A DNA stretch of 64,000 nt from Acidimicrobiia bacterium (GCA_965215185.1 OZ244034.1:1984001-2048000); one strand, 5' to 3'; positions 1 to 64,000 are shown, counted from the stretch's first letter. Numbers and translations: made by a program. Notes: generated by a model from the sequence alone, not told the origin.

Positions 1-1
1 T

Positions 2-2587
2 TTGCTACGCCGCCGTGCCGGCCTCCCGTCCGATGTTTCTCCCATCTCTGTTGCTCCTGAACCGCGCCCTCGAGTCGAACCGTCACCGGTCGGGGCCGCG
101 GCGCCGTCCGTTGCCGGAACACCGTCGTCACAGTCGTCACCCGTCGAAACCGTGACGCCGTCCAATTCCGAGGTTCCGACCCCAGTGCAACGACCCGTAG
201 CCGATTACAAGAGTCCCTCGTTCGGCGCCCTGTCCCGACTGTTCGAACCGGTCAAGACTTGGGCCACCACCGGCAACGTGCCCGTCAAGGTGGGGGTTCT
301 GCTCTCCCTTATCGGGTTGGGGTTCCTGCTCGGCGTGGCCCTCGAACAGGGTTGGATCACCCTTACCATCGAGGTGCGCCACATTCTGGTTGGGCTGTTC
401 GGTGTGCTGCTACTAGTGGTGGGTTGGCGCGTGCGCCACCGCAACCCGATCTACGGGTTGAGCCTGGAGGGAGGCGGGATTGCGGTGCTCTACCTGACCA
501 CGTACGTGGCGCACGCCGTATATGACCTCCTGCCGGTTTCGTTCGCCGCCGTATCGGTAATAGTGATCACCGTCGGCGCCGGTGTTCTAGCCGTTGCCCA
601 GGACTCCCGGTCGTTGGCGGTACTCGGTATAACCGGCGGTTTTCTCGCCCCGATCCTGGCGTATTCGGATGCAAGAGATCACGTCCTGGTATTCGGCTTC
701 TATGTCATCCTGAGCGCCGCCATTGTAGCGGTGGCATGGTTCAAGATCTGGCCGGAACTGAATCTGCTGGGTCTGGGTTTTACCGTTGGGTTGACCGCCT
801 TCTGGCTGTTGTTCAGATATGAGGAAGAAAGCTGGGCGACCACTCAACCCTTGATCGCCCTACTGATAATCCTGTACATGACGATCCCGCTCCTGATGGC
901 CGCCCGGCGCCCTCCCAATATCAAGGACCCGATGACCAGCCCACTGATATTCGGTGTTCCATTCATCGGTCTCGGTTTCCAGTTTCTTCTCACCGATCAC
1001 TTCGAGTATGGAACAGCGATCAGCGCGGTGTCGCTAGCGGTGATCCACGCAGTGTTTGCGGGGGTAGCCCACCGGTTCGGTAAGGCATCGCGGGTACTGG
1101 TCGAAATCTACTTGGCTTTGGCGATGACCTTCCTGGCGATCGCAGCACCGTTGGTGTTCGACACCCAGTACACCTCGGTGGTGTGGGCCTTGCAGGGGGC
1201 GATGCTGGTTTGGGTGGGCCTTCACCACAACCTCTTCCTCTTCACCGTGGGTGGCGGTGTCTTACAACTTCTCTCCGGGAGCGTTTTCCTAAGCCACGTT
1301 TTCGAATCGCTGCCTTATCCGGACGGGACGACCGTTTTGATCAATGGGTACTTCCTGGGAGCGGCGCTGCTGGCCGTCACGGGATTGTTCACCTCGCGGA
1401 TCGTTGACCAAAGGGAAGATTTCTTGAAAGGCAGCAAGGATGTCCCTTGGTTCTTTCTGTTCTGGGGGATCGGTTGGTGGCTGCTGGGCGGGCTGGTGGA
1501 GATCGTCAGCCAGGTTCCCGAGGATGCGCGGCTGAGCACGTTAATCGTGTTCGTTGCGGTCTCTCTTGGTGGAATGGCACTGGCGGCGCCGCTGGTCCGC
1601 TGGCCAAGGCTGGCTACTTCTGGGGTCTTGCTGCTTCCCGCCCTGCCCTTATCGATGATTTTGGCGCTGGCTCTCCAAGACCACCCGTCCGAGTCGAGTG
1701 GCTGGGCGGCCTGGATCGTTGCCTTGGTGGCGTACTACTCGGTTCTGCGCCTACGAGGGAGCCAGTTTCCCCAGGTCGTGACCGCGATGCACGCCACCGG
1801 TTACTGGGTTCTCGCGGTTCTGCTTGGAACCGAGGTCCACTGGCAGGTCCAACGAATCGCCGCCGGCGTATGGCCCACTACCGCGGCGCTGTCGACGGTC
1901 CTAACGCTGGTGGGTGGAACGTTGCTGGCGCGGAATAGGTTGGCATGGCCCCTGAGGGCACGTTGGCGGACTTACCTCATGGTGTGCGCGGGCCCGGTTG
2001 TCCTGGCGCTTGCTCTCATAGTGCTGTCCATCAACCTGACGTCAAACGGCGAAGCCGCACCACTCACCTACCTGCCGCTGCTCAACCCCCTGGAAATCCT
2101 TACTGTCCTCGTTGTGGTCGCAGCGTTGGCCTGGAAAAGACTGGCCGACTCACAAACGGACCATCCACTCGAGGACTTCGTCGCTGGAAACTGGGCGCCG
2201 GGGCTGGCCATCGCCGGTTTCGTCCTGCTGACCATGACCGTGGCGCGGACGGTTCACCACTGGACGGGGGTTCCGTTCGACCTCGAGTCGATGACTTCGT
2301 CCACCACCCTCCAAGCCTCCCTGTCCATCGTCTGGGGTCTGACCGGCCTGACCGGAATGCTGATCGGCAGACGCTCGGCCCGGCGGATCGTGTGGGTGGG
2401 CGGTGCTTCCCTAATGGGAGTGGTGGTGGTCAAGCTGTTCCTGTTCGACCTCAGCAACACCGGAACAGTAGCCAGAGTGGTGTCATTCCTCGGGGTGGGC
2501 CTGCTGCTCCTGATCGTCGGCTACGTCGCCCCGGTTCCCCCCGCGGCCACCACCGAAACCGAGCAGGCAAAGACCGACAGGCAATGA
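2..2587 (+). CDS. DUF2339-family multi-pass membrane protein (5'-partial)
   Basis: 861-aa ORF with about 20 hydrophobic segments; GNVPVKVG, LEGGG, GGFLAP and KLFLFDL...RVVSFLGVG motifs typical of DUF2339. Confidence 0.85.
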   Translation: MLRRRAGLPSDVSPISVAPEPRPRVEPSPVGAAAPSVAGTPSSQSSPVETVTPSNSEVPTPVQRPVADYKSPSFGALSRLFEPVKTWATTGNVPVKVGVLLSLIGLGFLLGVALEQGWITLTIEVRHILVGLFGVLLLVVGWRVRHRNPIYGLSLEGGGIAVLYLTTYVAHAVYDLLPVSFAAVSVIVITVGAGVLAVAQDSRSLAVLGITGGFLAPILAYSDARDHVLVFGFYVILSAAIVAVAWFKIWPELNLLGLGFTVGLTAFWLLFRYEEESWATTQPLIALLIILYMTIPLLMAARRPPNIKDPMTSPLIFGVPFIGLGFQFLLTDHFEYGTAISAVSLAVIHAVFAGVAHRFGKASRVLVEIYLALAMTFLAIAAPLVFDTQYTSVVWALQGAMLVWVGLHHNLFLFTVGGGVLQLLSGSVFLSHVFESLPYPDGTTVLINGYFLGAALLAVTGLFTSRIVDQREDFLKGSKDVPWFFLFWGIGWWLLGGLVEIVSQVPEDARLSTLIVFVAVSLGGMALAAPLVRWPRLATSGVLLLPALPLSMILALALQDHPSESSGWAAWIVALVAYYSVLRLRGSQFPQVVTAMHATGYWVLAVLLGTEVHWQVQRIAAGVWPTTAALSTVLTLVGGTLLARNRLAWPLRARWRTYLMVCAGPVVLALALIVLSINLTSNGEAAPLTYLPLLNPLEILTVLVVVAALAWKRLADSQTDHPLEDFVAGNWAPGLAIAGFVLLTMTVARTVHHWTGVPFDLESMTSSTTLQASLSIVWGLTGLTGMLIGRRSARRIVWVGGASLMGVVVVKLFLFDLSNTGTVARVVSFLGVGLLLLIVGYVAPVPPAATTETEQAKTDRQ

Positions 2588-2910
2588 CCCGGCGCCGGTC
2601 TTTCTCCCGGCATCCGACACAATGGACAAGTCCTCGCCTCCAACACCAACGAAGACGGAACACCGTCCTACGAGATAGCGGCGCTGTTCAAGGCAACGCC
2701 CTAGAAAAGTTCTCCTCGACGGGAACCGCGCCCCGAGCGTAACCGGGATCCGTAGAGGCGCCCTGCGGACGCGTCTTCCATGGCGCTGCGATCCCTACCC
2801 AGCCATCCGGATCCACTGCCCTCTTAGTTGGACCGCCAGAATGCTTCTCGGTCTGATGAGTTCCGTCTAGAGGCCGATCACCGTGTTGGCTGGTTTGAAG
2901 AGAAATGAGT

Positions 2911-5289
2911 TCATGTTGACCCATCCGCCCCTGTGGCCGGGAGCAGACTGAGAACATACGGGGCGGTGATCGGGGTGCGGGTGATCTCTGCGACACCCAG
3001 GTCCGAAAGCGCCTTCTCGACCGCGGCGGCGATAGCCGGAGCAGGACCGATGATTCCGGCCTCGCCAGCGCCTTTGGCACCCCACGGCATCGCCGGCGCC
3101 GGCGATTCGAAATGCCTGACCACCATATTAGGTATCTCGGCGATGGTGGGCAGATGGTAATCCAAAAACGATGTCGACAGCGGGTTTCCCCATTCGTCGT
3201 AATGGAGCTTTTCGAAGAGTGCTCCGCCTATTCCTTGCGCTATGCCGCCGACCACTTGTCCCCTGACGATCTGGGGGTTGATGACCGTGCCGCAGTCATG
3301 GGCCACGAGGTACTCGAGCACCCGCACCTTGCCGGTGCCGACGTCGACGGAAACAACCGCCCCGTGAGAGGCGTTGGTGTAGGTGGCGCAAGCATTGACC
3401 CGCCCGTACTCGTCGGAATGATGCTCGATGCCGGGAGGGTCGTAAGTGGCGGCCGCCTCCATACCGGGTTGCACACCCTCGGGCAGGTCGATGGTGCGGA
3501 TGTTGGCCGCCGTGGCGACCTCTTTCCACGTGACTGAAGTCCCAGGGCTTCCGCGGACATGGAAATGTCCGTCATACACCTCGATGTCATCCTGGGAGGC
3601 CTCCATCAGATGGGCCGCGATGCGGTTTGCCTTCTCCAGAAGAACCTGAGAGGCTTCCCGAAGGGCGCCCGAAGCCACGTTGGTGCTCCTGCTCCCCCAA
3701 CTGCCGAGTCCGTAGGGAGTCCGGTCGGTGTCTCCCATGACGACGCGGACCTGATCGCGTCCGACGCCCAGCGCCTCTGCCGTCAGGGTGGTCAGCATGG
3801 ACTCGAGGCCCTGGCCCGATGTGGAAACGCCGACCGATACCACCGCGGTCCCGTCGGGATTCACCCTGATGGAACACGAGTCGAAGGAGGTCCAGTGTCC
3901 GCTGGTCAGAAAATACGTAGGGGTAACACCCTCGATGTAGTTGACCACACCTGATCCCAGCCGGATATGAGGATCATCGCCGAGCCGGGCTCGCCAGTGG
4001 TCCAGTCTCTCGGAGGTGAGACGAACAGTCTCCTCGAATGCTTCGCGGTGGCTCCCGGAGTCAACGATTGCACCGGCTGACGTCGTGTAGGGCAGGTCGT
4101 CTTGGCCCATCAGGTTGCGACGTCGTATCTCGTGCCGGTCGATACCCAGGCGGTCGGCCGCTTTGTCCATCAGACGTTCGATGGCGAACGCGGCCTCCGG
4201 AATCCCGAACCCCCGGTAGGCGCCGCAGGGGGTCTTATTGGTGGCTACGGCAACGACACCAACCGACTGGTGGGGGATCCGATACGGGCCCGTGATGTGG
4301 CCGATGGCCGTGAAGGCGGGCGAGAAGCCGTAGGGGTACATCTCGGCCGCTCCCAGGTCTTGGATGGCCATCCCTCTAACCGCACGGAACCGTCCGTCGC
4401 CATCTACGGCAGCCTCGAGGTCGAGGACCAGATCACGGGCGTGACACGCCGCGATCAGATGTTCTCTGCGGTCCTCGATCCACCGCACCGGTCTCCCGAG
4501 CCTCATGGCCAACCAGGGGATCGTGACTTCCTCCACATAGAACTCCGCTTTGACACCGAATCCTCCTCCCACGTCGGGGGCGATTACGCGGATGTCCGTC
4601 TCGTCCAGAGGGAGGCAGTACGACAGCATCGTGCGGGCGATATGAGGAAACTGGGTGGATGTCCAGACCGTGAGCCGGCCATCCCGGTACTCGGCCGCCA
4701 CCCCCCTCGTCTCCATGGGCACACCGGTATGGCGTCCGATCTCGTACCGACCGGAGACGGTCATCTTCCCTTCGAATTCGGCCATCGCTTCGGGGTTGTT
4801 AACCGGGAAGTCGATCACGATGTTGTCCGGCCACTCCGAAAACAGAAGCGGGGCCTTGGCGTCCAGAGCCTCCTCTACGGAGACGACCGGATTGAGCGGT
4901 TCGAGATCGACGGTCAGCAGGTCCCGGGCGTCCTCCGCCTCATACCGGTCAGGCGCGACCACTACCGCTATGGGCGCCCCCACGTAGCGCACCTTGTCCC
5001 GCGCCAGGGGAAAGATGGCCACCGGTCGGGCGTTTTGGTCGAAGTCCGGGAAGGGTGAGACATCGGTCATGTCCGCGGCGGTGAATACCCCTGCCACCCC
5101 GGGAACCTGCATGGCTTCGACAGTGTCCACCCCTTCGATCACAGCGTGAGGCAGCGGGCTCCTGTAGAAGGCGGCGTCAAGCATCCCGGGTAGGGATACG
5201 TCTGCGACGAACCGTGCTCTGCCCGTGAGGAGCCGGTCGTCTTCGACGCGGGCTACATGAGCCCCGATATGGGTGGGACGGGAGGTCAC
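2911..5289 (-). CDS. Xanthine dehydrogenase/CoxL-like molybdopterin-binding large subunit
   Basis: RVEDDRLLTG, DVGGGFGVK, AYRGFG, GQG, AHDCGTVINP and GAKGAGE motifs. Confidence 0.92.
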   Translation of the reverse strand: MTSRPTHIGAHVARVEDDRLLTGRARFVADVSLPGMLDAAFYRSPLPHAVIEGVDTVEAMQVPGVAGVFTAADMTDVSPFPDFDQNARPVAIFPLARDKVRYVGAPIAVVVAPDRYEAEDARDLLTVDLEPLNPVVSVEEALDAKAPLLFSEWPDNIVIDFPVNNPEAMAEFEGKMTVSGRYEIGRHTGVPMETRGVAAEYRDGRLTVWTSTQFPHIARTMLSYCLPLDETDIRVIAPDVGGGFGVKAEFYVEEVTIPWLAMRLGRPVRWIEDRREHLIAACHARDLVLDLEAAVDGDGRFRAVRGMAIQDLGAAEMYPYGFSPAFTAIGHITGPYRIPHQSVGVVAVATNKTPCGAYRGFGIPEAAFAIERLMDKAADRLGIDRHEIRRRNLMGQDDLPYTTSAGAIVDSGSHREAFEETVRLTSERLDHWRARLGDDPHIRLGSGVVNYIEGVTPTYFLTSGHWTSFDSCSIRVNPDGTAVVSVGVSTSGQGLESMLTTLTAEALGVGRDQVRVVMGDTDRTPYGLGSWGSRSTNVASGALREASQVLLEKANRIAAHLMEASQDDIEVYDGHFHVRGSPGTSVTWKEVATAANIRTIDLPEGVQPGMEAAATYDPPGIEHHSDEYGRVNACATYTNASHGAVVSVDVGTGKVRVLEYLVAHDCGTVINPQIVRGQVVGGIAQGIGGALFEKLHYDEWGNPLSTSFLDYHLPTIAEIPNMVVRHFESPAPAMPWGAKGAGEAGIIGPAPAIAAAVEKALSDLGVAEITRTPITAPYVLSLLPATGADGST

Positions 5290-5774
5290 CGGTCCCTACC
5301 CCAAGCCGCCATTACCGCATCCAGGATCCCTTCGTATCCGGTACACCGGCACAGGTTGCCGGACAGCAGCTCCCGGATGCTCTCTTCATCCGGGTGTTCG
5401 TCGGGTGTCACGCCGGCCAGCGTCATCAGAAAACCCGGCGTGCAGAAGCCACATTGGAGACCGTGGTGGTCCTTGAACGCTCGTTGCAAGGGGTTGAGAC
5501 CGTCCTCGGGCGTTATTCCCTCCACTGTGGTCACGTCGCACCCATCGGCCTGCACCCCCAACATGATGCACGACCGGACAGGTCGGCCTGCGACCAGCAC
5601 CGTGCACGCGCCGCATACGCCCTGCTCACATCCGATGTGGGTTCCCGTAAGACCCAAGTCTTCACGCAGAACGTCCACCAGCAGCTTCCTGGCGTCCACG
5701 GTCAGTTCAACCGATCGTCCGTTCACGTTCATTGACACGCCTAAGCGCCAGCTGGGCTCTCGAACCGGTTTCAC
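5286..5774 (-). CDS. CoxS-like 2Fe-2S small subunit
   Basis: GCEQGVCGACT, QCGFCTPG and NLCRCTGY motifs. Confidence 0.95.
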   Translation of the reverse strand: MKPVREPSWRLGVSMNVNGRSVELTVDARKLLVDVLREDLGLTGTHIGCEQGVCGACTVLVAGRPVRSCIMLGVQADGCDVTTVEGITPEDGLNPLQRAFKDHHGLQCGFCTPGFLMTLAGVTPDEHPDEESIRELLSGNLCRCTGYEGILDAVMAAWGRDR

Positions 5775-6628
5775 CGTGCCATCTCCTCGACGGCTCGGCG
5801 CACGAGTACTCCGGACACGTGGGCTCGGTAGGCAGCGTCGGCGTGAACGTCCTCCAAACCGGCCCTGGCGGTACGGGTGGTCAGAGCCGCCACTTGGTGG
5901 AGCAGGTCGGCGGTAATCTGCTCTCCCGCCAGTCGAGTTTCCACCTCGTGGAGTCGCTGGGGTGATCCTCCCACCCCGAACAGCGCCAGAGCGATGTCCC
6001 TCACCTTCCCGGCCCGGGTGGTGACGAGCTTCCCGGCTACGCCCGCTACCGCGAAATCACCCGACCGTGGGGCGACCTCGGTGACTGCTGCCCGAGTCTT
6101 CTTGGAAGATGGGAAACGAACCTCCACAAGCATCTCGTCAGGCTTCAAAGCCGTCGTAAAAGGGCCGAGAAAGAACTGGCTGGCGGGGATGTCCCGCACA
6201 CCTGCCGCCGACCGTGCAACCATGATGGCATCGAGGGCGAGGGCGACCGCGGGCATCTCCGCCGCTGGGTCGGCGTGAGCGATACTCCCTACGACAGTTC
6301 CCCGAATACGGTTCTGGACGTGACCCACAAACGGAAGAGCCTTACTCAGCAGCGGGCATAGGCGTGCCACGTCGACCGAACGCTCGACCGTGTTCTGCGT
6401 GACTGCGGCGCCGACGCGCACCACCCCGCGCTCGACCACAACCTGCCGGAGCTCCCTCACCAGCGCGATATCCACCAGGACCTCCGGGCGGGCCAAACGG
6501 AAGTTCAAAAGCGGTATCAGACTCTGACCCCCCGCCAGCACCCTGGCCCCACCGTCACATTCGGACAGGATGCCAAGCACCTCGTCAAGGCTCTGCGGAC
6601 GAGCATATCTGAACGGTGGCGGCTTCAC
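5771..6628 (-). CDS. CoxM-like FAD-binding medium subunit
   Basis: MKPPPFRY, AGGQSL, GTVVGSIAHADPAAE motifs; overlaps the coxS-like start. Confidence 0.93.
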   Translation of the reverse strand: MKPPPFRYARPQSLDEVLGILSECDGGARVLAGGQSLIPLLNFRLARPEVLVDIALVRELRQVVVERGVVRVGAAVTQNTVERSVDVARLCPLLSKALPFVGHVQNRIRGTVVGSIAHADPAAEMPAVALALDAIMVARSAAGVRDIPASQFFLGPFTTALKPDEMLVEVRFPSSKKTRAAVTEVAPRSGDFAVAGVAGKLVTTRAGKVRDIALALFGVGGSPQRLHEVETRLAGEQITADLLHQVAALTTRTARAGLEDVHADAAYRAHVSGVLVRRAVEEMAR

Positions 6629-6711
6629 AAAAAGAACTCGGAGATTCCAAGACTACAGACCCAATCCCGTTGAACAACCGACGTTGCCCCGTTGGAAACA
6701 GCAGGGTCTCA

Positions 6712-6822
6712 AAGTCGATGACCTCGTCTACTACCACCACGCTCCAGGCGTTCTTGTCCATCGTCTGGGGTCTGACCGCGATGATGGTCGGTGGACGCTC
6801 GGCCCGTAAGGAGGTAGTGGGT
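6712..6822 (+). pseudogene. Degenerate duplicate fragment of the DUF2339 C-terminus
   Basis: Translates SMTSSTTTTLQAFLSIVWGLTAMMVGGRSAR versus SMTSSTTLQASLSIVWGLTGLTGMLIGRRSAR at about 2285-2400. Confidence 0.8.
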
Positions 6823-6922
6823 CCTATCTTGAGCACGTGACTGTCACTGTCCCCGAGGCCGTCGCTCCGTGCCCATAACCGACCTGCCGGGACATCAATC
6901 CCAAATTGAGCAAGCATTACGT

Positions 6923-7218
6923 TTACCTCGCAGTCCTGAAAGCTACTCCTTTCAACACCGTCTCCAGATTCGCGAGATAGTTCGCAAATGCTTGGCGTCC
7001 TGCGGGTGTGGCTTGTACCCATGTTGACGGTTTTTCATTCAGGAACTCCTTGGTGACTTCGAGGTAACCGGCGTCCCGGAGCTTGCGCAGATGGATGGTC
7101 AGGTTTCCGCCGGTCAGAACAAGTGTTCCGTCTCGGGCTGGGAAACCAGCAGGGTCATTATCCGCAATCGGACCGACTGATGGATGATCTCGTCAAGAAC
7201 AACGGGATCGTTGATCAC
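6923..7218 (-). pseudogene. Winged-helix (MarR/ArsR-like) transcriptional regulator, frameshifted
   Basis: LDEIIHQSVRLRIMTLL...HLF* continues in another frame as LTGGNLTIHLRKLRDAGYLEVTKEFLNEKPSTWVQATPAGRQAF; GTGA overlap with the upstream gene. Confidence 0.8.
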
Positions 7219-7760
7219 CGAATCCCGATCTTGCGGAACCACATAACGCCGAGACCCACGACCGCCAGGGTCGCCACCGCCGAGACAGCCAAAGCAGCAC
7301 CACCGGACAGATAGCGAGGAAGATAGTAGGCGGCAGCTATCCCAACGCCTACCACCGCTAACGCCGGGTTGGTCATCAAGCCGAACAAGATGTACCCCAA
7401 AGCAACTATTCCAATGGCTACGACGGATATTAGGGGGCCCCTTTCGGCGTTCCACATCCCCGCGGCCGCCGGTAGGAACCAGGCCGCCGACGCCACTGCC
7501 ATCCAGAAAAGGAAAACCCGAATGCCGACGGCCCGGCTGACGTCGCGCGACACGTTCCTGGTTGCCTCCCGGCGCCCGATGATGGCGCTGCCGACTGTCC
7601 CAACTGCTATGAAAGTGCCGTAAAACGGTGCTCTCACCCATGGGCTTTGCTCCGCCAAATCGAAGCCCCCGGTTTGGAGCCAGTATTCGCCTTCTGGGCG
7701 GCGCGCATGGTCCGCTAGATCCGCTTGCCTCGGTTCGCCACCGCCCCCAAGGACCCCTCT
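7215..7760 (-). CDS. Hypothetical membrane protein (start uncertain, N-terminus possibly degraded)
   Basis: About 5 hydrophobic helices in the C-terminal part of ORF 7215..7871; coupled to the regulator. Confidence 0.6.
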   Translation of the reverse strand, partial: RGVLGGGGEPRQADLADHARRPEGEYWLQTGGFDLAEQSPWVRAPFYGTFIAVGTVGSAIIGRREATRNVSRDVSRAVGIRVFLFWMAVASAAWFLPAAAGMWNAERGPLISVVAIGIVALGYILFGLMTNPALAVVGVGIAAAYYLPRYLSGGAALAVSAVATLAVVGLGVMWFRKIGIR

Positions 7761-7771
7761 CCTCTGCTCGG

Positions 7772-8977
7772 CTAGGCCCCCTTGTAGTTGATCCGCGCCA
7801 CCAGCCGGTGTTCGGCGGTCACCAGATCGTCCTGGTCCTTCATCACCTGTTCGATCGGTTTGTACGACCACGGGGACTCATCGACCAGCTTCCGGGCCCG
7901 ATGGGCTTCCCATGCCTTTCCCTTCATCGCCTCGGTCAACTGTTCTGCGGTGAATAGCTTCCTGGCTCGGCTTCGAGAATGCACACGCCCGGCGCCGTGC
8001 GCAGCGGAGCAATAGGAAAGCAGGTTCCCCAATCCTCGCACAATGTATGAGTCGGTTCCCATCGAACCGGGTATGACGCCCCGATCTCCGGAGCCGGCCC
8101 TGATGGCGCCCTTTCTGGTCACCCACACCATGCGGGCGTTATGTCTCTCCAGAACGGCGTAGTTGTGATGGCAGTTGATCATCTCCAGCAGTTCTACGTT
8201 CCCCATGTGATTTCTCAACGCTTCCCAAACCACGTCCAGGATAAGTTCCCGATTTCTCCAGGCGTAGGACTGCGCCCACAGCATCTGCCGGATGTACACA
8301 TCGAATGGGTCGTCGTTGGAGAGGTAGTAGGCCAGATCCCGAGTTGCTGGTCTCCCCTTTCGGGCGCAGACCCGGGCGGAGGCGGCGATGTGGTGAGTGG
8401 CTATTTGGTTGCCGATCCCCCGGCTTCCGGTGTGCAGCACTATCCAGAGCCGGTTGAGTTCATCCGAAGAGATCTCAACGAAGTGGTTTCCGCCACCCAA
8501 GGTGCCCAATTGCTTTCCCATCCTCCCGATGGCGCTTGTGGCTCTTGGCAGCATCTTCACGTGCGGGATTGGGTTTTCTTCCAGCCACCTTCGGGCAGTT
8601 GGAGTAGCAGTTTGATGCCAATCGAAACCGGCCGGCACCCCGCGCCGGACATCCGCGAGGATCTGCTGTGGATGTTCAAGGTCCTTCAACCGCCGGTTGG
8701 TGAGAGCAGCGATCATGCCGCAGCCAATGTCCACCCCCACCGCGGCGGGCAGGATGGCCCCTTCGGTGACAATCACCGACCCCACCGTGGCGCCTTTCCC
8801 CAAATGGGCATCGGGCATCAGTGCCACAGGACCTGCCAGCACCGGGCTCAGCGAAGTTTCCAAAGCCTGTTTCCTGGTCTGGGGGTCCAGAATCGACGCC
8901 CAGTTGCGGACCCCCGCACCGCCATCCCGGCCAGACTTTAGGAGCCGCCCCCCGGGACTTTCATTGGTTGCCACCAT
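7772..8977 (-). CDS. rtcB: RtcB RNA 3'-phosphate/5'-OH ligase
   Basis: MPDAHLG, VGVDIGCGM, GTLGGGNHFVE, HTGSRG, CHHNY, TRKGA, PGSMG, HGAGR and DESPWSYK motifs. Confidence 0.96.
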   Translation of the reverse strand: MVATNESPGGRLLKSGRDGGAGVRNWASILDPQTRKQALETSLSPVLAGPVALMPDAHLGKGATVGSVIVTEGAILPAAVGVDIGCGMIAALTNRRLKDLEHPQQILADVRRGVPAGFDWHQTATPTARRWLEENPIPHVKMLPRATSAIGRMGKQLGTLGGGNHFVEISSDELNRLWIVLHTGSRGIGNQIATHHIAASARVCARKGRPATRDLAYYLSNDDPFDVYIRQMLWAQSYAWRNRELILDVVWEALRNHMGNVELLEMINCHHNYAVLERHNARMVWVTRKGAIRAGSGDRGVIPGSMGTDSYIVRGLGNLLSYCSAAHGAGRVHSRSRARKLFTAEQLTEAMKGKAWEAHRARKLVDESPWSYKPIEQVMKDQDDLVTAEHRLVARINYKGA

Positions 8978-9048
8978 GACCTTTGACCCTACCGATCACG
9001 CCGGCGGTCGATGATTGCATTTTCACACCGCATGGAGGGTGAGTCGCG

Positions 9049-9136
9049 GGTGGGCTGTTGGCCACCACCCCTTACCTGCAGCTTAACGGGGGTTCTGGGA
9101 GGACACCACAATTACGAGAGGGGGGACACCACCATT
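9049..9136 (+). repeat. att-like repeat, copy 1 (arm GGACACCAC x2)
   Basis: GGTGG-GCTGTTGG-CCACC-ACCCCTTACCTG; GGACACCAC at 9101 and 9124. Confidence 0.85.
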
Positions 9137-9352
9137 GAAACTCGACATTACGGCGCAGGTTTGTGGGCTGCAAGGCCTCGTGACCACAGTTCCCCTCGTC
9201 GGAGACCTCTCTAGGAGATACCCCTCCCCTCGGTCAGCTCTCGCGGGCCAACATTCTTGTTAATGTGCATAGATCATGCAAGCCGAAAGGGGTTGTCAAG
9301 AGCCGACGCCCGTAGAATTGCCGAGTCCCCGGCTAGTGTGAAACGCTGAACT

Positions 9353-9901
9353 ATGGCACGCATCAAGATCATTCCCGACGACTCTTGGGACGGCGCACTC
9401 GGTGAGCTTCATCCGCGGGTTGTTGATCCGGCCTATGGCCGGGTCGACAACGTCCTCGCCGTGCACTCGCTCAACCCCCGCGGCATGGCGGCACACCAGG
9501 GTCTGTACGAATCGGCCATGGCCGGGACTGCAACGCTCCGCAAGGTCGAGCGCGAACTCATCGCCGTGGTCGTGAGCCTCGAGAACGACTGCCACTATTG
9601 AGTTGTCCACCACCGGCGCGGTCTGCGTCGGCTGCTCCACGACGACGAACTCGCCGCTGCGATTGAACACGACTGGACAACTGCAGCGCTGTCGCCAAAG
9701 CGGGTGGCGATGCTGAGTTTCGCGGTCAAACTGACGGTGACGCCGAGCGCGATGAACGACGCCGATGTCAATTCCCTACGAACCGCCGGCTTCTCTGATC
9801 GTGACATCCTCGACATAGTCGAGGTTGTCAGCTACTATGCGTACGCCAATCGGATCACCAATGGTCTGGGCCTTGAGACCGAAACGTGGATCCCCGATTG
9901 A
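9353..9901 (+). CDS. AhpD/CMD-like peroxidase-related selenoprotein (CHYU, TGA at 9599-9601)
   Basis: ORFs 9353..9601 and 9704..9901 share a frame; TGA occupies the second Cys position of the CxxC motif; SECIS-like hairpin follows. Confidence 0.88.
9613..9631 (+). promoter_or_regulatory. Bacterial SECIS element
   Basis: CCGGCGC-GGTCT-GCGTCGG stem-loop 11 nt after the UGA; GGUCU loop resembles the E. coli fdhF SECIS. Confidence 0.8.
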
Positions 9902-10002
9902 TCCACAAGGGGTAGAGCCAATTACCCCCAAAGCCAAGGGAAAGCCAGGAAAAGCAGCCTGTCAGCGGCTAAATCGCCAACAGCTAGACGTCGGTTGGTA
10001 TT

Positions 10003-10092
10003 GGTGGGCTGTTAGCGACCACCCCTGACCCGGGCTTTAGGAGGGGTTTTCGAGGGGGCTCCACAATTTTGAAGGGTGTGGACTCCACATTT
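10003..10092 (+). repeat. att-like repeat, copy 2 (arm GRCTCCACA x2)
   Basis: GGTGG-GCTGTTAG-CGACC-ACCCCTGACC; GGCTCCACAATT at 10057 and GGACTCCACATT at 10080. Confidence 0.8.
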
Positions 10093-10327
10093 CGGAAGTC
10101 ATGGCCGGAAAGCTTTTTGCGGACGGATCAGTTACTTCTGGCGCCTACCTCGATCAACAGCCGGCAGTGGCCGACCTCCTCGTAGCCTCTCGCATGTTGT
10201 TAGAGAGGTGGAAAGCGGAACGATAGAGCTCCTCTACCAACCCCACCACATGGTCTTAGTCTTTGGTGATTTGCTTACCTAGCGCGATGTACCTCAGAGT
10301 GCCATAACAGCCCCTGCCCATCAAGGC

Positions 10328-11074
10328 CTAACTTCTGGCCCTCGGCCTTCCAGGCCTGTCTTGAACGGCGGCAGCCATGAAGTTGCGATACAAGCGCTTG
10401 GCGGCGACAGCGAAGCCCGCCATGTGGTAATCGGCTTCGGTGGCCAGAGCGTCGATGGCGTTGGGACCAAGGACCGACTCTAGAGCCTCGCGGTAGGCAT
10501 CGACTGCACCCCAGTTGCGGACCGTGCCCTTCTCCACTTCCAAGTGGTATTGCATCGACCAGGCCAGCGGCCCCACCCGCATGGCCTGCACCCGGCAGTC
10601 CGGGGAACTCGCCAGTACCACCGCGTCATCGGGTGGCTGAGCCACCCGCACCGAGTGCCACTGCAAGACAATCTGGCGCTCGCCCATCTTGTTGAAGATC
10701 GGGTCGGCCCTGCCCTCGGCCGTCAGATCCACCCCGAATACGCCGATCTCAGGCGGGAGCTGCGGGCCACAAGTACCGCCGAGGGCGTCCGCCAGCAGTT
10801 GGTGTCCCAGGCACAGACCCAAAAAGGGCCGTTCCATCTCACGCACCCAGCGCCGGATGGCCCTCTTCTCCTGCACCAGCCACGGGTGCTCGTCCACATC
10901 CCACACGTCCATCGGGCCGCCCATCACCCATAGGACGTCGTAGTCCTCCAGAGGTGGGATCGGCTCGCCCGCGTCGAGTGCCACCGCGGTCCACTCAATG
11001 CCGTCGGCCCGCAGGAAGTCGCGCAGGCGGCCGGGGTGTTCACAATCGATGTGCTGAAAGACGAGCAGTCGCAT
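10328..11074 (-). CDS. Type 1 glutamine amidotransferase (GMP synthase-like)
   Basis: MGGPMD, LGLCLGHQ (catalytic Cys), QWH and QYHLE motifs. Confidence 0.92.
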   Translation of the reverse strand: MRLLVFQHIDCEHPGRLRDFLRADGIEWTAVALDAGEPIPPLEDYDVLWVMGGPMDVWDVDEHPWLVQEKRAIRRWVREMERPFLGLCLGHQLLADALGGTCGPQLPPEIGVFGVDLTAEGRADPIFNKMGERQIVLQWHSVRVAQPPDDAVVLASSPDCRVQAMRVGPLAWSMQYHLEVEKGTVRNWGAVDAYREALESVLGPNAIDALATEADYHMAGFAVAAKRLYRNFMAAAVQDRPGRPRARS

Positions 11075-11548
11075 GTACCGACCTCCTACCGTATCTCAAC
11101 GCTATCTCTTGTTCAAGCTCCCCAGCACCGTTCAGCCGCCGTCAAGCCCTCTTCTCCTGCACCATCCGTACCACCTGGCTCTGGGGATTCCGGGTCGGGA
11201 TGGCAGAGAGGGCATCAAGCCACTCAATCAAACTCACTTAAGGCTTTCAGCAATTTCATGACGATGAGGTGTGGAATGTTAACCACCTCCCTTGATCTGC
11301 GCATTAGCTGGCGATGCCGTTCGGAAGGTCCACATCTAAACCGAGAGAACATCTTGCCTGCGGAGACCCTAATTTGTTGGATGTGGGGATCGGCCTGAAG
11401 ACCCAAAGGGAGAACTGACCCGTGGACAACCCGGCGGGCCTGTTCGACCAAAACCTCGACCGTTAGGAAACGGACCAGCAACGGGTCACCGACATCGAGC
11501 GCCACGAGGCGTTTTCTGACCGTGCGGTGGTGAAAGGACACCTTGGTT

Positions 11549-11637
11549 GGTGGGCTGTTGGCCACCACCTCTGACCTGGGGCTTAGATGGGGGTTCGGGG
11601 AGGACACCACAATTCTGAGAGGGGGGACACCACAATT
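11549..11637 (+). repeat. att-like repeat, copy 3
   Basis: GGTGG-GCTGTTGG-CCACC-ACCTCTGACCTG; GGACACCACAATT at 11602 and 11625. Confidence 0.88.
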
Positions 11638-11994
11638 GGAAAGCTGCTGAAACACCCACCCGTCCAAGGCTGATGTCACTTCCCTGCCTGAAGAACTCAG
11701 ACCTGCTATCGCAAGCAAGATTCTTTACCGCTGAAAGACTGGCATCCATGTGGGAGAGGGAAGCCCATCCTGACGGACAGTCGACTCTCGAAGAAGCCAG
11801 AACCTCCCACGCGAGTCGTCGGAACCGGAATTCCCCTTATCCTCCCCTGCGGAATCGGTACGTATTTTGTCAACACGAATACATTCACATCAAAGGGGAT
11901 CTTCTCTCGGGAACCTCCTCGAACCCCAAACCCGGTGAACGATCAGGGCCGACCAAGGGTATCGTCGAATCGATGAACTGCTAAACGACCCAAC

Positions 11995-12564
11995 ATGAAC
12001 GGACAACCCATATCTATCTTGTTGCTAGGGCTTGTCGTGTGCGTATCCTGTTCAACAGCACAAGATGTCATCTCAAATACCATCTCGGAAGACATCAAAG
12101 TAGCTCCTTCCGAAAAAGCCGCCGCAAAAGGTGCCTGCAGCAGCAAGGGTGCTCGGGAACTGGTCGAAGAGTTCCTCTCCGCTTACTCCACGGGTTCGAG
12201 TAGCGCCAGTCTAACCGACCGTTTCTTTGCGCCTGATGATCGATTCCAGTGGTTCTACGATGCCCTGACTCGCCACGGTGAAGAGGCCACGGATCGTTCG
12301 AGCCTCGACTCATACTTCGCGCAACAACACGCGAGTGGAGACAATCTGCGGCTTGTGAGCTTCTCCTACGGATATCGTGATGAGGACAACACAGGCCACT
12401 TTGGGATGGTGCTCTCCCGCAATGAGCTAGTTCTTAATGGGAAGGGTGCCATTGACTGCGATTCGGGCAAGATCATGGTCTGGGCCACCGATCCTGCATC
12501 GTCGACTTCAAAAACGCAAGAGTCCATGGCAATTGGTGGTCGTGGTCAGTCGGTGGGATATTAG
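11995..12564 (+). CDS. Hypothetical secreted protein/lipoprotein
   Basis: Signal peptide with a VSC lipobox-like Cys; stop codon lies inside the core of repeat copy 4. Confidence 0.6.
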   Translation: MNGQPISILLLGLVVCVSCSTAQDVISNTISEDIKVAPSEKAAAKGACSSKGARELVEEFLSAYSTGSSSASLTDRFFAPDDRFQWFYDALTRHGEEATDRSSLDSYFAQQHASGDNLRLVSFSYGYRDEDNTGHFGMVLSRNELVLNGKGAIDCDSGKIMVWATDPASSTSKTQESMAIGGRGQSVGY

Positions 12565-12664
12565 CCACCACCCCTTAGCAATAGTGGTGGGTGTTGGCCA
12601 CCACCCCTTAGTGGGGAGGGGGTTCGGTTTCGGTGGGAGTATCACCACGATCACTCCCCACTAA
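12552..12664 (+). repeat. Tandem truncated att-like cores (copies 4 and 5) plus an 11-bp inverted repeat
   Basis: GGTGG-GATATTAG-CCACCACCCCTTAG and GGTGG-GTGTTGG-CCACCACCCCTTAG; TTAGTGGGGAG (12608) / CTCCCCACTAA (12654). Confidence 0.75.
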
Positions 12665-12835
12665 TCTCCCATGAGCCGCCAAAACCTCTCGGTCGCGCTT
12701 GTTTGCGACCCGCGCGCTCTTGCAGTTGGATTGACAGGATCGAGACGCGGTACTCGTCGATGTGTACACAGGTGGCCGATCTCACGCTACTTGGCGAATG
12801 ATTCAGTGCGGAGGTACTGAGGTGAGGAGCGGCTG

Positions 12836-13397
12836 CTACGATGTGGAAGTCGTTACGGTAACGCCAGTCTCGGCGGGCGTGGTCGGCTCCCACCCTGCAC
12901 CGCTCCACCTGAAGAGGAACGTGGTTGCTTTCCCGATACCGAAACCCTCTTCTATCCAGATGTCGATAGCTGCTACATCGTCCGCTGGGAGGTGAGTGCG
13001 CATCACGTCAAAGAAAGTCGCACCGTGGGCATAGGTGCCATCAGGCCCAGTCGCATCCTGGAGTTCTTGGTATGAGAGAAACTTGACCATCCGTTCCAAA
13101 CGCATCCTCCAGCGCGCCCCTCAGGTCGGCGCCCGCATGTAGGTAGGCGTACACGGGCCTCGCGTCACAGGACAGCGACAAACAGGCGGCAGACAAAGCG
13201 CGGGCCTGGATCTCAATTCTTGTCGCTGGGGACAGGTCCGGGTTACTGATGTCCTCACTACCATGTCCGCACGAGAGAGCAAGGATGCTCAGGGCGATGG
13301 CGACGGCGTGTACGGGACTGACCCTGGTGTTACCAGCCCTCATAGTCCCCCAAGAGCCTCCTGTGGATAAAGTCCTCAGCCGGTACCCGCGACTCAA
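12836..13397 (-). pseudogene. Hypothetical lipoprotein split by a frameshift
   Basis: ORF 13041..13397 (LALSC lipobox) overlaps ORF 12836..13105 in another frame. Confidence 0.5.
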
Positions 13398-13480
13398 ACG
13401 CCTGCTCTAAAAGCACCTTGACTTCCTCCGACCAATCCCCATCTGGTCCCCATCTGGTCCCCATTCGGCACCTCGTTGAA

Positions 13481-13864
13481 TCAGGCGCCCAACTTCCTGG
13501 GCAAACAGATCGGGCGGCCACCGGAGCGTGTAATGCTGGTTCTCCGCAAAGTAGGACATGGATTGCCTCGGATGGTATATCTGTAGGGTTTCGAAACTAA
13601 CGACACAACTGGCCCGCTTGCACGAAACCCACCGTTAACACTGATGACGATCAGTGAAAATCCCCAAGGGGAGAGTGGAACCCTGAGAAATCGCCCAGCA
13701 CGTAGCGTCTTTGCGTGGCTCGATATGTCATAAAAGAACTCGCCGGCCCACTCATGCGCCCCGGCGTGCATCCAACTTGGGATGCCCTCGCAAAGCGTCT
13801 CATATTCCCGGATAGCATCCTTGTCGGCCCGTACAGAAAGCGGATATCTCGACACCTCGGACAC
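13481..13864 (-). pseudogene. Hypothetical protein fragment
   Basis: Protein-like N-terminus (YETLCEGIPSWM) that degenerates downstream. Confidence 0.35.
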
Positions 13865-13875
13865 GACGCCGAGTC

Positions 13876-13964
13876 TATGGGCAGTTTAGCCACCACCCCT
13901 GACCTGCGGTTCTGTAGGGGGTTTCAGAAGCGTGTCACACTTTAACAGGGAGCGTGTCACACTT
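13876..13964 (+). repeat. att-like repeat, copy 6 (arm AGCGTGTCACACTT x2)
   Basis: TATGG-GCAGTTTAG-CCACCACCCCTGACCTG; AGCGTGTCACACTT at 13929 and 13951. Confidence 0.85.
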
Positions 13965-14149
13965 CGGGACCCACAATAGCCCCATTTACCCCCGAATTGG
14001 ACGACTTGGCGGATCCACGGCACGACGCCCCGCAGAGATCGGGGGTTCACCAGAGCCGCCAAAGCGCGAGGGCGCCACCCCCGAACCTGATCTGAACGGA
14101 ACAGGCACTGCCTGTATCGCCGAGGAAAGCCCTTCCATCAGCAGCTTGG

Positions 14150-14586
14150 AGAGAGCCCTGCCCAGCAACGGGCATTTGCCTCAGCAGGTGGGGAATTTCG
14201 ATGATCGTCATCAGCATCTAGTGGCAGTTGAGACCTGGGGCGAAGAAGGCTGTTTCGAGTTCGCCCACTTCACAGACAAGGAACTGGCACTGGCCATCCG
14301 TCGAATAGCACACGAGCGAAAGCAGACAGTCCCACCACAGGAGCAGATCGAGAAAGCTCTTACAACTCACCGCAAGAACAAACAAGACATCGGGAAGGTG
14401 TGGAATAACTGGGAGTGGCAACCATCTAAGGTCAAACTAGCGAAGGAAACCTGGCCCATCCTTCTTCGCAACCTCGCCGAACAGGATCACATGGAGATTC
14501 CTATAGGCAGGACCATCCAAACCATTGTTGACCTTGTTGGCCCAACCAAGCGAGCCACCCACATGAGAACCAACGACACAACCTGA
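14150..14586 (+). pseudogene. C-terminal fragment of a hypothetical protein
   Basis: Protein-like stretch VETWGEEGCFEFAHFTDKELA...SKVKLAKETWP with no credible start. Confidence 0.4.
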
Positions 14587-14896
14587 CCCGCTTTGTCCCT
14601 TCGACTGAACGGTCTGTGAAGAACAGCAGAATGGGTGTTACACCTAGGCCGTTTCTACAAGCACCGTCCGATCATTTGCACCCGCGGGTATCGTGGAACA
14701 TCCATGGATTCCACTCCAGTTGCCATTCCCCCATCCCAAGAGATCCCTGACTTTGGAGGAGGTGCTGATTCGCTCCGAACAGGGCAAACAGCGCCTGGTC
14801 GCGGCGGGAATGTCGACTACTCCGAAGATCGAACGGAGACTTGCGTGGAAACGCTCCCGAGGGATTGACACCACAGTGGAAGAACGACTCTGCACC

Positions 14897-14975
14897 AGGT
14901 TCAAGGGGTCGTCGCAACACTGTTTTGCTGGGTGGAATGTAGGAGTTCGTCGAGGGATTCGGCCATAGGAGCATC
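14897..14975 (-). mobile_element. IS30-family transposase C-terminus/end remnant
   Basis: AESLDELLHSTQQNSVATTP* resembles actinobacterial IS30 C-termini. Confidence 0.55.
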
Positions 14976-15200
14976 AACGGCCCGGCCGTGAAATCGATCG
15001 CCACAACTGGTTCGCAGCCCGGCCCCATCTCGCGCACGTGCGCACCCGCCACTGTGCCCCGCACACCGACGGTGTCGTCGAGCGCTGGTTCGAGTTGCTG
15101 AAATGCGAGCGCCTCTACCGCTGCGATATCGCCAACGGGATCGGCCTCGCCGCACACGTCGCCGCATTCATCGACGGATGCAAACTACCGACCGCGCACC
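14976..15200 (+). mobile_element. IS3/IS481-type integrase-core remnant
   Basis: Translates WFAARPHLAHVRTRHCAPHTDGVVERWFELLKCERLY, a decayed PxxNGxxER..LKxE motif. Confidence 0.7.
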
Positions 15201-15249
15201 CTCTGTGAGCCGGCGTCCACTTCAAGAAACAGTTCAGCGATCCGCGAGG

Positions 15250-15804
15250 TTAGGTCCACGGCAGCCACCAGTCGGGGGTGCCTTTGTCCAATATCCTGTG
15301 ATGGAAGTAGACCCGATGGTGGGCACAGGTAGATGGCGCGTTTTTCATGGCCCGATCCCAGAAAAACGACCCGAGTATTCCGGTGTCGGAAAACAACACC
15401 CAGTCCTCGTCGAGGCTGTGGTTCCACACCCATTCTGGGACAGCTATGTTGTGCCGATCAGCGAGCGCATGAACCACCGTAGCGATAGAAGGCAACAGGT
15501 AAAGGTCGGACCCTTCATAGGAAGGAGACTTCTCGATCGTGTCCGCTTTAGCGGGTGAGCTGTTCCAGTCGGCTACGAATTGCAGCAAGGGGGCGCGATA
15601 GGCTTCGAACAGCGTCTCTCCCACCATGTGCTGCGGCAAGTCAGCGGCGGCGAGGCGGCGCACCCGAAAAGAAGGCTTGCGCCTAATGGGCGCCTCGGAT
15701 GTAGGGCGGATGGGAAAGTTCAACTCGCTAGGCATAATCTGTTCCTCCCAACCCCAGTTTAACGGGAACCCAATATGGGACACCGGGGGGATATCCCTGT
15801 TCAA
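15250..15804 (-). CDS. Hypothetical protein (antitoxin-like)
   Basis: 184-aa ORF; IATVVHALADRHNIAVPEWV pattern resembles partners of nucleotidyltransferase toxins. Confidence 0.5.
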   Translation of the reverse strand: MNRDIPPVSHIGFPLNWGWEEQIMPSELNFPIRPTSEAPIRRKPSFRVRRLAAADLPQHMVGETLFEAYRAPLLQFVADWNSSPAKADTIEKSPSYEGSDLYLLPSIATVVHALADRHNIAVPEWVWNHSLDEDWVLFSDTGILGSFFWDRAMKNAPSTCAHHRVYFHHRILDKGTPDWWLPWT

Positions 15805-16045
15805 CCTCTCTTATGCGCTACTTTCAATCCGGAGTGTTTCATGGATCCCCTGGCCCAGAAACCCACATTCTTGACTTTCAGGTCCTCCACTGCAACCCGC
15901 CTGATGGTCTCCTCCGTTGCCTAGCTTCAAATGATAAATCTCCTGAGGCAGGTTTCGCCATTCCGTAGGCCGGATGCGCTCCCGCTGTGAGGGGTGTTTA
16001 CAAGCCACGCCGCGACCGAGTCACCGACCGGAGAGAAAGTTGGGC

Positions 16046-16321
16046 TTAGGGAAGGGCCCGGATGATGAACGACGCCATCTGCGCCCGGGTAACCGACTGG
16101 TCCGGGCAGTACAGGAGCGGCTGGGCGGAGCATCCCTTGGTCACTCTCACCCGGTAGAGGCCTTCCACCACCGACCAGTCGGCGTTGTTCACGTCGTCGA
16201 ACAGTCCCTGTGGACTGTCAATGGGGGTGATGTGTTCGAACATGCGGGTCAGCCACCGGGCCATCTCCAACCGGGTCAAAGGGTCGTTGGGACGCCACAC
16301 GGCGCTGGCGCGAAAATACAC
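16046..16321 (-). pseudogene. S-layer homology (SLH) domain fragment
   Basis: PNDPLTRLEMA and VTKGC...YCPDQSVTRAQMASF motifs. Confidence 0.75.
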
Positions 16322-16435
16322 AAGCGCAGGTCACGGGGTTGCCGCCGAAGGGCTTTAACACGGTTTAAGTCCAAAAGTGACACGGTCGTATTTCCCTTAC
16401 ACACCGAACCCAGTTCCCGCCGTGAGGTTGAGGCC

Positions 16436-16813
16436 CTATGCCAATTGGTAGTAGAGGTGCTTCCCCACCAGGTCCGTCAACTGCTCCTCGTCTAGTTGGT
16501 GGGAGGCGTAACCCAGCATCATCCAGGCCGCTACGTCTGTGTCGCAAGCCAAGACCCATCCATTGAGTATTGCGAAGAGGTTGGCTGTCCCCCAGCCAGT
16601 CGGGCGATGTCCTTCGTGTCTTGTTCCCGTCTGGATCTGCACGACGCTCGCCGCGTAGAACCTGATGTGTTTTGGTCTAAAGATCGCCTGATCCAGGAGC
16701 CCCTCGCTACGCAACCCGAAGCGGCCACCATGCATCTCTATCGCCCGGTCATGGATATCCAGGACATCCTCAACAGGGACCCAGATCGGATCCTCTCCCT
16801 CCACTTTCTTCAC
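16436..16813 (-). pseudogene. Doc (death-on-curing) toxin, catalytic motif lost
   Basis: DVLDIHDRAIEMHGG..GLRSEGLLDQAIFRP N-terminus and FAILNG; no HPFxDGNKR motif. Confidence 0.7.
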
Positions 16814-16827
16814 CTTATTCGACGGGA

Positions 16828-17001
16828 TCAGGCATCAGCGAGGATCTGGAGCAACTCGCCATCCCTCTCGAAGATCATGTCGATAGCGCCCTGCCGCTCC
16901 TCTTTGGTCAGAGGCTTCTCCCGTAGCCGCAGGCGGTTCTCCACCCGGTACCGTCGCTCTTCCTCCGGTGTCCTTCCGTTGGGATTCAGGTTGTCGTCCA
17001 T
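16828..17001 (-). CDS. Putative antitoxin upstream of doc
   Basis: 57 aa ending IFERDGELLQILADA, directly upstream of the Doc gene. Confidence 0.55.
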   Translation of the reverse strand: MDDNLNPNGRTPEEERRYRVENRLRLREKPLTKEERQGAIDMIFERDGELLQILADA

Positions 17002-17089
17002 GGCATGCTCGATGGTGGCTAACGGGTATACACCTAATATCCTACGCCCGCTGCCGATCGCAGACAGGGCGTTTGCCGGTGTCCACACC

Positions 17090-18011
17090 CATTTGAATCA
17101 AAGCGTACGCGTAGTACAACCTGACCCTCGGGGTGCTCCCACCGAAATATGTTCCCCACGGCAGAGCCATTCCCGCCCAAAACGACAACGCTCTCAACGG
17201 CCTCAACGCCCTCGAAAACTTCCCCAACCTCAAAGAAATCATCGCCGACATAGGATACACCATCTACGGAGAAGCCTTTGTGCGGCCTCTCCACCAAATG
17301 GGCATCAACGTGGTCATGGACTACAAGGAAGCCCACCAAAAGAAAATCAAGACAGTCACGATAGGACCCGAGGACAACGAACAGATACTGCTGCTCCACT
17401 GCGGCACCTTCCTCGTAGAGTGAACACCCGAACGCTTCTGGATACCACCCCAAGACCTGACCGGCGAAAAACTAGCCGAATGGTACGCCAAACGGGCCAA
17501 ACACCGATGGACACCCATCGGCAAACCCGACAAGAACGGTGCTATCCGATTCCGCTGCCCACAATGCGACGGCAGAGTCAAAACCAACGCCAAAACCCGC
17601 ATCCGCAGCAAAAGATCCCAACGCAAAGCACCCTACGCCACCACCATCGACCAGGAATACTGCTGCAAAGGCACCCTAACCATCCCCGTCGAAGAACTCG
17701 ACACCTACCAGCACATCCCCTTCGGCACTCCCGCCTGGAAAACACGGTACGGCGGACGAATGCAAATCGAGAACCTCAACAGCCTCGTAAAAAACGACCG
17801 CGGTCTCAAAGACGGCTGGTGCCGGGCACTCCGACAAGCCGCCCACAACTTCGGACTCCTCGCTCTGCTAATCGCTCACAACCTACGCCAACCCAACAAC
17901 TTCGACAACGACGACGAACCACACAGCGAGCAGCCACCCACCCCCAGGGCATGTCTTTCCAGAACACCAGATGTCGCTAACGGGTTAACAACCCGAGGCC
18001 CACCCCCCTAA
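17090..18011 (+). mobile_element. DDE transposase remnant (IS4 superfamily/IS1182-like), 5'-truncated with an internal stop
   Basis: IIADIGY, CPQC and YGGRMQIE (YREK-like) motifs, AHNLR; TGA at 17421-17423 joins two same-frame ORFs. Confidence 0.75.
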
Positions 18012-18198
18012 CACACCCCCGGGGCGATTAGAACCGACAGCAACCAACCCTGCTGTCAGCTTTAGCGCGCCCGGAAAACCAAAACCCGGCACCTAACCTG
18101 TCCCAAACCCTCTTCGGATAGCTCACCCCACCTCCAAAAACGGGCACCACCCCAAAACCGCCTAAAACCGCCCCCACCAGCTAAATCGCCAACGAATT
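17975..18198 (+). repeat. Transposase 3' end region, copy 1
   Basis: Homologous to 31625-31857; ends CTAAATCGCCAACGAATT. Confidence 0.8.
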
Positions 18199-18268
18199 CG
18201 TCATTCGCCTCAGGAGATCCATGGCGCGTTGGGCCTTCCTTGTTATAAGATCCAGGTAGGCTAGGACA

Positions 18269-18632
18269 TCATTTCCGGGCATAGAGTTGCATCTTTTGAT
18301 CATCCACTGCCCGTTTGAAGTATTCGTTGTCAACGCAACCATAGGTTCCAATATCGATCCGCGCTCGCCCTTCCTTTGACGTCAGATAGTCCACGAATAT
18401 ATCTTCTAGGGCTACGGTCAGAGCGCGGTAATTGACTGGATATACGGCGCCCTCCCCCTTGGTTGGTATCCCACGAAGGTAGTGTTCCGGCGGCCCATCG
18501 TAATGGTTTCTGGCTTCTGGCGTGAAGTCAACCATGAAATCAAGGTCGGACTCTCCAGGTCGGTAATCATCGGTCACTGCCGAACCGTACAGGTAGAGGC
18601 ATTCCACGCGATATTGTTGACATGCCGCCTCG
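18269..18632 (-). pseudogene. Minimal nucleotidyltransferase (MNT) antitoxin-like gene
   Basis: ACQQYRVECLYLYGSAVTDDYRPGESDLDF (GS...DxD); in-frame TAG just upstream. Confidence 0.7.
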
Positions 18633-18668
18633 GGCTAACCGCGGTCCAAAGTAGGGTAGTGGTTCAGT

Positions 18669-19112
18669 TTGACCCTCCGACCTGCGGATTCGCCCTTCAA
18701 ACTGAACCACTACCCATTGTTGGAACAGCCCATGCCCGAGTATCGCGAACCCGCCGACACGCCTCTCCCAGATCGAATACCCCCGGTGTTTTGGTGGATG
18801 TTCTGGTCCGGGCCAGACCCGATGTTTCTTCGTTTGCCGGAGCACGCTTGGTATATGGCCTCTCGGATGCTATCTCCGAAAGGCTCCCGCCGACACCTCC
18901 CGGCAGAGACTTGGGCGTTGGAACACCTACCTGACTGGGCGATGGACCGCTTGTTGGGTTCCCGGGGGTACGACGATACGCCCACCGAGGAGCGTATGGA
19001 ACTGAGACTCTCCCATCCCGATGCCGGATCAGTCGTTTTGGATTTGCAACTGAGGGTTCTCGACGCTGGCTGTTTGCCTGTAGGTGGTGGTGGAATACCC
19101 GGGAGGATGTGA
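18669..19112 (+). CDS. Hypothetical protein
   Basis: Trp/Pro-rich IPPVFWWMFWSGPDP segment; the 3' end runs into a transposon-like end. Confidence 0.45.
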   Translation: MTLRPADSPFKLNHYPLLEQPMPEYREPADTPLPDRIPPVFWWMFWSGPDPMFLRLPEHAWYMASRMLSPKGSRRHLPAETWALEHLPDWAMDRLLGSRGYDDTPTEERMELRLSHPDAGSVVLDLQLRVLDAGCLPVGGGGIPGRM

Positions 19113-19145
19113 CGGATTGTCCGGGTGGATGTGGTGGAATACCCG
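19079..19145 (+). mobile_element. Tn7/Mu-like transposon end
   Basis: 5'-TGT at 19079, then GTGGTGGAATACCCG at 19087 and 19131 and a 10/15 match at 19109 (22-bp period). Confidence 0.55.
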
Positions 19146-19772
19146 CGAATGTGTGATGGCGGCCCTCCGGGGAGGTGCGGGAAGGCCTGCGGTTGGGTGT
19201 CGGCGGGGAGTGGGTGGGTGTGCTGGTTTGTTGTTTTTCGAGGGTTTTATGTTGCGTTTCCCTTCTGTCCAAGACGTTGCAATGCGCAGATGGGTTTCTG
19301 TTTTGGAGGGCCGTGTGTTCCTTCATTGTATGTGTATCGTATTTTGTGCACGTTGTGTTTATGAGGGGCGGGTGGGTTATGGTGACGGTGTCCCCGTGGC
19401 GTACGGGCTGATTGCCTGTCTTGAAGGTGCGTGCTGGCTGCTTGGGTTGGTCCCCATCCTTTATTGGCTTATCACCAAAGGCAGAGCTTTACTACCTTCT
19501 ATTGATAACTACCGGTACTTGGGCCTAATCCTCTATATCGGTGCCATCTGCTTGGGTTTCCTCCGCTATCAACTAAAAAAGCCTACCGCAATAGCCGCAT
19601 CCTCCGATTCTCACGACCCGCCCCCAACCGAGGATGACGCCAGGCCCGTGGCGGAGGCCATCAACGATCCACCACCGCGCCAACAGGAGAGCGGCGGCCG
19701 AGGGGGTGACACAAAAGCAAGGAGATGGATGTTGGTCGCGGCGGCGCGCAGCGCCTCGCTAGGATCGGTCGC

Positions 19773-20138
19773 ATGACATCGACGCGGGCTAGCAAGGCAG
19801 CCACGGCTTCGCAAGCGGGACTGGAAGAAGCCATCAGAGAAGCGCAGGGCCGCCTCGACGAGTTTTACCCTGCCGATTGGGACTACTACGAGGAGTTGGT
19901 GGCGAAGAACCCGCCCAGCGGCAGGATCACCGTGCCACACAAGATCACGGGGACACTCGTACCCGTTGATCTGCTAACCATTACACCCGACGAGATCGTC
20001 GAACAGTGCGGTATCCCCGATCACATGCGGGAAAGGTCATTACAGGGTTATCGCTTGATACTGCAAGCGCGGTTGCCATATTGGGATCAGAACCTTCTTC
20101 CTAGCACTATCCCTCTATTGGAAGACAGCAACGTCTAG
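19773..20138 (+). CDS. Hypothetical protein
   Basis: 121-aa ORF ending just before repeat copy 7. Confidence 0.45.
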   Translation: MTSTRASKAATASQAGLEEAIREAQGRLDEFYPADWDYYEELVAKNPPSGRITVPHKITGTLVPVDLLTITPDEIVEQCGIPDHMRERSLQGYRLILQARLPYWDQNLLPSTIPLLEDSNV

Positions 20139-20158
20139 GCACCAATAGGAACCAGAGT

Positions 20159-20225
20159 TGTGGGCAGTTTGCCACCGCCCCTGACCTGGGCGTTAACGGG
20201 AGGTTCCAGGAGCGTGTCACACTTT
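20159..20225 (+). repeat. att-like repeat, copy 7
   Basis: TGTGG-GCAGTTTG-CCACCGCCCCTGACCTG...AGCGTGTCACACTTT (single arm). Confidence 0.82.
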
Positions 20226-20399
20226 CTGACCCCGAGCAGTGGCGGTCGACAGCCACGGGAAAGACATCCGGCGCATGCGGGCGCCGCTATGCCCAACCGA
20301 AAACCGAGCTTAGACTTGAGATCCATGCCAGGTTCGGTACAGCATCCAAATGGGAGGCAGCGGGCACCCCTCGACCCCGCCTTTTTCGTTCCATTCCAA

Positions 20400-21030
20400 C
20401 ATCGGCTACGGTCTTTGTACGGTTCCACGCCGCATCGCATCAGCCACCTGACCGCTATGTCGATGGCGAGAGTCGCTATCCAATCGGGTTTCGCTTTGGA
20501 TGTGTCTGGCCCGCCCGTCGATCCCGAAACAGCTAAACGCTTGAAGGTCTTCCATCGCGAGGAACCCGGCGTAACTCTCATGGTGGGAGCCAACCCTTGG
20601 CATGGGTCCACTTGGATATCTCAACCAGAACGAGCGTTATTGGAATGCCTCCAGGACTCAGACAGGCTCCCGGATGGAGAAACGGTAGGGGCAGAAGTCC
20701 TATTACCGAGGCGAGGCCGTGGTTGCGGAAACTGTCATAGAGATAGCTCACCGCTTGGGATGGGGCAAGCCACTGCGCCGATTGGCGTCGATCGCTGACC
20801 GCATGGACAATTGTCGTGGCGTGTTCTCTGTCAGGCCCGACGGGTTCTTGCACGACAACCAGCGCCTTTTCCTGGACGTGGACGAGGCGCCGTCTGACAG
20901 CGACTGGACTTGCGTTATACCGGCCCGTCACGATCCGCCACCCCGCGGGAGCTTTTTCCTCGACGAAAAACAACGGGTGGTGTGGTGCTGGACGCACCCG
21001 CACGCCCTTTTGGAGGACCTGCTCTATTGA
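20400..21030 (+). pseudogene. AbiEi-like type IV antitoxin, frameshifted and 5'-truncated
   Basis: WISQPERALLECL, then in another frame RLGWGKPLRRLASIA...RVVW; paralogue of 26437..27273. Confidence 0.65.
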
Positions 21031-21046
21031 CCTACGGCGTTGCCCT

Positions 21047-21073
21047 TCTGGCCAGTTTGCCACCACCCCTGAC
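21047..21073 (+). repeat. att-like repeat, copy 8 (core only)
   Basis: TCTGG-CCAGTTTG-CCACCACCCCTGAC. Confidence 0.7.
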
Positions 21074-21467
21074 TACGTAGTCCCTAGATGGTGGATCCAA
21101 GAATGGCAATAGACACGCCGATCACCAGACAACCCGCAGCCGCTCGATTGTCGCCAAAACGACCAGCTTTCGCGTGTCGCATCATCGCCGAATACCGAAA
21201 GTCAATAGCGTGGCGGGCCACCCGACAGATCCTCACCCTGCAACCCAGCACCCACGCCAGGAATCAAGGCTTGGTGCGATGACATCTGGAACTTCGAAAC
21301 CCGGGGCGGTTCACCGCTAACCGTGGGCGGGAGCCGAGTGGAACTAGGCCATTGTCCAGGCACTAGTGTGCTGTCTGCTAAGTGGCTGGGAGAGTTAGAG
21401 GGCCAGTGCGCAGGGAATCTGGCTTGGGTAACCCACCCACTCACTTGACAGACACACCCTAGGTTGC

Positions 21468-21587
21468 TTACTTAGAGTGCCTCTTGTGCCACTTCTCCTT
21501 GCGAGCAGGACTCCTGCGGTCTTTGCTTGGAGCAAATTCGCCGCCCTTTCTTCGACGGACGATCCGGACTTCCTTTTCCTTTCCCAT
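21468..21587 (-). CDS. 39-aa basic small protein (not in the ORF track)
   Basis: AAAGGAGGTGA ribosome-binding site, then ATG; MGKEKEVRIVRRRKGGEFAPSKDRRSPARKEKWHKRHSK*. Confidence 0.6.
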   Translation of the reverse strand: MGKEKEVRIVRRRKGGEFAPSKDRRSPARKEKWHKRHSK

Positions 21588-21800
21588 TCTTCTTCACCTC
21601 CTTTCAAATGTGGCGGGGTTGCGCGACCCCGGAATCAAACACGGGATCACCTACTAAAGTGTAATGTCTGCTAAGTAGCAGGGCTGATAAGAAAAACCAG
21701 TGTGCAGGGAGTCCGGCGCGGGTGGGTTACGGTTTCGTTGCGCCTATAGCTATTTCGCAGGCATATCACTAGCACCTATAGGAGCGTTGTGGCAGGCCGC

Positions 21801-21865
21801 GGTGGGGTGTTTGCCACCATCCCTGACCTGCAGCTTAACCGCGGGTCTCGGGAGGACACCACAAT
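21801..21865 (+). repeat. att-like repeat, copy 9
   Basis: GGTGG-GGTGTTTG-CCACCATCCCTGACCTGCAGCTTAAC...GGAGGACACCACAAT; close to copy 1. Confidence 0.85.
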
Positions 21866-21967
21866 GGAGTCGCCCATTTAGAGCACAAAATTGGGGGATG
21901 CAAGAAGCCGCATTAGGGTGGCAACCCGCATGGTAGCGGTTTGTAAAGCATCACTTCGGAGGGGTAA

Positions 21968-22770
21968 GTGATTAGCGTTTCCACAGTGTCCGACACCATA
22001 GATCACTCGGTTGTGGATCCTCGTTTCCATCCGATACATTGGCGCTTCCAAGAACTCCTCATAGAACACCATGGCTTGCGGGGAGGAGATCCCCAAGACA
22101 TCGGCGAGTGGGCACTGAGAGTGTGCCAGACGGTGAGGGAACTTCTCGATCCGGACCACGAATGCGTGGCGGACACCAAGTCGCTACTCCATGAACTCAG
22201 AGCGTTGGACTTTGTGCGACCGGGCCTAAGGAGAAAGCAGGAAATCCATCATCGGCTCCGCGGTCCCATCCGAGCACAAGGTTATGGTTTGGCGATAGCC
22301 GCTGCGATGGCTGAGCGGCCTGATCGGACTGTGTTGCGGGTGGTTGATCTCCATCCGTGGGTTGCAGAGTTGGCAGAGCCACTTTGGAATGATGAGTATT
22401 GGTTCGCAGCGGTCACGGCTGCTGGTGACAATGTGCGGGCGAAGTGGAAGGCCGTTCTCGGACTCAGAACGGCCCGCACCGAACAACTAGTAAGTGCCTC
22501 CAGTCTGGATGACCCGAAGCCTGGGCAACCCCGAATGCGATTTGCCTGCTATGACCGTGATCGCGATGAAGACGAGTGGAACAACGGCCACGAGGGGTCA
22601 TGCACTTCGCTCGAGGGTGCATGAAGCGAATCCGCAACCTCTACAAGTATCAACCGCAGAGTCCGGCTATCTCACCCGGACTGGCGTTGGAAACCTTGGC
22701 CGCGTTAAGTCGCCTAGCCCGCTGGATCACCGATGCAAAGGTGGAACAAGCAGAAACTGCGAGCAGCTGA
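21968..22770 (+). pseudogene. TIGR02391/Ymh (HEPN-like) family protein with one frameshift near 22595
   Basis: LHPWV..LWNDEYW.AAV, PKPGQPR, HEG/VMHFARGCMKRIRN and ALETLAALSRLARW motifs. Confidence 0.75.
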
Positions 22771-24710
22771 TGGGTTGGGATGATGGGCTCAAGGATCCCC
22801 ACCTCAAAATAGCTACAAGCAACGAAGCAAGGATCGGCGTGTTGGCTGGCCCAGGAACAGGCAAGACAAAGTATGGACTTATGCGACGGGTTGCAAGATT
22901 GCTCTCAGAAGGCGTGCCACCTAATCGAATCCTCCTCCTCTCCTTCACGAGAGTTGCGGCCGCTGATCTTCGCGACAAGGTCGCGGAACTCGACGTCCCA
23001 AGTGCGGAAGATGTTCGCGCTACGACTCTCCATGCCTATTGCCTCGGTCTTTTGATGCGGGACTCGGTTCTTAGGCTGACCGGTCGGCATCCCAGAATTC
23101 TCATGAACCATGAAAGAGACCTGATGCTTCGTGATGTCGGTGGCGAATTCGGTTCGATCTATGACCGCCGGAAGCGTCTGGAAGCTCTGCTCGCGGGTTG
23201 GGCGCGCAAGGAAACCGACCATCCGGGTGTTGCGGTAGAAGACGAGGACCGCGCCTTCGAGCGGGGTGTTCTCCGCTGGCTGAGGTCTCATCGCGCGATG
23301 TTGATCGGTGAAGTAATCCCCATTGCTCACCGTTACTTGTCCACTAACCCTGCCGCCGAAGAATTGGATGCCCTTGAGCACCTCGTTGTGGACGAGTACC
23401 AGGACCTGAACGCTCTCGAGCAGGATCTCTTGGAGGTACTGGCTAGCAATGCAAAGAGCTTATGTGTCGCTGGCGATGATGACCAATCGATCTACAGCCT
23501 GCGATATGCCAACCCGCTCGGCATTCGCATTTTTCTCAATAGGGAGGATGTTGAGACCCACGGCATCGAGGTCTGTGGCAGATCGCCGACAAATGTGGTT
23601 CGTATGGCGAACGCGCTTATCGAACAGGCCCCACATCGAGAAAAGCCACCCCTCATTCCGCTTCATCTGGATCAAGAGGGCGATATATCCATTGTTCAAT
23701 GGGTAGACATTCCGTCAGAAATCGAAGGCATCGTTGCCGCGATTGCTGATGACGTAGGTCGCCGAGGGATCGAGCCAGGCGAGATTCTCGTGTTAGCTAA
23801 CTGGAGAAAAATCGGCGCACAGATCCGAGACAGGCTGAGTGACTTAGACATTCCGTCCCGCTCGTACTTCACAGAGGATGAACTCGAAACCGATCAGGGT
23901 CGGGAGGCCTTAGCGCTTTTGCGCCTTGTGGTGGATCGGAGCGACCTGCCAGCGATTCGCGTTCTCGTGGGCCTGGAAGAGGGATCGGGGAGATCGGCCG
24001 CCTATCAGAGGCTTCTTGAGTATTGCCACAACAACGGATATGAGGCCGCCGACGCTCTTGGTCGCCTAGCGGTCGGCGAAAGACTCTCTGGCTTGCGGGT
24101 GCCATCCCTCGTCAACCGTTACAAGCGAGCAATGTGCCGAGTGGACCTCTTGCGAAAGCTGGGATTGTCGGACATGGTCGATGATTTATTCCCAGATGGT
24201 GACGATGCACTTGCTGACTTGCGTGGCGCCGCCCTCGACGCAGTTCAAGCGGCAAAGGGGCCCAACGAAGTGTTGGACCACATCGTAGCGGCCGTTACTC
24301 AGAACGATGTCCCTCAGCAGCCAAACTTCGTTCGGGTCATGAGCCTTCACAAATCGAAGGGATTGACTGCCAACGCTGTCTACATAGCGGGCGCAGTGGA
24401 TGGGATAATTCCTACCGTGACCTCCACAGACCAAGCTGAAGTCGAAGCCGCCATTGAAGAAGGTCGGCGTCTCTTCTATGTTGCCCTTACCAGAGTTGTT
24501 CACCAACTTGTCATATCCTCCAGCAGGACGATGGATCTTGCCGACGCTAACGCTAGGGGCGTGAAGTATCTGCCGGCAACCATACGGAAGTCAGGTAGTC
24601 GATTCACGATCCGCACAATCGCTAGTCAATACCTTGCCGAACTCGGGCCGTCGGCGCCCCGCCCCCTGCGGGGTGAGGTGTGGCTAGCATCACGATCCCC
24701 CGAAACCTAA
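22770..24710 (+). CDS. UvrD/Rep-family SF1 helicase
   Basis: AGPGTGKT, SFTR, TTLH, VDEYQD, GDDDQSIY, MSLHKSKGL and RRLFYVALTR motifs; TGATG overlap with the upstream gene. Confidence 0.92.
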   Translation: MGWDDGLKDPHLKIATSNEARIGVLAGPGTGKTKYGLMRRVARLLSEGVPPNRILLLSFTRVAAADLRDKVAELDVPSAEDVRATTLHAYCLGLLMRDSVLRLTGRHPRILMNHERDLMLRDVGGEFGSIYDRRKRLEALLAGWARKETDHPGVAVEDEDRAFERGVLRWLRSHRAMLIGEVIPIAHRYLSTNPAAEELDALEHLVVDEYQDLNALEQDLLEVLASNAKSLCVAGDDDQSIYSLRYANPLGIRIFLNREDVETHGIEVCGRSPTNVVRMANALIEQAPHREKPPLIPLHLDQEGDISIVQWVDIPSEIEGIVAAIADDVGRRGIEPGEILVLANWRKIGAQIRDRLSDLDIPSRSYFTEDELETDQGREALALLRLVVDRSDLPAIRVLVGLEEGSGRSAAYQRLLEYCHNNGYEAADALGRLAVGERLSGLRVPSLVNRYKRAMCRVDLLRKLGLSDMVDDLFPDGDDALADLRGAALDAVQAAKGPNEVLDHIVAAVTQNDVPQQPNFVRVMSLHKSKGLTANAVYIAGAVDGIIPTVTSTDQAEVEAAIEEGRRLFYVALTRVVHQLVISSSRTMDLADANARGVKYLPATIRKSGSRFTIRTIASQYLAELGPSAPRPLRGEVWLASRSPET

Positions 24711-24939
24711 ATCGGGAGGAGTGCCCAAACAGGGCTCGTATTGGGCGCAGGATCTAGGGTCTCCGTAGGAAGAACAATCACGGTGATCTCGGAAGTTAGT
24801 CAGCGATTCAGAGTGACCGCCACCCGACTAACTGAGAGCTAGGACAACGCTCATCACTGCGGCAAGAGCTGCTTGGGATGATTGGATATTCGAGCTTGTC
24901 AGAGACCGAAGGGACAGTGTCCACGATGGTCCTCGGACC

Positions 24940-25497
24940 ATGATTGTCCTGCGGGGTTCGTCTGCTGTTGGTAAGACCACCGTGGCGAGATGCCTTGCCC
25001 GCCAGCACGGCGTCGCCAATGTTGATACCAACCCTATTAAACGGGGAATGGGCATCACCCACGATCAGTTGCTTGAACACACCGAGATGGAACCCGATAA
25101 AGAGTGGTTTGTTGAAATCGATGGCTACTACAAGTACGGGTGGAAGGGCGCTGCTGCTTCGGCGTCTCTGTCAGCTGTGCTGTTGGCCGCCGAAGCCATG
25201 GACCAGGGATCTCATGCTGTGATAGCCGGGTTGGAAAATGCGTGGCTTCGGTCTTTTCGCGGCTGGGAAGAGGTCGTAACTCGGCTGGTGGCGCCGCACA
25301 GGATGTTCGCCGTGCGGCTTGTGGTTGACCCTTCCGTGCGGAAGGAGCGACTCTGCCAACGCAGTCCCGGCCAGTGGTCCTGGGCACCCGAAAACACCTC
25401 TAGTGATGGGAAGTCTCTGACAGTAGACACCACCAATGTCACTCCAGCCGAGGCAGCCGATCTGATCATCAAACACAGCGGAATATCAGCAACGTAA
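24940..25497 (+). CDS. P-loop kinase (AAA_33/nucleotide kinase-like)
   Basis: IVLRGSSAVGKTT, RKERLCQR lid and VDTT motifs. Confidence 0.75.
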   Translation: MIVLRGSSAVGKTTVARCLARQHGVANVDTNPIKRGMGITHDQLLEHTEMEPDKEWFVEIDGYYKYGWKGAAASASLSAVLLAAEAMDQGSHAVIAGLENAWLRSFRGWEEVVTRLVAPHRMFAVRLVVDPSVRKERLCQRSPGQWSWAPENTSSDGKSLTVDTTNVTPAEAADLIIKHSGISAT

Positions 25498-25659
25498 GTC
25501 TGCACCCAATCAACATCGCTAAGACGACCCCCCTTTCGCAAAAGGCATGAGACAAGTCCGAAGGTTGTTCTCCCGACCAGGTTTGCCCTGCTCCCGTGCA
25601 TCCGAGGTCTGTGAAACTGGGTGGCCGTCAGGGAAGGGGTTTTCTTAGTCTGGAAGCCT

Positions 25660-26424
25660 ATGGGAACCAGATTCGCGTTAGTGGGTGACATCCATGGCCG
25701 TTTCGAGGTGCTGGCCGAAGCCCTCGATGTGGCTCGCGGTCGGTGGGGGCAGTTCGATTTCGTGTTAGCCGCAGGTGATGTGGAACCCAACCGGAGCTAT
25801 GAGGATCACCTCGGGGTGGTGGGGCCGCCCCGCTACCGCAAGGTAGGCGATTTCTCCCGGGTGGTTGCTGGCGACATCACCTTAGGCGCGCCCCTGTACT
25901 TCATCGCGGGGAACCATGACCCGTATCCGGCGTTGGACCACGCCGGAGCAGGTGAGTGGGCACCGGGAGTGTGGTGGCTCGGTCGTTGGGGCATCACCAA
26001 AGTCCGGGACATAAATGTCGGGTTCCTCTCGGGTATCTACTCGCCTAAGTACAGCGACACCCCGGAACCGAAACGCAACGACTCCAAGCAACGCACCTAC
26101 TGGCACCGGTCCGAGTTGGAACAACTCACCCGTACCGCCCGCCGCTACCACGGACGTGTCGATGTGTTGCTGACTCACGACTGGCCGTCGGATGTGGGCA
26201 CCAACAAGGCAGGCATACCGGTCGGGGATCCGTATCTGCGGCAACTCACCGAGAAGATGCGGCCCCGTATCCACGCCTGCGGCCACATGCACCACGACCA
26301 CCAAGCCAGGATCGGCCCTACCCAGGTCGTTTGCCTAGCCAGACCACACAACACGCTCAACCGTCTAAACGGCGTGGCCGTGGCCGAACAGGACCGCCGA
26401 AGAAACCTACAGATCCTCACTTAG
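25660..26424 (+). CDS. Calcineurin-like metallophosphoesterase (Dbr1-like)
   Basis: GDIHG, AGD, GNHD, LSGIY, THDWP and GHMH motifs. Confidence 0.88.
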   Translation: MGTRFALVGDIHGRFEVLAEALDVARGRWGQFDFVLAAGDVEPNRSYEDHLGVVGPPRYRKVGDFSRVVAGDITLGAPLYFIAGNHDPYPALDHAGAGEWAPGVWWLGRWGITKVRDINVGFLSGIYSPKYSDTPEPKRNDSKQRTYWHRSELEQLTRTARRYHGRVDVLLTHDWPSDVGTNKAGIPVGDPYLRQLTEKMRPRIHACGHMHHDHQARIGPTQVVCLARPHNTLNRLNGVAVAEQDRRRNLQILT

Positions 26425-26436
26425 CTTGCCGAACAT

Positions 26437-27273
26437 GTGGTATCGATGAGAAGTGACCGTGTCGTCGGTGAGCAGGTGGAGGGGGTGTTGGGTTGTTTGT
26501 CTGAGGTGTTCACTACCGTGGATTTCCGTACCGTTGTGGGGGCGCGGGGTGGTGGGGTTCCGGTGGGTTTGCGCCGTGCCGAGCAGGAGGGACTGGTGGT
26601 GAATGTCAGACCGGGCCGCTGGGTTAAGACCATCCCAGGCTATGGAGGCGTTCGGTTTGTGGATCGGATGATGGCCGTTCGGGCTATCTATGGGGACCGT
26701 CCGCATCGGCTGTCTTTCCGAACACCGATCAAGGGGCTCCCGGTGAAAGTAGAGGGGACGACTTGTGTCAGTACGCCGTTTCCGGTTCGGAACCGGCAGC
26801 TGACCAAACAGTTCGGTGTTGAGGAGTTTCACGAACCGGAGGACAATTTCTATGTGGGCGCCGAACATGTCGTGGGGGGCACTTGGCGGTCCACTAAGCC
26901 TCGGGCGTTGTTGGAGTGTGCCAGGTTTCCCCACCGAGTCTACGAGTCCTTGTTGGTGATGGCGTATGGGATGGACATTCTGTGCCGCCCAGAGAACCTG
27001 GTAGGGATGGCCGACCGGTTGGGCTGGGAGGTGGCGTTGCAGCGGTTGCAGTCGGTGGCGTTGCAGGTCCGCAGCCACTTTGAGTATGAGACCATAGGTG
27101 TGGATCTTGACCTGGAGTTTTGTGAGATGCTGCCCGCTCGTCCCAAGAGATGGGTTCATGTGACCGGGTCGAAGTTGGCATCTGTGGGTCATCGGGTGGT
27201 GTACGCGGACGAGATCAACCGGGTGTGGTGGAGCCAAACCCCTGATATGTTGGTGGAGAATTTCCTATGGTGA
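26437..27273 (+). CDS. AbiEi-like type IV antitoxin/regulator
   Basis: N-terminal wHTH-like segment (VRPGRW); STKPRALLECARFP and LQRL motifs. Confidence 0.6.
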   Translation: MVSMRSDRVVGEQVEGVLGCLSEVFTTVDFRTVVGARGGGVPVGLRRAEQEGLVVNVRPGRWVKTIPGYGGVRFVDRMMAVRAIYGDRPHRLSFRTPIKGLPVKVEGTTCVSTPFPVRNRQLTKQFGVEEFHEPEDNFYVGAEHVVGGTWRSTKPRALLECARFPHRVYESLLVMAYGMDILCRPENLVGMADRLGWEVALQRLQSVALQVRSHFEYETIGVDLDLEFCEMLPARPKRWVHVTGSKLASVGHRVVYADEINRVWWSQTPDMLVENFLW

Positions 27274-28211
27274 CCCCGCCCGGTTCGACCAGTGCCATTT
27301 CCCACATCTACCCCACCGGTGTTGAGCAACTGGTAGAGGAACTTCGTTCCCGACCGAAGCTGCCCGAGGGAGTGCTGAAAGACCGCAGCGAACATCCCCA
27401 TCCGCTTGTGAGAGCATCCGTGGTGGCCCGTTCGGATTTTCCCGAGAGTTGGTTGGAACGAATGTTTCGGGACACCGACAGGAGGGTGCGGATAATGGTT
27501 TCCCGCAAACCCGGTGCTCCCCGGAGGGTGTTGGAGACTCTCGCCGATGATGACCATTGGGCTGTGCGGGCTTTTCCCAGGTGGAGACTCGGCTGGTCGA
27601 TGACCCTGCGGGAGGTGTGCGAATACGCAGAACACACCGACAACTACCAGGACTTGGAACGATTGTTGTCACATCCCAGCCGGGAAGTCCGAAGGACTAT
27701 AGCCCTCCGCCGGGACCTTCCTGACCGTCTGAACCAGGCCCTGGCGGACGATCCGGACTGGTATGTCAGGCAGCACCTGTTGGTCGCTTCCAATCCGCTT
27801 CTGGGTCTTCCCAAACCCCTTCCGGTGTGGCTGTTGGAGAAACTGGCGGACGACCCGTCATGGCTGGTGCGACAACAACTAGCCGTTTACCGGCATTGCC
27901 CAGACAGTCTCATCGAGAAACTGTCTGAGGACAGATCCCCTTGGGTGCGACAGGCAGTATCGGGGAGACTGCACCTCCCAGCCGATGTGTTGGAACGACT
28001 GGAGAAGGATCCCAACAGGAAAGTGCTCCTGGCGCTGAAGAGAAGGCAAGCCAAAGTCAGGCTCCGGGCCCGCCTGTCCAGGCGGCTCAAACCCGCTCCA
28101 AGCAACCAGGCCCCAACCAAAAACACGGCCGGTCGGAGCAGACCGCCCATCGAAGTCTTGTGTTCCAACAGCGAACGGCTGACCAGTCGCCCCTCGGTAC
28201 TAGGCGACTAG
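27267..28211 (+). CDS. HEAT/LRV-type repeat protein
   Basis: Repeated L.xLADD..W.VR units of about 24 aa. Confidence 0.75.
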   Translation: MVTPPGSTSAISHIYPTGVEQLVEELRSRPKLPEGVLKDRSEHPHPLVRASVVARSDFPESWLERMFRDTDRRVRIMVSRKPGAPRRVLETLADDDHWAVRAFPRWRLGWSMTLREVCEYAEHTDNYQDLERLLSHPSREVRRTIALRRDLPDRLNQALADDPDWYVRQHLLVASNPLLGLPKPLPVWLLEKLADDPSWLVRQQLAVYRHCPDSLIEKLSEDRSPWVRQAVSGRLHLPADVLERLEKDPNRKVLLALKRRQAKVRLRARLSRRLKPAPSNQAPTKNTAGRSRPPIEVLCSNSERLTSRPSVLGD

Positions 28212-29294
28212 TAGGGGGATGAGTAGTTCTTGGGGGGTGATGCCGCCGTGATGCCCGACCATGTGTGCGCCCAGGCCGTCTGGCAGGATCACAGTATCTG
28301 GTGGTGCTAGTAGTGCGGCGGTTGGGAACTGTTCGAGGGCGGGGTGCGGGTCCCCACCGCCCAGCCATTCCCGCAGGCGATCAGCGTCCACGTATTGGGC
28401 GCCGGTGCGTTGAGCGACATGCTGTATCTGTTCGAGGGGCCCGTTGAACATCAGCACCCGTCCGTCGCCCCAGCATTCCATGCCTTCAATAAGGTGCCTG
28501 CCCAATCGTATTTTCCCGTCAGCAGGGATGTCGCAGTGCCCATGGTCGGCGGTTCCGATCAACGCGGTGTCGGGCGGCAGGGTACGCGCCAGGCGTTCCC
28601 ACAACCGACCGGTGTCTTCAAGTGCTCTCTTGTACCCCAATGACCGTTGGCCCGACATGTGAGCGTTGCTGTCCACCGAAGACAAATACACCACCATCAG
28701 AGTCGCCTCACCGTCATCCAGCAACTCCGATGGTCTGATCCCATAGGGGGTTGAGTATCCGTATCGTTCCGCTCCCCGGTACACCATGTTGCTGAACGGA
28801 GAATGTTCGAAGATCACAGGGTGGGAGATGACCGCTCTCACGCCGGCGGTGTTCAGGCGTTCCCATAGGTTGGGAGCGGGCAGGAAACCGGCTGTGTCGT
28901 AGTTGACCCTCTCCCATTTGTCCGCCCATTGCAACATGTTTATCACTCGACCCAAATCGGGAATCCATTGGGTGTAGCCGATCACTCCATGTTGCATGGG
29001 CGCCAGTGCGGTGGCTACCGAAGACAAACCGACGGTGGTCGTGGTTGGAAACGGTGCTCTTAGCACAGCCCGACGGGACCGGCGCAAAGTCTCGGCGCTG
29101 GGATGAGCGAGTTGGCAATCGCCCAGACCGTCGACAACGACCAGCACATAGTTGCGTTTGTCGGGAATCAGCCCGGCCAGGTCGGAACGAAGCCCTCTGG
29201 TCGGCGACTCGCCAGTGAAACGCCTTTCCAACTCTGCCATGAGGTTCACCAGGTTGTCACCCTGATAGGAAGGCAAAACACCGTGATCTGTCAT
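28200..29294 (-). CDS. Alkaline phosphatase superfamily nucleotide pyrophosphatase/phosphodiesterase
   Basis: VVDGLG, FPTTT, HGVIGY, DSNAH, TADHGH and GHHGG motifs. Confidence 0.88.
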   Translation of the reverse strand: MTDHGVLPSYQGDNLVNLMAELERRFTGESPTRGLRSDLAGLIPDKRNYVLVVVDGLGDCQLAHPSAETLRRSRRAVLRAPFPTTTTVGLSSVATALAPMQHGVIGYTQWIPDLGRVINMLQWADKWERVNYDTAGFLPAPNLWERLNTAGVRAVISHPVIFEHSPFSNMVYRGAERYGYSTPYGIRPSELLDDGEATLMVVYLSSVDSNAHMSGQRSLGYKRALEDTGRLWERLARTLPPDTALIGTADHGHCDIPADGKIRLGRHLIEGMECWGDGRVLMFNGPLEQIQHVAQRTGAQYVDADRLREWLGGGDPHPALEQFPTAALLAPPDTVILPDGLGAHMVGHHGGITPQELLIPLLVA

Positions 29295-29323
29295 CTGCGG
29301 CCCCTTCTCCACATAAGCCCCCT

Positions 29324-30052
29324 TTACGCGCCTGATGCGGGATCGGAAGACTGTGAAGGGGCGGCTGGTTCGATAACCGCCACGGAGAAATCGTCGGTGT
29401 TTCCCGACTCGATGGCCACCTTCAACAGCTGGTCGGGCACTGTTTCAAGTGGCCCGTTCATAGCCTGCGCCAGCATGTTCGAATCAGCATGGCCGAACAG
29501 TCCATCGGTGGCCGCCAGGATCCTGCCAACCCCGAGGGGTTCCGTGGATACATGGACGTGGATGGGTTGGAACGAGGGATAGCCTCCCAGGGTTTGGGTG
29601 ATATACCCGTCACGCCAGTCATCCACCGTGACCTGTGTCAAATGTTCGCCGGCGTGGAAGTACACCCGGGAATCACCCACATGAAAGACGGTAACCGCGT
29701 CGGCGGTGATCAAGGCGCCGGCGATGGTGGTGCCCATGTCCCGCAGGCCTTTATGGACGAGCATCGCGTCATACAGAAACCGGTTGGCTTTCTCCACCAG
29801 CGACATCAGGTCTTGTTCGGTCTTGACCTCAGGGCTTCCCTGTGCGATGACTTCGGCTGCGAGAGTTGCGGCTATGTCGCCGGCAGGGTGGCCACCCAGC
29901 CCATCCAGCACGGCTATCAGACTTGGGGGTTCGACAGTGAACATGGCTGTGGTGGGCTGGTTGCTGTCTACCACCGTGTCGTCGACGACCACCCGATCTT
30001 GGTTGATGTTCCTGCCCGATCCCCGACGGGTGAGAACCGCCACTTTCAACAT
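29324..30052 (-). CDS. PP2C-family Ser/Thr phosphatase
   Basis: RNINQD, DGLGGH, MGTT, HVGDSR, TDGL and GNTDD motifs. Confidence 0.92.
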   Translation of the reverse strand: MLKVAVLTRRGSGRNINQDRVVVDDTVVDSNQPTTAMFTVEPPSLIAVLDGLGGHPAGDIAATLAAEVIAQGSPEVKTEQDLMSLVEKANRFLYDAMLVHKGLRDMGTTIAGALITADAVTVFHVGDSRVYFHAGEHLTQVTVDDWRDGYITQTLGGYPSFQPIHVHVSTEPLGVGRILAATDGLFGHADSNMLAQAMNGPLETVPDQLLKVAIESGNTDDFSVAVIEPAAPSQSSDPASGA

Positions 30053-30696
30053 TCAACCAACCCACATGCGACAACCGGCAGTGCTTTTTGGTTCGGGGAA
30101 GGCCATGTTCGTTTCCGTTTTCATGCTGCGACTCTGGATATGTTCGGTCGGGATTCCGTCACGATAGCGCCGGGCCTGTGACAGTGCTCCTGCCACCGTG
30201 TGACGGGTGGCTGTCGATGCGGCCTGATTGACCGGCAAAACAGTTATCCTGAGCCTGCTCTAGCTGCGGTTGATGAGCGGTCCGATTCGCTTCTGCGCCC
30301 GGTCAAAGTGTTGGTGAGGTGCTCCCGGGGATACTGACCGTTAGGGTTGTATTCGTAGTGGTACGTCACCACCGCCCTGCCTGAGACAATCATCCCCGAC
30401 GGTTGGGACATTCCTTCTCGGGACAGGGCCAGTTAGGATCTTCTATCCCCAAGACAGCGCACGGAAGCGCGGCACCCCAAACGGGGAAAAGTGGGTGCTC
30501 CGGTGGGTGGGCAACCCCCGAGGAGACGCTGGAGCACCCAAACCATCTCTAGTGTGGGCATGTTCTCCACCACCACTTCTGCTTCGGCGACTTCTTCAGG
30601 GGTGGTGGGCTGGTCTGTTTCGTCGTCGGAATGGCACCAATACCTAACAAGTGGCTCGGTGGCAGAAGCAGACCTCGAATACGCAGTGCTTGTCTG

Positions 30697-31084
30697 CTAC
30701 GGCTTCGGTTCGAGTTCCAGGAGGATATCCGAAATAGAGTCAATTGCGCCAGCATCTAGGGCCTCTGCGATGGCCAGAAGCCCCTTGTTGGCGAGAGTTT
30801 CAATAGCCAGATACGGCTCGTCGAGTTCACCATATAGAACTTGGACTAACCCTTCGATCTTCCGATCAGGATCGAGAGTTCCCGTGTTGGCCGTATATTT
30901 CCCCTTGCTACCTAGCGCACCGAAGTCGTCTGGCCGCTCGAGATCGAACCCGCGGGTGACCGCGAAGGCGAATCCCAATCTGACAAGATCTGCTATCTCG
31001 GGCATGTTAAAGCTACCCAGTTTCTTGTAGGCCTTAGTGCCGTCAGAAGTCAAAGCTACGGTTGTCGAGGCGTTTCTTCGCCAT
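30697..31084 (-). pseudogene. Small protein downstream of a DndD-like ATPase (DndE-like position), N-terminal frameshift
   Basis: ATG at 31084 is out of frame with the 118-aa body (LVRLGFAFAV...NTGTLDPD). Confidence 0.45.
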
Positions 31085-31085
31085 C

Positions 31086-31560
31086 TCAGGAGGATCCTAA
31101 CTCGAGTATGTCTGTATGCCTGGCAGACCGACGGATCAGTTGTCTTTCACATACCAATGTTGAATTCAATGTGTTCTGCGCTTCTGTATGGTTGATTTCG
31201 CCCTCATGGACAATGAGAACCACTTGCCGAGCAAGGTCTGGGAGAGCCTCGAGGGTACTGAGTGTGTGATTCGGGTCGAGCCGAGCGAAGGGCATGTCCA
31301 TGAACACCGGGCCTTGTACCGGAGCACACCTCTGGAGTGCTGCTACAAGTGAAAGAGCGACAATATGTTCGTATCCTGCTGAACGTTGCAACTCAAGCTC
31401 TCCGTCCTTGTGGACAATCGACAAACCATAGTCTTCGTTGATCAAGAGCCGAACAAAGTCCGGGCCGATTGAATGGACAAGAACACTTCTGTCGCCTCCT
31501 CCTCTACACGTTGCTTGAGGTCTTCCCGGTAGTTGTCAATAGCGGCAGAGCACAGTTGTT
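31086..31560 (-). pseudogene. C-terminal fragment of a DndD/SbcC-like SMC ATPase
   Basis: RSAGYEHIVALSL signature, VFMDMPFARLD Walker B/D-loop, VH; truncated by the element end. Confidence 0.75.
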
Positions 31561-31624
31561 GAAGGCTTGTGAGAAGGCCACCCACCCCCACCACCAGCCC
31601 ACCCCCGGCCATCACACCCAATAG

Positions 31625-31880
31625 CGCCAACGGGCTGAAAACCCGAGGCCCACCCCCATAACACACCCCGGGACTCAACACCGACAGCAACCAACCCCGC
31701 TGTCGGCTTCAGCGCGCCCGGAAAACCAAAACCCCACCCCCGACAACCACCAAACGGCCCCTGGCTAGCCCACAACACCACCCGAAACAGCCAAAACCCC
31801 CAAAACCAACCGAAAAAGGGAAAACTGTCTATCAGCGTCCTAAATCGCCAACGAATTTGAAATAAATCGCCAATTGCCCC
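31625..31880 (+). mobile_element. Transposase 3' end region, copy 2, abutting tRNA-Lys
   Basis: Encodes NGLKTRGPPP*; hairpin CCGACAGC/GCTGTCGG; TAAATCGCCAA at 31841 and 31863. Confidence 0.78.
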
Positions 31881-31956
31881 TGGTGGGGCCGGTGGGAGTC
31901 GAACCCACGACCTCCGGGTTAAAAGCCCGTTGCTCTGCCAATTGAGCTACGGCCCC
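31881..31956 (-). tRNA. tRNA-Lys(UUU)
   Basis: GGGGCCGTAGCTCAATTGGCAGAGCAACGGGCTTTTAACCCGGAGGTCGTGGGTTCGACTCCCACCGGCCCCACCA: cloverleaf, TTT anticodon, encoded CCA. Confidence 0.97.
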
Positions 31957-32162
31957 GCCTCACAGGATACGGCGTTACGCTCACTGTTGCCATTCGAATT
32001 TGGCTGCGGTTCCCCACCACTGTGGGACGTCCTTGGCCTTGAGGAATAGGGCCGAGGAGCCCCCTACAACCGCAGATGCATCTTCACGCTACGATCAATC
32101 TCTGGAAGCCATATACCGCAGTCGAACCGTCCCTTGTGTCAGAAATGGGTAGGGTGCCTTTG

Positions 32163-32855
32163 ATGACAGAACCCAAAAAAACAACACCCGGCTCCGCAGA
32201 CTGGAGGCAGGTGCTTAGCGCAGAGGACGCCGCCAGCCTATCGGTTTACTCCCGACAGCGGGAGCCTTGGAAAGGGGTGTCACCCACGCTCTTGGTGGTG
32301 GATGTCACCGAGGCGTTCGTGGGTCCCAATCTTCCGGTCGCCGAGGCCCAGAAGACATGGCGTCAGGCGTGCGGCGACAAGGCTTGGGCGGCGGTTCCGG
32401 CCATTCGTAGGTTGCTGGAGGCGTTCCGCGCCGCCAATCGGCCGGTGATTTTCACCACACCCGATGGGAGTCAACGCTGGACGGGCCCGGTTACCCGCGG
32501 CACGACCACCGCCGATGTTCCCGCGGGCCGTGAGGTCATTGCGGCCGTGGCGCCCCTTGACAATGAGTGGGTGTTACGAAAGCCCAAGGCCAGCGCCTTT
32601 TTCGGCACACCCCTGGTTTCCTCCCTGATCCACAGCGGATGCGACACCCTGGTGGTGGCCGGAGGTACTACCTCAGGATGTGTCCGGGCCACCGCCGTGG
32701 ATGGGTCCTCCTACGGGTTTGAGATGCTGGTGGCAGAGGATGGATGCTTTGACCGGGCCACACTCAATCACCTGGTCAACCTTGCCGATCTTGACGCCAA
32801 ATACGCCCGAGTGCTGCCAGCGTCTGAGATCTTGGCGCTGCTGGATTTCGAGTGA
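32163..32855 (+). CDS. Isochorismatase-family cysteine hydrolase
   Basis: LLVVD, KPKASAFFGT and GGTTSGCVRATAVD motifs. Confidence 0.9.
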   Translation: MTEPKKTTPGSADWRQVLSAEDAASLSVYSRQREPWKGVSPTLLVVDVTEAFVGPNLPVAEAQKTWRQACGDKAWAAVPAIRRLLEAFRAANRPVIFTTPDGSQRWTGPVTRGTTTADVPAGREVIAAVAPLDNEWVLRKPKASAFFGTPLVSSLIHSGCDTLVVAGGTTSGCVRATAVDGSSYGFEMLVAEDGCFDRATLNHLVNLADLDAKYARVLPASEILALLDFE

Positions 32856-32912
32856 GGCAGACTGAATTCCCGCTGACCACAGCCTCGGCACGGTCCTTAA
32901 AATCCCTCGTGA

Positions 32913-33374
32913 ATGGCTAAAGCTGGATCTTCGCACATCTGTCTGCCTGGGAAGGGTCTGGCGCGGGTACTGCTTGCTCTTTTGATACTGGCGGGCTTCG
33001 TTCTGGCCGCCTGCTCGGAGACAGGCAGCGCCGCATGCCCGGAGGACAGCGACCCCTTTGTCAAATACGAGTTGTTCATGGGCCGCAGCACCACCGATGG
33101 CGACGTCGTGGATGACGAGGACTGGGACAGCTTCCTCGCCGAAACCGTGACGCCGCGGTTTCCCGATGGGCTGACGGTGCTCGATGCGCAAGGTCAATGG
33201 CGCGATTCCGAGGGGCGGATCCTCAGGGAGCAGTCCACCATCCTCGTGATCCTGGCCCCGCCGGGTGACGAAGGACTGCGGCTTATCGACGAGATCTCAG
33301 ATGAATACAAGGTGCGCTTCAAACAGGAGTCTGTGCTCCAAGTTATGGGAGAACCCTGCGTCTCGTTTTCCTGA
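32913..33374 (+). CDS. DUF3574-family lipoprotein
   Basis: LAAC lipobox; ELFMGR, VTPRFPDGLTVLDAQGQW and FKQESV motifs. Confidence 0.85.
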   Translation: MAKAGSSHICLPGKGLARVLLALLILAGFVLAACSETGSAACPEDSDPFVKYELFMGRSTTDGDVVDDEDWDSFLAETVTPRFPDGLTVLDAQGQWRDSEGRILREQSTILVILAPPGDEGLRLIDEISDEYKVRFKQESVLQVMGEPCVSFS

Positions 33375-33512
33375 CCGACCCCCGGGTCTCTTGGCTTTTG
33401 GACCGGTTCCTACGCCAAGGCTGTGGAACCCTTTGACTTTGCAGTCCATAGTTTTACCTAAGGGTTGAGCCTGTAGCAGCCCGCCTAATAGGCAACATCG
33501 CCTCTATTTAGG

Positions 33513-34424
33513 GTGTACTACGTTACGCTGGCCAAACGCGGTATACGTTTCGGCTCCGACTTGATCTCACTGATTCGCCCTGCTCACCTCTTGGACGACC
33601 TCCGGTCACTGGAGGCCGTACTCGGTCCGCGGGCAGCCGCGGTGAACCGCAGACTCGAATTCCCTGTTCTGTTCTCAGCCTTGCTGGTGCTGCCGTTATT
33701 CCTGATCGAGTTGATAGTTCCGCAAGGGTGGTCGCATCCGGCGGCGGTGATCATCAACTGGGTCATATGGACGGCATTCGCTCTGGAGTTCACCTTGCTG
33801 ATCTCCCTCACCGAGCATCGTTTGGCCTACATTCGGAAAGACTGGCTGCATACGGCGGTGATTCCATTCGCCTTCCCCCTTGTGCCCCACATCTTTTCCG
33901 ATACAGATTTGGAGGGAGTGGTCCGCACCCTACGGTTCATTCTGCTGCTGGCGGTGCTCGCCCACAGCTGCTGGGTTCTCTACCAACTCCTGGTTCACAC
34001 GTTTTTTGAGCTTCTAGCCATCGCCCGCCATCCATGGTTGTTTCTGCTCGGCCCTTTGTTGAGAAAACGCGGTCTGGGAATCGTAGTGCTTCTCTTTGGT
34101 GGGTTGGCGGTGGCGTCGGGACTCCTGCACGCCTTTTTCGAAAAACATAGCGTTATCGAAGGCCTTTGGTGGTCCCTGGTGACCTTGACGACGGTGGGGT
34201 ACGGCGATATCTCACCGGTAACACTGGGGGGCCGGATTACCGGGGCGGCGCTAATGCTGTCCGGTATCGGAGTGCTCGCCTTCACAACGGCCAATATCGC
34301 TGCCTTCTTCGTGGAGGGCGACTACGAGAAGGACCTTCACCGGGAAGTTCGATCCGTCAACGAACGGCTGGATCGTATAGAAGCGCTCCTGATTTCCCGA
34401 ATTCCACCTGCGAGCGAGGATTGA
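33513..34424 (+). CDS. Potassium channel family protein
   Basis: WWSLVTLTTVGYGD selectivity filter; multiple TM helices. Confidence 0.9.
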   Translation: MYYVTLAKRGIRFGSDLISLIRPAHLLDDLRSLEAVLGPRAAAVNRRLEFPVLFSALLVLPLFLIELIVPQGWSHPAAVIINWVIWTAFALEFTLLISLTEHRLAYIRKDWLHTAVIPFAFPLVPHIFSDTDLEGVVRTLRFILLLAVLAHSCWVLYQLLVHTFFELLAIARHPWLFLLGPLLRKRGLGIVVLLFGGLAVASGLLHAFFEKHSVIEGLWWSLVTLTTVGYGDISPVTLGGRITGAALMLSGIGVLAFTTANIAAFFVEGDYEKDLHREVRSVNERLDRIEALLISRIPPASED

Positions 34425-34432
34425 CTTCCTGG

Positions 34433-35584
34433 CTAAATCTTGGTGAGCACCTCTCGAGGGTTGTCCACAAAAATCCGGTGGATTAGCTCTTCCTCAAAGC
34501 CCTTGTAGCGCATCAGGTTCCTCACCGTTTCCGGAAGATGACGCCAGCCGTGGCCGCCGTAGCGCCGTAGCCAATGTTTGAGAGCTATGTCGGAGGAGAC
34601 CAGCACTCGATCGGGATATCCGGCGTCTGCCACATGCTTTAGCCAATTGAGCCGGATGGCGTCGTTGGGCTGGTCGACGGGTGTGCGCTGCCGGAACGAT
34701 CCTTCCCAGCCGAAGCAATCGAAGGCCAGGTAGACACCGGTCTTCGCCAACTCCAAGAGCGGTCCGCTGTCGAAGACGTTGGTGCCAGCTGAGGTGTTGA
34801 ACCGGCTGTCGCAGTGGTCGATGACGGTGCGACTCAAGTCACCTCCCGCTTCGTCGACCACCCTGACTATGTCGAAGGGCGATTGGGGATTGAACCCGGG
34901 ATGCACCGACAGCGACACCCCGGTGGCAACCGACGCCTTGGCCGAGGCTCGCAGCACCTTCTCTTCGTTGGGGTGCATGGGGTAGTCCATCCCCACCTCC
35001 CCGATGATCCCCGCCTTCACTCCCCCGGCCACACCCACCTCGATATCTCCCACCATCAACTCCACCAACTGTTCCTCGGAAAGGTCGTCCATGTCGGCGG
35101 GGTGATAGTCGGCCAAATACCAGGAGGTGGACATGACGATGTGCACGCCGGTGGCCCGGGAAATCTCCACCAGACCCAGGGGATCGCGTCCCATTCCCCG
35201 GGTGGTCTGGTCGACGATGGTCGATCCCCCCACCCGGCGGAACTGGTTGAACTCATAAATGGCGTCATCAATGGAGTCGAGTTTCTGATCGCCGTAGTAG
35301 ACCCAATGCTTCTGGCGGTCGTTGAGGTTCTCCAAGGTGACGGGCTGTCCCCACTTGGCGCCCCAGGTGGCGGCCGTCCCCGGACCCTGCTGTCCCGGTT
35401 CCCAGCCCGCTTCGGGCCGGCGCATGATCGGCACGTACTTCTTGGCGCCGGTCTTGTACTGTTCAACTCCGGTGACCCCCTTGGTGAGATCCAAAAGCAC
35501 ATGCTCGTGGATGAGGGAGACCCCCGCGTCTTCGGGAGCGATGGGGCCGAGAACCGTTTGAATGTAGCCGCGATCCGACGACAT
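34433..35584 (-). CDS. Phosphotriesterase-related amidohydrolase
   Basis: IQTVLGPI, HEH, GMGRDP, GIIGEVG, HPG, DHCD, SSD and YGGHG motifs. Confidence 0.9.
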   Translation of the reverse strand: MSSDRGYIQTVLGPIAPEDAGVSLIHEHVLLDLTKGVTGVEQYKTGAKKYVPIMRRPEAGWEPGQQGPGTAATWGAKWGQPVTLENLNDRQKHWVYYGDQKLDSIDDAIYEFNQFRRVGGSTIVDQTTRGMGRDPLGLVEISRATGVHIVMSTSWYLADYHPADMDDLSEEQLVELMVGDIEVGVAGGVKAGIIGEVGMDYPMHPNEEKVLRASAKASVATGVSLSVHPGFNPQSPFDIVRVVDEAGGDLSRTVIDHCDSRFNTSAGTNVFDSGPLLELAKTGVYLAFDCFGWEGSFRQRTPVDQPNDAIRLNWLKHVADAGYPDRVLVSSDIALKHWLRRYGGHGWRHLPETVRNLMRYKGFEEELIHRIFVDNPREVLTKI

Positions 35585-36528
35585 CACAGCACCGCCATGG
35601 GCGTAACCAGGGATCCGGTTCCTTTGGGCAGGTTGAGCGGGTTGACCGTGAACAGGAATGTGTCCCGGCCGGTGCGGGCGCATTCGGCGCCCAGGGCTTC
35701 CAGGTCCATATTGTGAATGAGCGGCAATCCGTAGAACACCTCCGCCAGAACGTGAACCGGACTGCGACAGTAAGCCTCATGGCGATGCGGAAAGGTGTCA
35801 GCCGGCGAGTCGGTGGCCACCAGGCTCACATCCCGGGTTGCCAGGAGATCGATGCAGTCGGTGTCGAGGCCGGCCCAGGTGCCGTGATGCCAGGTGCCGT
35901 GCTCGCTATCTCCGGTGGCCGCCTTTCCCACCCTGATGGTCCCGCCGATGCGGATCACCACCACGTCGCCAGGCTCGATCCTCTCCAACGCGTACTCCAG
36001 GTCTCCGGGCCACACCGAATCTCCCGGATCCAAGGCCTCCACACCACGACGGCCGGCAACATCTATGAACACGGCGCGGGTAGCAATGGCCGCCAGAGGA
36101 GTGACGTCCATTTCCGTCTTCTTGACCCCTTCCGACATGGTGACCACATCCGGAAAGTAATGGCCGTTGAAAGTGCGCCCCCGATATCCCATATGGGCTA
36201 GGGCGTCGATGTGGGTGTGGGTCATCCCGTGCACCCGGGTGGAGAGTCGATCGGCGGCGGACTGGGTGAGGTCTCCCTCCTCATAACCTCCCTCGTCGGC
36301 CTTGATAATCTCGTGCACTACGAACGGATCGACGAAACGCTGGTGTGTCTCCTTCAGATCTAGCGGCCGGGAGAGGGGAAGGGTTTTCCCACTTTGCACC
36401 GCCGCGGCACCGCGCAGGGTAGCCTCGGAGGTTAGCAGGTTGAGAGTCCCCAGGTCGTTGGGCCACCGGCCCCAGTTCCCAGAGTGCCCGGGCCACCGGT
36501 CGGCGGGCCATTCCTTCATCACGTCCAT
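35584..36528 (-). CDS. Cyclase (kynurenine formamidase-like) family protein
   Basis: NWGRW...LGTLNLL, THIDALAH and GTGSLVTP motifs. Confidence 0.9.
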   Translation of the reverse strand: MDVMKEWPADRWPGHSGNWGRWPNDLGTLNLLTSEATLRGAAAVQSGKTLPLSRPLDLKETHQRFVDPFVVHEIIKADEGGYEEGDLTQSAADRLSTRVHGMTHTHIDALAHMGYRGRTFNGHYFPDVVTMSEGVKKTEMDVTPLAAIATRAVFIDVAGRRGVEALDPGDSVWPGDLEYALERIEPGDVVVIRIGGTIRVGKAATGDSEHGTWHHGTWAGLDTDCIDLLATRDVSLVATDSPADTFPHRHEAYCRSPVHVLAEVFYGLPLIHNMDLEALGAECARTGRDTFLFTVNPLNLPKGTGSLVTPMAVL

Positions 36529-36535
36529 ATATGTA

Positions 36536-37192
36536 TCAACCTCCTAAAGGGGAATTGGTGAGTGGCGGCCCGTCGAATGACTCGTGGCGGGCAAAGCTTT
36601 CCACCCTATTGCGAGAGAGTCGGGTGGCCTTCCATTCCGGATACCCGATGGTCATCACCGCCGCCACCCCATAGCCTTCGGGAACCGACATCAACTCCGC
36701 CCACTCCGGCTCGGCGGCTACTGCCAGTGCGGTGATCCGAGATCCCACTCCCCGCACGGAAAGGGCCAGTTGAAGATTCTGTACAAAGGGGTATATCGAT
36801 CCGCCGCCTACAAAGCTCACTCGATCCAGGTTGCGGTCGGTGAGCGCCAGCGACCCCAGGTGAGCCCAGATGAACAGATGCACCGGCACCTGGTGCAAAT
36901 TGGCATGATATTCGGTGCCCTCCCGCAGCTTCTTGGCCTTGTCCGCGGTCATTTCCTCGGGAGGGGGATACCACTTGGCGGTGTAGGCCTTCCACTCCCG
37001 GGTACTGATCTCGCTCACCTTTTTTCGCAGGTCGAGGTCCCGCACCACCACCACCCGCCACGGCTGGCGGTTGCCGCCACTGGGCGCAAAACGGGCGTCG
37101 TCCAGCGCCCCGTATATCACCTCATCAGGCACATCCTGGGGCAGATAGCGCCGCACTCCCGACATGGTGCGCATCACCGCCGACAACTCCAC
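36536..37192 (-). CDS. Nitroreductase family protein
   Basis: APSGGNRQPWRVVVV, GGSIYP and IGYP motifs. Confidence 0.9.
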   Translation of the reverse strand: MELSAVMRTMSGVRRYLPQDVPDEVIYGALDDARFAPSGGNRQPWRVVVVRDLDLRKKVSEISTREWKAYTAKWYPPPEEMTADKAKKLREGTEYHANLHQVPVHLFIWAHLGSLALTDRNLDRVSFVGGGSIYPFVQNLQLALSVRGVGSRITALAVAAEPEWAELMSVPEGYGVAAVMTIGYPEWKATRLSRNRVESFARHESFDGPPLTNSPLGG

Positions 37193-37443
37193 TTTTGTAA
37201 TTCCTATCTGTTGACTGGTACCGGTTCGACTCTATGAGACTATCACCACTACCCCGGCCATCGCCGGCAGGGAAGCCTTTCGGTCAGGCCGGTGGGGCGG
37301 CGGCGACCCGCCCTTCCAGGTCATGGAGAACACCCATCCGCTTATCTTCCCGGCTGCCTCGACCATACCCGCAGCCGCTAATATGACAAACCACGGTAGG
37401 TCTAATAAAATAAACACATTCGCTGTTTTCTAAACGGAAGGAA

Positions 37444-38466
37444 GTGACGGTGTTTTCCACATCCACCCCCAATCGAACTATTCGTCTCTTGTTGCCGTTA
37501 GCCGCGGTATTGGGTCTTGCGATCGGGGCCTGTGGAGGCGGGAGCGACCCGGTGCTGATCTATTCGGGCCGAAGTGAAGAGTTGGTCGGTCCACTGATCG
37601 AAGAGTTCCGTGAGTCAAGCGGCTTGGAAGTGGAAGTCAGATACGCAGGAAGTACAGAGTTGGCCTCCACCCTGTTGGAAGAAGGATCCTCCACCGATGC
37701 AGACGTGTTCCTCGCCCAGGATCCCGCCTCCCTCGGACTGGTTGCCCCACTGATGGCAGCCCTTCCCTCCGAGGTCGTTTCCGCGGTGCCTCCCCGGTTC
37801 CGTGACCGTGCCCATCGCTGGGTAGGGATCTCGGGACGGATAAGGGCGATCGTCTATGACCGGGATCAGGTCCAGGTGAGCGAACTTCCTCACAGTATCG
37901 ACGATCTGCTCAACCCCCGCTGGTCAAACATAATCGGGGTGGCCCCCACCAACGGCTCCTTCCTGGCATTCGTAGCGGCGATGATCCTCGACCGCGGCGA
38001 GAGCGCGACCCTGGAGTGGTTGGAGGCCCTGGCCGCCTTGGATCCCCTGGACTTTCCCAATAACTCCTCTATCGTGGCTGCGGCCGATGCCGGAGAAGTC
38101 GGGCTGGGGCTGGTGAACCACTATTACCTGTTGCGTTTGCAGGCTGAAGGAGGGGGAAAGCGGGCGGCCAATCACTTCCTCTCGGCCGGCGATCCGGGAA
38201 GCCTGGTCATGCCTTCGGGAGTGTCAGTGCTGGCCAACTCGGAACAGTCTGAAGACGCCCATAGCTTCGTGGAGTTCCTGCTGTCGGAAACCAGCCAGCG
38301 ATACTTCGCCGAGCAGACCTACGAGTATCCCCTGGCGGCAGGAGCGAAGCCAGCGGCCAGCCTCCCGCCCATCGACTCCATTCCCACCCCGGATATCGAT
38401 CTCTCCGACCTGCACTCAGCTCTGGAACGGGCTACCGAGTTGGTCGCCGAGGCGGGGCTCCTGTAA
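37444..38466 (+). CDS. Fe3+ ABC transporter substrate-binding lipoprotein (FbpA/FutA-like)
   Basis: GAC lipobox; IYSGR, RIRAIVY, VNHYY and EYP motifs. Confidence 0.88.
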   Translation: MTVFSTSTPNRTIRLLLPLAAVLGLAIGACGGGSDPVLIYSGRSEELVGPLIEEFRESSGLEVEVRYAGSTELASTLLEEGSSTDADVFLAQDPASLGLVAPLMAALPSEVVSAVPPRFRDRAHRWVGISGRIRAIVYDRDQVQVSELPHSIDDLLNPRWSNIIGVAPTNGSFLAFVAAMILDRGESATLEWLEALAALDPLDFPNNSSIVAAADAGEVGLGLVNHYYLLRLQAEGGGKRAANHFLSAGDPGSLVMPSGVSVLANSEQSEDAHSFVEFLLSETSQRYFAEQTYEYPLAAGAKPAASLPPIDSIPTPDIDLSDLHSALERATELVAEAGLL

Positions 38467-38478
38467 GTCGCCGTAACA

Positions 38479-40065
38479 ATGATGGGGGTAGCGCGGCCGA
38501 TCTCACGGCTCAAAGCGCTACCCCCAAACACTTGGTGGTGGGTGCTGGCCGGGGTGGTGATGCTGCCTGCCGCCGCGCCTCTGGGGGCTCTTGCATACGG
38601 GCTGGTGAGCGGGGTGGTCACCACCGTGCCCGTCGGGCGCCTATTGGAGTTGGCAGCCAACACCGGCGCGCTGAGCGGGGCCGTCACCTTGACCTCTTCA
38701 CTGATCGGCGGGGCCAGCGCCTGGCTGGTGTCCAGAACGGACCTGCCCGGAAAGGGACTGGCCACCGTTCTGATCATCATCCCCTTCGCAGTCCCCTCGT
38801 TCGTGGGCGCCCTCACCCTGCTCGGGGCCACCGGCGCCGACGGAGTGCTCTCGGCGGTCTCCGTGTGGATGGGCGGGGACATCATCGGCTATCCCTCCGG
38901 GTTCTGGGCGGCCTGGTTGGTGCTCACCCTCATCTCCGTTCCACTGGTGCACCTGGTCGTGGCGCCGGCCATGCGGTCTCTCAATCCCAGCCTGGAAGAA
39001 GCTGCCCGTGGATTGGGCGCCGGACGCATGAAGGTGTTCTGGAAAGTCACCCTTCCCCAACTGCGACCCGCCTTGACAGCCGGGGCTCTCTTGGTTGGGC
39101 TCTATACCCTGTCGGATTTCGGCGCGGTCTCCCTGCTTCGCTACGACACTTTCACACGCGCCATCTATCTGGAATACGCCGGACGCATTGATCGGCGACC
39201 TGCCCTGGGCCTGGCGGCAGTGCTCGCCGCGGCAGCGGTACTCATCGTCTGGATAGAGCGAAGCACCCGCGCCCGGGGAGTGTGGTTCACGGCCAGGCCC
39301 CGACGTACCGCGGCAACGGTCCGATTAGGCCGAGCGGGAAAGGTGATCGGGTGGGGGTTTCTGGGGGGCGTGGTGACCCTGTCCCTGCTGGTTCCGATAG
39401 TGGTGCTCACAGCCTGGATGGTGAGGGGTTTGGTATCCGGTGCCCTGGCCGGGGCGCCCTGGGCAGAGATGGGTCGTTCGATTTGGGTGGCGCTGCTGAC
39501 GGCAGTGGCGGCAGCCGTCATGGTAATCCCGGTGTCGATGGTCACCACTCGATATCGCAACCGTTGGGCAGGCCTCTTGGAAGGTGGGGCTTGGTCACTC
39601 TACGGCGTCCCACACATAGCGGTGGGAATGGCGATGATCGTTTTCTCTCTACGGATGGCCCGACCCCTTTATCAAACTCTCGTGCTGCTGATAGGCGTCT
39701 ACGTGATCATGTTCCTGCCACAGATCCTGGGACCCACCCGGGACTCTTTGGGAAGGGTGTCACCTTCCATGGAGGAAGCATCTCGCAGTCTGGGAAAGTC
39801 ACCGTCACGCACCTTCATGAGCGTCACCCTACCCCTCATGGCGCCCGGGTTGTTATCAGGCGCCGCGCTGGTCTTTCTGACTACCCTGCGGGAACTCCCC
39901 GCCACCCTGCTACTGCGTCCGGCCGGTTTCGAGACTCTGGCCATCCGGGTTTGGAGCGCAACCGGTGAAGGCTTTTACACTCAGGGTGCATTGGCCGGTC
40001 TGCTCTTGCTCTTGGTAGCGTCCCTTCCCCTGGCCATCGTCACACGCCATGAACTCATCCGCTAG
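38479..40065 (+). CDS. Fe3+ ABC transporter permease
   Basis: Two EAA loops (EEAARGLG, EEASRSLG); SDFGAV and RELPATLLL motifs. Confidence 0.9.
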   Translation: MMGVARPISRLKALPPNTWWWVLAGVVMLPAAAPLGALAYGLVSGVVTTVPVGRLLELAANTGALSGAVTLTSSLIGGASAWLVSRTDLPGKGLATVLIIIPFAVPSFVGALTLLGATGADGVLSAVSVWMGGDIIGYPSGFWAAWLVLTLISVPLVHLVVAPAMRSLNPSLEEAARGLGAGRMKVFWKVTLPQLRPALTAGALLVGLYTLSDFGAVSLLRYDTFTRAIYLEYAGRIDRRPALGLAAVLAAAAVLIVWIERSTRARGVWFTARPRRTAATVRLGRAGKVIGWGFLGGVVTLSLLVPIVVLTAWMVRGLVSGALAGAPWAEMGRSIWVALLTAVAAAVMVIPVSMVTTRYRNRWAGLLEGGAWSLYGVPHIAVGMAMIVFSLRMARPLYQTLVLLIGVYVIMFLPQILGPTRDSLGRVSPSMEEASRSLGKSPSRTFMSVTLPLMAPGLLSGAALVFLTTLRELPATLLLRPAGFETLAIRVWSATGEGFYTQGALAGLLLLLVASLPLAIVTRHELIR

Positions 40066-41146
40066 CCACCGCCCCCTCTCCGCCCATGCTCTGCACAAGA
40101 GCTTTTCGGGCACCGTTGCCTTGGACGGCTTCACCCTGGAAGTGGAGAGCGGCGCCCTTCTGACCGTATTGGGGCCCTCGGGAGTGGGCAAGACCACAGC
40201 TTTGCGGATTCTGGCCGGCTTCGAACGGCCGGACTCGGGAACGGTAAGGGTCAACGGGCAAACCGTCAACGGTCCCAACATTTTCATACCTCCCGAGCGG
40301 CGCCAAGTGGGAATGGTTTTTCAGGACTATGCACTGTTCCCTCATCTCAATGTGGCTCGGAATGTGGCGTTCGGACTTGGCGCCGAGGGGCGTTCCCGCC
40401 GGGTGTCAGAAGTGCTGGAAATGGTGAGATTGGCCGGTTTGGAGAACCGAATGCCACATGCACTCTCCGCCGGTCAGCAACAGCGAGTGGCTCTGGCAAG
40501 GGCGTTGGCGCCCCGCCCCCAGGTGATATTGGCAGATGAACCCTTTTCCAACCTGGATGCGGCTCTGCGCAAACGGCTGCGAGCCGAGGTCAGGTCGATA
40601 CTCCACGATGCCGAGACCACCGCCATCATGGTCACCCACGATCAGGAGGAGGCTCTGGCCGTCAGCGACCGGCTGGCTCTGATGAATGACGGCAAGGTGG
40701 TACAGACCGGACCCCCCGACTACGTCTATCGAAACCCCGCCACATCCTGGGTGGCCGAATTCCTGGGCGACGCCGACTTCTTCGAAGCCGAGGCCCGATC
40801 TGGGAGAATCACCACCCCATTCGGCACCTTTCCCACCACCCGCTCTGGTTCGGTGAAGGTGATGGTCCGCCCGGAGTCGGTCACTGTCTTTCCCCATGCC
40901 CAGGGAACCGCGGTGATTGTCTACCGGGAATTCTTCGGACACGACCAACTGCTATCGGTGAAGCTGCCGGGAGACATCACTCTCCGAGCCCGCTGCTGGC
41001 CCCAGCCGGCCCTTGCCCCCGGCGACCGGGTGGCAGTGTCGGTGGACGGCATCCACATCTTCGACGAACCCCGAGAGTTTCCTGCCCCACCGGAGAGTCC
41101 ACCATCAGGCACTCCCCTCCCCCAGCGGGTGGTCATTCCTCGGTAA
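40049..41146 (+). CDS. Fe3+ ABC transporter ATP-binding protein
   Basis: GPSGVGKT, FQDYALFPHL, LSAGQQQRV and DEPFSNLD motifs. Confidence 0.92.
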   Translation: MNSSASHRPLSAHALHKSFSGTVALDGFTLEVESGALLTVLGPSGVGKTTALRILAGFERPDSGTVRVNGQTVNGPNIFIPPERRQVGMVFQDYALFPHLNVARNVAFGLGAEGRSRRVSEVLEMVRLAGLENRMPHALSAGQQQRVALARALAPRPQVILADEPFSNLDAALRKRLRAEVRSILHDAETTAIMVTHDQEEALAVSDRLALMNDGKVVQTGPPDYVYRNPATSWVAEFLGDADFFEAEARSGRITTPFGTFPTTRSGSVKVMVRPESVTVFPHAQGTAVIVYREFFGHDQLLSVKLPGDITLRARCWPQPALAPGDRVAVSVDGIHIFDEPREFPAPPESPPSGTPLPQRVVIPR

Positions 41147-41194
41147 TAGTCATTCGTTACTACTGACAACCAAGGAGGTCTTGGACACTCATGC

Positions 41195-42541
41195 TCAGTC
41201 CCCCACCGATGGGCCTAAGAAGTCCTCCAATCTCTCCGTTGCTAAGAAGTAACGATGTTGCTTGCCTACCTTGCGACGTCTTAGCAGTCCCGTTTCATAT
41301 AACTCCATCATGTCGCTATGGGCAGTGGGGTAGGTGATCCCATGTCTAGTCTGCTGCCACTGAATGGTGTAGAAAGCATCCCGGTGTCGCAATGCGTGGC
41401 TCAATAAGGCAATCTGCCGATGGTTGAGATTCGAGTCACCACGGAGTGCCTGCTCAACCTGTCTCAACTCGGCGGCCTCGTCATCTATGTAGCTCCATAG
41501 CTCCACAACCGAACGGCGCAGAACATCAAGTTGGTGAAGTAGGAAGTACGTGAAGTCTCCACCATCAGTTTCTGTGAAGAGCAAGGCCCTTCCGTATTGT
41601 GCAGGGGCTTGGCGAAGTAGCCGAGAGATGGAGATGTACTCAGCCAACCAGTACCCCTGACGTAACAAAGACCGGTAAAACAAGGCCCGAGCTGTCCTGC
41701 CGTTTCCTTCTACAAAGGGATGAATGTATGCCAGATAGAAGTGCAGGGCGATGGCCCGCACCAAAGGATGCACAAATGGCTCAGACCCCACGTCGTTAGC
41801 GAAGGCCACTAGCGATTCCATCCGCGAGGGAAGTTCATCGGCAGGAGGCGGCACATGAAATGTGCGATCCTCGGTAGGATGGCCAACAACAACCCGCTCC
41901 TCACCGGGCCCTTGCATGCGACCTGCATCCTCTGGGCGTTTTAGGATCCCTTCAGTGACCGTCCGGTGAATTTCCAACACCTTCTCCGGCGTTAGACGAT
42001 CCTGATAATCCTTGCTGATGCGCTGCATGGTCAGGTAGTTGTTAACCACCATCCGTTCAGCTTCCGTCCGAGGAGATCTGCCTGAGTGAAGTAGCTGCTT
42101 TGCTTCATGACGGGTGGTGGCAGCACCCTCAAGCAGGCTTGATGCAATGGCTTCCTCCATCAAGCCCGATACGACATAGCGATATCGATCCCTAGGGCTT
42201 ATGCCTTTTTCGGCGAAACCCATTCTCCCAGCGGCCTGCTGTTCAATCTGATGCATCAAAGAAAGCGCTTCATCGGTCAGGATGTAGGTGAAAGGCTTCC
42301 CATCAACATCATTAAACGGCAACGCCCGTCGGCCCTGCCCCCGCGCCCATTTGACACCGAGCCACCACTGCTCCTTTGATAACCCCTCAGGAGGAGGGCG
42401 GTGCCGAAGTTGCTCCCAATGCAAATAGCGACCACCCACGGCTGGACCAATCTGACCGGAAACGATCGCTGCCGGTATCCGATCTCCAACGAACTTGTCG
42501 AAAAGCTCACTGATTTGAGGGGCTGGCGGTGGTCTTTTCAT
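41195..42541 (-). CDS. Fic family protein with C-terminal HTH
   Basis: HPFVEGNGRTAR; EAIASSLLEG inhibitory motif. Confidence 0.93.
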   Translation of the reverse strand: MKRPPPAPQISELFDKFVGDRIPAAIVSGQIGPAVGGRYLHWEQLRHRPPPEGLSKEQWWLGVKWARGQGRRALPFNDVDGKPFTYILTDEALSLMHQIEQQAAGRMGFAEKGISPRDRYRYVVSGLMEEAIASSLLEGAATTRHEAKQLLHSGRSPRTEAERMVVNNYLTMQRISKDYQDRLTPEKVLEIHRTVTEGILKRPEDAGRMQGPGEERVVVGHPTEDRTFHVPPPADELPSRMESLVAFANDVGSEPFVHPLVRAIALHFYLAYIHPFVEGNGRTARALFYRSLLRQGYWLAEYISISRLLRQAPAQYGRALLFTETDGGDFTYFLLHQLDVLRRSVVELWSYIDDEAAELRQVEQALRGDSNLNHRQIALLSHALRHRDAFYTIQWQQTRHGITYPTAHSDMMELYETGLLRRRKVGKQHRYFLATERLEDFLGPSVGD

Positions 42542-42548
42542 ACAGACC

Positions 42549-42670
42549 TATAGATTCTATACGTTTTTGATATGTTCTATATACATAACACTTCCTACAC
42601 AAGGCACCGACTGATCAAAACCCACAGGTTTTTCCTATAGATTCTATAGCTATTTGATACGTCTTTGATA
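42549..42670. promoter_or_regulatory. Duplicated palindromic operator upstream of fic
   Basis: TATAGATTCTATA at 42549 and 42636; TTTGATA at 42566, 42653 and 42664. Confidence 0.55.
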
Positions 42671-42728
42671 TGTCTCTCGGGCTTTTGCGTCATGTGTCGC
42701 GCCTGAGGCCACAACTAGCCTGAGGCGG

Positions 42729-44120
42729 ATGGACACCGCAGAATTCCGCAAGCACGGGTACCGGCTGATCGACTGGCTCGCCGATTATTGGGAGAACATC
42801 GAGAGCATGCGGATCCTTCCCGACGTCAAGCCGGGTGAGATCCGCTCACGGATGCCTTTGCATGCCCCTGAACGCCCCGAGCCTTTCGATGCCATCATGG
42901 CCGACCTTGACGAGATCGTAATGCCCGGCATCGCTCACTGGCAGTCGCCCGGATGGTTCGCCTTTTTCCCCGCCAACTCCTCCCCTCCGGCGGTGTTGGG
43001 CGAGTTGGCCGCCGCCGGACTGGGCGTGCAGGGGATGATGTGGGCCACCAGTCCGGCCTGCACCGAGGTTGAAGCCCAGGTGATGGACTGGATGGTGGAC
43101 CTGATGGGCTTACCTCAGGGATGGAAGACCACCGGACCGGGCGGCGGAGTGATCCAGGGCAGTTCCTCGGAAGCGACTCATTTGGCGGTAGTGATCGCCC
43201 GTCACATCAATTCCCGCCGGGCGTCCGCCGACGATCTGGTGGCCTACACCTCGGCCCAGGCACACTCCTCGGTGGAGAAAGGCGTTCGAGTGGCGGGAGT
43301 GGGCCATCTGCGACTGGTGGAGACGGACGCCGTGCAACAAATGTCCCCCGCGGCTCTTTCCCAGGCGATCACCGCCGACCGAGCGGGTGGATTGACTCCG
43401 GCATTTGTGGCGAGCACAGTGGGCACCACCGGCACCACCGCAGTGGATCCCCTGCGCGCCATTGGCGAGATCGCCCGCTCGGAGGGTATGTGGCACCATG
43501 TGGACGCGGCCTTTTCGGGCACGGCCATGATCTGTCCCGAGTTCCGCCATTATCAGGATGGTTTGGAGTTGGTGGACAGCTATGTCTTCAACCCCCACAA
43601 ATGGATGTTCACCAATTTCGACTGCTCTGCCATGTACTGGGCAGACCGGCGCCCGGTTATCGAAGCTCTCAGCATCACCCCGCCGTATCTTCGCAACCAG
43701 GCCACCGCAGGAGGGGAAGTGATCGACTACCGCGACTGGCAGGTGCCGTTGGGAAGACGCTTTCGGGCCCTGAAGCTGTGGTTCGTACTCCGCTCCTACG
43801 GCGCGGAAGGGATCCGGGAAGTTGTTCGGGAACACATCCGTCTCGCCCGCTGGCTGACCGAGAACATTGAGGCCCATCCTCATCTCGAGTTGGTGGCGCC
43901 CACCACCTTTTCCCTGGTCTCTTTCCGTCATAGCGGGAGCGATGAACAAACCTCCCGGCTGGCGGAAGGGATCAACTCTTCCGGCTGGGCATACGTAACC
44001 GCCTCGGTTCTGGGTGATCGTCCTTTCATCCGGGTGTCTATCGGCCAGACCAACACCGTAGCCCGCCATGTCCAGCGTCTCTGGGAAATGATCGAGCTAC
44101 TCACCAAGGAGGATGCATGA
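42729..44120 (+). CDS. PLP-dependent aromatic L-amino acid decarboxylase
   Basis: HWQSP, SPACTE, AHSSVEK, HVDAA, FNPHKW and LGRRFRALKLW motifs. Confidence 0.92.
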   Translation: MDTAEFRKHGYRLIDWLADYWENIESMRILPDVKPGEIRSRMPLHAPERPEPFDAIMADLDEIVMPGIAHWQSPGWFAFFPANSSPPAVLGELAAAGLGVQGMMWATSPACTEVEAQVMDWMVDLMGLPQGWKTTGPGGGVIQGSSSEATHLAVVIARHINSRRASADDLVAYTSAQAHSSVEKGVRVAGVGHLRLVETDAVQQMSPAALSQAITADRAGGLTPAFVASTVGTTGTTAVDPLRAIGEIARSEGMWHHVDAAFSGTAMICPEFRHYQDGLELVDSYVFNPHKWMFTNFDCSAMYWADRRPVIEALSITPPYLRNQATAGGEVIDYRDWQVPLGRRFRALKLWFVLRSYGAEGIREVVREHIRLARWLTENIEAHPHLELVAPTTFSLVSFRHSGSDEQTSRLAEGINSSGWAYVTASVLGDRPFIRVSIGQTNTVARHVQRLWEMIELLTKEDA

Positions 44121-44755
44121 ACGGCAAAGTTGTGATGATCAACCCCAACAGCACCGAGTACATCACCCGGCAGTTGGCCAAAGCCGCCTCCGAGTCGGTC
44201 GATTCCGACCTGGAGGTGGAGGTACTAACCAACCGGGAGGGTCCGGCAGCCATCGAGTGCGACCAGGATGTGATTGATTCGGTCTCCTCCATGCTGGAGA
44301 CCCTCCGCAGTCACCCCGCCGATGCCTACGTGGTCGGGTGTTTTTCAGACCCCGGCCTCGCTGCGGCCCGCCAGGAGTTTTCGTCGCCGGTGTTCGGAAT
44401 CGCTGAGTCTTCCATCTGGGCGGCCTTGCAGATCTCCCCTTCGGTAGGCATCATCGCCGGGCTGGACAAAGCCATCCCCCGCCATCAGATCTACTGGGAG
44501 AAGCTGGGCGCCACCGAGAACATAGTGGGAGAGATTGCCTGCGGGCGGGGGGTGCTGGACCTGGAAAGCGAGGAGGCCTACCAGGATGTGCTGGCCGCCG
44601 GAACCCGGCTTCGGGAGGCACAAGCCGAAGTTCTGGTGCTGGGGTGCGCGGGCATGACCAAGATGGCGGATAGGCTGGCTGGCGACCTCGGAATCCCGGT
44701 GGTGGAACCCTGCCGAGCGGCCCTCCAGAGAGCTGCAAGCGCCCTGTCACAATAG
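44117..44755 (+). CDS. Asp/Glu/hydantoin racemase family protein
   Basis: INPNST, GCFSDPGL and LGCAGM motifs. Confidence 0.9.
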   Translation: MNGKVVMINPNSTEYITRQLAKAASESVDSDLEVEVLTNREGPAAIECDQDVIDSVSSMLETLRSHPADAYVVGCFSDPGLAAARQEFSSPVFGIAESSIWAALQISPSVGIIAGLDKAIPRHQIYWEKLGATENIVGEIACGRGVLDLESEEAYQDVLAAGTRLREAQAEVLVLGCAGMTKMADRLAGDLGIPVVEPCRAALQRAASALSQ

Positions 44756-44782
44756 CGGCAAGCCCCTGATAATCTCGGCCCT

Positions 44783-45238
44783 ATGACTCTCATCACCCAC
44801 CCCCATCCGACCCGTATCAAAGCGGTCACCGTTGATGCCGCAGATCCGAACAAACTGGCTCAGTTCTGGGGCTTCGCCCTGGGGTATGTTCTGCAGCCGC
44901 CTCCTGAGGGATTTGAAACGTGGGAGGCGTTCGCAGACGCTTTGGACCTGTCGGCAGAAGAACGGGAACGCTACTCGGCAGTCATTGATCCGCACGGGGT
45001 GGGGCCGAGGATCTTGTTCCAAAAGGTTCCGGAGAAAAAGATCGTCAAGAACCGCTGGCATCTTGACATCGACATCATCGACCGCTCACTGCCTGAAGAC
45101 CAACACGACCGAAACCGGGAAGCCAGAATCTCGGCTTTGATCAAAAGAGGTGCCACCGAGGTGGCCCGATTCGATGAGCCGGTGGGCAAATGGGTGGTGA
45201 TGACCGACCCCGAGGGCAACGAATTCTGCGTCCTGTAG
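44783..45238 (+). CDS. VOC/glyoxalase family protein
   Basis: DAADP..LAQFW, KNRWHLD and DPEGNEFC motifs. Confidence 0.9.
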   Translation: MTLITHPHPTRIKAVTVDAADPNKLAQFWGFALGYVLQPPPEGFETWEAFADALDLSAEERERYSAVIDPHGVGPRILFQKVPEKKIVKNRWHLDIDIIDRSLPEDQHDRNREARISALIKRGATEVARFDEPVGKWVVMTDPEGNEFCVL

Positions 45239-45332
45239 CCCGCGGGATGGCTTGACCTAACCGCCCCCCGAGATTTACCTCCTGAAAGGTTGGGTTTCGT
45301 TCCCCTGACGGAGGGCCTCGAAAAACGCTAGT

Positions 45333-46970
45333 GTGCCATTAATGTCGAGTGTCTCCTCCCAGGTAGATCGCAGCCGAACCGCGGCCATATACCTGCTGGT
45401 ATCGGTGCTGGGGATCTCGGTGGTACCTCTTGCCATGGTGGTGGCGGGGGCGCCTGACAGCCCGTTTCTCTTTGGAGCCTTCCTATCGGGAGGCACATCG
45501 ATAGGCGCTCTGGTCTTTCTGAGGGCCAGGTACGGATCGCTGCTGCGCGATCCCCGCATTGTTGCCCTCATCCGAAAGAATATGGTCAGTTGGCCGATGC
45601 TCTTCATCCTGCTCGGCACTTTCGATTTCACCTTCTTCGCCTGGGCCACCAGGTTCATCGACGCCACCGTGGCCACCATATTGTGGGGGTGCTGGCCGAT
45701 CGTCTTCGTGTTCCTTCTCAGCCGGGTTTTCAAAGGCAGACAAGCGGGGCCGTCGCGATATCGGCGGGTCACGGCTTCGCTGGTGGTGCTGATGGTCTTC
45801 AGCCTGATTGGCCTGGCCTACGTGGTGTTGGCTCAATCGAGCACGCAGAATCGCTTAGATTGGACATCGGACTCGTCCTATATCGGCTTCGCCCTGGTCC
45901 TGGCCAGCGGAGTACTGATCTCTTTCAATATCTTCTCCTTTTCATGGGCGGCGGCCATGGCCCGCAAATGCCAGGCCCGAAGCGACTCGACAGATACCCG
46001 CAGCATGGAGTTGTTCTTCATCACCGTGGTGATATGTCTCAGCAATGCTTTCACCGCCCCCGCAAAGATAGCCTTCAGCCTGGCCGCATCCGAAGGGATG
46101 CAACTGGATGTCATCCTGGTTGGACTGATCCTCGGCGCCACCCTCCGGGTCGGGAGTTCCATCCTCTGGCGTCATGCCAACCTGATCACCCGCGCCCTCG
46201 GCATCAATGCCCTGGGTTATGCGGAGCCGGTGTTCGCAGTGCTATGGCTGGCGTTGTTCTGGGAAGTCAACATACCGCGGGTCGATTACCTGATCATCGG
46301 AACCTGCGCCATCATTTCCGCGAACATCCTGATCAATTCGGAAGTCGAGATCGGACCAGGTTTCAAGTCGGCCATATTGTCTTTGTGGGCGGCGGGGACG
46401 GTTGTGTACTTCCGTGACCAGGGCCCTTCATGGGGAAGCGAAAAGTACTTCGGCTCATTGATCCTGCTGGCCGGCGTTTTCATCCTGGTTTTGAGTCTTC
46501 GCCTGGCAAGTGCCTCCTCTGCCACTTCCGGGAGACACGCCCTGTCCGACCCACATTCGTCGAAGAAGGGACACTTGGCCCCCACGCCGACCCTGGTTCG
46601 AAGCCGCCTTGACCCGGTGCAGCTTCTCACCATGATCGTATACGGCGCCGCGGCTGTTTCCTTGGCGGTGTTCGTGCGTCCCGTTCTGACGGGATGGACG
46701 GGATGGACAGGATGGCTGGCTGAGATGTTCACGGTTCTTTTCTCCACAGCAATCGTGTCTTCCGCCTTCCACGCCTATCGGGGGAATCTCAATAACCGAA
46801 TGCGGCCTGCCACAGAAGCCGTGAACGGAGAGGTCTTGGGCTCGGCGCACGCCGTCTGGGAGGAAAGACACCGCCGGATTGCGGTCTGGACTGCCACCCT
46901 GGTTGCAGTGGGGATATGTCTTTCCTTCGTCTACCTGCTTTGGGACAAGTGGCTGAGCGCGGGCGGCTAG
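45333..46970 (+). CDS. EamA/DMT-like membrane protein with extra C-terminal TM region
   Basis: About 14 TM segments; two EamA-like repeats. Confidence 0.7.
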   Translation: MPLMSSVSSQVDRSRTAAIYLLVSVLGISVVPLAMVVAGAPDSPFLFGAFLSGGTSIGALVFLRARYGSLLRDPRIVALIRKNMVSWPMLFILLGTFDFTFFAWATRFIDATVATILWGCWPIVFVFLLSRVFKGRQAGPSRYRRVTASLVVLMVFSLIGLAYVVLAQSSTQNRLDWTSDSSYIGFALVLASGVLISFNIFSFSWAAAMARKCQARSDSTDTRSMELFFITVVICLSNAFTAPAKIAFSLAASEGMQLDVILVGLILGATLRVGSSILWRHANLITRALGINALGYAEPVFAVLWLALFWEVNIPRVDYLIIGTCAIISANILINSEVEIGPGFKSAILSLWAAGTVVYFRDQGPSWGSEKYFGSLILLAGVFILVLSLRLASASSATSGRHALSDPHSSKKGHLAPTPTLVRSRLDPVQLLTMIVYGAAAVSLAVFVRPVLTGWTGWTGWLAEMFTVLFSTAIVSSAFHAYRGNLNNRMRPATEAVNGEVLGSAHAVWEERHRRIAVWTATLVAVGICLSFVYLLWDKWLSAGG

Positions 46971-47139
46971 CCGTGGGGTGTCTCCAACTGGGCGGCATCG
47001 ATTCGGATAGGACGCAGATCGGCCTGTTGCGCGTGCCTTAAGCCGGACAATAAACAGGCCCGGCGATAGGCATCCTTGGTGAGTGGTTGCGGAATACCAT
47101 GGAACTACAAGTGCAACCCACCACGAAGGAGAGGTCAAG

Positions 47140-48096
47140 ATGAATTTCGAAGATCGCCTTGATGAGCAAAGCAAAGCCGTTTTGGAGATGATCCCCGAGA
47201 GCCTGCTGGATCTATCTGACATTCCTGCTGCTCGGGCTGCTATCGACGGCATGATGGCTGCGATGTTTGCCTCCGCTCCGGATGTCCCGGGAGTGGATGT
47301 GGAAGACCATTGGGTGCCGGGAGCTCCCGGAGACCCTGATGTGATGGTCCGTGTCTACACCCCAACCAGTGTCGAGAAACCGGTCCCTGGCATGTATTGG
47401 ATCCACGGTGGGGGGATGGTGCTCGGGGATGTTTCCATGAACGACCTCGATCGCAAGGCAGTGGCCGTCGAGATGGGATGTGTGGTGGCGTCGGTGGAAT
47501 ACCGGCTGGCGCCCGAGCATCCGCACCCGGCGCCGATAGAGGACTGCTATGCGGGATTGAAGTGGTTCGCGGACAACTCTGAGAGTTTGGGAGTGGATCG
47601 GGGGCGGATCGCCATCGGCGGCGCCTCGGCAGGTGGCGGGTTGGCCGCGGCTTTGGCTCTATTGGCCAGAGACCGGGAAGAGGTGGAGATCATCTTCCAG
47701 CAACTCATCTATCCCATGCTGGACGACCGGAATATCACACACTCCAGCCACTATGTCCAGCACCCCAAGGTGTGGAACCGAAACGCCAACATTGCCGGGT
47801 GGAGCGCTCTGTTGGGAAAGCCGGCCGGCTCCGACGACGTATCGCCATACGCCTCACCAGCCAGAGCCGAAGACCTGTCGGGCTTGCCCCCGGCATTCAT
47901 CATCGTGGGTGAACTCGACCTCTTCTTGGATGAGGACATCGAGTACGCGCAGCGGCTAATACAGGCGGGCGTCCCCACCGAGTTGCATGTGTTCCCTGGG
48001 GCTTTCCACGGAAGCGATCTCATGGTGCCGTCCGAGAACAGCCAGAGATGGGCGGCAGTGACAACGGCAGCATTACGTCAGGCTCTTCACAGCTAA
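47140..48096 (+). CDS. Hormone-sensitive-lipase-family alpha/beta hydrolase
   Basis: HGGG, YRLAPEHP, GASAGG and GAFHG motifs; AAGGAGAGG RBS. Confidence 0.93.
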   Translation: MNFEDRLDEQSKAVLEMIPESLLDLSDIPAARAAIDGMMAAMFASAPDVPGVDVEDHWVPGAPGDPDVMVRVYTPTSVEKPVPGMYWIHGGGMVLGDVSMNDLDRKAVAVEMGCVVASVEYRLAPEHPHPAPIEDCYAGLKWFADNSESLGVDRGRIAIGGASAGGGLAAALALLARDREEVEIIFQQLIYPMLDDRNITHSSHYVQHPKVWNRNANIAGWSALLGKPAGSDDVSPYASPARAEDLSGLPPAFIIVGELDLFLDEDIEYAQRLIQAGVPTELHVFPGAFHGSDLMVPSENSQRWAAVTTAALRQALHS

Positions 48097-48624
48097 AGTG
48101 CCCACCCGAACCTGGCAAGACACTTGCGGAGCATCAGGTGTGGGGTTGTGCAATCTTGCTGCTCCTTGCTCCCTCCGGCGACTCAAATCGGTCCTTTGTA
48201 TGCCGCAATAAGGGAGAATCCTTCGGTGCGGTACTTGCGGGTGGTGATGATGGGATGCTCGAGGTCGGCCTCTTCGAAGTTGCAGTAGCGTCAATGTATC
48301 AAGAAGGATGTTCCTTTGCTGGCGCGTCGGAAGTTTGAGATGCGGCGGATCAATTCATCGTGCGGTCCGCAGACCAACTCGGGCCACCAGGATTGCTGGG
48401 CCTATCCCAGGGTGGTGTTCACCAGGGTCAGACCTCTTTCCAGTTGCTCGAGCCAATCCGCCCTGGGGCGACGGAGAGCATTGGTGCGCACTCTGAACAG
48501 ACAGACCGCCTGCCGCAGATTTCGGAACACGAGATGTGGCCAAAAGTCAACTGGTACCGTCGCTACAACTTCGCGATACGACAGGCTAACGGAACACGCC
48601 TTTCAGCGAGACCAGCAGACCGGA

Positions 48625-50106
48625 TCAGGGAATCAGACCCGCCGCGGCGTCGCCGAAAAAGGCTGCTATTCCTGGAAAGACACCTACCACTACCACCACC
48701 ACCAGCGACAGGGCCATGGCCAGGCTCAAAGGGCCGGTCGGACCGGTTTCGGTGTCCTCGGGGATCGACTTGGGCGCCTTATCGAACCAGGCGCTCTTCA
48801 CCACCCGGGCGTAGTAGTAGAAGGCCAACACCGCATTCACCGCGGCGATCACCGCCAGCCAGGTTCCCGCCGCGCCGGTGGATAAGAGCACCGACCGGAA
48901 CATTACGAACTTGGCGAACCACCCGGCCAGAGGAGGAAGCCCGGCCAAGGAGAGGAAGAACACCGCCAGCATCACTCCCAGACGGGGCGCATAGGAACCC
49001 AGACCCGCCCAGTCGGAGATCTCATAGCTTCCGATGCGACGCCCGGCGGCGATCACCACCGCAAAGGCGCCCAGGTTCATCACCGCGTAGATCACCAGAT
49101 AGACGACCGTGGCGCTCAACCCTTCCGCCAATCCGTCCTGGGCAATCGCCGCTCCGGCGAAAGGAACCAGCATGAATCCGGCCTGCGCCACCGACGAATA
49201 GGCCAAAAGGCGGATCACATGAGTCTGGCGCAGAGCAGAGAGGTTGCCCACGGTCATGGAGGCGGCCGCCATCAACCACAGGGCCGGCCCCCAGAACTCG
49301 GTGGCGGCCGGTAACGCCAGATAGACCACCACCAGCATGGCCACGAACCCGGCCAGCTTGGAGGAAACCGACAGGTAGGCGGTGACGGGAGGAGGAGAAC
49401 CCTGATAGGTGTCAGGCGCCCAGAAGTGAAAGGGGACGGCCGACACCTTGAAGCCGAACCCCACCAGGATCAGCATCACCGCCAATCCCAGCACCGGTTC
49501 GGACGCCAGTCCGCCCGCCGCGATAGCTTCCCGGATCCCGTCGAAGGCGAGTTCACCGGTGAGGCCGAAGAGAAGCGAGATCCCATAGAGCATCAGACCG
49601 GTGGACAACACCCCAATTATGAAGAACTTGAGGGAGGCCTCGTTGGAACGTAGGTCGCCCTTCCGCCATCCCGCCAGCAAGAAGAGCGGCCCGGTGGTCA
49701 GCTCCAGAGCCACGAACAGCACCACCAGATCCCGCGCCGAGGTCAAGACCATGGAGCCCAACAGGGAAGAGAGCAGCAACAGGTAATACTCACCCTGGTA
49801 GTAGCGATCCGACTCCACATAGGAGACCGAGATCAACAGCACCAGGTAGGCGGCGACTAGGAACACGCCTTTGAGCACCAGCGCGAAGGGATCGACCACA
49901 TAGGAGCCGTCGAACATCGAATACTGCTCGCCGGAGACCGCCAGGAGGATCACCGGCACCATGGCCAGGGTGGTTCCCACCACCGCTAGGGCCGCTACCC
50001 AGTATTTGCGATCCCGGGGCAGGAAGAGATCGACCGCCAGCACCACCAATAGCGTCACCGCCACCACCAACTCGGGCGCAATGGCCAGGTAGTCGATGTG
50101 CGGCAT
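48625..50106 (-). CDS. nuoN: NADH-quinone oxidoreductase subunit N
   Basis: FKVSAVPFHFWAPDTYQG and RLLAYSS motifs; operon position. Confidence 0.93.
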   Translation of the reverse strand: MPHIDYLAIAPELVVAVTLLVVLAVDLFLPRDRKYWVAALAVVGTTLAMVPVILLAVSGEQYSMFDGSYVVDPFALVLKGVFLVAAYLVLLISVSYVESDRYYQGEYYLLLLSSLLGSMVLTSARDLVVLFVALELTTGPLFLLAGWRKGDLRSNEASLKFFIIGVLSTGLMLYGISLLFGLTGELAFDGIREAIAAGGLASEPVLGLAVMLILVGFGFKVSAVPFHFWAPDTYQGSPPPVTAYLSVSSKLAGFVAMLVVVYLALPAATEFWGPALWLMAAASMTVGNLSALRQTHVIRLLAYSSVAQAGFMLVPFAGAAIAQDGLAEGLSATVVYLVIYAVMNLGAFAVVIAAGRRIGSYEISDWAGLGSYAPRLGVMLAVFFLSLAGLPPLAGWFAKFVMFRSVLLSTGAAGTWLAVIAAVNAVLAFYYYARVVKSAWFDKAPKSIPEDTETGPTGPLSLAMALSLVVVVVVGVFPGIAAFFGDAAAGLIP

Positions 50107-50110
50107 TCGC

Positions 50111-51697
50111 TCAGCCTCCGATGACTGACCGGAAGGCCGTGTCCACCAGACTCGTCACCGCGTCGGCGGTAACCCCCAGCACCAGCTTGGGATAGACCCC
50201 CACCGCCACGATCAACACGATCAGGGGGACCCAGGCGATCATTTCATAGCGGTCGACATCGTGGAACTTTCTTCCCTTCCACTCGGCGGATGGCTCACCA
50301 AGGTTGACCTTCTGCAGCATCCACAGCATGTACCCCGCAGTGAGCACCGTACCGATGGCGCCGATCACCATGGCGGTGCGGAAAAAGCCGGTGGAAAGGC
50401 CCGGCAACGGCTGGTAGGAACCCAACAGGGCCATGAATTCACCCCAGAAACCGGCTAGGCCGGGCAGGCCCAGGCTGGCCATGGCCGTGAACCCCAGTAT
50501 CCCGCCCAGCATGGGCATCAGCTTGAGGTTGCCACCCAGCCGAGACATCTCCCGGGTGTGGTAACGATGATGCATCGACCCGGCCAGGAAGAAGAGCAGA
50601 CCCGTGATCAGCCCGTGCGCCACCATCCCGATGATGGCGGCGTTGATTCCCACCTCGGTGAGGGTGGCGATGCCCAGCATCACAAATCCCATGTGTCCCA
50701 CCGAGGAAAAGGCTATCAGCCGTTTGAGGTCGGTCTGAGCGAGGCACGCCAATGACCCGTAGATGATGCCGATCACACTCAGCACCGCAATGAACGGCGC
50801 CCACTCCCGGGCGGTATCGGGGAGGATGGGAATGGCGATCCGGATGAAGGCGTACGAACCGAGTTTCAGGAGAATGGCGGCCAGCAGCACCGAACCCACC
50901 GTGGGAGCGGCGGTGTGAGCGTCGGGGAGCCAGGTGTGGAACGGCCACATCGGCACTTTCACCGCGAAGCCCAGGAACATCGCCCCGAACACCAGCCAGG
51001 CGAAGGTCCCCTGGAAGATGAAGCCCCGTCCGATCAGTTCAGGGATGTCGAAGGTGGGGTGAAGCCCCCCGGTACCCGACTTGAAATACAGCGCCAAGAA
51101 GCCCAGCAACATGAAGGCCGAGCCGAACAGGGTGAAAATGAAGAACTTGATGGCGGCATAGAGCCGGGTCTCCACCTCTTTTTTGAACCCGGGGATCTTT
51201 CGCATGGAGCGGTCCCCCCAGATTCCGATCATGAAATACATGGGCAAAAGCACCAGTTCGAAGAAGATGAAGAACAGCACCAGATCCAGGGCCACGAAAG
51301 TCCCGTTCATTCCGGTGGCGAGGATCAGCATCAGACTGAGAAAGGCCCGGGGATTGCGGGGTTCGTCCCAGTGCTTCCAGGAGTAGATGACGCACAGCAC
51401 CACGATCAGAGCCGACAGCACCAGCAGCGGAAGGCTGATCCCGTCCAGTCCGACGTGATAGTTGGCGCCGATCGCCCCGATCCAGGGCAGATCCACTTCA
51501 AACTGGAATTGAGCAGCCGCTCCGTAGTCGAACCGTACGGCCACTATCACCGCCAATAGCAAGGTCACGCCACTCACCAGCAGCGCCCACAGCTTCACCG
51601 CCTCTTCCCGTTCCTTGGGAATGGCCAGCGCCACCAACGCTCCCGCGATCGGCAGGAAGACAATCAGGCTCAGAGCCCAGCTTTCGAACAATTCCAT
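50111..51697 (-). CDS. nuoM: NADH-quinone oxidoreductase subunit M
   Basis: GLDGISL, VKVPMWPFHTWLPDAH and KRLIAFSSVGHMG motifs. Confidence 0.94.
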   Translation of the reverse strand: MELFESWALSLIVFLPIAGALVALAIPKEREEAVKLWALLVSGVTLLLAVIVAVRFDYGAAAQFQFEVDLPWIGAIGANYHVGLDGISLPLLVLSALIVVLCVIYSWKHWDEPRNPRAFLSLMLILATGMNGTFVALDLVLFFIFFELVLLPMYFMIGIWGDRSMRKIPGFKKEVETRLYAAIKFFIFTLFGSAFMLLGFLALYFKSGTGGLHPTFDIPELIGRGFIFQGTFAWLVFGAMFLGFAVKVPMWPFHTWLPDAHTAAPTVGSVLLAAILLKLGSYAFIRIAIPILPDTAREWAPFIAVLSVIGIIYGSLACLAQTDLKRLIAFSSVGHMGFVMLGIATLTEVGINAAIIGMVAHGLITGLLFFLAGSMHHRYHTREMSRLGGNLKLMPMLGGILGFTAMASLGLPGLAGFWGEFMALLGSYQPLPGLSTGFFRTAMVIGAIGTVLTAGYMLWMLQKVNLGEPSAEWKGRKFHDVDRYEMIAWVPLIVLIVAVGVYPKLVLGVTADAVTSLVDTAFRSVIGG

Positions 51698-51720
51698 GTA
51701 TCAGTCTCCCATACCGTATC

Positions 51721-53769
51721 TCATAGGACGAATAGGACCACGACCACCAGCAACAGCAGACCTGCCACCAGCAGGCCAGCATACTGCTGGACGCGGCCGC
51801 TCTGAATCCGGCGTACCAGGCCCCCCATTCCCGAGGCGCCCATCGACACCCCGTGCACCACCCCGTCGATGCCACGTTGGTCGATGCCGCCGTACACCAA
51901 AGCGGCCAAGCCCTGACAGAGCACCCCCACCATGTTCACCACTCCGTCGATAACATAGTCGTTCACCCAGTTCACCGCCCGGGCCATCGGAGAGCGGATG
52001 GCCCACACCAGGCCCAAAGCGGCATGATCCAGGTAGTACTTCTGCCGGAGCAGTGGATAGAGCAGGGGGATCTCCAGCTGATCACGGTCTGCGCCTTGGG
52101 TGGTGGAAGGACTGAAAACCACCCATCCCAGCCACAGGCCGGCCACCGCCGCGGCCAGACCTGCCCCGGCCAGGGCCCAGTCGATGGCTTCGGCGTGATG
52201 GTCACCCATTGGGACGCTTCGCACCGCCAGCCAGGACGTGAAGCTTCCCACCCAGGGAAGGGTGAGTCCGGGAATGTTCACCAATCCCACCAGCGCCGAG
52301 GGGATCGCCAGCGCCCACAGGGGACGGGTCATGATGGGCGGCGACTCGTGAGGTTCCCCATGACCCCGGAACTCCCCGTAGAAGGTGAGCGAGACGGCCC
52401 GGGCCATGTAAAAGGCGGTGACGAACGCGCCCGCCACCGCGATCCACATCACCGCGTTGTATCCCTCGTGTCCCAGGGTGGCCAGGATCTCATCCTTCGA
52501 CCAGAAGCCCGCCAAGGGGAAGACTCCAGCCAGCGCCAGGGCGCCGATGACAAAGGTCCGATAGGTGTGAGGCATGAAACGGCGCAGTCCCCCCATGTCC
52601 GACATGTTGTTGGAGTGGACGGCGTGGATCACCGACCCGGCTCCCAGGAACAACAGCGCCTTAAAGAAGGCGTGAGTGAAAAGATGAAAGAGACCGGCGG
52701 TGTAACCCCCGGCGGCCATCGCAGTCATCATGTAGCCCAGTTGGCTGACCGTTGAGTAGGCCAGCACCTTCTTGATGTCTTTAGCCACCAGCGCCAAGAG
52801 TCCCATTCCAAACAGGGTTATGGTCCCCGCCGCGATCATCCACGGCCGGGCAGCGGTGGCCAGTTCCTGATACAACGGGAAAGTGCGAGCCATCAGGTAG
52901 ATGCCGGCGGTGACCATGGTTGCGGCGTGCATCAGAGCAGAGACCGGAGTGGGGCCGGCCATGGCGTCGGGCAGCCAGATGTGGAAGGGGAACTGAGCGC
53001 TTTTACCCATAGCCCCGATAAAGAGCAGCAGACCCGCCGTAACCGCCACCGGTCCCAAGGCGGCGCTGTGCGCAGCCGATGCGGCGGCCAGGTCCCAGAA
53101 GTGGAAGGAGCCGATCACCACCCCGATGATCACCACCCCGATGATCAGGCCCACATCGGCCACCTTGTTGGTGTAGAAAGCTTTCATGGCGGCCGAGGAA
53201 TTCTCCTTCAGCTCCCAGTGGTGGCCAATCAGAAGATAGGATGCCAGACCCACGCCCTCCCAGCCGATGATCAGCTGCACCAGGTTGGGACTTCCCACCA
53301 ACACCAGCATCGACCCGGCGAACAGCGACAGGGCGGCGAAGAAGAAGGTGACCCGCACCTCGCCCTTCATGTACCCGTGGGCATAGACGAACACGGCCAG
53401 GCCCACCGCCGCCACCACCCAGTACATCATGATCGAGAGGCCGTCCACCATCCAGCCCAATTCGAAAACCAGTCCCCCGCCCACCGAGGCGATCTCGATG
53501 CTCCTCTCGTAGAGAACCCCCTTCGATCCCATGTTGAGCAGGAAAAGCGCGGTGGACCATATCAGGTTGAAGGCCATCACGGCAATGGCCACTTCCGCCC
53601 CCTGGTATTTCATCCTCTTTCCGAACAGGACGATCACCAAAAAGGCCAGCAGGGGGCCGATGAGCATCAGACCGGCCCACTCCGCCCAGATACCGCCGGT
53701 TCCCGCCGACACGGATTCGCCTTCCTCGGCGGCCCAGAGCAGGCTTTGGGTGAGGCCCGTTCCTACCAT
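51721..53769 (-). CDS. nuoL: NADH-quinone oxidoreductase subunit L
   Basis: GKSAQFPFHIWLPDAMAGPTPVSALMHAATMV and HAFFKALLFL motifs. Confidence 0.95.
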   Translation of the reverse strand: MVGTGLTQSLLWAAEEGESVSAGTGGIWAEWAGLMLIGPLLAFLVIVLFGKRMKYQGAEVAIAVMAFNLIWSTALFLLNMGSKGVLYERSIEIASVGGGLVFELGWMVDGLSIMMYWVVAAVGLAVFVYAHGYMKGEVRVTFFFAALSLFAGSMLVLVGSPNLVQLIIGWEGVGLASYLLIGHHWELKENSSAAMKAFYTNKVADVGLIIGVVIIGVVIGSFHFWDLAAASAAHSAALGPVAVTAGLLLFIGAMGKSAQFPFHIWLPDAMAGPTPVSALMHAATMVTAGIYLMARTFPLYQELATAARPWMIAAGTITLFGMGLLALVAKDIKKVLAYSTVSQLGYMMTAMAAGGYTAGLFHLFTHAFFKALLFLGAGSVIHAVHSNNMSDMGGLRRFMPHTYRTFVIGALALAGVFPLAGFWSKDEILATLGHEGYNAVMWIAVAGAFVTAFYMARAVSLTFYGEFRGHGEPHESPPIMTRPLWALAIPSALVGLVNIPGLTLPWVGSFTSWLAVRSVPMGDHHAEAIDWALAGAGLAAAVAGLWLGWVVFSPSTTQGADRDQLEIPLLYPLLRQKYYLDHAALGLVWAIRSPMARAVNWVNDYVIDGVVNMVGVLCQGLAALVYGGIDQRGIDGVVHGVSMGASGMGGLVRRIQSGRVQQYAGLLVAGLLLLVVVVLFVL

Positions 53770-54068
53770 CTCATCAGGTCCAGTTCATCAACGTTGGCCG
53801 AGCGGCGGTTACGAAAGATCAGCAAGATAATGGCCAGTCCGATCCCCACTTCGGCAGCGGCCACCGTGATGATGAAAACCGCCATAATCTGTCCCAGCGC
53901 CTCCGGCGTCTGCCAGTAGGCCTCCATGGCCACCAGGTTGATGTTGACCGCGGCCAGCATCAGTTCCACCGACAGAAGCACCATAACCGCATTGCGACGC
54001 ACCAACAGTCCGTAAACACCCATCACGAACAAAAACGCGGCCAGGATGAGGAACTGGTTGAGGATCAC
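53763..54068 (-). CDS. nuoK: NADH-quinone oxidoreductase subunit K
   Basis: RRNAVMVLLSVELML and VAAAEVGIGLA motifs. Confidence 0.93.
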   Translation of the reverse strand: MILNQFLILAAFLFVMGVYGLLVRRNAVMVLLSVELMLAAVNINLVAMEAYWQTPEALGQIMAVFIITVAAAEVGIGLAIILLIFRNRRSANVDELDLMRW

Positions 54069-54619
54069 TTCGACTCTCGCTCCCTCTCCTCGGCCGGGCT
54101 GAGGTCGCGGCGAGCGATGGTGATGCCGCCCACCAGGGCCGCCAGCAGCACGAATCCCACCACTTCGAAGGGAATCACGAACCGGCCCAGCAGGCCCTCC
54201 CCGATCACCTCGGTGGGGGTGCCGGCGGTGATCCGGTCGATGGTGACATCGCCCCATTGGCTTATCAGACCCCACATCAGCAGAACGAAGAGCCCCGCCG
54301 AGACCACGATGGCAGGCAGGCGGCGGTTGTGGTCGATATCCCCTTCGTCCCGCCCGGTGGGCGCTCGGGTGATCATGATCCCGAACAAGAACAATACGAT
54401 CACCGCCCCTATGTAGACCAACACCAATACCCAGGCCAGAAACTCGGCCGCCAGCAACAGGAACAGAGCCGCCGTTCCGGCCAGGGCCGCCACCAGGAAC
54501 AGGGCGGCGTGCACCACATTGGGGGAGGTGACCACCCTAAAGCCCGAGAAAGCCGTGGCCAGCCCCACCGCCAAAAACACCCAGTTGAGCGGTTCGGAGA
54601 TCCAGTCCTCGAAGCCCAT
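54065..54619 (-). CDS. nuoJ: NADH-quinone oxidoreductase subunit J
   Basis: NVVHAALFL, LVYIGAVIVLFLF and PFEVV motifs. Confidence 0.92.
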   Translation of the reverse strand: MGFEDWISEPLNWVFLAVGLATAFSGFRVVTSPNVVHAALFLVAALAGTAALFLLLAAEFLAWVLVLVYIGAVIVLFLFGIMITRAPTGRDEGDIDHNRRLPAIVVSAGLFVLLMWGLISQWGDVTIDRITAGTPTEVIGEGLLGRFVIPFEVVGFVLLAALVGGITIARRDLSPAEERERESK

Positions 54620-55093
54620 CTACTTCTCCAGGGCCGGGGCGGCCGGCACCGTTCCCAGCCATTCGAGGAGGCGTTCCTGGTTGTGGAGCATCCCTCCCAT
54701 CTCGGTTTCGGAGTACTCGTAGTCGGGGCTCCAGAACAGGGCATCGAAGGGACAGACCTCCACGCAGATTCCGCAATACATGCACAGGGCATAGTCGATG
54801 TCGAACCGATCGAGAGTTGCTCGCACCCGGGGTCGTCCGCCGGGGCGCGAGGGTGGGCGTTCTTCCTTGTGACCTTCTATATATATGCACCAGTCGGGAC
54901 ACTGACGGGCACACAGCATGCACACGGTGCAAGCCTCTGGATCCAAAGCGATGACCCCACGCGCCCGGGGGGAGGGGGTCTCCTTCACCTTGGGGTAGTT
55001 GACGGTGACCGGTCGGGTGAAGAGGGTGAACAGAGTCACCTTCATACCTTTGAGTAGCCCCAGACCGGGAATGGCGGGAATGGCAAGTTTCAT
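54620..55093 (-). CDS. nuoI: NADH-quinone oxidoreductase subunit I
   Basis: Two CxxCxxCxxxCP 4Fe-4S motifs. Confidence 0.94.
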
Positions 55094-56098
55094 CTAGAAC
55101 ACCACCTTAAAGATCCCGGTAACAATAATGTTGGCCAGCGAGATAGGGACCAGCCACTTCCAGGCCAGTGATTGCAACTGGTCTTCCCGAAAGCGCGGGA
55201 AAGTCCACCGCATCCAGATGCTCACGAACACAAACAGCCCTATTTTGCCCAGCAGCACCAGGGGCCCCACAAACTGCAGGATGCTGTCGGGAATGCCGGG
55301 CAGCCAGTAGCCGCCCAGGAATAGGGTGGCGGCGATGGCCGAGAGGGTGAACATGTTGGCGAACTCGGCCAAGAAGAAAAACAGGAACCGAAAACCCGAG
55401 TACTCGGTCAAATACCCCATCACCAGCTCCGACTCGGCGATGGGCATGTCGAAGGGGATACGGGACAACTCGGCCAAAGAAGCGATGAAGAACACGCCCA
55501 AACCCACCGCCTGCACCATCACAAACGGCATCCCCCACGACCATCCGGTTTCTGAGAACCAGGAGATCTGCGCCTGCACGATGCCGTCGAGGCTCATGGT
55601 GCCCGCCAGGATCACCACTCCCACCACCGCCAGCACCAGCGGCAGTTCGTAGGCGATCAGCTGGCCGGCGGCTCGCAGGCCCCCGATCAACGAGTATTTG
55701 TTGCCCGACGACCATCCGGCCATCAGAACGCCGATAGTGCCGATCGAAGAGATGGCCAGAGCGTAGAAGATGCCCAGGTCGAGGTTCTGGGGGGTGAGCC
55801 CGGGGCCGAAGGGAATCACCACGAACAGGCCCACTGTCCCCACCATCACCAGCACCGGGGCCATCTTGAAAACCGGGCGGTCGGCGTTGTCAGGAATCAG
55901 GTCCTCTTTTTGGAAGAATTTGACCCCGTCCGCGATGAGCTGCGCCCACCCGAACCGGCCACCCGCAAAGTAGGGTCCGATCCGGCTTTGCATGTGGGCG
56001 GAGATCTTCATCTCCGCATAGCCGATCGCCATCCCCATCACCGGGATGATGGTGGCCACCACCACCAGCCAGATCGGCAACGCCAGCCAGGGACTCAT
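55094..56098 (-). CDS. nuoH: NADH-quinone oxidoreductase subunit H
   Basis: QSRIGP, ADGVKFFQKE, RIPFDMPIAESEL and PRFREDQL motifs. Confidence 0.95.
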   Translation of the reverse strand: MSPWLALPIWLVVVATIIPVMGMAIGYAEMKISAHMQSRIGPYFAGGRFGWAQLIADGVKFFQKEDLIPDNADRPVFKMAPVLVMVGTVGLFVVIPFGPGLTPQNLDLGIFYALAISSIGTIGVLMAGWSSGNKYSLIGGLRAAGQLIAYELPLVLAVVGVVILAGTMSLDGIVQAQISWFSETGWSWGMPFVMVQAVGLGVFFIASLAELSRIPFDMPIAESELVMGYLTEYSGFRFLFFFLAEFANMFTLSAIAATLFLGGYWLPGIPDSILQFVGPLVLLGKIGLFVFVSIWMRWTFPRFREDQLQSLAWKWLVPISLANIIVTGIFKVVF

Positions 56099-57285
56099 CG
56101 GTCCACATCCCCCAGTACGAAGTCGAGTGACCCCAAAATAGCGATGATGTCAGGCACCAGTATCCCCTCCAGCACCCACGGGAGAATGGAGATGTTGGAG
56201 AATGACGCGGAACGGATCTTGAGCCGATAGGGACCCAGTCCCCCGTCGGAGACCACGTAATATCCCATCTCCCCTTTGGGGTTTTCGGCCCGCACGTAAA
56301 TCTCTCCGGCCGGGACTTTGATGATGCGAGGCACCTTGGCCTGAATAGGTCCCGAGGGAATGGTGTCCACCGCTTGGCGGACGATGGATGCCGACTGGCG
56401 AATCTCCTCGAGACGCACCCACCACCGATCCCAGCAGTCGCCCCGCTTGCCGGTGGGGATTTCGAAGTCGAACCGGTCATAGGGCAGATAGTCGGAGACC
56501 TTCCTAAGGTCGAACGGCACGCCCGAGGCCCGCAATATCGGACCTGACACCCCGTAGGCCAGGGCCTTGTCGACGGGCACGATGCCTACGCCTTTGGTAC
56601 GGGCCAGGAAGATCTCGTTGCCACCCACCAGGGTCTCCAGTTCAACAACCGTTTCCAGCACCCGGTCCATGGCGTCCCGGGTCTCGGCCAGGAATCCGGC
56701 GGGAAGATCCTGAATGGTCTTTCGGGTGGTGGGCCCCGCTCCCACCGCCGGTTTCACCCCTCCGATGCGATTGAAGTTGGGATGAAACCTTCCTCCGGTC
56801 ACCGACTCGATGAGGTCCAGCACCCGTTCCCGTTCCCGCAGCGCAAAGAACAGCGGGGTGGCTGCTCCCAATTCCAGGGGATAGGAGGCCTGAAACACCA
56901 GATGAGAGGAGATGCGGGCCATCTCGGTGAGGATCAGCCGGATGTACTGGGCGCGTTCGGGCGGCTCCACTCCCATCAGGCGTTCGGCGGCCACTATGAA
57001 AGGAATCTCGTTGGCGTATCCCGACACCCAGTCGATGCGGTTGATCAGGGCGGTGATCTGGGGGTAGGTGCGTACCTCCGACAGCTTCTCGTAGCCGCGA
57101 TGCATGTACCCGATCACCGGTTGCACATCGAAGACCCGCTCACCGTCCACCTTGGCCACCAGGCGCAACACTCCATGCGTGGAAGGATGCTGGGGCCCGA
57201 TGTTGAGCGTCATGTCGGGAGTCTCCAACTCCACGGAAACCGACACCTCGGAGAGATGCCGCATGGTGTCGGGCCCCAGGGTCAT
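56095..57285 (-). CDS. nuoD: NADH-quinone oxidoreductase subunit D
   Basis: NIGPQHPSTHGVLRL, GYMHRGYEK and DFVLGDVDR motifs. Confidence 0.95.
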   Translation of the reverse strand: MTLGPDTMRHLSEVSVSVELETPDMTLNIGPQHPSTHGVLRLVAKVDGERVFDVQPVIGYMHRGYEKLSEVRTYPQITALINRIDWVSGYANEIPFIVAAERLMGVEPPERAQYIRLILTEMARISSHLVFQASYPLELGAATPLFFALRERERVLDLIESVTGGRFHPNFNRIGGVKPAVGAGPTTRKTIQDLPAGFLAETRDAMDRVLETVVELETLVGGNEIFLARTKGVGIVPVDKALAYGVSGPILRASGVPFDLRKVSDYLPYDRFDFEIPTGKRGDCWDRWWVRLEEIRQSASIVRQAVDTIPSGPIQAKVPRIIKVPAGEIYVRAENPKGEMGYYVVSDGGLGPYRLKIRSASFSNISILPWVLEGILVPDIIAILGSLDFVLGDVDR

Positions 57286-57286
57286 T

Positions 57287-57880
57287 TCAACCACCTCCCC
57301 CGGTGTCAGGCATGTCCTCCACATCCACATCTCCGGGCCAGGGCTTGACCTCCCTGCTGAGCAGCGGATAGGACTTGAGCAGAGGGTTGCCCTCGAAGGC
57401 GTCGGGAAGGTAGAGGTTCTGGGGACGGGGATGGCCGACGAAGGTGATCCCGAACATCTCCCGGCACTCCCGCTCGTGCCAGTCGGCGCCCGGGTAAACG
57501 TCCATCAGGCTTTCCACCCTGGGGTCGGTGGCGTCTAGGTCGGTGGAGAACACCACCAAGTCTCCGCTGGTCACATCGGAGACGGCGCACAGAAGCTCCA
57601 AGCGTTCGGTCACCTGGTTGGCGAGCGAGTCGCCTACCTGCGGGTCGTTCGCCCAGTGGATGGCGGACAGCCAGGAGAAAAACCTCAGCCTCAACTCATC
57701 TCGGGCGATGCGCAGCGTCTCGGTCCACCGGTTAGAGGAGACGCCCACCTTGACGGTCTGCAATGCTTCCAGCACAACTCCGCCGACCGCCTCGGCGGCC
57801 CGATCCGCCAGCGAACGGTCATCGCCCGCGGCGTCGGCCTCCGCCCTCCCAACATTAGGCGGGCTGGCGGTCACGCTCAT
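57287..57880 (-). CDS. nuoC: NADH-quinone oxidoreductase subunit C
   Basis: [20 protein letters not shown] and [10 protein letters not shown] motifs. Confidence 0.92.
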
Positions 57881-58346
57881 TCCACTTCTCTTTGATGTTC
57901 TCGTTCTTGATTTTTTCCTGAAGCAGAATGATCCCGTCCATCAGCGCCTCAGGCCGGGGAGGGCAACCGGGCACGTATACGTCCACCGGGATGATCTGGT
58001 CCACTCCCTTGGTGACCGAGTAGGAATCCCAATAGGGGCCCCCGCAGTTGGAGCAGGATCCCATCGAGATCACATACTTGGGCTCGGGCATCTGGTCGTA
58101 CAGCCTCTTGACCGACGGCGCCATCTTGTCGGTGACCGTTCCGGCCACCACCATCAGGTCGGCCTGCCGGGGCGAGGCGGGCAAAGGAATAATCCCAAAG
58201 CGCATGAAGTCATAGCGGGGACCGGAAGCAGCCATCATCTCGATAGCGCAACAGGCCAAGCCGAATTGGAACATCCAAAGGGAGTACCTCCGGGACCAGT
58301 TGAGCAGCCAACTAACCGGCTTAGGAGCCCCGAAGCGCTGGATCAC
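57855..58346 (-). CDS. nuoB: NADH-quinone oxidoreductase subunit B
   Basis: [17 protein letters not shown] and [11 protein letters not shown] motifs. Confidence 0.95.
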
Positions 58347-58708
58347 TCCCACCGCAGGACTCCTTTTTTGATGGCGTAGAACAGTCCCTCCACCAAGGTC
58401 AGCATGAAGATAATGATCGCTACCAGTCCGAACACGCCCAACTCCTCGGCAAGGATCGCCCAGGGAAAGATGAAAGCCGCCTCCACATCGAAGATCACGA
58501 ACAACAGCCCGAACACGTAGTAGCGCACGTAGGTCTGGCTCCATCCCTCGCCCACCGGGTCCACCCCGCACTCATAGGTGAGCTTTTTGGCGGCCGTGGG
58601 TTTGTTGGGTCTCAGAATGGACGCAACTCCGAGCATCACCAACACCAACACCACCCCCAAAAGCGCAAAAGCGCCCACAAAGAGGTAGTTCTCGAAGTAC
58701 GAGGTCAT
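58343..58708 (-). CDS. nuoA: NADH-quinone oxidoreductase subunit A
   Basis: YECG and FVIFDVE..FIFPWA motifs. Confidence 0.95.
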
Positions 58709-58865
58709 TCGCGAAAACTTGAACCAGACACCCGGTTCTCAGTATAGAAAACCCAAACACCCCAAAGACCCGCCTGCTTTTCGAACCCCCTCGGGAAGAC
58801 GGATACAAAAAATGACTCCTAATAACGGCAGGCGGCCGAAATGGACATCTTCTACCATTGCGGGA

Positions 58866-60389
58866 ATGGAGAGACCCAACATCGTCCTGATCATGGCCGA
58901 CCAGTTGGCCCCTCACTTTCTCCCCAGTTACGGGCACCGCGTGGTGCTGGCGCCACACATCTCCCGCATGGCCGACGAGGGGGTCGCCTTCGACTGGGCG
59001 TACACCAACTCGCCGCTGTGCGGACCTTCCCGATACGTGATGATGACCTCCTGCCTACCCGCCCGAATCGGAGCGTGGGACAACGCCGCCGAGTGGTCTG
59101 TCGAGATCCCGACTTTCGCCCACTACCTGGCAGATCGAGGCTATCTGACCTGCCTGTCCGGCAAAATGCACTTCATAGGGCCGGATCAGTTGCACGGGTT
59201 CGAGGAAAGGCTCACCACCGATACCTACCCGGCCGACTTCGTCTGGTCTCCCCGCTGGGACCAGCCCGATGAACGCCAGGACTGGTTCCACACCATGAAG
59301 GTGGTGACCGAAGCCGGCACCGCCCTGGCGGCGGTGAACATCGACTACGACGACGAGGTCACCTTCCGGGCCCAGCGCTGGATATATGACCGCGCCCGGG
59401 CCAGTGAACGTCCCTTTATGCTCACCATCTCTTTCATCCAGCCCCACGACCCCTACCTGGCAAGGCCCGAAACCTGGAACCTGTACAACGACGATGACAT
59501 CGACATGCCCCTCACTACCTTTGAGAAAGCGCCCCGCGACCCTCACAGCGACCGGCTGCGCTGGGCGATCGGGGCTTCCGACATCGTTTTGACCGAACAA
59601 CAGATCCGAGCCGCGCGCCGGGCTTATTACGCCTCGGTTTCCGACTTCGACCGACGGGTGGGTTTGGTGCGAAAGGCGCTGGAGGAAACCGGCATGGCCG
59701 ACAACACCATCGTCATCGTCACCTCCGATCACGGGGACATGCTGGGAGAGCGGGGCCTGTGGTTCAAGATGAGCTTCTTGGAAAGGTCGGTGCGGGTGCC
59801 GTTGATCTTTTGGTGCCCGAACCGTCTGAAGCCCCGCCGGGTATCTGAGGCGGTGTCGCTGGTGGATCTGGGACCGACCATGGTGGGCCTGGCCACCGAT
59901 CGCACCGAAATCGACTACCCGACCCAACTGGATGGAAGATCCCTGCTCCCTCACCTTTACGGTGACCGGGGGCACGACGAAGTCATCGGCGAGTACTACG
60001 CCGAGGGCTCCCTGACTCCCATGTTCATGGTGCAGCGCGAGGGGGCCAAGTACGTGGTAGCGGACGGCGATCCCGACCAGGTGTTCGATGTGAAAGCCGA
60101 CCCGGAGGAACTGGCCAACCTGGCCCGCAGCGACCAGGGCCTGTCCGCCGTCAAGAAGGAAATCAACACGAGATGGGACAGTGCACAACTAACCGACCAG
60201 ATCCTAGAGAGCCAGCGGCGTCGGGCGTTCGTAAGCCGGGTGATGCGTAGCCAGGGAATCGGTTGGGACTTCACTCCCAACTTCGGTGGGGAGGAACTCT
60301 ACATTCGCAGTCATGTGCCGATCGGGGTACTGGAAAACCGGTCTCGTTTTCCTCGTTACGGCAACCAAGCCCGTAACGAAAAGAACTGA
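58866..60389 (+). CDS. betC: Choline sulfatase
   Basis: PNIVLIMADQ, SPLCGPSR (CxPxR), GKMHF, PHDPY and SDHGDMLGERGLWFKM motifs; adjacent to betA. Confidence 0.88.
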   Translation: MERPNIVLIMADQLAPHFLPSYGHRVVLAPHISRMADEGVAFDWAYTNSPLCGPSRYVMMTSCLPARIGAWDNAAEWSVEIPTFAHYLADRGYLTCLSGKMHFIGPDQLHGFEERLTTDTYPADFVWSPRWDQPDERQDWFHTMKVVTEAGTALAAVNIDYDDEVTFRAQRWIYDRARASERPFMLTISFIQPHDPYLARPETWNLYNDDDIDMPLTTFEKAPRDPHSDRLRWAIGASDIVLTEQQIRAARRAYYASVSDFDRRVGLVRKALEETGMADNTIVIVTSDHGDMLGERGLWFKMSFLERSVRVPLIFWCPNRLKPRRVSEAVSLVDLGPTMVGLATDRTEIDYPTQLDGRSLLPHLYGDRGHDEVIGEYYAEGSLTPMFMVQREGAKYVVADGDPDQVFDVKADPEELANLARSDQGLSAVKKEINTRWDSAQLTDQILESQRRRAFVSRVMRSQGIGWDFTPNFGGEELYIRSHVPIGVLENRSRFPRYGNQARNEKN

Positions 60390-60410
60390 TCCTTCCCACC
60401 GCCGACTGCA

Positions 60411-62045
60411 ATGGACAAATACGACTTCCTCATAATCGGCGGCGGATCGGCCGGGTGCGCCCTGGCCAACCGGCTCAGCGCCGACCCTTCCCACCGGGTG
60501 CTGGTATTGGAAGCAGGCCGTCCCGACTATCGCTGGGATGTCTTCATCCACATGCCGGCTGCTCTTACCTACCCGATCGGATCGAAGTACTACGACTGGA
60601 AATACCAGTCGGAGCCCGAACCTTTCATGGGGGGGCGGCGCATCTATCACGCGCGGGGCAAGGTGCTGGGCGGATCCAGTTCCATCAACGGGATGATCTT
60701 CCAGCGCGGCAACCCCATGGACTTCGAAAAGTGGGCGTCCCAACCCGGCATGCAGACGTGGGACTACGCCCACTGCCTTCCTTACTTCAAACGACTGGAA
60801 ACCACTCTGGCGGGGGCCGATGAGTACCGGGGAGACCAAGGGCCGCTCGTCCTTGAGCGGGGACCGGCCGCCAATCCCTTGTTCCAGGCTTTTTTCGAAG
60901 CCGGAGAGCAGGCCGGGATCCCCAACACCACCGATGTGAACGGCTACCGGCAGGAGGGCTTCGCCGCCTTCGACGCCAACCGCCACCGAGGACGGCGACT
61001 GAGCGCCTCCCGCGCTTACCTGCATCCAGTGATGAACCGGCCCAATCTGTCGTTAATAACCCGGGCGCACGCCACGCGGATCCTGTTCCGGGGAGACCGC
61101 GCGGTCGGCGTGGAATATCGCAAGGGACGTGAGCTGCGGCGGGTGGAGGGAGCGGAATTGATCCTCTGCGGAGGGTCAATCAACTCACCACAGCTGCTGA
61201 TGCTCTCGGGAATCGGGCCTCGTGCGCATCTGGAATCGATGGGGATCGACGTGGTGGCCGACCTTCCCGGAGTAGGACAGAACCTCCAAGACCACCTGGA
61301 GGTGTACGTCCAGCACGCCTCTTTGAAGCCGGTGTCGCTTCAACCCTATCTAGCCAAATGGCGGATGCCCTGGATCGGACTCCAATGGCTGTTCCGCACC
61401 GGCCCCGCCACCAGCAACCACTTCGAGGGCGGCGGGTTCGTGCGGGGCAACGACCGGGTTGACTATCCGAACCTGATGCTTCACTTCCTGCCGGTGGCGA
61501 TCCGTTACGACGGCTCGGTCCCGGCCAAGGGGCACGGCTATCAGGTGCATGTCGGCCCCATGTATACCGATGTGCGGGGAAGCCTGTCGCTTCGTTCTGC
61601 CGATCCCTTCGACAAGCCGGCGCTGCGCTTCAACTACCTGTCCACGCCCGAGGACCGCCGCCAGTGGGTGGAAGCCGTGCAAACCGTGCGCCACATCCTC
61701 AGCCAGCCGGCCTTCGAGGAGTTCGATGGCGGGGAACTATCGCCTGGCCCGGCGGTGCAGACCGACGAGGAGATCCTCGCCTGGGTGGGCAGCGATGGGG
61801 AGACCGCTCTCCACCCCTCCTGCACGGCCAAGATGGGAGTCGACGAGATGGCGGTGGTAAAGCCCACCGACCTGCGAGTGCACGGCATAGAAGGGCTACG
61901 GGTAGTGGACGCCTCGGTGATGCCCACCATCACCAACGGAAACATCTACGCGCCGGTGATGATGATCGCCGAACGCGCCGCCGACGCCATCCTCGGCAAC
62001 ACCCTCCTTGCCCCCGAACACGTCGAGTGGTACCGCCACGGTTGA
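60411..62045 (+). CDS. betA: Choline dehydrogenase
   Basis: [35 protein letters not shown] and ALHPSCT motifs. Confidence 0.93.
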
Positions 62046-62105
62046 AGTCCCCTCACTGATGGATGGGTTAGGCCTCTCCCGAGATCAAGGTAGCGTGATA
62101 CCTCT

Positions 62106-63203
62106 ATGGAGCGGATAGTCCCTTCCTACAAAGGGAACAACCTGGTAAACCTGGTAGCGGAGTTAGAACGCCGCCTCACCGGACACTCCCCTACCCGGGG
62201 CCTGCGCTCTGATCTTGCCGATCTGATTCCTTCCGCTCGGAATTATCTGTTGGTGATCATTGATGGGTTGGGGACCGGCCAACTCTCCCATCCCAACGCT
62301 CGGGTACTGCGGTCATCGCATCAAGGCGACTTGGAGGCGCCCTTCCCCACCACCACCACTGTGAGCCTCTCATCGATATGCACCGGGCTCACTCCCATCC
62401 AGCATGGGGTAATCGGCTACCGCCAATGGTTCCCTGATCTGGGCAAGGTGGTGAGCCTGCTGCGATGGACCGACTTGTCCGGGAAAGTGGTCAAATACAA
62501 CACCGCTTCCTTTCTTCCCGCTCCCAACCTTTGGGAGCGACTCACAGCCCGACAGGCACGGGGAATGATCGTCCAACCGTCGGAGTTTTCGGACACGCCG
62601 CTAAGCAAGATGCTCTATCTGGGAGCGGAGATGCGAGTCTATTCATCGCCCGTCGAAGTCGACCCGGCCTATCTGGTTGCCCGGTCGGCACGCACCTTGG
62701 CGATCATCTACTACCACGCGGTGGATGTAGCCGCCCATGAAAAGGGCCAGCGATCGCAAGAGTACCGCGAAGCTATGAGCGGCGCCGACCGGCTCTGGGA
62801 GAGACTGGCCCACCGGCTTCCCTCCAACACGGTGATGGTGGGAACCTCCGACCACGGGCACATCGACATTCCGCCGGACGGCAAAATCAACCTGGCTAAA
62901 GCCGACACCGCGGGAATGCGCTGGTGGGGAGACAGCAGGTCTTTGATGCTCGCCGGACCTGGGGAACGGATCGAAGAACTCGCCGTGCGGACCGACTCCA
63001 AGTTGGTTCACGCCAACGAACTTCGAAGGTGGCTGGGCCGAGGCCGACCCCATCCCGAGCTGGAATCCCGGATGCCCGACGCCGTCCTAATCGCGGCGGA
63101 CAATACGGGAATCTTCCCCAAAGGGATGGACACCCGAAAAGTCGGCCATCACGGCGGCCTCACCCCCGCAGAAGTCCAGATCCCCCTGCTGGTGGTTCAG
63201 TGA
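62106..63203 (+). CDS. Alkaline phosphatase superfamily phosphodiesterase (paralogue of 28200..29294)
   Basis: IIDGLG, FPTTT, TSDHGH and GHHGG motifs. Confidence 0.88.
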   Translation: MERIVPSYKGNNLVNLVAELERRLTGHSPTRGLRSDLADLIPSARNYLLVIIDGLGTGQLSHPNARVLRSSHQGDLEAPFPTTTTVSLSSICTGLTPIQHGVIGYRQWFPDLGKVVSLLRWTDLSGKVVKYNTASFLPAPNLWERLTARQARGMIVQPSEFSDTPLSKMLYLGAEMRVYSSPVEVDPAYLVARSARTLAIIYYHAVDVAAHEKGQRSQEYREAMSGADRLWERLAHRLPSNTVMVGTSDHGHIDIPPDGKINLAKADTAGMRWWGDSRSLMLAGPGERIEELAVRTDSKLVHANELRRWLGRGRPHPELESRMPDAVLIAADNTGIFPKGMDTRKVGHHGGLTPAEVQIPLLVVQ

Positions 63204-63357
63204 GACGACCCGGTATCAAGTATCCCTGCAGTACCGTGCAGCGGATTCGCCCGCCGGGGGGCGGCTCCGGTGGCGGCTTTTCACCATCTGATGATTCCCA
63301 ATCCTTCTCAAAGAAGGGCTCAACAGGGCGTCACACCCTTTTGATAGGGTCAGGCAT

Positions 63358-64000
63358 GTGATTTTTCCTGGACCTGATGTGTTGGGGAGGGGGGTGGTGG
63401 TGGCCGCTGGTGGGCGGTCGCCGCTGGAGGAGGCTGAGCGGGTGGTGGTTGGGCAGGAGGTGCTGGCTGACCAGGGGCGGCTGGAGGAGACGGTGGATTT
63501 GCTGCATCGGGCGTGGGTGGGGCGACGGCCGGTTACGGTGGAACTTGGGATAGCGGTGTCGCAGCTGCGTCAACCGGTGGTGGAGCAGCGGGCTCCTTGG
63601 ATGCTCGGTCCTGGGTACACCCCGCTTAGCGAGAGGCTTCACTTTCTGGTGTGGGCCAACAACTGGGATGCCCGCAACGGTGAGCCGATCTGGTGGTGGA
63701 GCCGCAAGGCCGAGCGCCTGGGCGCGAGTATTGGTGGGCAGGCAGATGTCATCCTCCCGGGTGGGCAGCAGGCGTGGGTGGATGGAGGCCCGCGCGCTCC
63801 CCTGGAAATCCCCGTTGTTCACTCGCAGACGGTGGAACTGGGGCGGCTGACTCTCCAACCCGCCTTTACGGCCACCCTCGCCGATCTGGCCGACGATCAG
63901 CGGGCCGCGGTGGAACACCACTCGGGACCCATCCGGGTGATAGCTCCGGCCGGGTCGGGAAAGACCCGCACCCTCAACGCCCGTCTTCTGCACCTGGTCG
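63358..64000 (+). CDS. UvrD-family helicase (3'-partial, not in the ORF track)
   Basis: Open frame from GTG 63358 to the window end; LADDQRAAVEH..PIRVIAPAGSGKTRTL. Confidence 0.85.
   Translation, partial: MIFPGPDVLGRGVVVAAGGRSPLEEAERVVVGQEVLADQGRLEETVDLLHRAWVGRRPVTVELGIAVSQLRQPVVEQRAPWMLGPGYTPLSERLHFLVWANNWDARNGEPIWWWSRKAERLGASIGGQADVILPGGQQAWVDGGPRAPLEIPVVHSQTVELGRLTLQPAFTATLADLADDQRAAVEHHSGPIRVIAPAGSGKTRTLNARLLHLV

Follow-up and report, generated by a model that had tools for sequence, protein, structure and literature searches.

Nine co-oriented repeats beside a tRNA-Lys gene as probable left ends of a stacking DDE transposon family in Acidimicrobiia

In the genome of an Acidimicrobiia bacterium (GCA_965215185.1), a stretch of 64,000 nucleotides (OZ244034.1:1984001-2048000, here called the window) carries short, similar sites between unrelated genes, which raises the question of what these sites are and which enzyme moves them. 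A first-pass annotation had listed nine co-oriented copies with a GGTGG-N8-CCACC core, and all nine were found on the + strand at 9049, 10003, 11549, 12552, 12586, 13876, 20159, 21047 and 21801, with the N8 spacers correct as quoted there. The 18-mer GCCACCACCCCTGACCTG, searched with up to 3 mismatches, matched the window 7 times and always on the + strand; 0.17 matches were expected in the shuffled window, and 0 of 100 shuffles attained 7. A profile of the site, here named the left end (LE), was built from 48 genomic copies and retrieved the nine known copies together with a degenerate tenth. LE combines a 12-bp terminal inverted repeat, which is imperfect, with a CCCTGACC box, a G-run and two or three direct repeats that recur every 22-23 bp. 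The G-run followed by paired direct repeats at 22-23 bp spacing, which had been described before, was present in copies 9049, 10003, 11549 and 13876, while a single direct repeat was kept in 20159 and 21801, and copies 12552 and 21047 were truncated after the core. Left of the core the window copies were mutually unrelated, as annotated, with the exception of a right-end (RE) remnant at 9917-9982. In the alignment of the 48 copies a consensus fold was absent and only two short dyads with nearly no compensatory change were seen; bipartite hairpins of the attC type were likewise absent, as the annotation had held. The ladder proved to be longer than the 9049-21865 assigned to it: extra copies precede the window start by 1.3, 12.6 and 17 kb, and the other terminus is a tRNA-Lys gene at 31881, with no additional LE found by the profile search between copy 9 and this gene. 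No RE was present to the left of 8 of the 9 listed rungs.

The nine sites are probably the LEs of a lineage-specific, site- and orientation-specific DDE transposon family that stacks head-to-tail at the 3' ends of tRNA and tmRNA genes, to judge from sequence comparison. This family, which builds large cassette stacks in sponge-associated actinobacteria, is apparently undescribed. The window reads as a tRNA-Lys(UUU) stack whose rungs are decayed non-autonomous elements with unrelated cargo (Table 1), so that the earlier wording of stacked minimal integrative elements without their own integrase was close without being exact. The CMD/AhpD cargo recurs at 95-97% identity in genomes G011, G004 and G002, the last of which retains the complete form of its RE; the DNA of the 189-aa ORF recurs at 87-89% identity in G009 and G013 and is followed by an LE in G009.

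Table 1. Features of the tRNA-Lys stack in the window (LE, left end; RE, right end)
Feature	Position	Strand	Evidence
LE copy 1, direct repeats of GGACACCACAATT type	9046..9139	+	LE profile
Cargo, CMD/AhpD-family gene with in-frame TGA, candidate selenoprotein	9353..9901	+	PF02627, E 1e-12, TGA read as U
RE remnant of CMD cassette	9917..9982	+	RE profile match, model positions 191-256
LE copy 2, GGCTCCACATTT-type repeats	9999..10098	+	LE profile
Cargo, class-I glutamine amidotransferase	10328..11074	-	PF00117, E 1e-20
Tenth LE copy, degenerate, missing from first-pass annotation	11269..11353	+	nhmmer 28 bits; D1 + D3
LE copy 3	11547..11643	+	LE profile
Cargo ORF, 189 aa	11995..12564	+	without Pfam family
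LE copy 4, truncated after core	12550..12575	+	LE profile
LE copy 5, adjoins copy 4	12584..12660	+	LE profile
LE copy 6, GCGTGTCACACTT-type repeats; opens 4.3-kb LE...RE element	13872..13970	+	LE profile
Transposase pseudogene, C-terminal half, one in-frame TGA	17139..18005	+	profile A1 positions 295-595, E 7e-114, 1 stop
RE tail, ends after first direct repeat	17977..18204	+	RE profile
LE copy 7	20157..20227	+	LE profile; G006 homology ends at its first bases
LE copy 8, truncated	21046..21076	+	LE profile
LE copy 9, left end of 10-kb tRNA-proximal element	21796..21869	+	LE profile
Cargo of tRNA-proximal element	21968..31445	.	Hypoth_Ymh, UvrD-like helicase, AAA kinase, metallophosphoesterase, HEAT/LRV, phosphodiesterase, PP2C
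RE tail, complete, two TAAATCGCCAA repeats, adjoins tRNA	31602..31878	+	RE profile
tRNA-Lys(UUU), anchor and target of stack	31881..31956	-	

RE is a ~280-bp tail that carries the matching inverted repeat besides two direct repeats, and between its terminus and the target's acceptor stem, or a resident LE, lie ~5 nt (NNRGT, spanning discriminator and CC(A)). Junctions have the order RE repeat, 5 nt, LE repeat; in the example CGCGAAGACCCC-GCTGT-GGGGTCTTCGCG the inverted repeats are 12/12 complementary, in two other subtypes 9/12, and RE and LE inverted repeats covary between subtypes. The dyad of the annotated GGTGG-N8-CCACC core is present, and judging by its letters the core is better read as the 5 junction nucleotides (NNRGT) plus the 12-bp terminal inverted repeat. 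The central 5-mers were unequal between junctions of one stack and unlike the tRNA trailer (CTGGT at tRNA-Lys, matched by 0 of 8 window rungs). The flanking 5-mers, which a target duplication would make equal, agree around a unit at tRNA-Leu (ATGGT) and another at tRNA-Met (GCTGT), and are unequal (TGCGT/GCTGT) around a near-identical copy in L050. The sequence common to element and tRNA end amounts to about 5-7 nt only.

Autonomous copies carry two overlapping genes, orfB and tnp, ahead of RE; tnp encodes a protein of ~595 aa and overlaps orfB (~317 aa) by 4 bp. Its motifs, YREK among them, and its predicted model mark Tnp as a DDE transposase of the Tn5/IS4-like kind. Residues D213, D336 and E510 as well as Y503, R506 and K517 were invariant in 15/15 sequences and fit, with the DDE triad, the pattern Y-(2)-R-(3)-E-(6)-K, the IS4-superfamily signature. 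The predicted model was aligned with VIA-align to Tn5 transposase over 246 residues (Z 12.0, rmsd 4.3) and to the ASV integrase core (Z 12.1). PF13751 was matched at 20.3 and 23.4 bits, below the 25.1 cut-off, no match was obtained in NCBIfam, and by Pfam no AAA+ or TniQ domain was found in the two core genes. OrfB is predicted to have a tyrosine-recombinase fold without the conserved nucleophile tyrosine. Its Foldseek matches were XerA, Cre, XerH, XerD and IntI (E 1e-5 to 1e-2, probability 0.99-1.00); the predicted models of the two proteins are middling, with pLDDT of 63 and 71. Among 70 diverse OrfB members no conserved tyrosine was found in the usual C-terminal helix, and in 47 of them tyrosine was wholly absent from the last 60 residues. 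The position of the first arginine was variable, while Y146, R212, R263 and R265 were invariant, so that non-canonical catalysis would still be possible. OrfB residues were placed on the catalytic residues of Cre; hhalign of OrfB against the Xer-like recombinase of this genome found nothing, and the mapping therefore rests on motif reading by eye.

Genome-wide, 59 LE copies were counted at E<1e-3, and 52 of these are co-oriented toward a tmRNA gene or a gene for tRNA-Lys, Met, Leu, Ser, Val or Glu; 3 point the other way and 4 belong to no stack. The five largest stacks make up 6% of the genome. Of 19 RE tails, 17 run up to an LE (13) or to a tRNA or tmRNA (4). Intact tnp occurs in this genome in the tRNA-Met subtype only; the window subtypes have none here, and the copies in the window are decayed, non-autonomous ones. 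Congeners and other sponge-associated Acidimicrobiia showed this gene order again, with the same right end and abutment on tRNA or LE. Among 23 congener loci with a tnp 3' end, 15 have a tRNA/tmRNA after RE, 7 an LE and 1 neither, and orfB lay upstream of 10 of 11 N-terminally complete tnp genes. In other Acidimicrobiia MAGs, orfB and tnp were adjacent at 18/22 loci and a tRNA (Val, Arg, Leu, Met, Lys, Gly, Ser or Cys) was next at 12/22. Copy number was 46 in this genome vs 1 to 27 among 16 congeners. Breakpoints between relatives fell at repeat starts, as the first-pass annotation had anticipated: in G000, G002 and G004 homology broke at one shared nucleotide (window 9047/9048), to the right of which each of the three had a content of its own, and homology to G006 ended at an LE start (20159-20162). 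A two-element unit of 6.5 kb was found at 99.76-99.94% identity in L050, where its stack position differs and the chromosomal flank is 92.8% identical; its edges are an LE repeat on one side and an RE repeat plus 5 nt on the other.

A complete element would have the order LE, optional cargo, orfB, tnp, RE, and would insert adjoining the 3' end of tRNA and tmRNA genes, where elements would pile up head-to-tail. Tnp may bind the end repeats and carry out the chemistry, and OrfB, by analogy with the inactivated recombinase domain of TnsF in Tn6022, may be a DNA-binding target selector. Since each LE begins like the acceptor end of a tRNA, stacks could also grow at resident LEs, and non-autonomous copies could be mobilised in trans. 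Because RE is missing to the left of most listed rungs, the simple picture of LE...RE units placed end to end needs decay or another route. A wider reading is possible, short of probable: an undescribed class of self-stacking, site-specific transposons in which a dead tyrosine-recombinase homologue directs a Tn5-like DDE transposase to the acceptor-stem ends of tRNA and tmRNA genes and the LE mimics the tRNA 3' end, recreating the target, so that integron-like platforms free of integrase occupy ~6% of the genome and units are exchanged between sponge symbionts.

The sites had at first been given a tyrosine-recombinase att architecture. On that explanation, a circle with an RE-LE junction would recombine with the tRNA end by integron- or attP-like conservative recombination, catalysed by a tyrosine recombinase in trans or by OrfB with a non-canonical nucleophile. 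The junction is a dyad about a 5-nt centre with GT mostly conserved, OrfB has the fold and the four invariant residues, a whole-genome PF00589 search gave 29 matches, some of them within the tmRNA stack, and in L050 the element keeps its right 5-mer and not its left one. However, no PF00589 gene was found in the window (genome 1984001-2048000) or consistently adjoining stacks, and the 5-mers of partner junctions are unequal, whereas such chemistry requires matching overlaps. Duplicated tRNA segments of 15-40 nt were searched for at stack ends and none was found, the C-terminal helix of OrfB has no conserved tyrosine, and a gene with an intact DDE triad is strictly linked to the ends. The fold of the accessory OrfB is thus what stands of the att architecture; the likely catalyst is the DDE transposase, and we consider recombination of the att type unlikely.

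Rather less probable still is a reshuffling of the stacks mainly by homologous recombination, in which LE and RE serve as portable homology arms after DNA uptake, transposition being now rare or extinct for the window subtypes. The lack of intact tnp for these subtypes in this genome would suit homologous recombination, as would the different LE subtypes ahead of the same cargo in G000 and G011 and the unlike cassette order of these two genomes; against it, the 99.9% unit stops exactly at terminal repeats, with unrelated sequence outside its left edge, and breakpoints lie at the LE start and not within LE. Very improbable is a small dispersed repeat of the REP/MITE kind that delimits no mobile units, the cassettes being ordinary island genes between copies. 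Such a repeat would be in keeping with the rungs that lack a left RE, with two cargo blocks of G011 that are common to the window (92-97%) and have no LE there, and with the 4/59 copies far from tRNA stacks. Scatter in both orientations, named in the annotation as the refuting case, was not observed, since 52/59 copies point to a tRNA or tmRNA; an RE tail directly adjoins 13 copies, gene-bearing elements carry the inverted-repeat partner of the LE at their opposite terminus, the near-identical 6.5-kb unit is limited by LE and RE, and no locus at which a ~100-bp copy alone was present or absent between conserved flanks was found in the relatives compared.

If the reading as a DDE transposon family with OrfB is true, it would add to TnsF in Tn7-like elements a second, independent instance in which a DDE transposase has recruited an inactivated tyrosine recombinase, here in a minimal two-gene format that should be easily reconstituted. 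It would also account for the origin of tRNA-anchored cassette stacks of up to about 80 kb in sponge-associated Acidimicrobiia, for which no integrons or comparable platforms were described in the literature searched. As a site-specific tool for inserting DNA in a single orientation, a few bases away from the end of a tRNA gene, such a compact protein pair would be of practical interest. The stack cargo is defence-like and metabolic, and the stacks are therefore likely drivers of strain-level variation in sponge symbionts.

A co-oriented ladder of short conserved sites between unrelated, mostly single-gene cargo is a feature of integrons and CALIN arrays; in integrons the integrase gene stands at one end of the array, and each cassette bears at its 3' end an attC, an imperfect palindrome in two parts (R''-L''...L'-R'). 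The present ladder is like these in its co-oriented short sites between unrelated cargo and unlike them in its partner right end and tRNA gene anchor. The integron-like array of the annotation is not supported on these grounds, with no tyrosine recombinase gene in the window and no IntI, attI or attC-type hairpin; a tyrosine-recombinase att site does not fit, as the overlap is not identical in partners and OrfB lacks the full R-K-H-R-H/W-Y set. The IS1202 subgroup abutting XerCD sites (10.1101/2022.12.17.520857) likewise is reported to consist of DDE insertion sequences placed repeatedly against tyrosine-recombinase binding sites. Unlike here, these are host Xer sites on plasmids, and the subgroup is not known to encode a recombinase-fold partner. 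Tycheposons, as portrayed in 10.1101/2020.12.28.424599, are elements of marine bacteria on tRNA/tmRNA genes that stack by repeated insertion, older ones being pushed into the island, and share with the present elements the target, tandem stacking, varied cargo and decayed remnants. Theirs are active tyrosine or large serine recombinases and flanking partial tRNA copies (same source), whereas here a DDE transposase with a tyrosine-less homologue, inverted-repeat ends and about 5-7 nt common to the tRNA end were found; with these in place of a site-specific integrase, assignment to tycheposons was rejected. With the IS4 superfamily and Tn5 transposase (PDB 1mm8, 1muh), the best long structural match, the elements share the DDE triad and the Y-R-E-K motif. 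The PF13751 match is weak and below cut-off, and at the ends there are inverted repeats (12/12 and 9/12) with flanking 5-mers that are equal in two cases, as in a target-site duplication, and unequal in others. The elements differ in long, asymmetric, multi-repeat ends, in an accessory gene whose linkage is obligatory and in targeting that is strictly to tRNA ends. A Tn7-like transposon (TnsB, TnsC (AAA+) and TniQ/TnsD) was rejected as the core consists of two genes only, in an order kept at 18/22 loci. tRNA-homing Tn7-like and CAST elements also insert in one orientation beside tRNA genes, about 30-33 nt downstream via TnsD or guide RNA as far as PMC10293859 describes them, whereas the right end here lies ~5 nt from the acceptor stem. 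Tn6022-like Tn7 transposons, in the account of Faure et al. 2023 (PMC10293859), combine a DDE transposase with TnsF, an inactivated tyrosine-recombinase domain acting as target selector, and have site- and orientation-specific insertion and ends with several repeats. The present two-gene core differs in lacking TnsA, TnsC and TniQ, in a transposase that resembles Tn5/IS4 over a longer stretch than it does TnsB (246 vs 147 residues aligned in the structure comparison), and in a target at tRNA/tmRNA 3' ends and not at comM, the target given in that account. OrfB also has no zinc-finger N-terminus, TnsF being compared by description, and no cysteine-rich N-terminus was found in alignment A2. OrfB and TnsF have in common a recombinase fold without catalytic tyrosine that is linked to a DDE transposase, and by this analogy OrfB may select the target as TnsF does.

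Nine copies of the repeat were present on the + strand of the window at the positions reported in the first-pass annotation, and the ladder is real. The 18-mer GCCACCACCCCTGACCTG matched the window seven times at up to 3 mismatches, every time on the + strand; 0.17 matches were expected by chance from shuffles, and seven were reached in 0 of 100 shuffles. A profile of the repeat (LE, left end of the element) was made from 48 genomic copies and recovered all nine window copies together with an extra, degenerate tenth. The G-run with direct repeats 22–23 bp apart was retained in four copies; two others had one repeat left and two were cut after the core. Of the reported core, GGTGG-N8-CCACC, the dyad symmetry stood, with scarce compensatory change, and its composition is 5 junction nucleotides plus the LE repeat.

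Positions of left ends (LE) and right ends (RE) in the window; single coordinates are start positions
Feature	Position	Strand	Remarks
Full LE	9049	+	G-run and two direct repeats spaced 22–23 bp
Full LE	10003	+	G-run and two direct repeats spaced 22–23 bp
Full LE	11549	+	G-run and two direct repeats spaced 22–23 bp
Full LE	13876	+	G-run and two direct repeats spaced 22–23 bp
LE	20159	+	single direct repeat
LE	21801	+	single direct repeat
LE	12552	+	ends after core
LE	21047	+	ends after core
LE	12586	+	
Degenerate LE	11269–11353		tenth copy, LE profile
RE remnant	9917–9982		RE profile
Cut RE	17977–18204		downstream of tnp pseudogene 17139–18005
Complete RE	31602–31878		against tRNA-Lys

The host genome (window, G000:C1:1984001-2048000) comprises 3.12 Mb in a single contig and was matched by the LE profile 70 times at E ≤ 1 and 59 times at E < 1e-3. 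Fifty-two of these 59 copies lay co-oriented in stacks pointing to the 3′ end of a tRNA or tmRNA gene on the opposite strand (tmRNA 24, tRNA-Lys 10, tRNA-Met 9, tRNA-Leu 3, tRNA-Ser 3, tRNA-Val 2, tRNA-Glu 1), 3 were in opposite orientation and 4 were not in any stack; this is not the scatter in both orientations that would be expected of a REP or MITE, which had been named as refuting the att-like reading. The five largest stacks together take up 192 kb or 6.2% of the genome, and the window ladder is a portion of the tRNA-Lys(UUU) stack, which begins at least 17 kb upstream of the window and ends at 31881. The direct-repeat subtypes were GGACACCACAATT, GGCTCCACATTT, GCGTGTCACACTT, TCTGTCTCCTCC and ACGTCACCTC.

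Conservation in the tmRNA stack also took in about 500 bp to the left of every repeat, a stretch that coded for a protein C-terminus with a Y-R-E-K motif. Complete copies were located in the tRNA-Met stack and contained orfB (317 aa) and tnp (594–596 aa) with a 4-bp overlap, followed by a non-coding tail that stopped at either the tRNA or the following repeat. A profile of this tail (RE, right end) was made from the ~280-bp tails beside tRNA-Lys, tmRNA, tRNA-Leu and tRNA-Ser and yielded 19 tails, of which 13 terminated at an LE, 4 at a tRNA or tmRNA gene and 2 at neither. Because the tails terminate in this manner, the repeats are, as read from the sequence, left ends and the tails right ends. 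A 494-aa ORF (16496–17980) was discarded as an out-of-frame artefact across the tnp pseudogene.

Junctions between RE and LE had the order RE inverted repeat, 5 nt, LE inverted repeat: CGCGAAGACCCC, GCTGT and GGGGTCTTCGCG in the tRNA-Met subtype (12/12 complementary), GGACCAGAGGTC, NNGGT and GGCCTGTGGGCC in the tmRNA subtype (9/12), and GCCAATTGCCC paired with GGGCTGTTGGCC in the window subtype (9/12). The inverted repeats were wholly different among subtypes, yet RE and LE remained mutual inverted copies. At tRNA and tmRNA genes the acceptor-stem complement stands in place of the LE repeat and the 5 nt are discriminator plus CC(A), with the last base tracking the discriminator (T for Lys, Leu, Met and tmRNA, C for Ser, A for Cys). 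At a locus in another genome (L035, G007:C53, ~3471–3490) no more than ~12 nt from the 3′ end of tmRNA came after the RE before the sequence turned unrelated; the site may represent either a fragment of tmRNA that was displaced or a left end that mimics tmRNA.

The ladder thus marks left ends in a stack of elements, most of them dead, from a transposon family that targets tRNA ends. Of the two readings offered in the first-pass annotation, the stacked minimal elements were borne out, with right ends pairing with left ends and the stack anchored at tRNA-Lys, and the integron-like cassette array failed. Long attC hairpins had already been denied there, in agreement with RNAalifold, which gave no consensus structure for the 48 copies, and with pair counts, in which compensatory change was almost absent; for this reason a reading of the repeats as RNA elements or guide RNAs was also dropped. 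An Rfam scan of the window at the gathering threshold returned tRNA-Lys alone and no RNA family over the repeats. Against the transposon reading count the junction 5-mers, which did not behave like a simple target duplication, the lack of an RE on the left side of 8 of the 9 listed rungs, and two cargo blocks in common with the compared genome G011 that have no LE there.

Breakpoints between strains had been expected at the cores, and they were seen at LE starts: homology to G006 (93.5%) ends at the first bases of LE 20159, and the RtcB flank is kept up to window position 9047 in G002 and G004 (92.7%), with three different contents to the right of it in the three genomes. At its tRNA-Lys locus G011 has cargo blocks in common with this genome at 89–97% identity in different order, and also blocks found here in the tRNA-Ser stack or elsewhere. 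A 6.5-kb pair in another MAG (L050, OZ253564.1, 2478–8959) corresponds to the two tRNA-Met-proximal elements of this genome, with 99.76% (3356 bp) and 99.94% (3131 bp) identity running from the LE repeat through the RE repeat and GCTGT, beyond which lies another LE in L050 and tRNA-Met here. Since the pair is 99.8–99.9% identical vs ~93% for the chromosome of that MAG (92.8% at the tRNA-Met flank), the sequences point to recent exchange between sponge symbionts. When an empty tRNA-Met site was sought in 5 congeners, the distal flank had no match and the tRNA lay in a different context. In seven DNA runs, as contigs, half or more of the sampled words were present. In a congener, three partial copies of the tRNA-Met 3′ half (~50 nt; G002:C1 1223290–1223341, 1254265–1254315 and 2348164–2348211) are the signature of ordinary integrase-type islands at the same tRNA. 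Beside tRNA-Lys in G006 (L005, 17856–19166) lies a 1.3-kb insertion sequence unrelated to the LE/RE family, with at least 7 copies in this genome at 77–83% identity.

The 18-mer (≤2 mismatches) occurred in 16/16 congeners with 1–27 copies each, vs 46 here, and was near background outside the genus. Tnp was present in 9/16 congeners and in 0/24 other relatives searched. After the RE, 23 distinct congener tnp 3′-end loci continued into a tRNA or tmRNA gene in 15 cases (Lys 6, Ser 3, tmRNA 3, Leu 2, Val 1), an LE in 7 and neither in 1; orfB was upstream of N-terminally complete tnp in 10/11. A wider scan with one genome per species yielded 22 loci from MAGs whose record titles mark them as sponge-associated Acidimicrobiia (Ca. 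Spongiisociaceae, Ca. Aldehydirespirator, Ca. Poriferisodalis, Acidimicrobiales). Three of these loci are not independent, as they appear to coincide with three of the congener loci. orfB and tnp were neighbours in 18 of the 22, an antisense tRNA gene lay within ~250 bp downstream in 12, uncalled tRNA-like ends were seen in 2 more, and LE-like sequence, with a CCCTGACC box and new direct repeats, in 3.

Close relatives of Tnp were few (24 matches, one labelled 'transposase'), and matches to PF13751 (Pfam) were below threshold. D213, D336, E510, Y503, R506 and K517 were invariant in 15/15 aligned sequences. With the predicted model (pLDDT 63), Foldseek gave Tn5 transposase as a weak top match (E 0.08); VIA-align gave Z 12.0 with Tn5 transposase (rmsd 4.3, 246 aligned) and Z 12.1 with the ASV integrase core (147 aligned). 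Solved structures searched by single sequence and by profile gave nothing relevant, the ESM Atlas returned solely unnamed Actinomycetota clusters (PF01609 in 10% of the members of one), and a phylum sample of 400 other genomes, with 3 candidates scored per genome, contained a weak match in G186 alone.

OrfB had no family in Pfam or NCBIfam. Its predicted model (pLDDT 71) matched XerA, Cre, XerH, Tn1549 integrase, IntI and XerD across both domains (Foldseek, E 1e-5 to 1e-2, probability 0.99–1.00). An exhaustive profile search gave 2655 cluster representatives at E ≤ 1e-3; Pfam on 10 of at least 150 distant relatives gave no more than faint hits to PF00589 (E 0.17 and 0.25), and when the OrfB alignment was compared by hhalign with the Xer-like recombinase of this genome, the probability was 0.1. 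Among 70 diverse members, G178, G180, R212, V214, P215, R263, R265, T267, W268 and G287 were at least 90% conserved, the presumed first catalytic arginine (our own placement) was variable, and 47 had zero tyrosine in the last 60 residues. What we take to be the nucleophile position, by comparison with Cre, is a conserved leucine. There is a small chance that the invariant Y146 would serve an unusual catalysis. Prediction of a Tnp–OrfB complex scored 0.25 (mark 0.32). Both the route of catalysis and the part played by OrfB are inferred.

Several observations concern cargo. A CMD/AhpD-family gene (9353–9901) has an in-frame TGA within a C-H-Y-TGA motif, also present in a 97% identical G011 copy; as the genome has a tRNA-Sec gene, it is likely a selenoprotein carried as cassette cargo. 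Between the cut RE (18204) and LE 20159 lie three tandem ~22-bp units resembling GTGGTGGAATACCCGGGAGGAT (19087–19159) and an inverted repeat (18645–18724; 28-nt arms, 86% complementary, 24 nt between arms) adjoining a nucleotidyltransferase-domain ORF (18269–18607). In the tRNA-proximal element, a Hypoth_Ymh-domain protein overlapping a 738-aa UvrD-like helicase comes first in the cargo (21968–24710), and the two resemble a defence-type pair. Neighbouring stack elements carry two paralogous molybdopterin dehydrogenase (CoxL/CoxM-like) clusters (window 2911–6628 and genome 1978878–1981160); a single fused version in G011 suggests recombination between the paralogues.

A literature search, with ISfinder and paper supplements outside its scope, gave no description of the LE/RE family. 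Tycheposons (10.1101/2020.12.28.424599) resemble it in stacking at tRNA and tmRNA genes but depend on active integrases and have partial tRNAs on their flanks. In Tn6022-like Tn7 elements, according to PMC10293859, TnsF is an inactivated tyrosine-recombinase domain that determines where a DDE transposase is targeted. The OrfB–Tnp pair seems to be a simpler form of this arrangement, of independent origin and with a Tn5-like enzyme.
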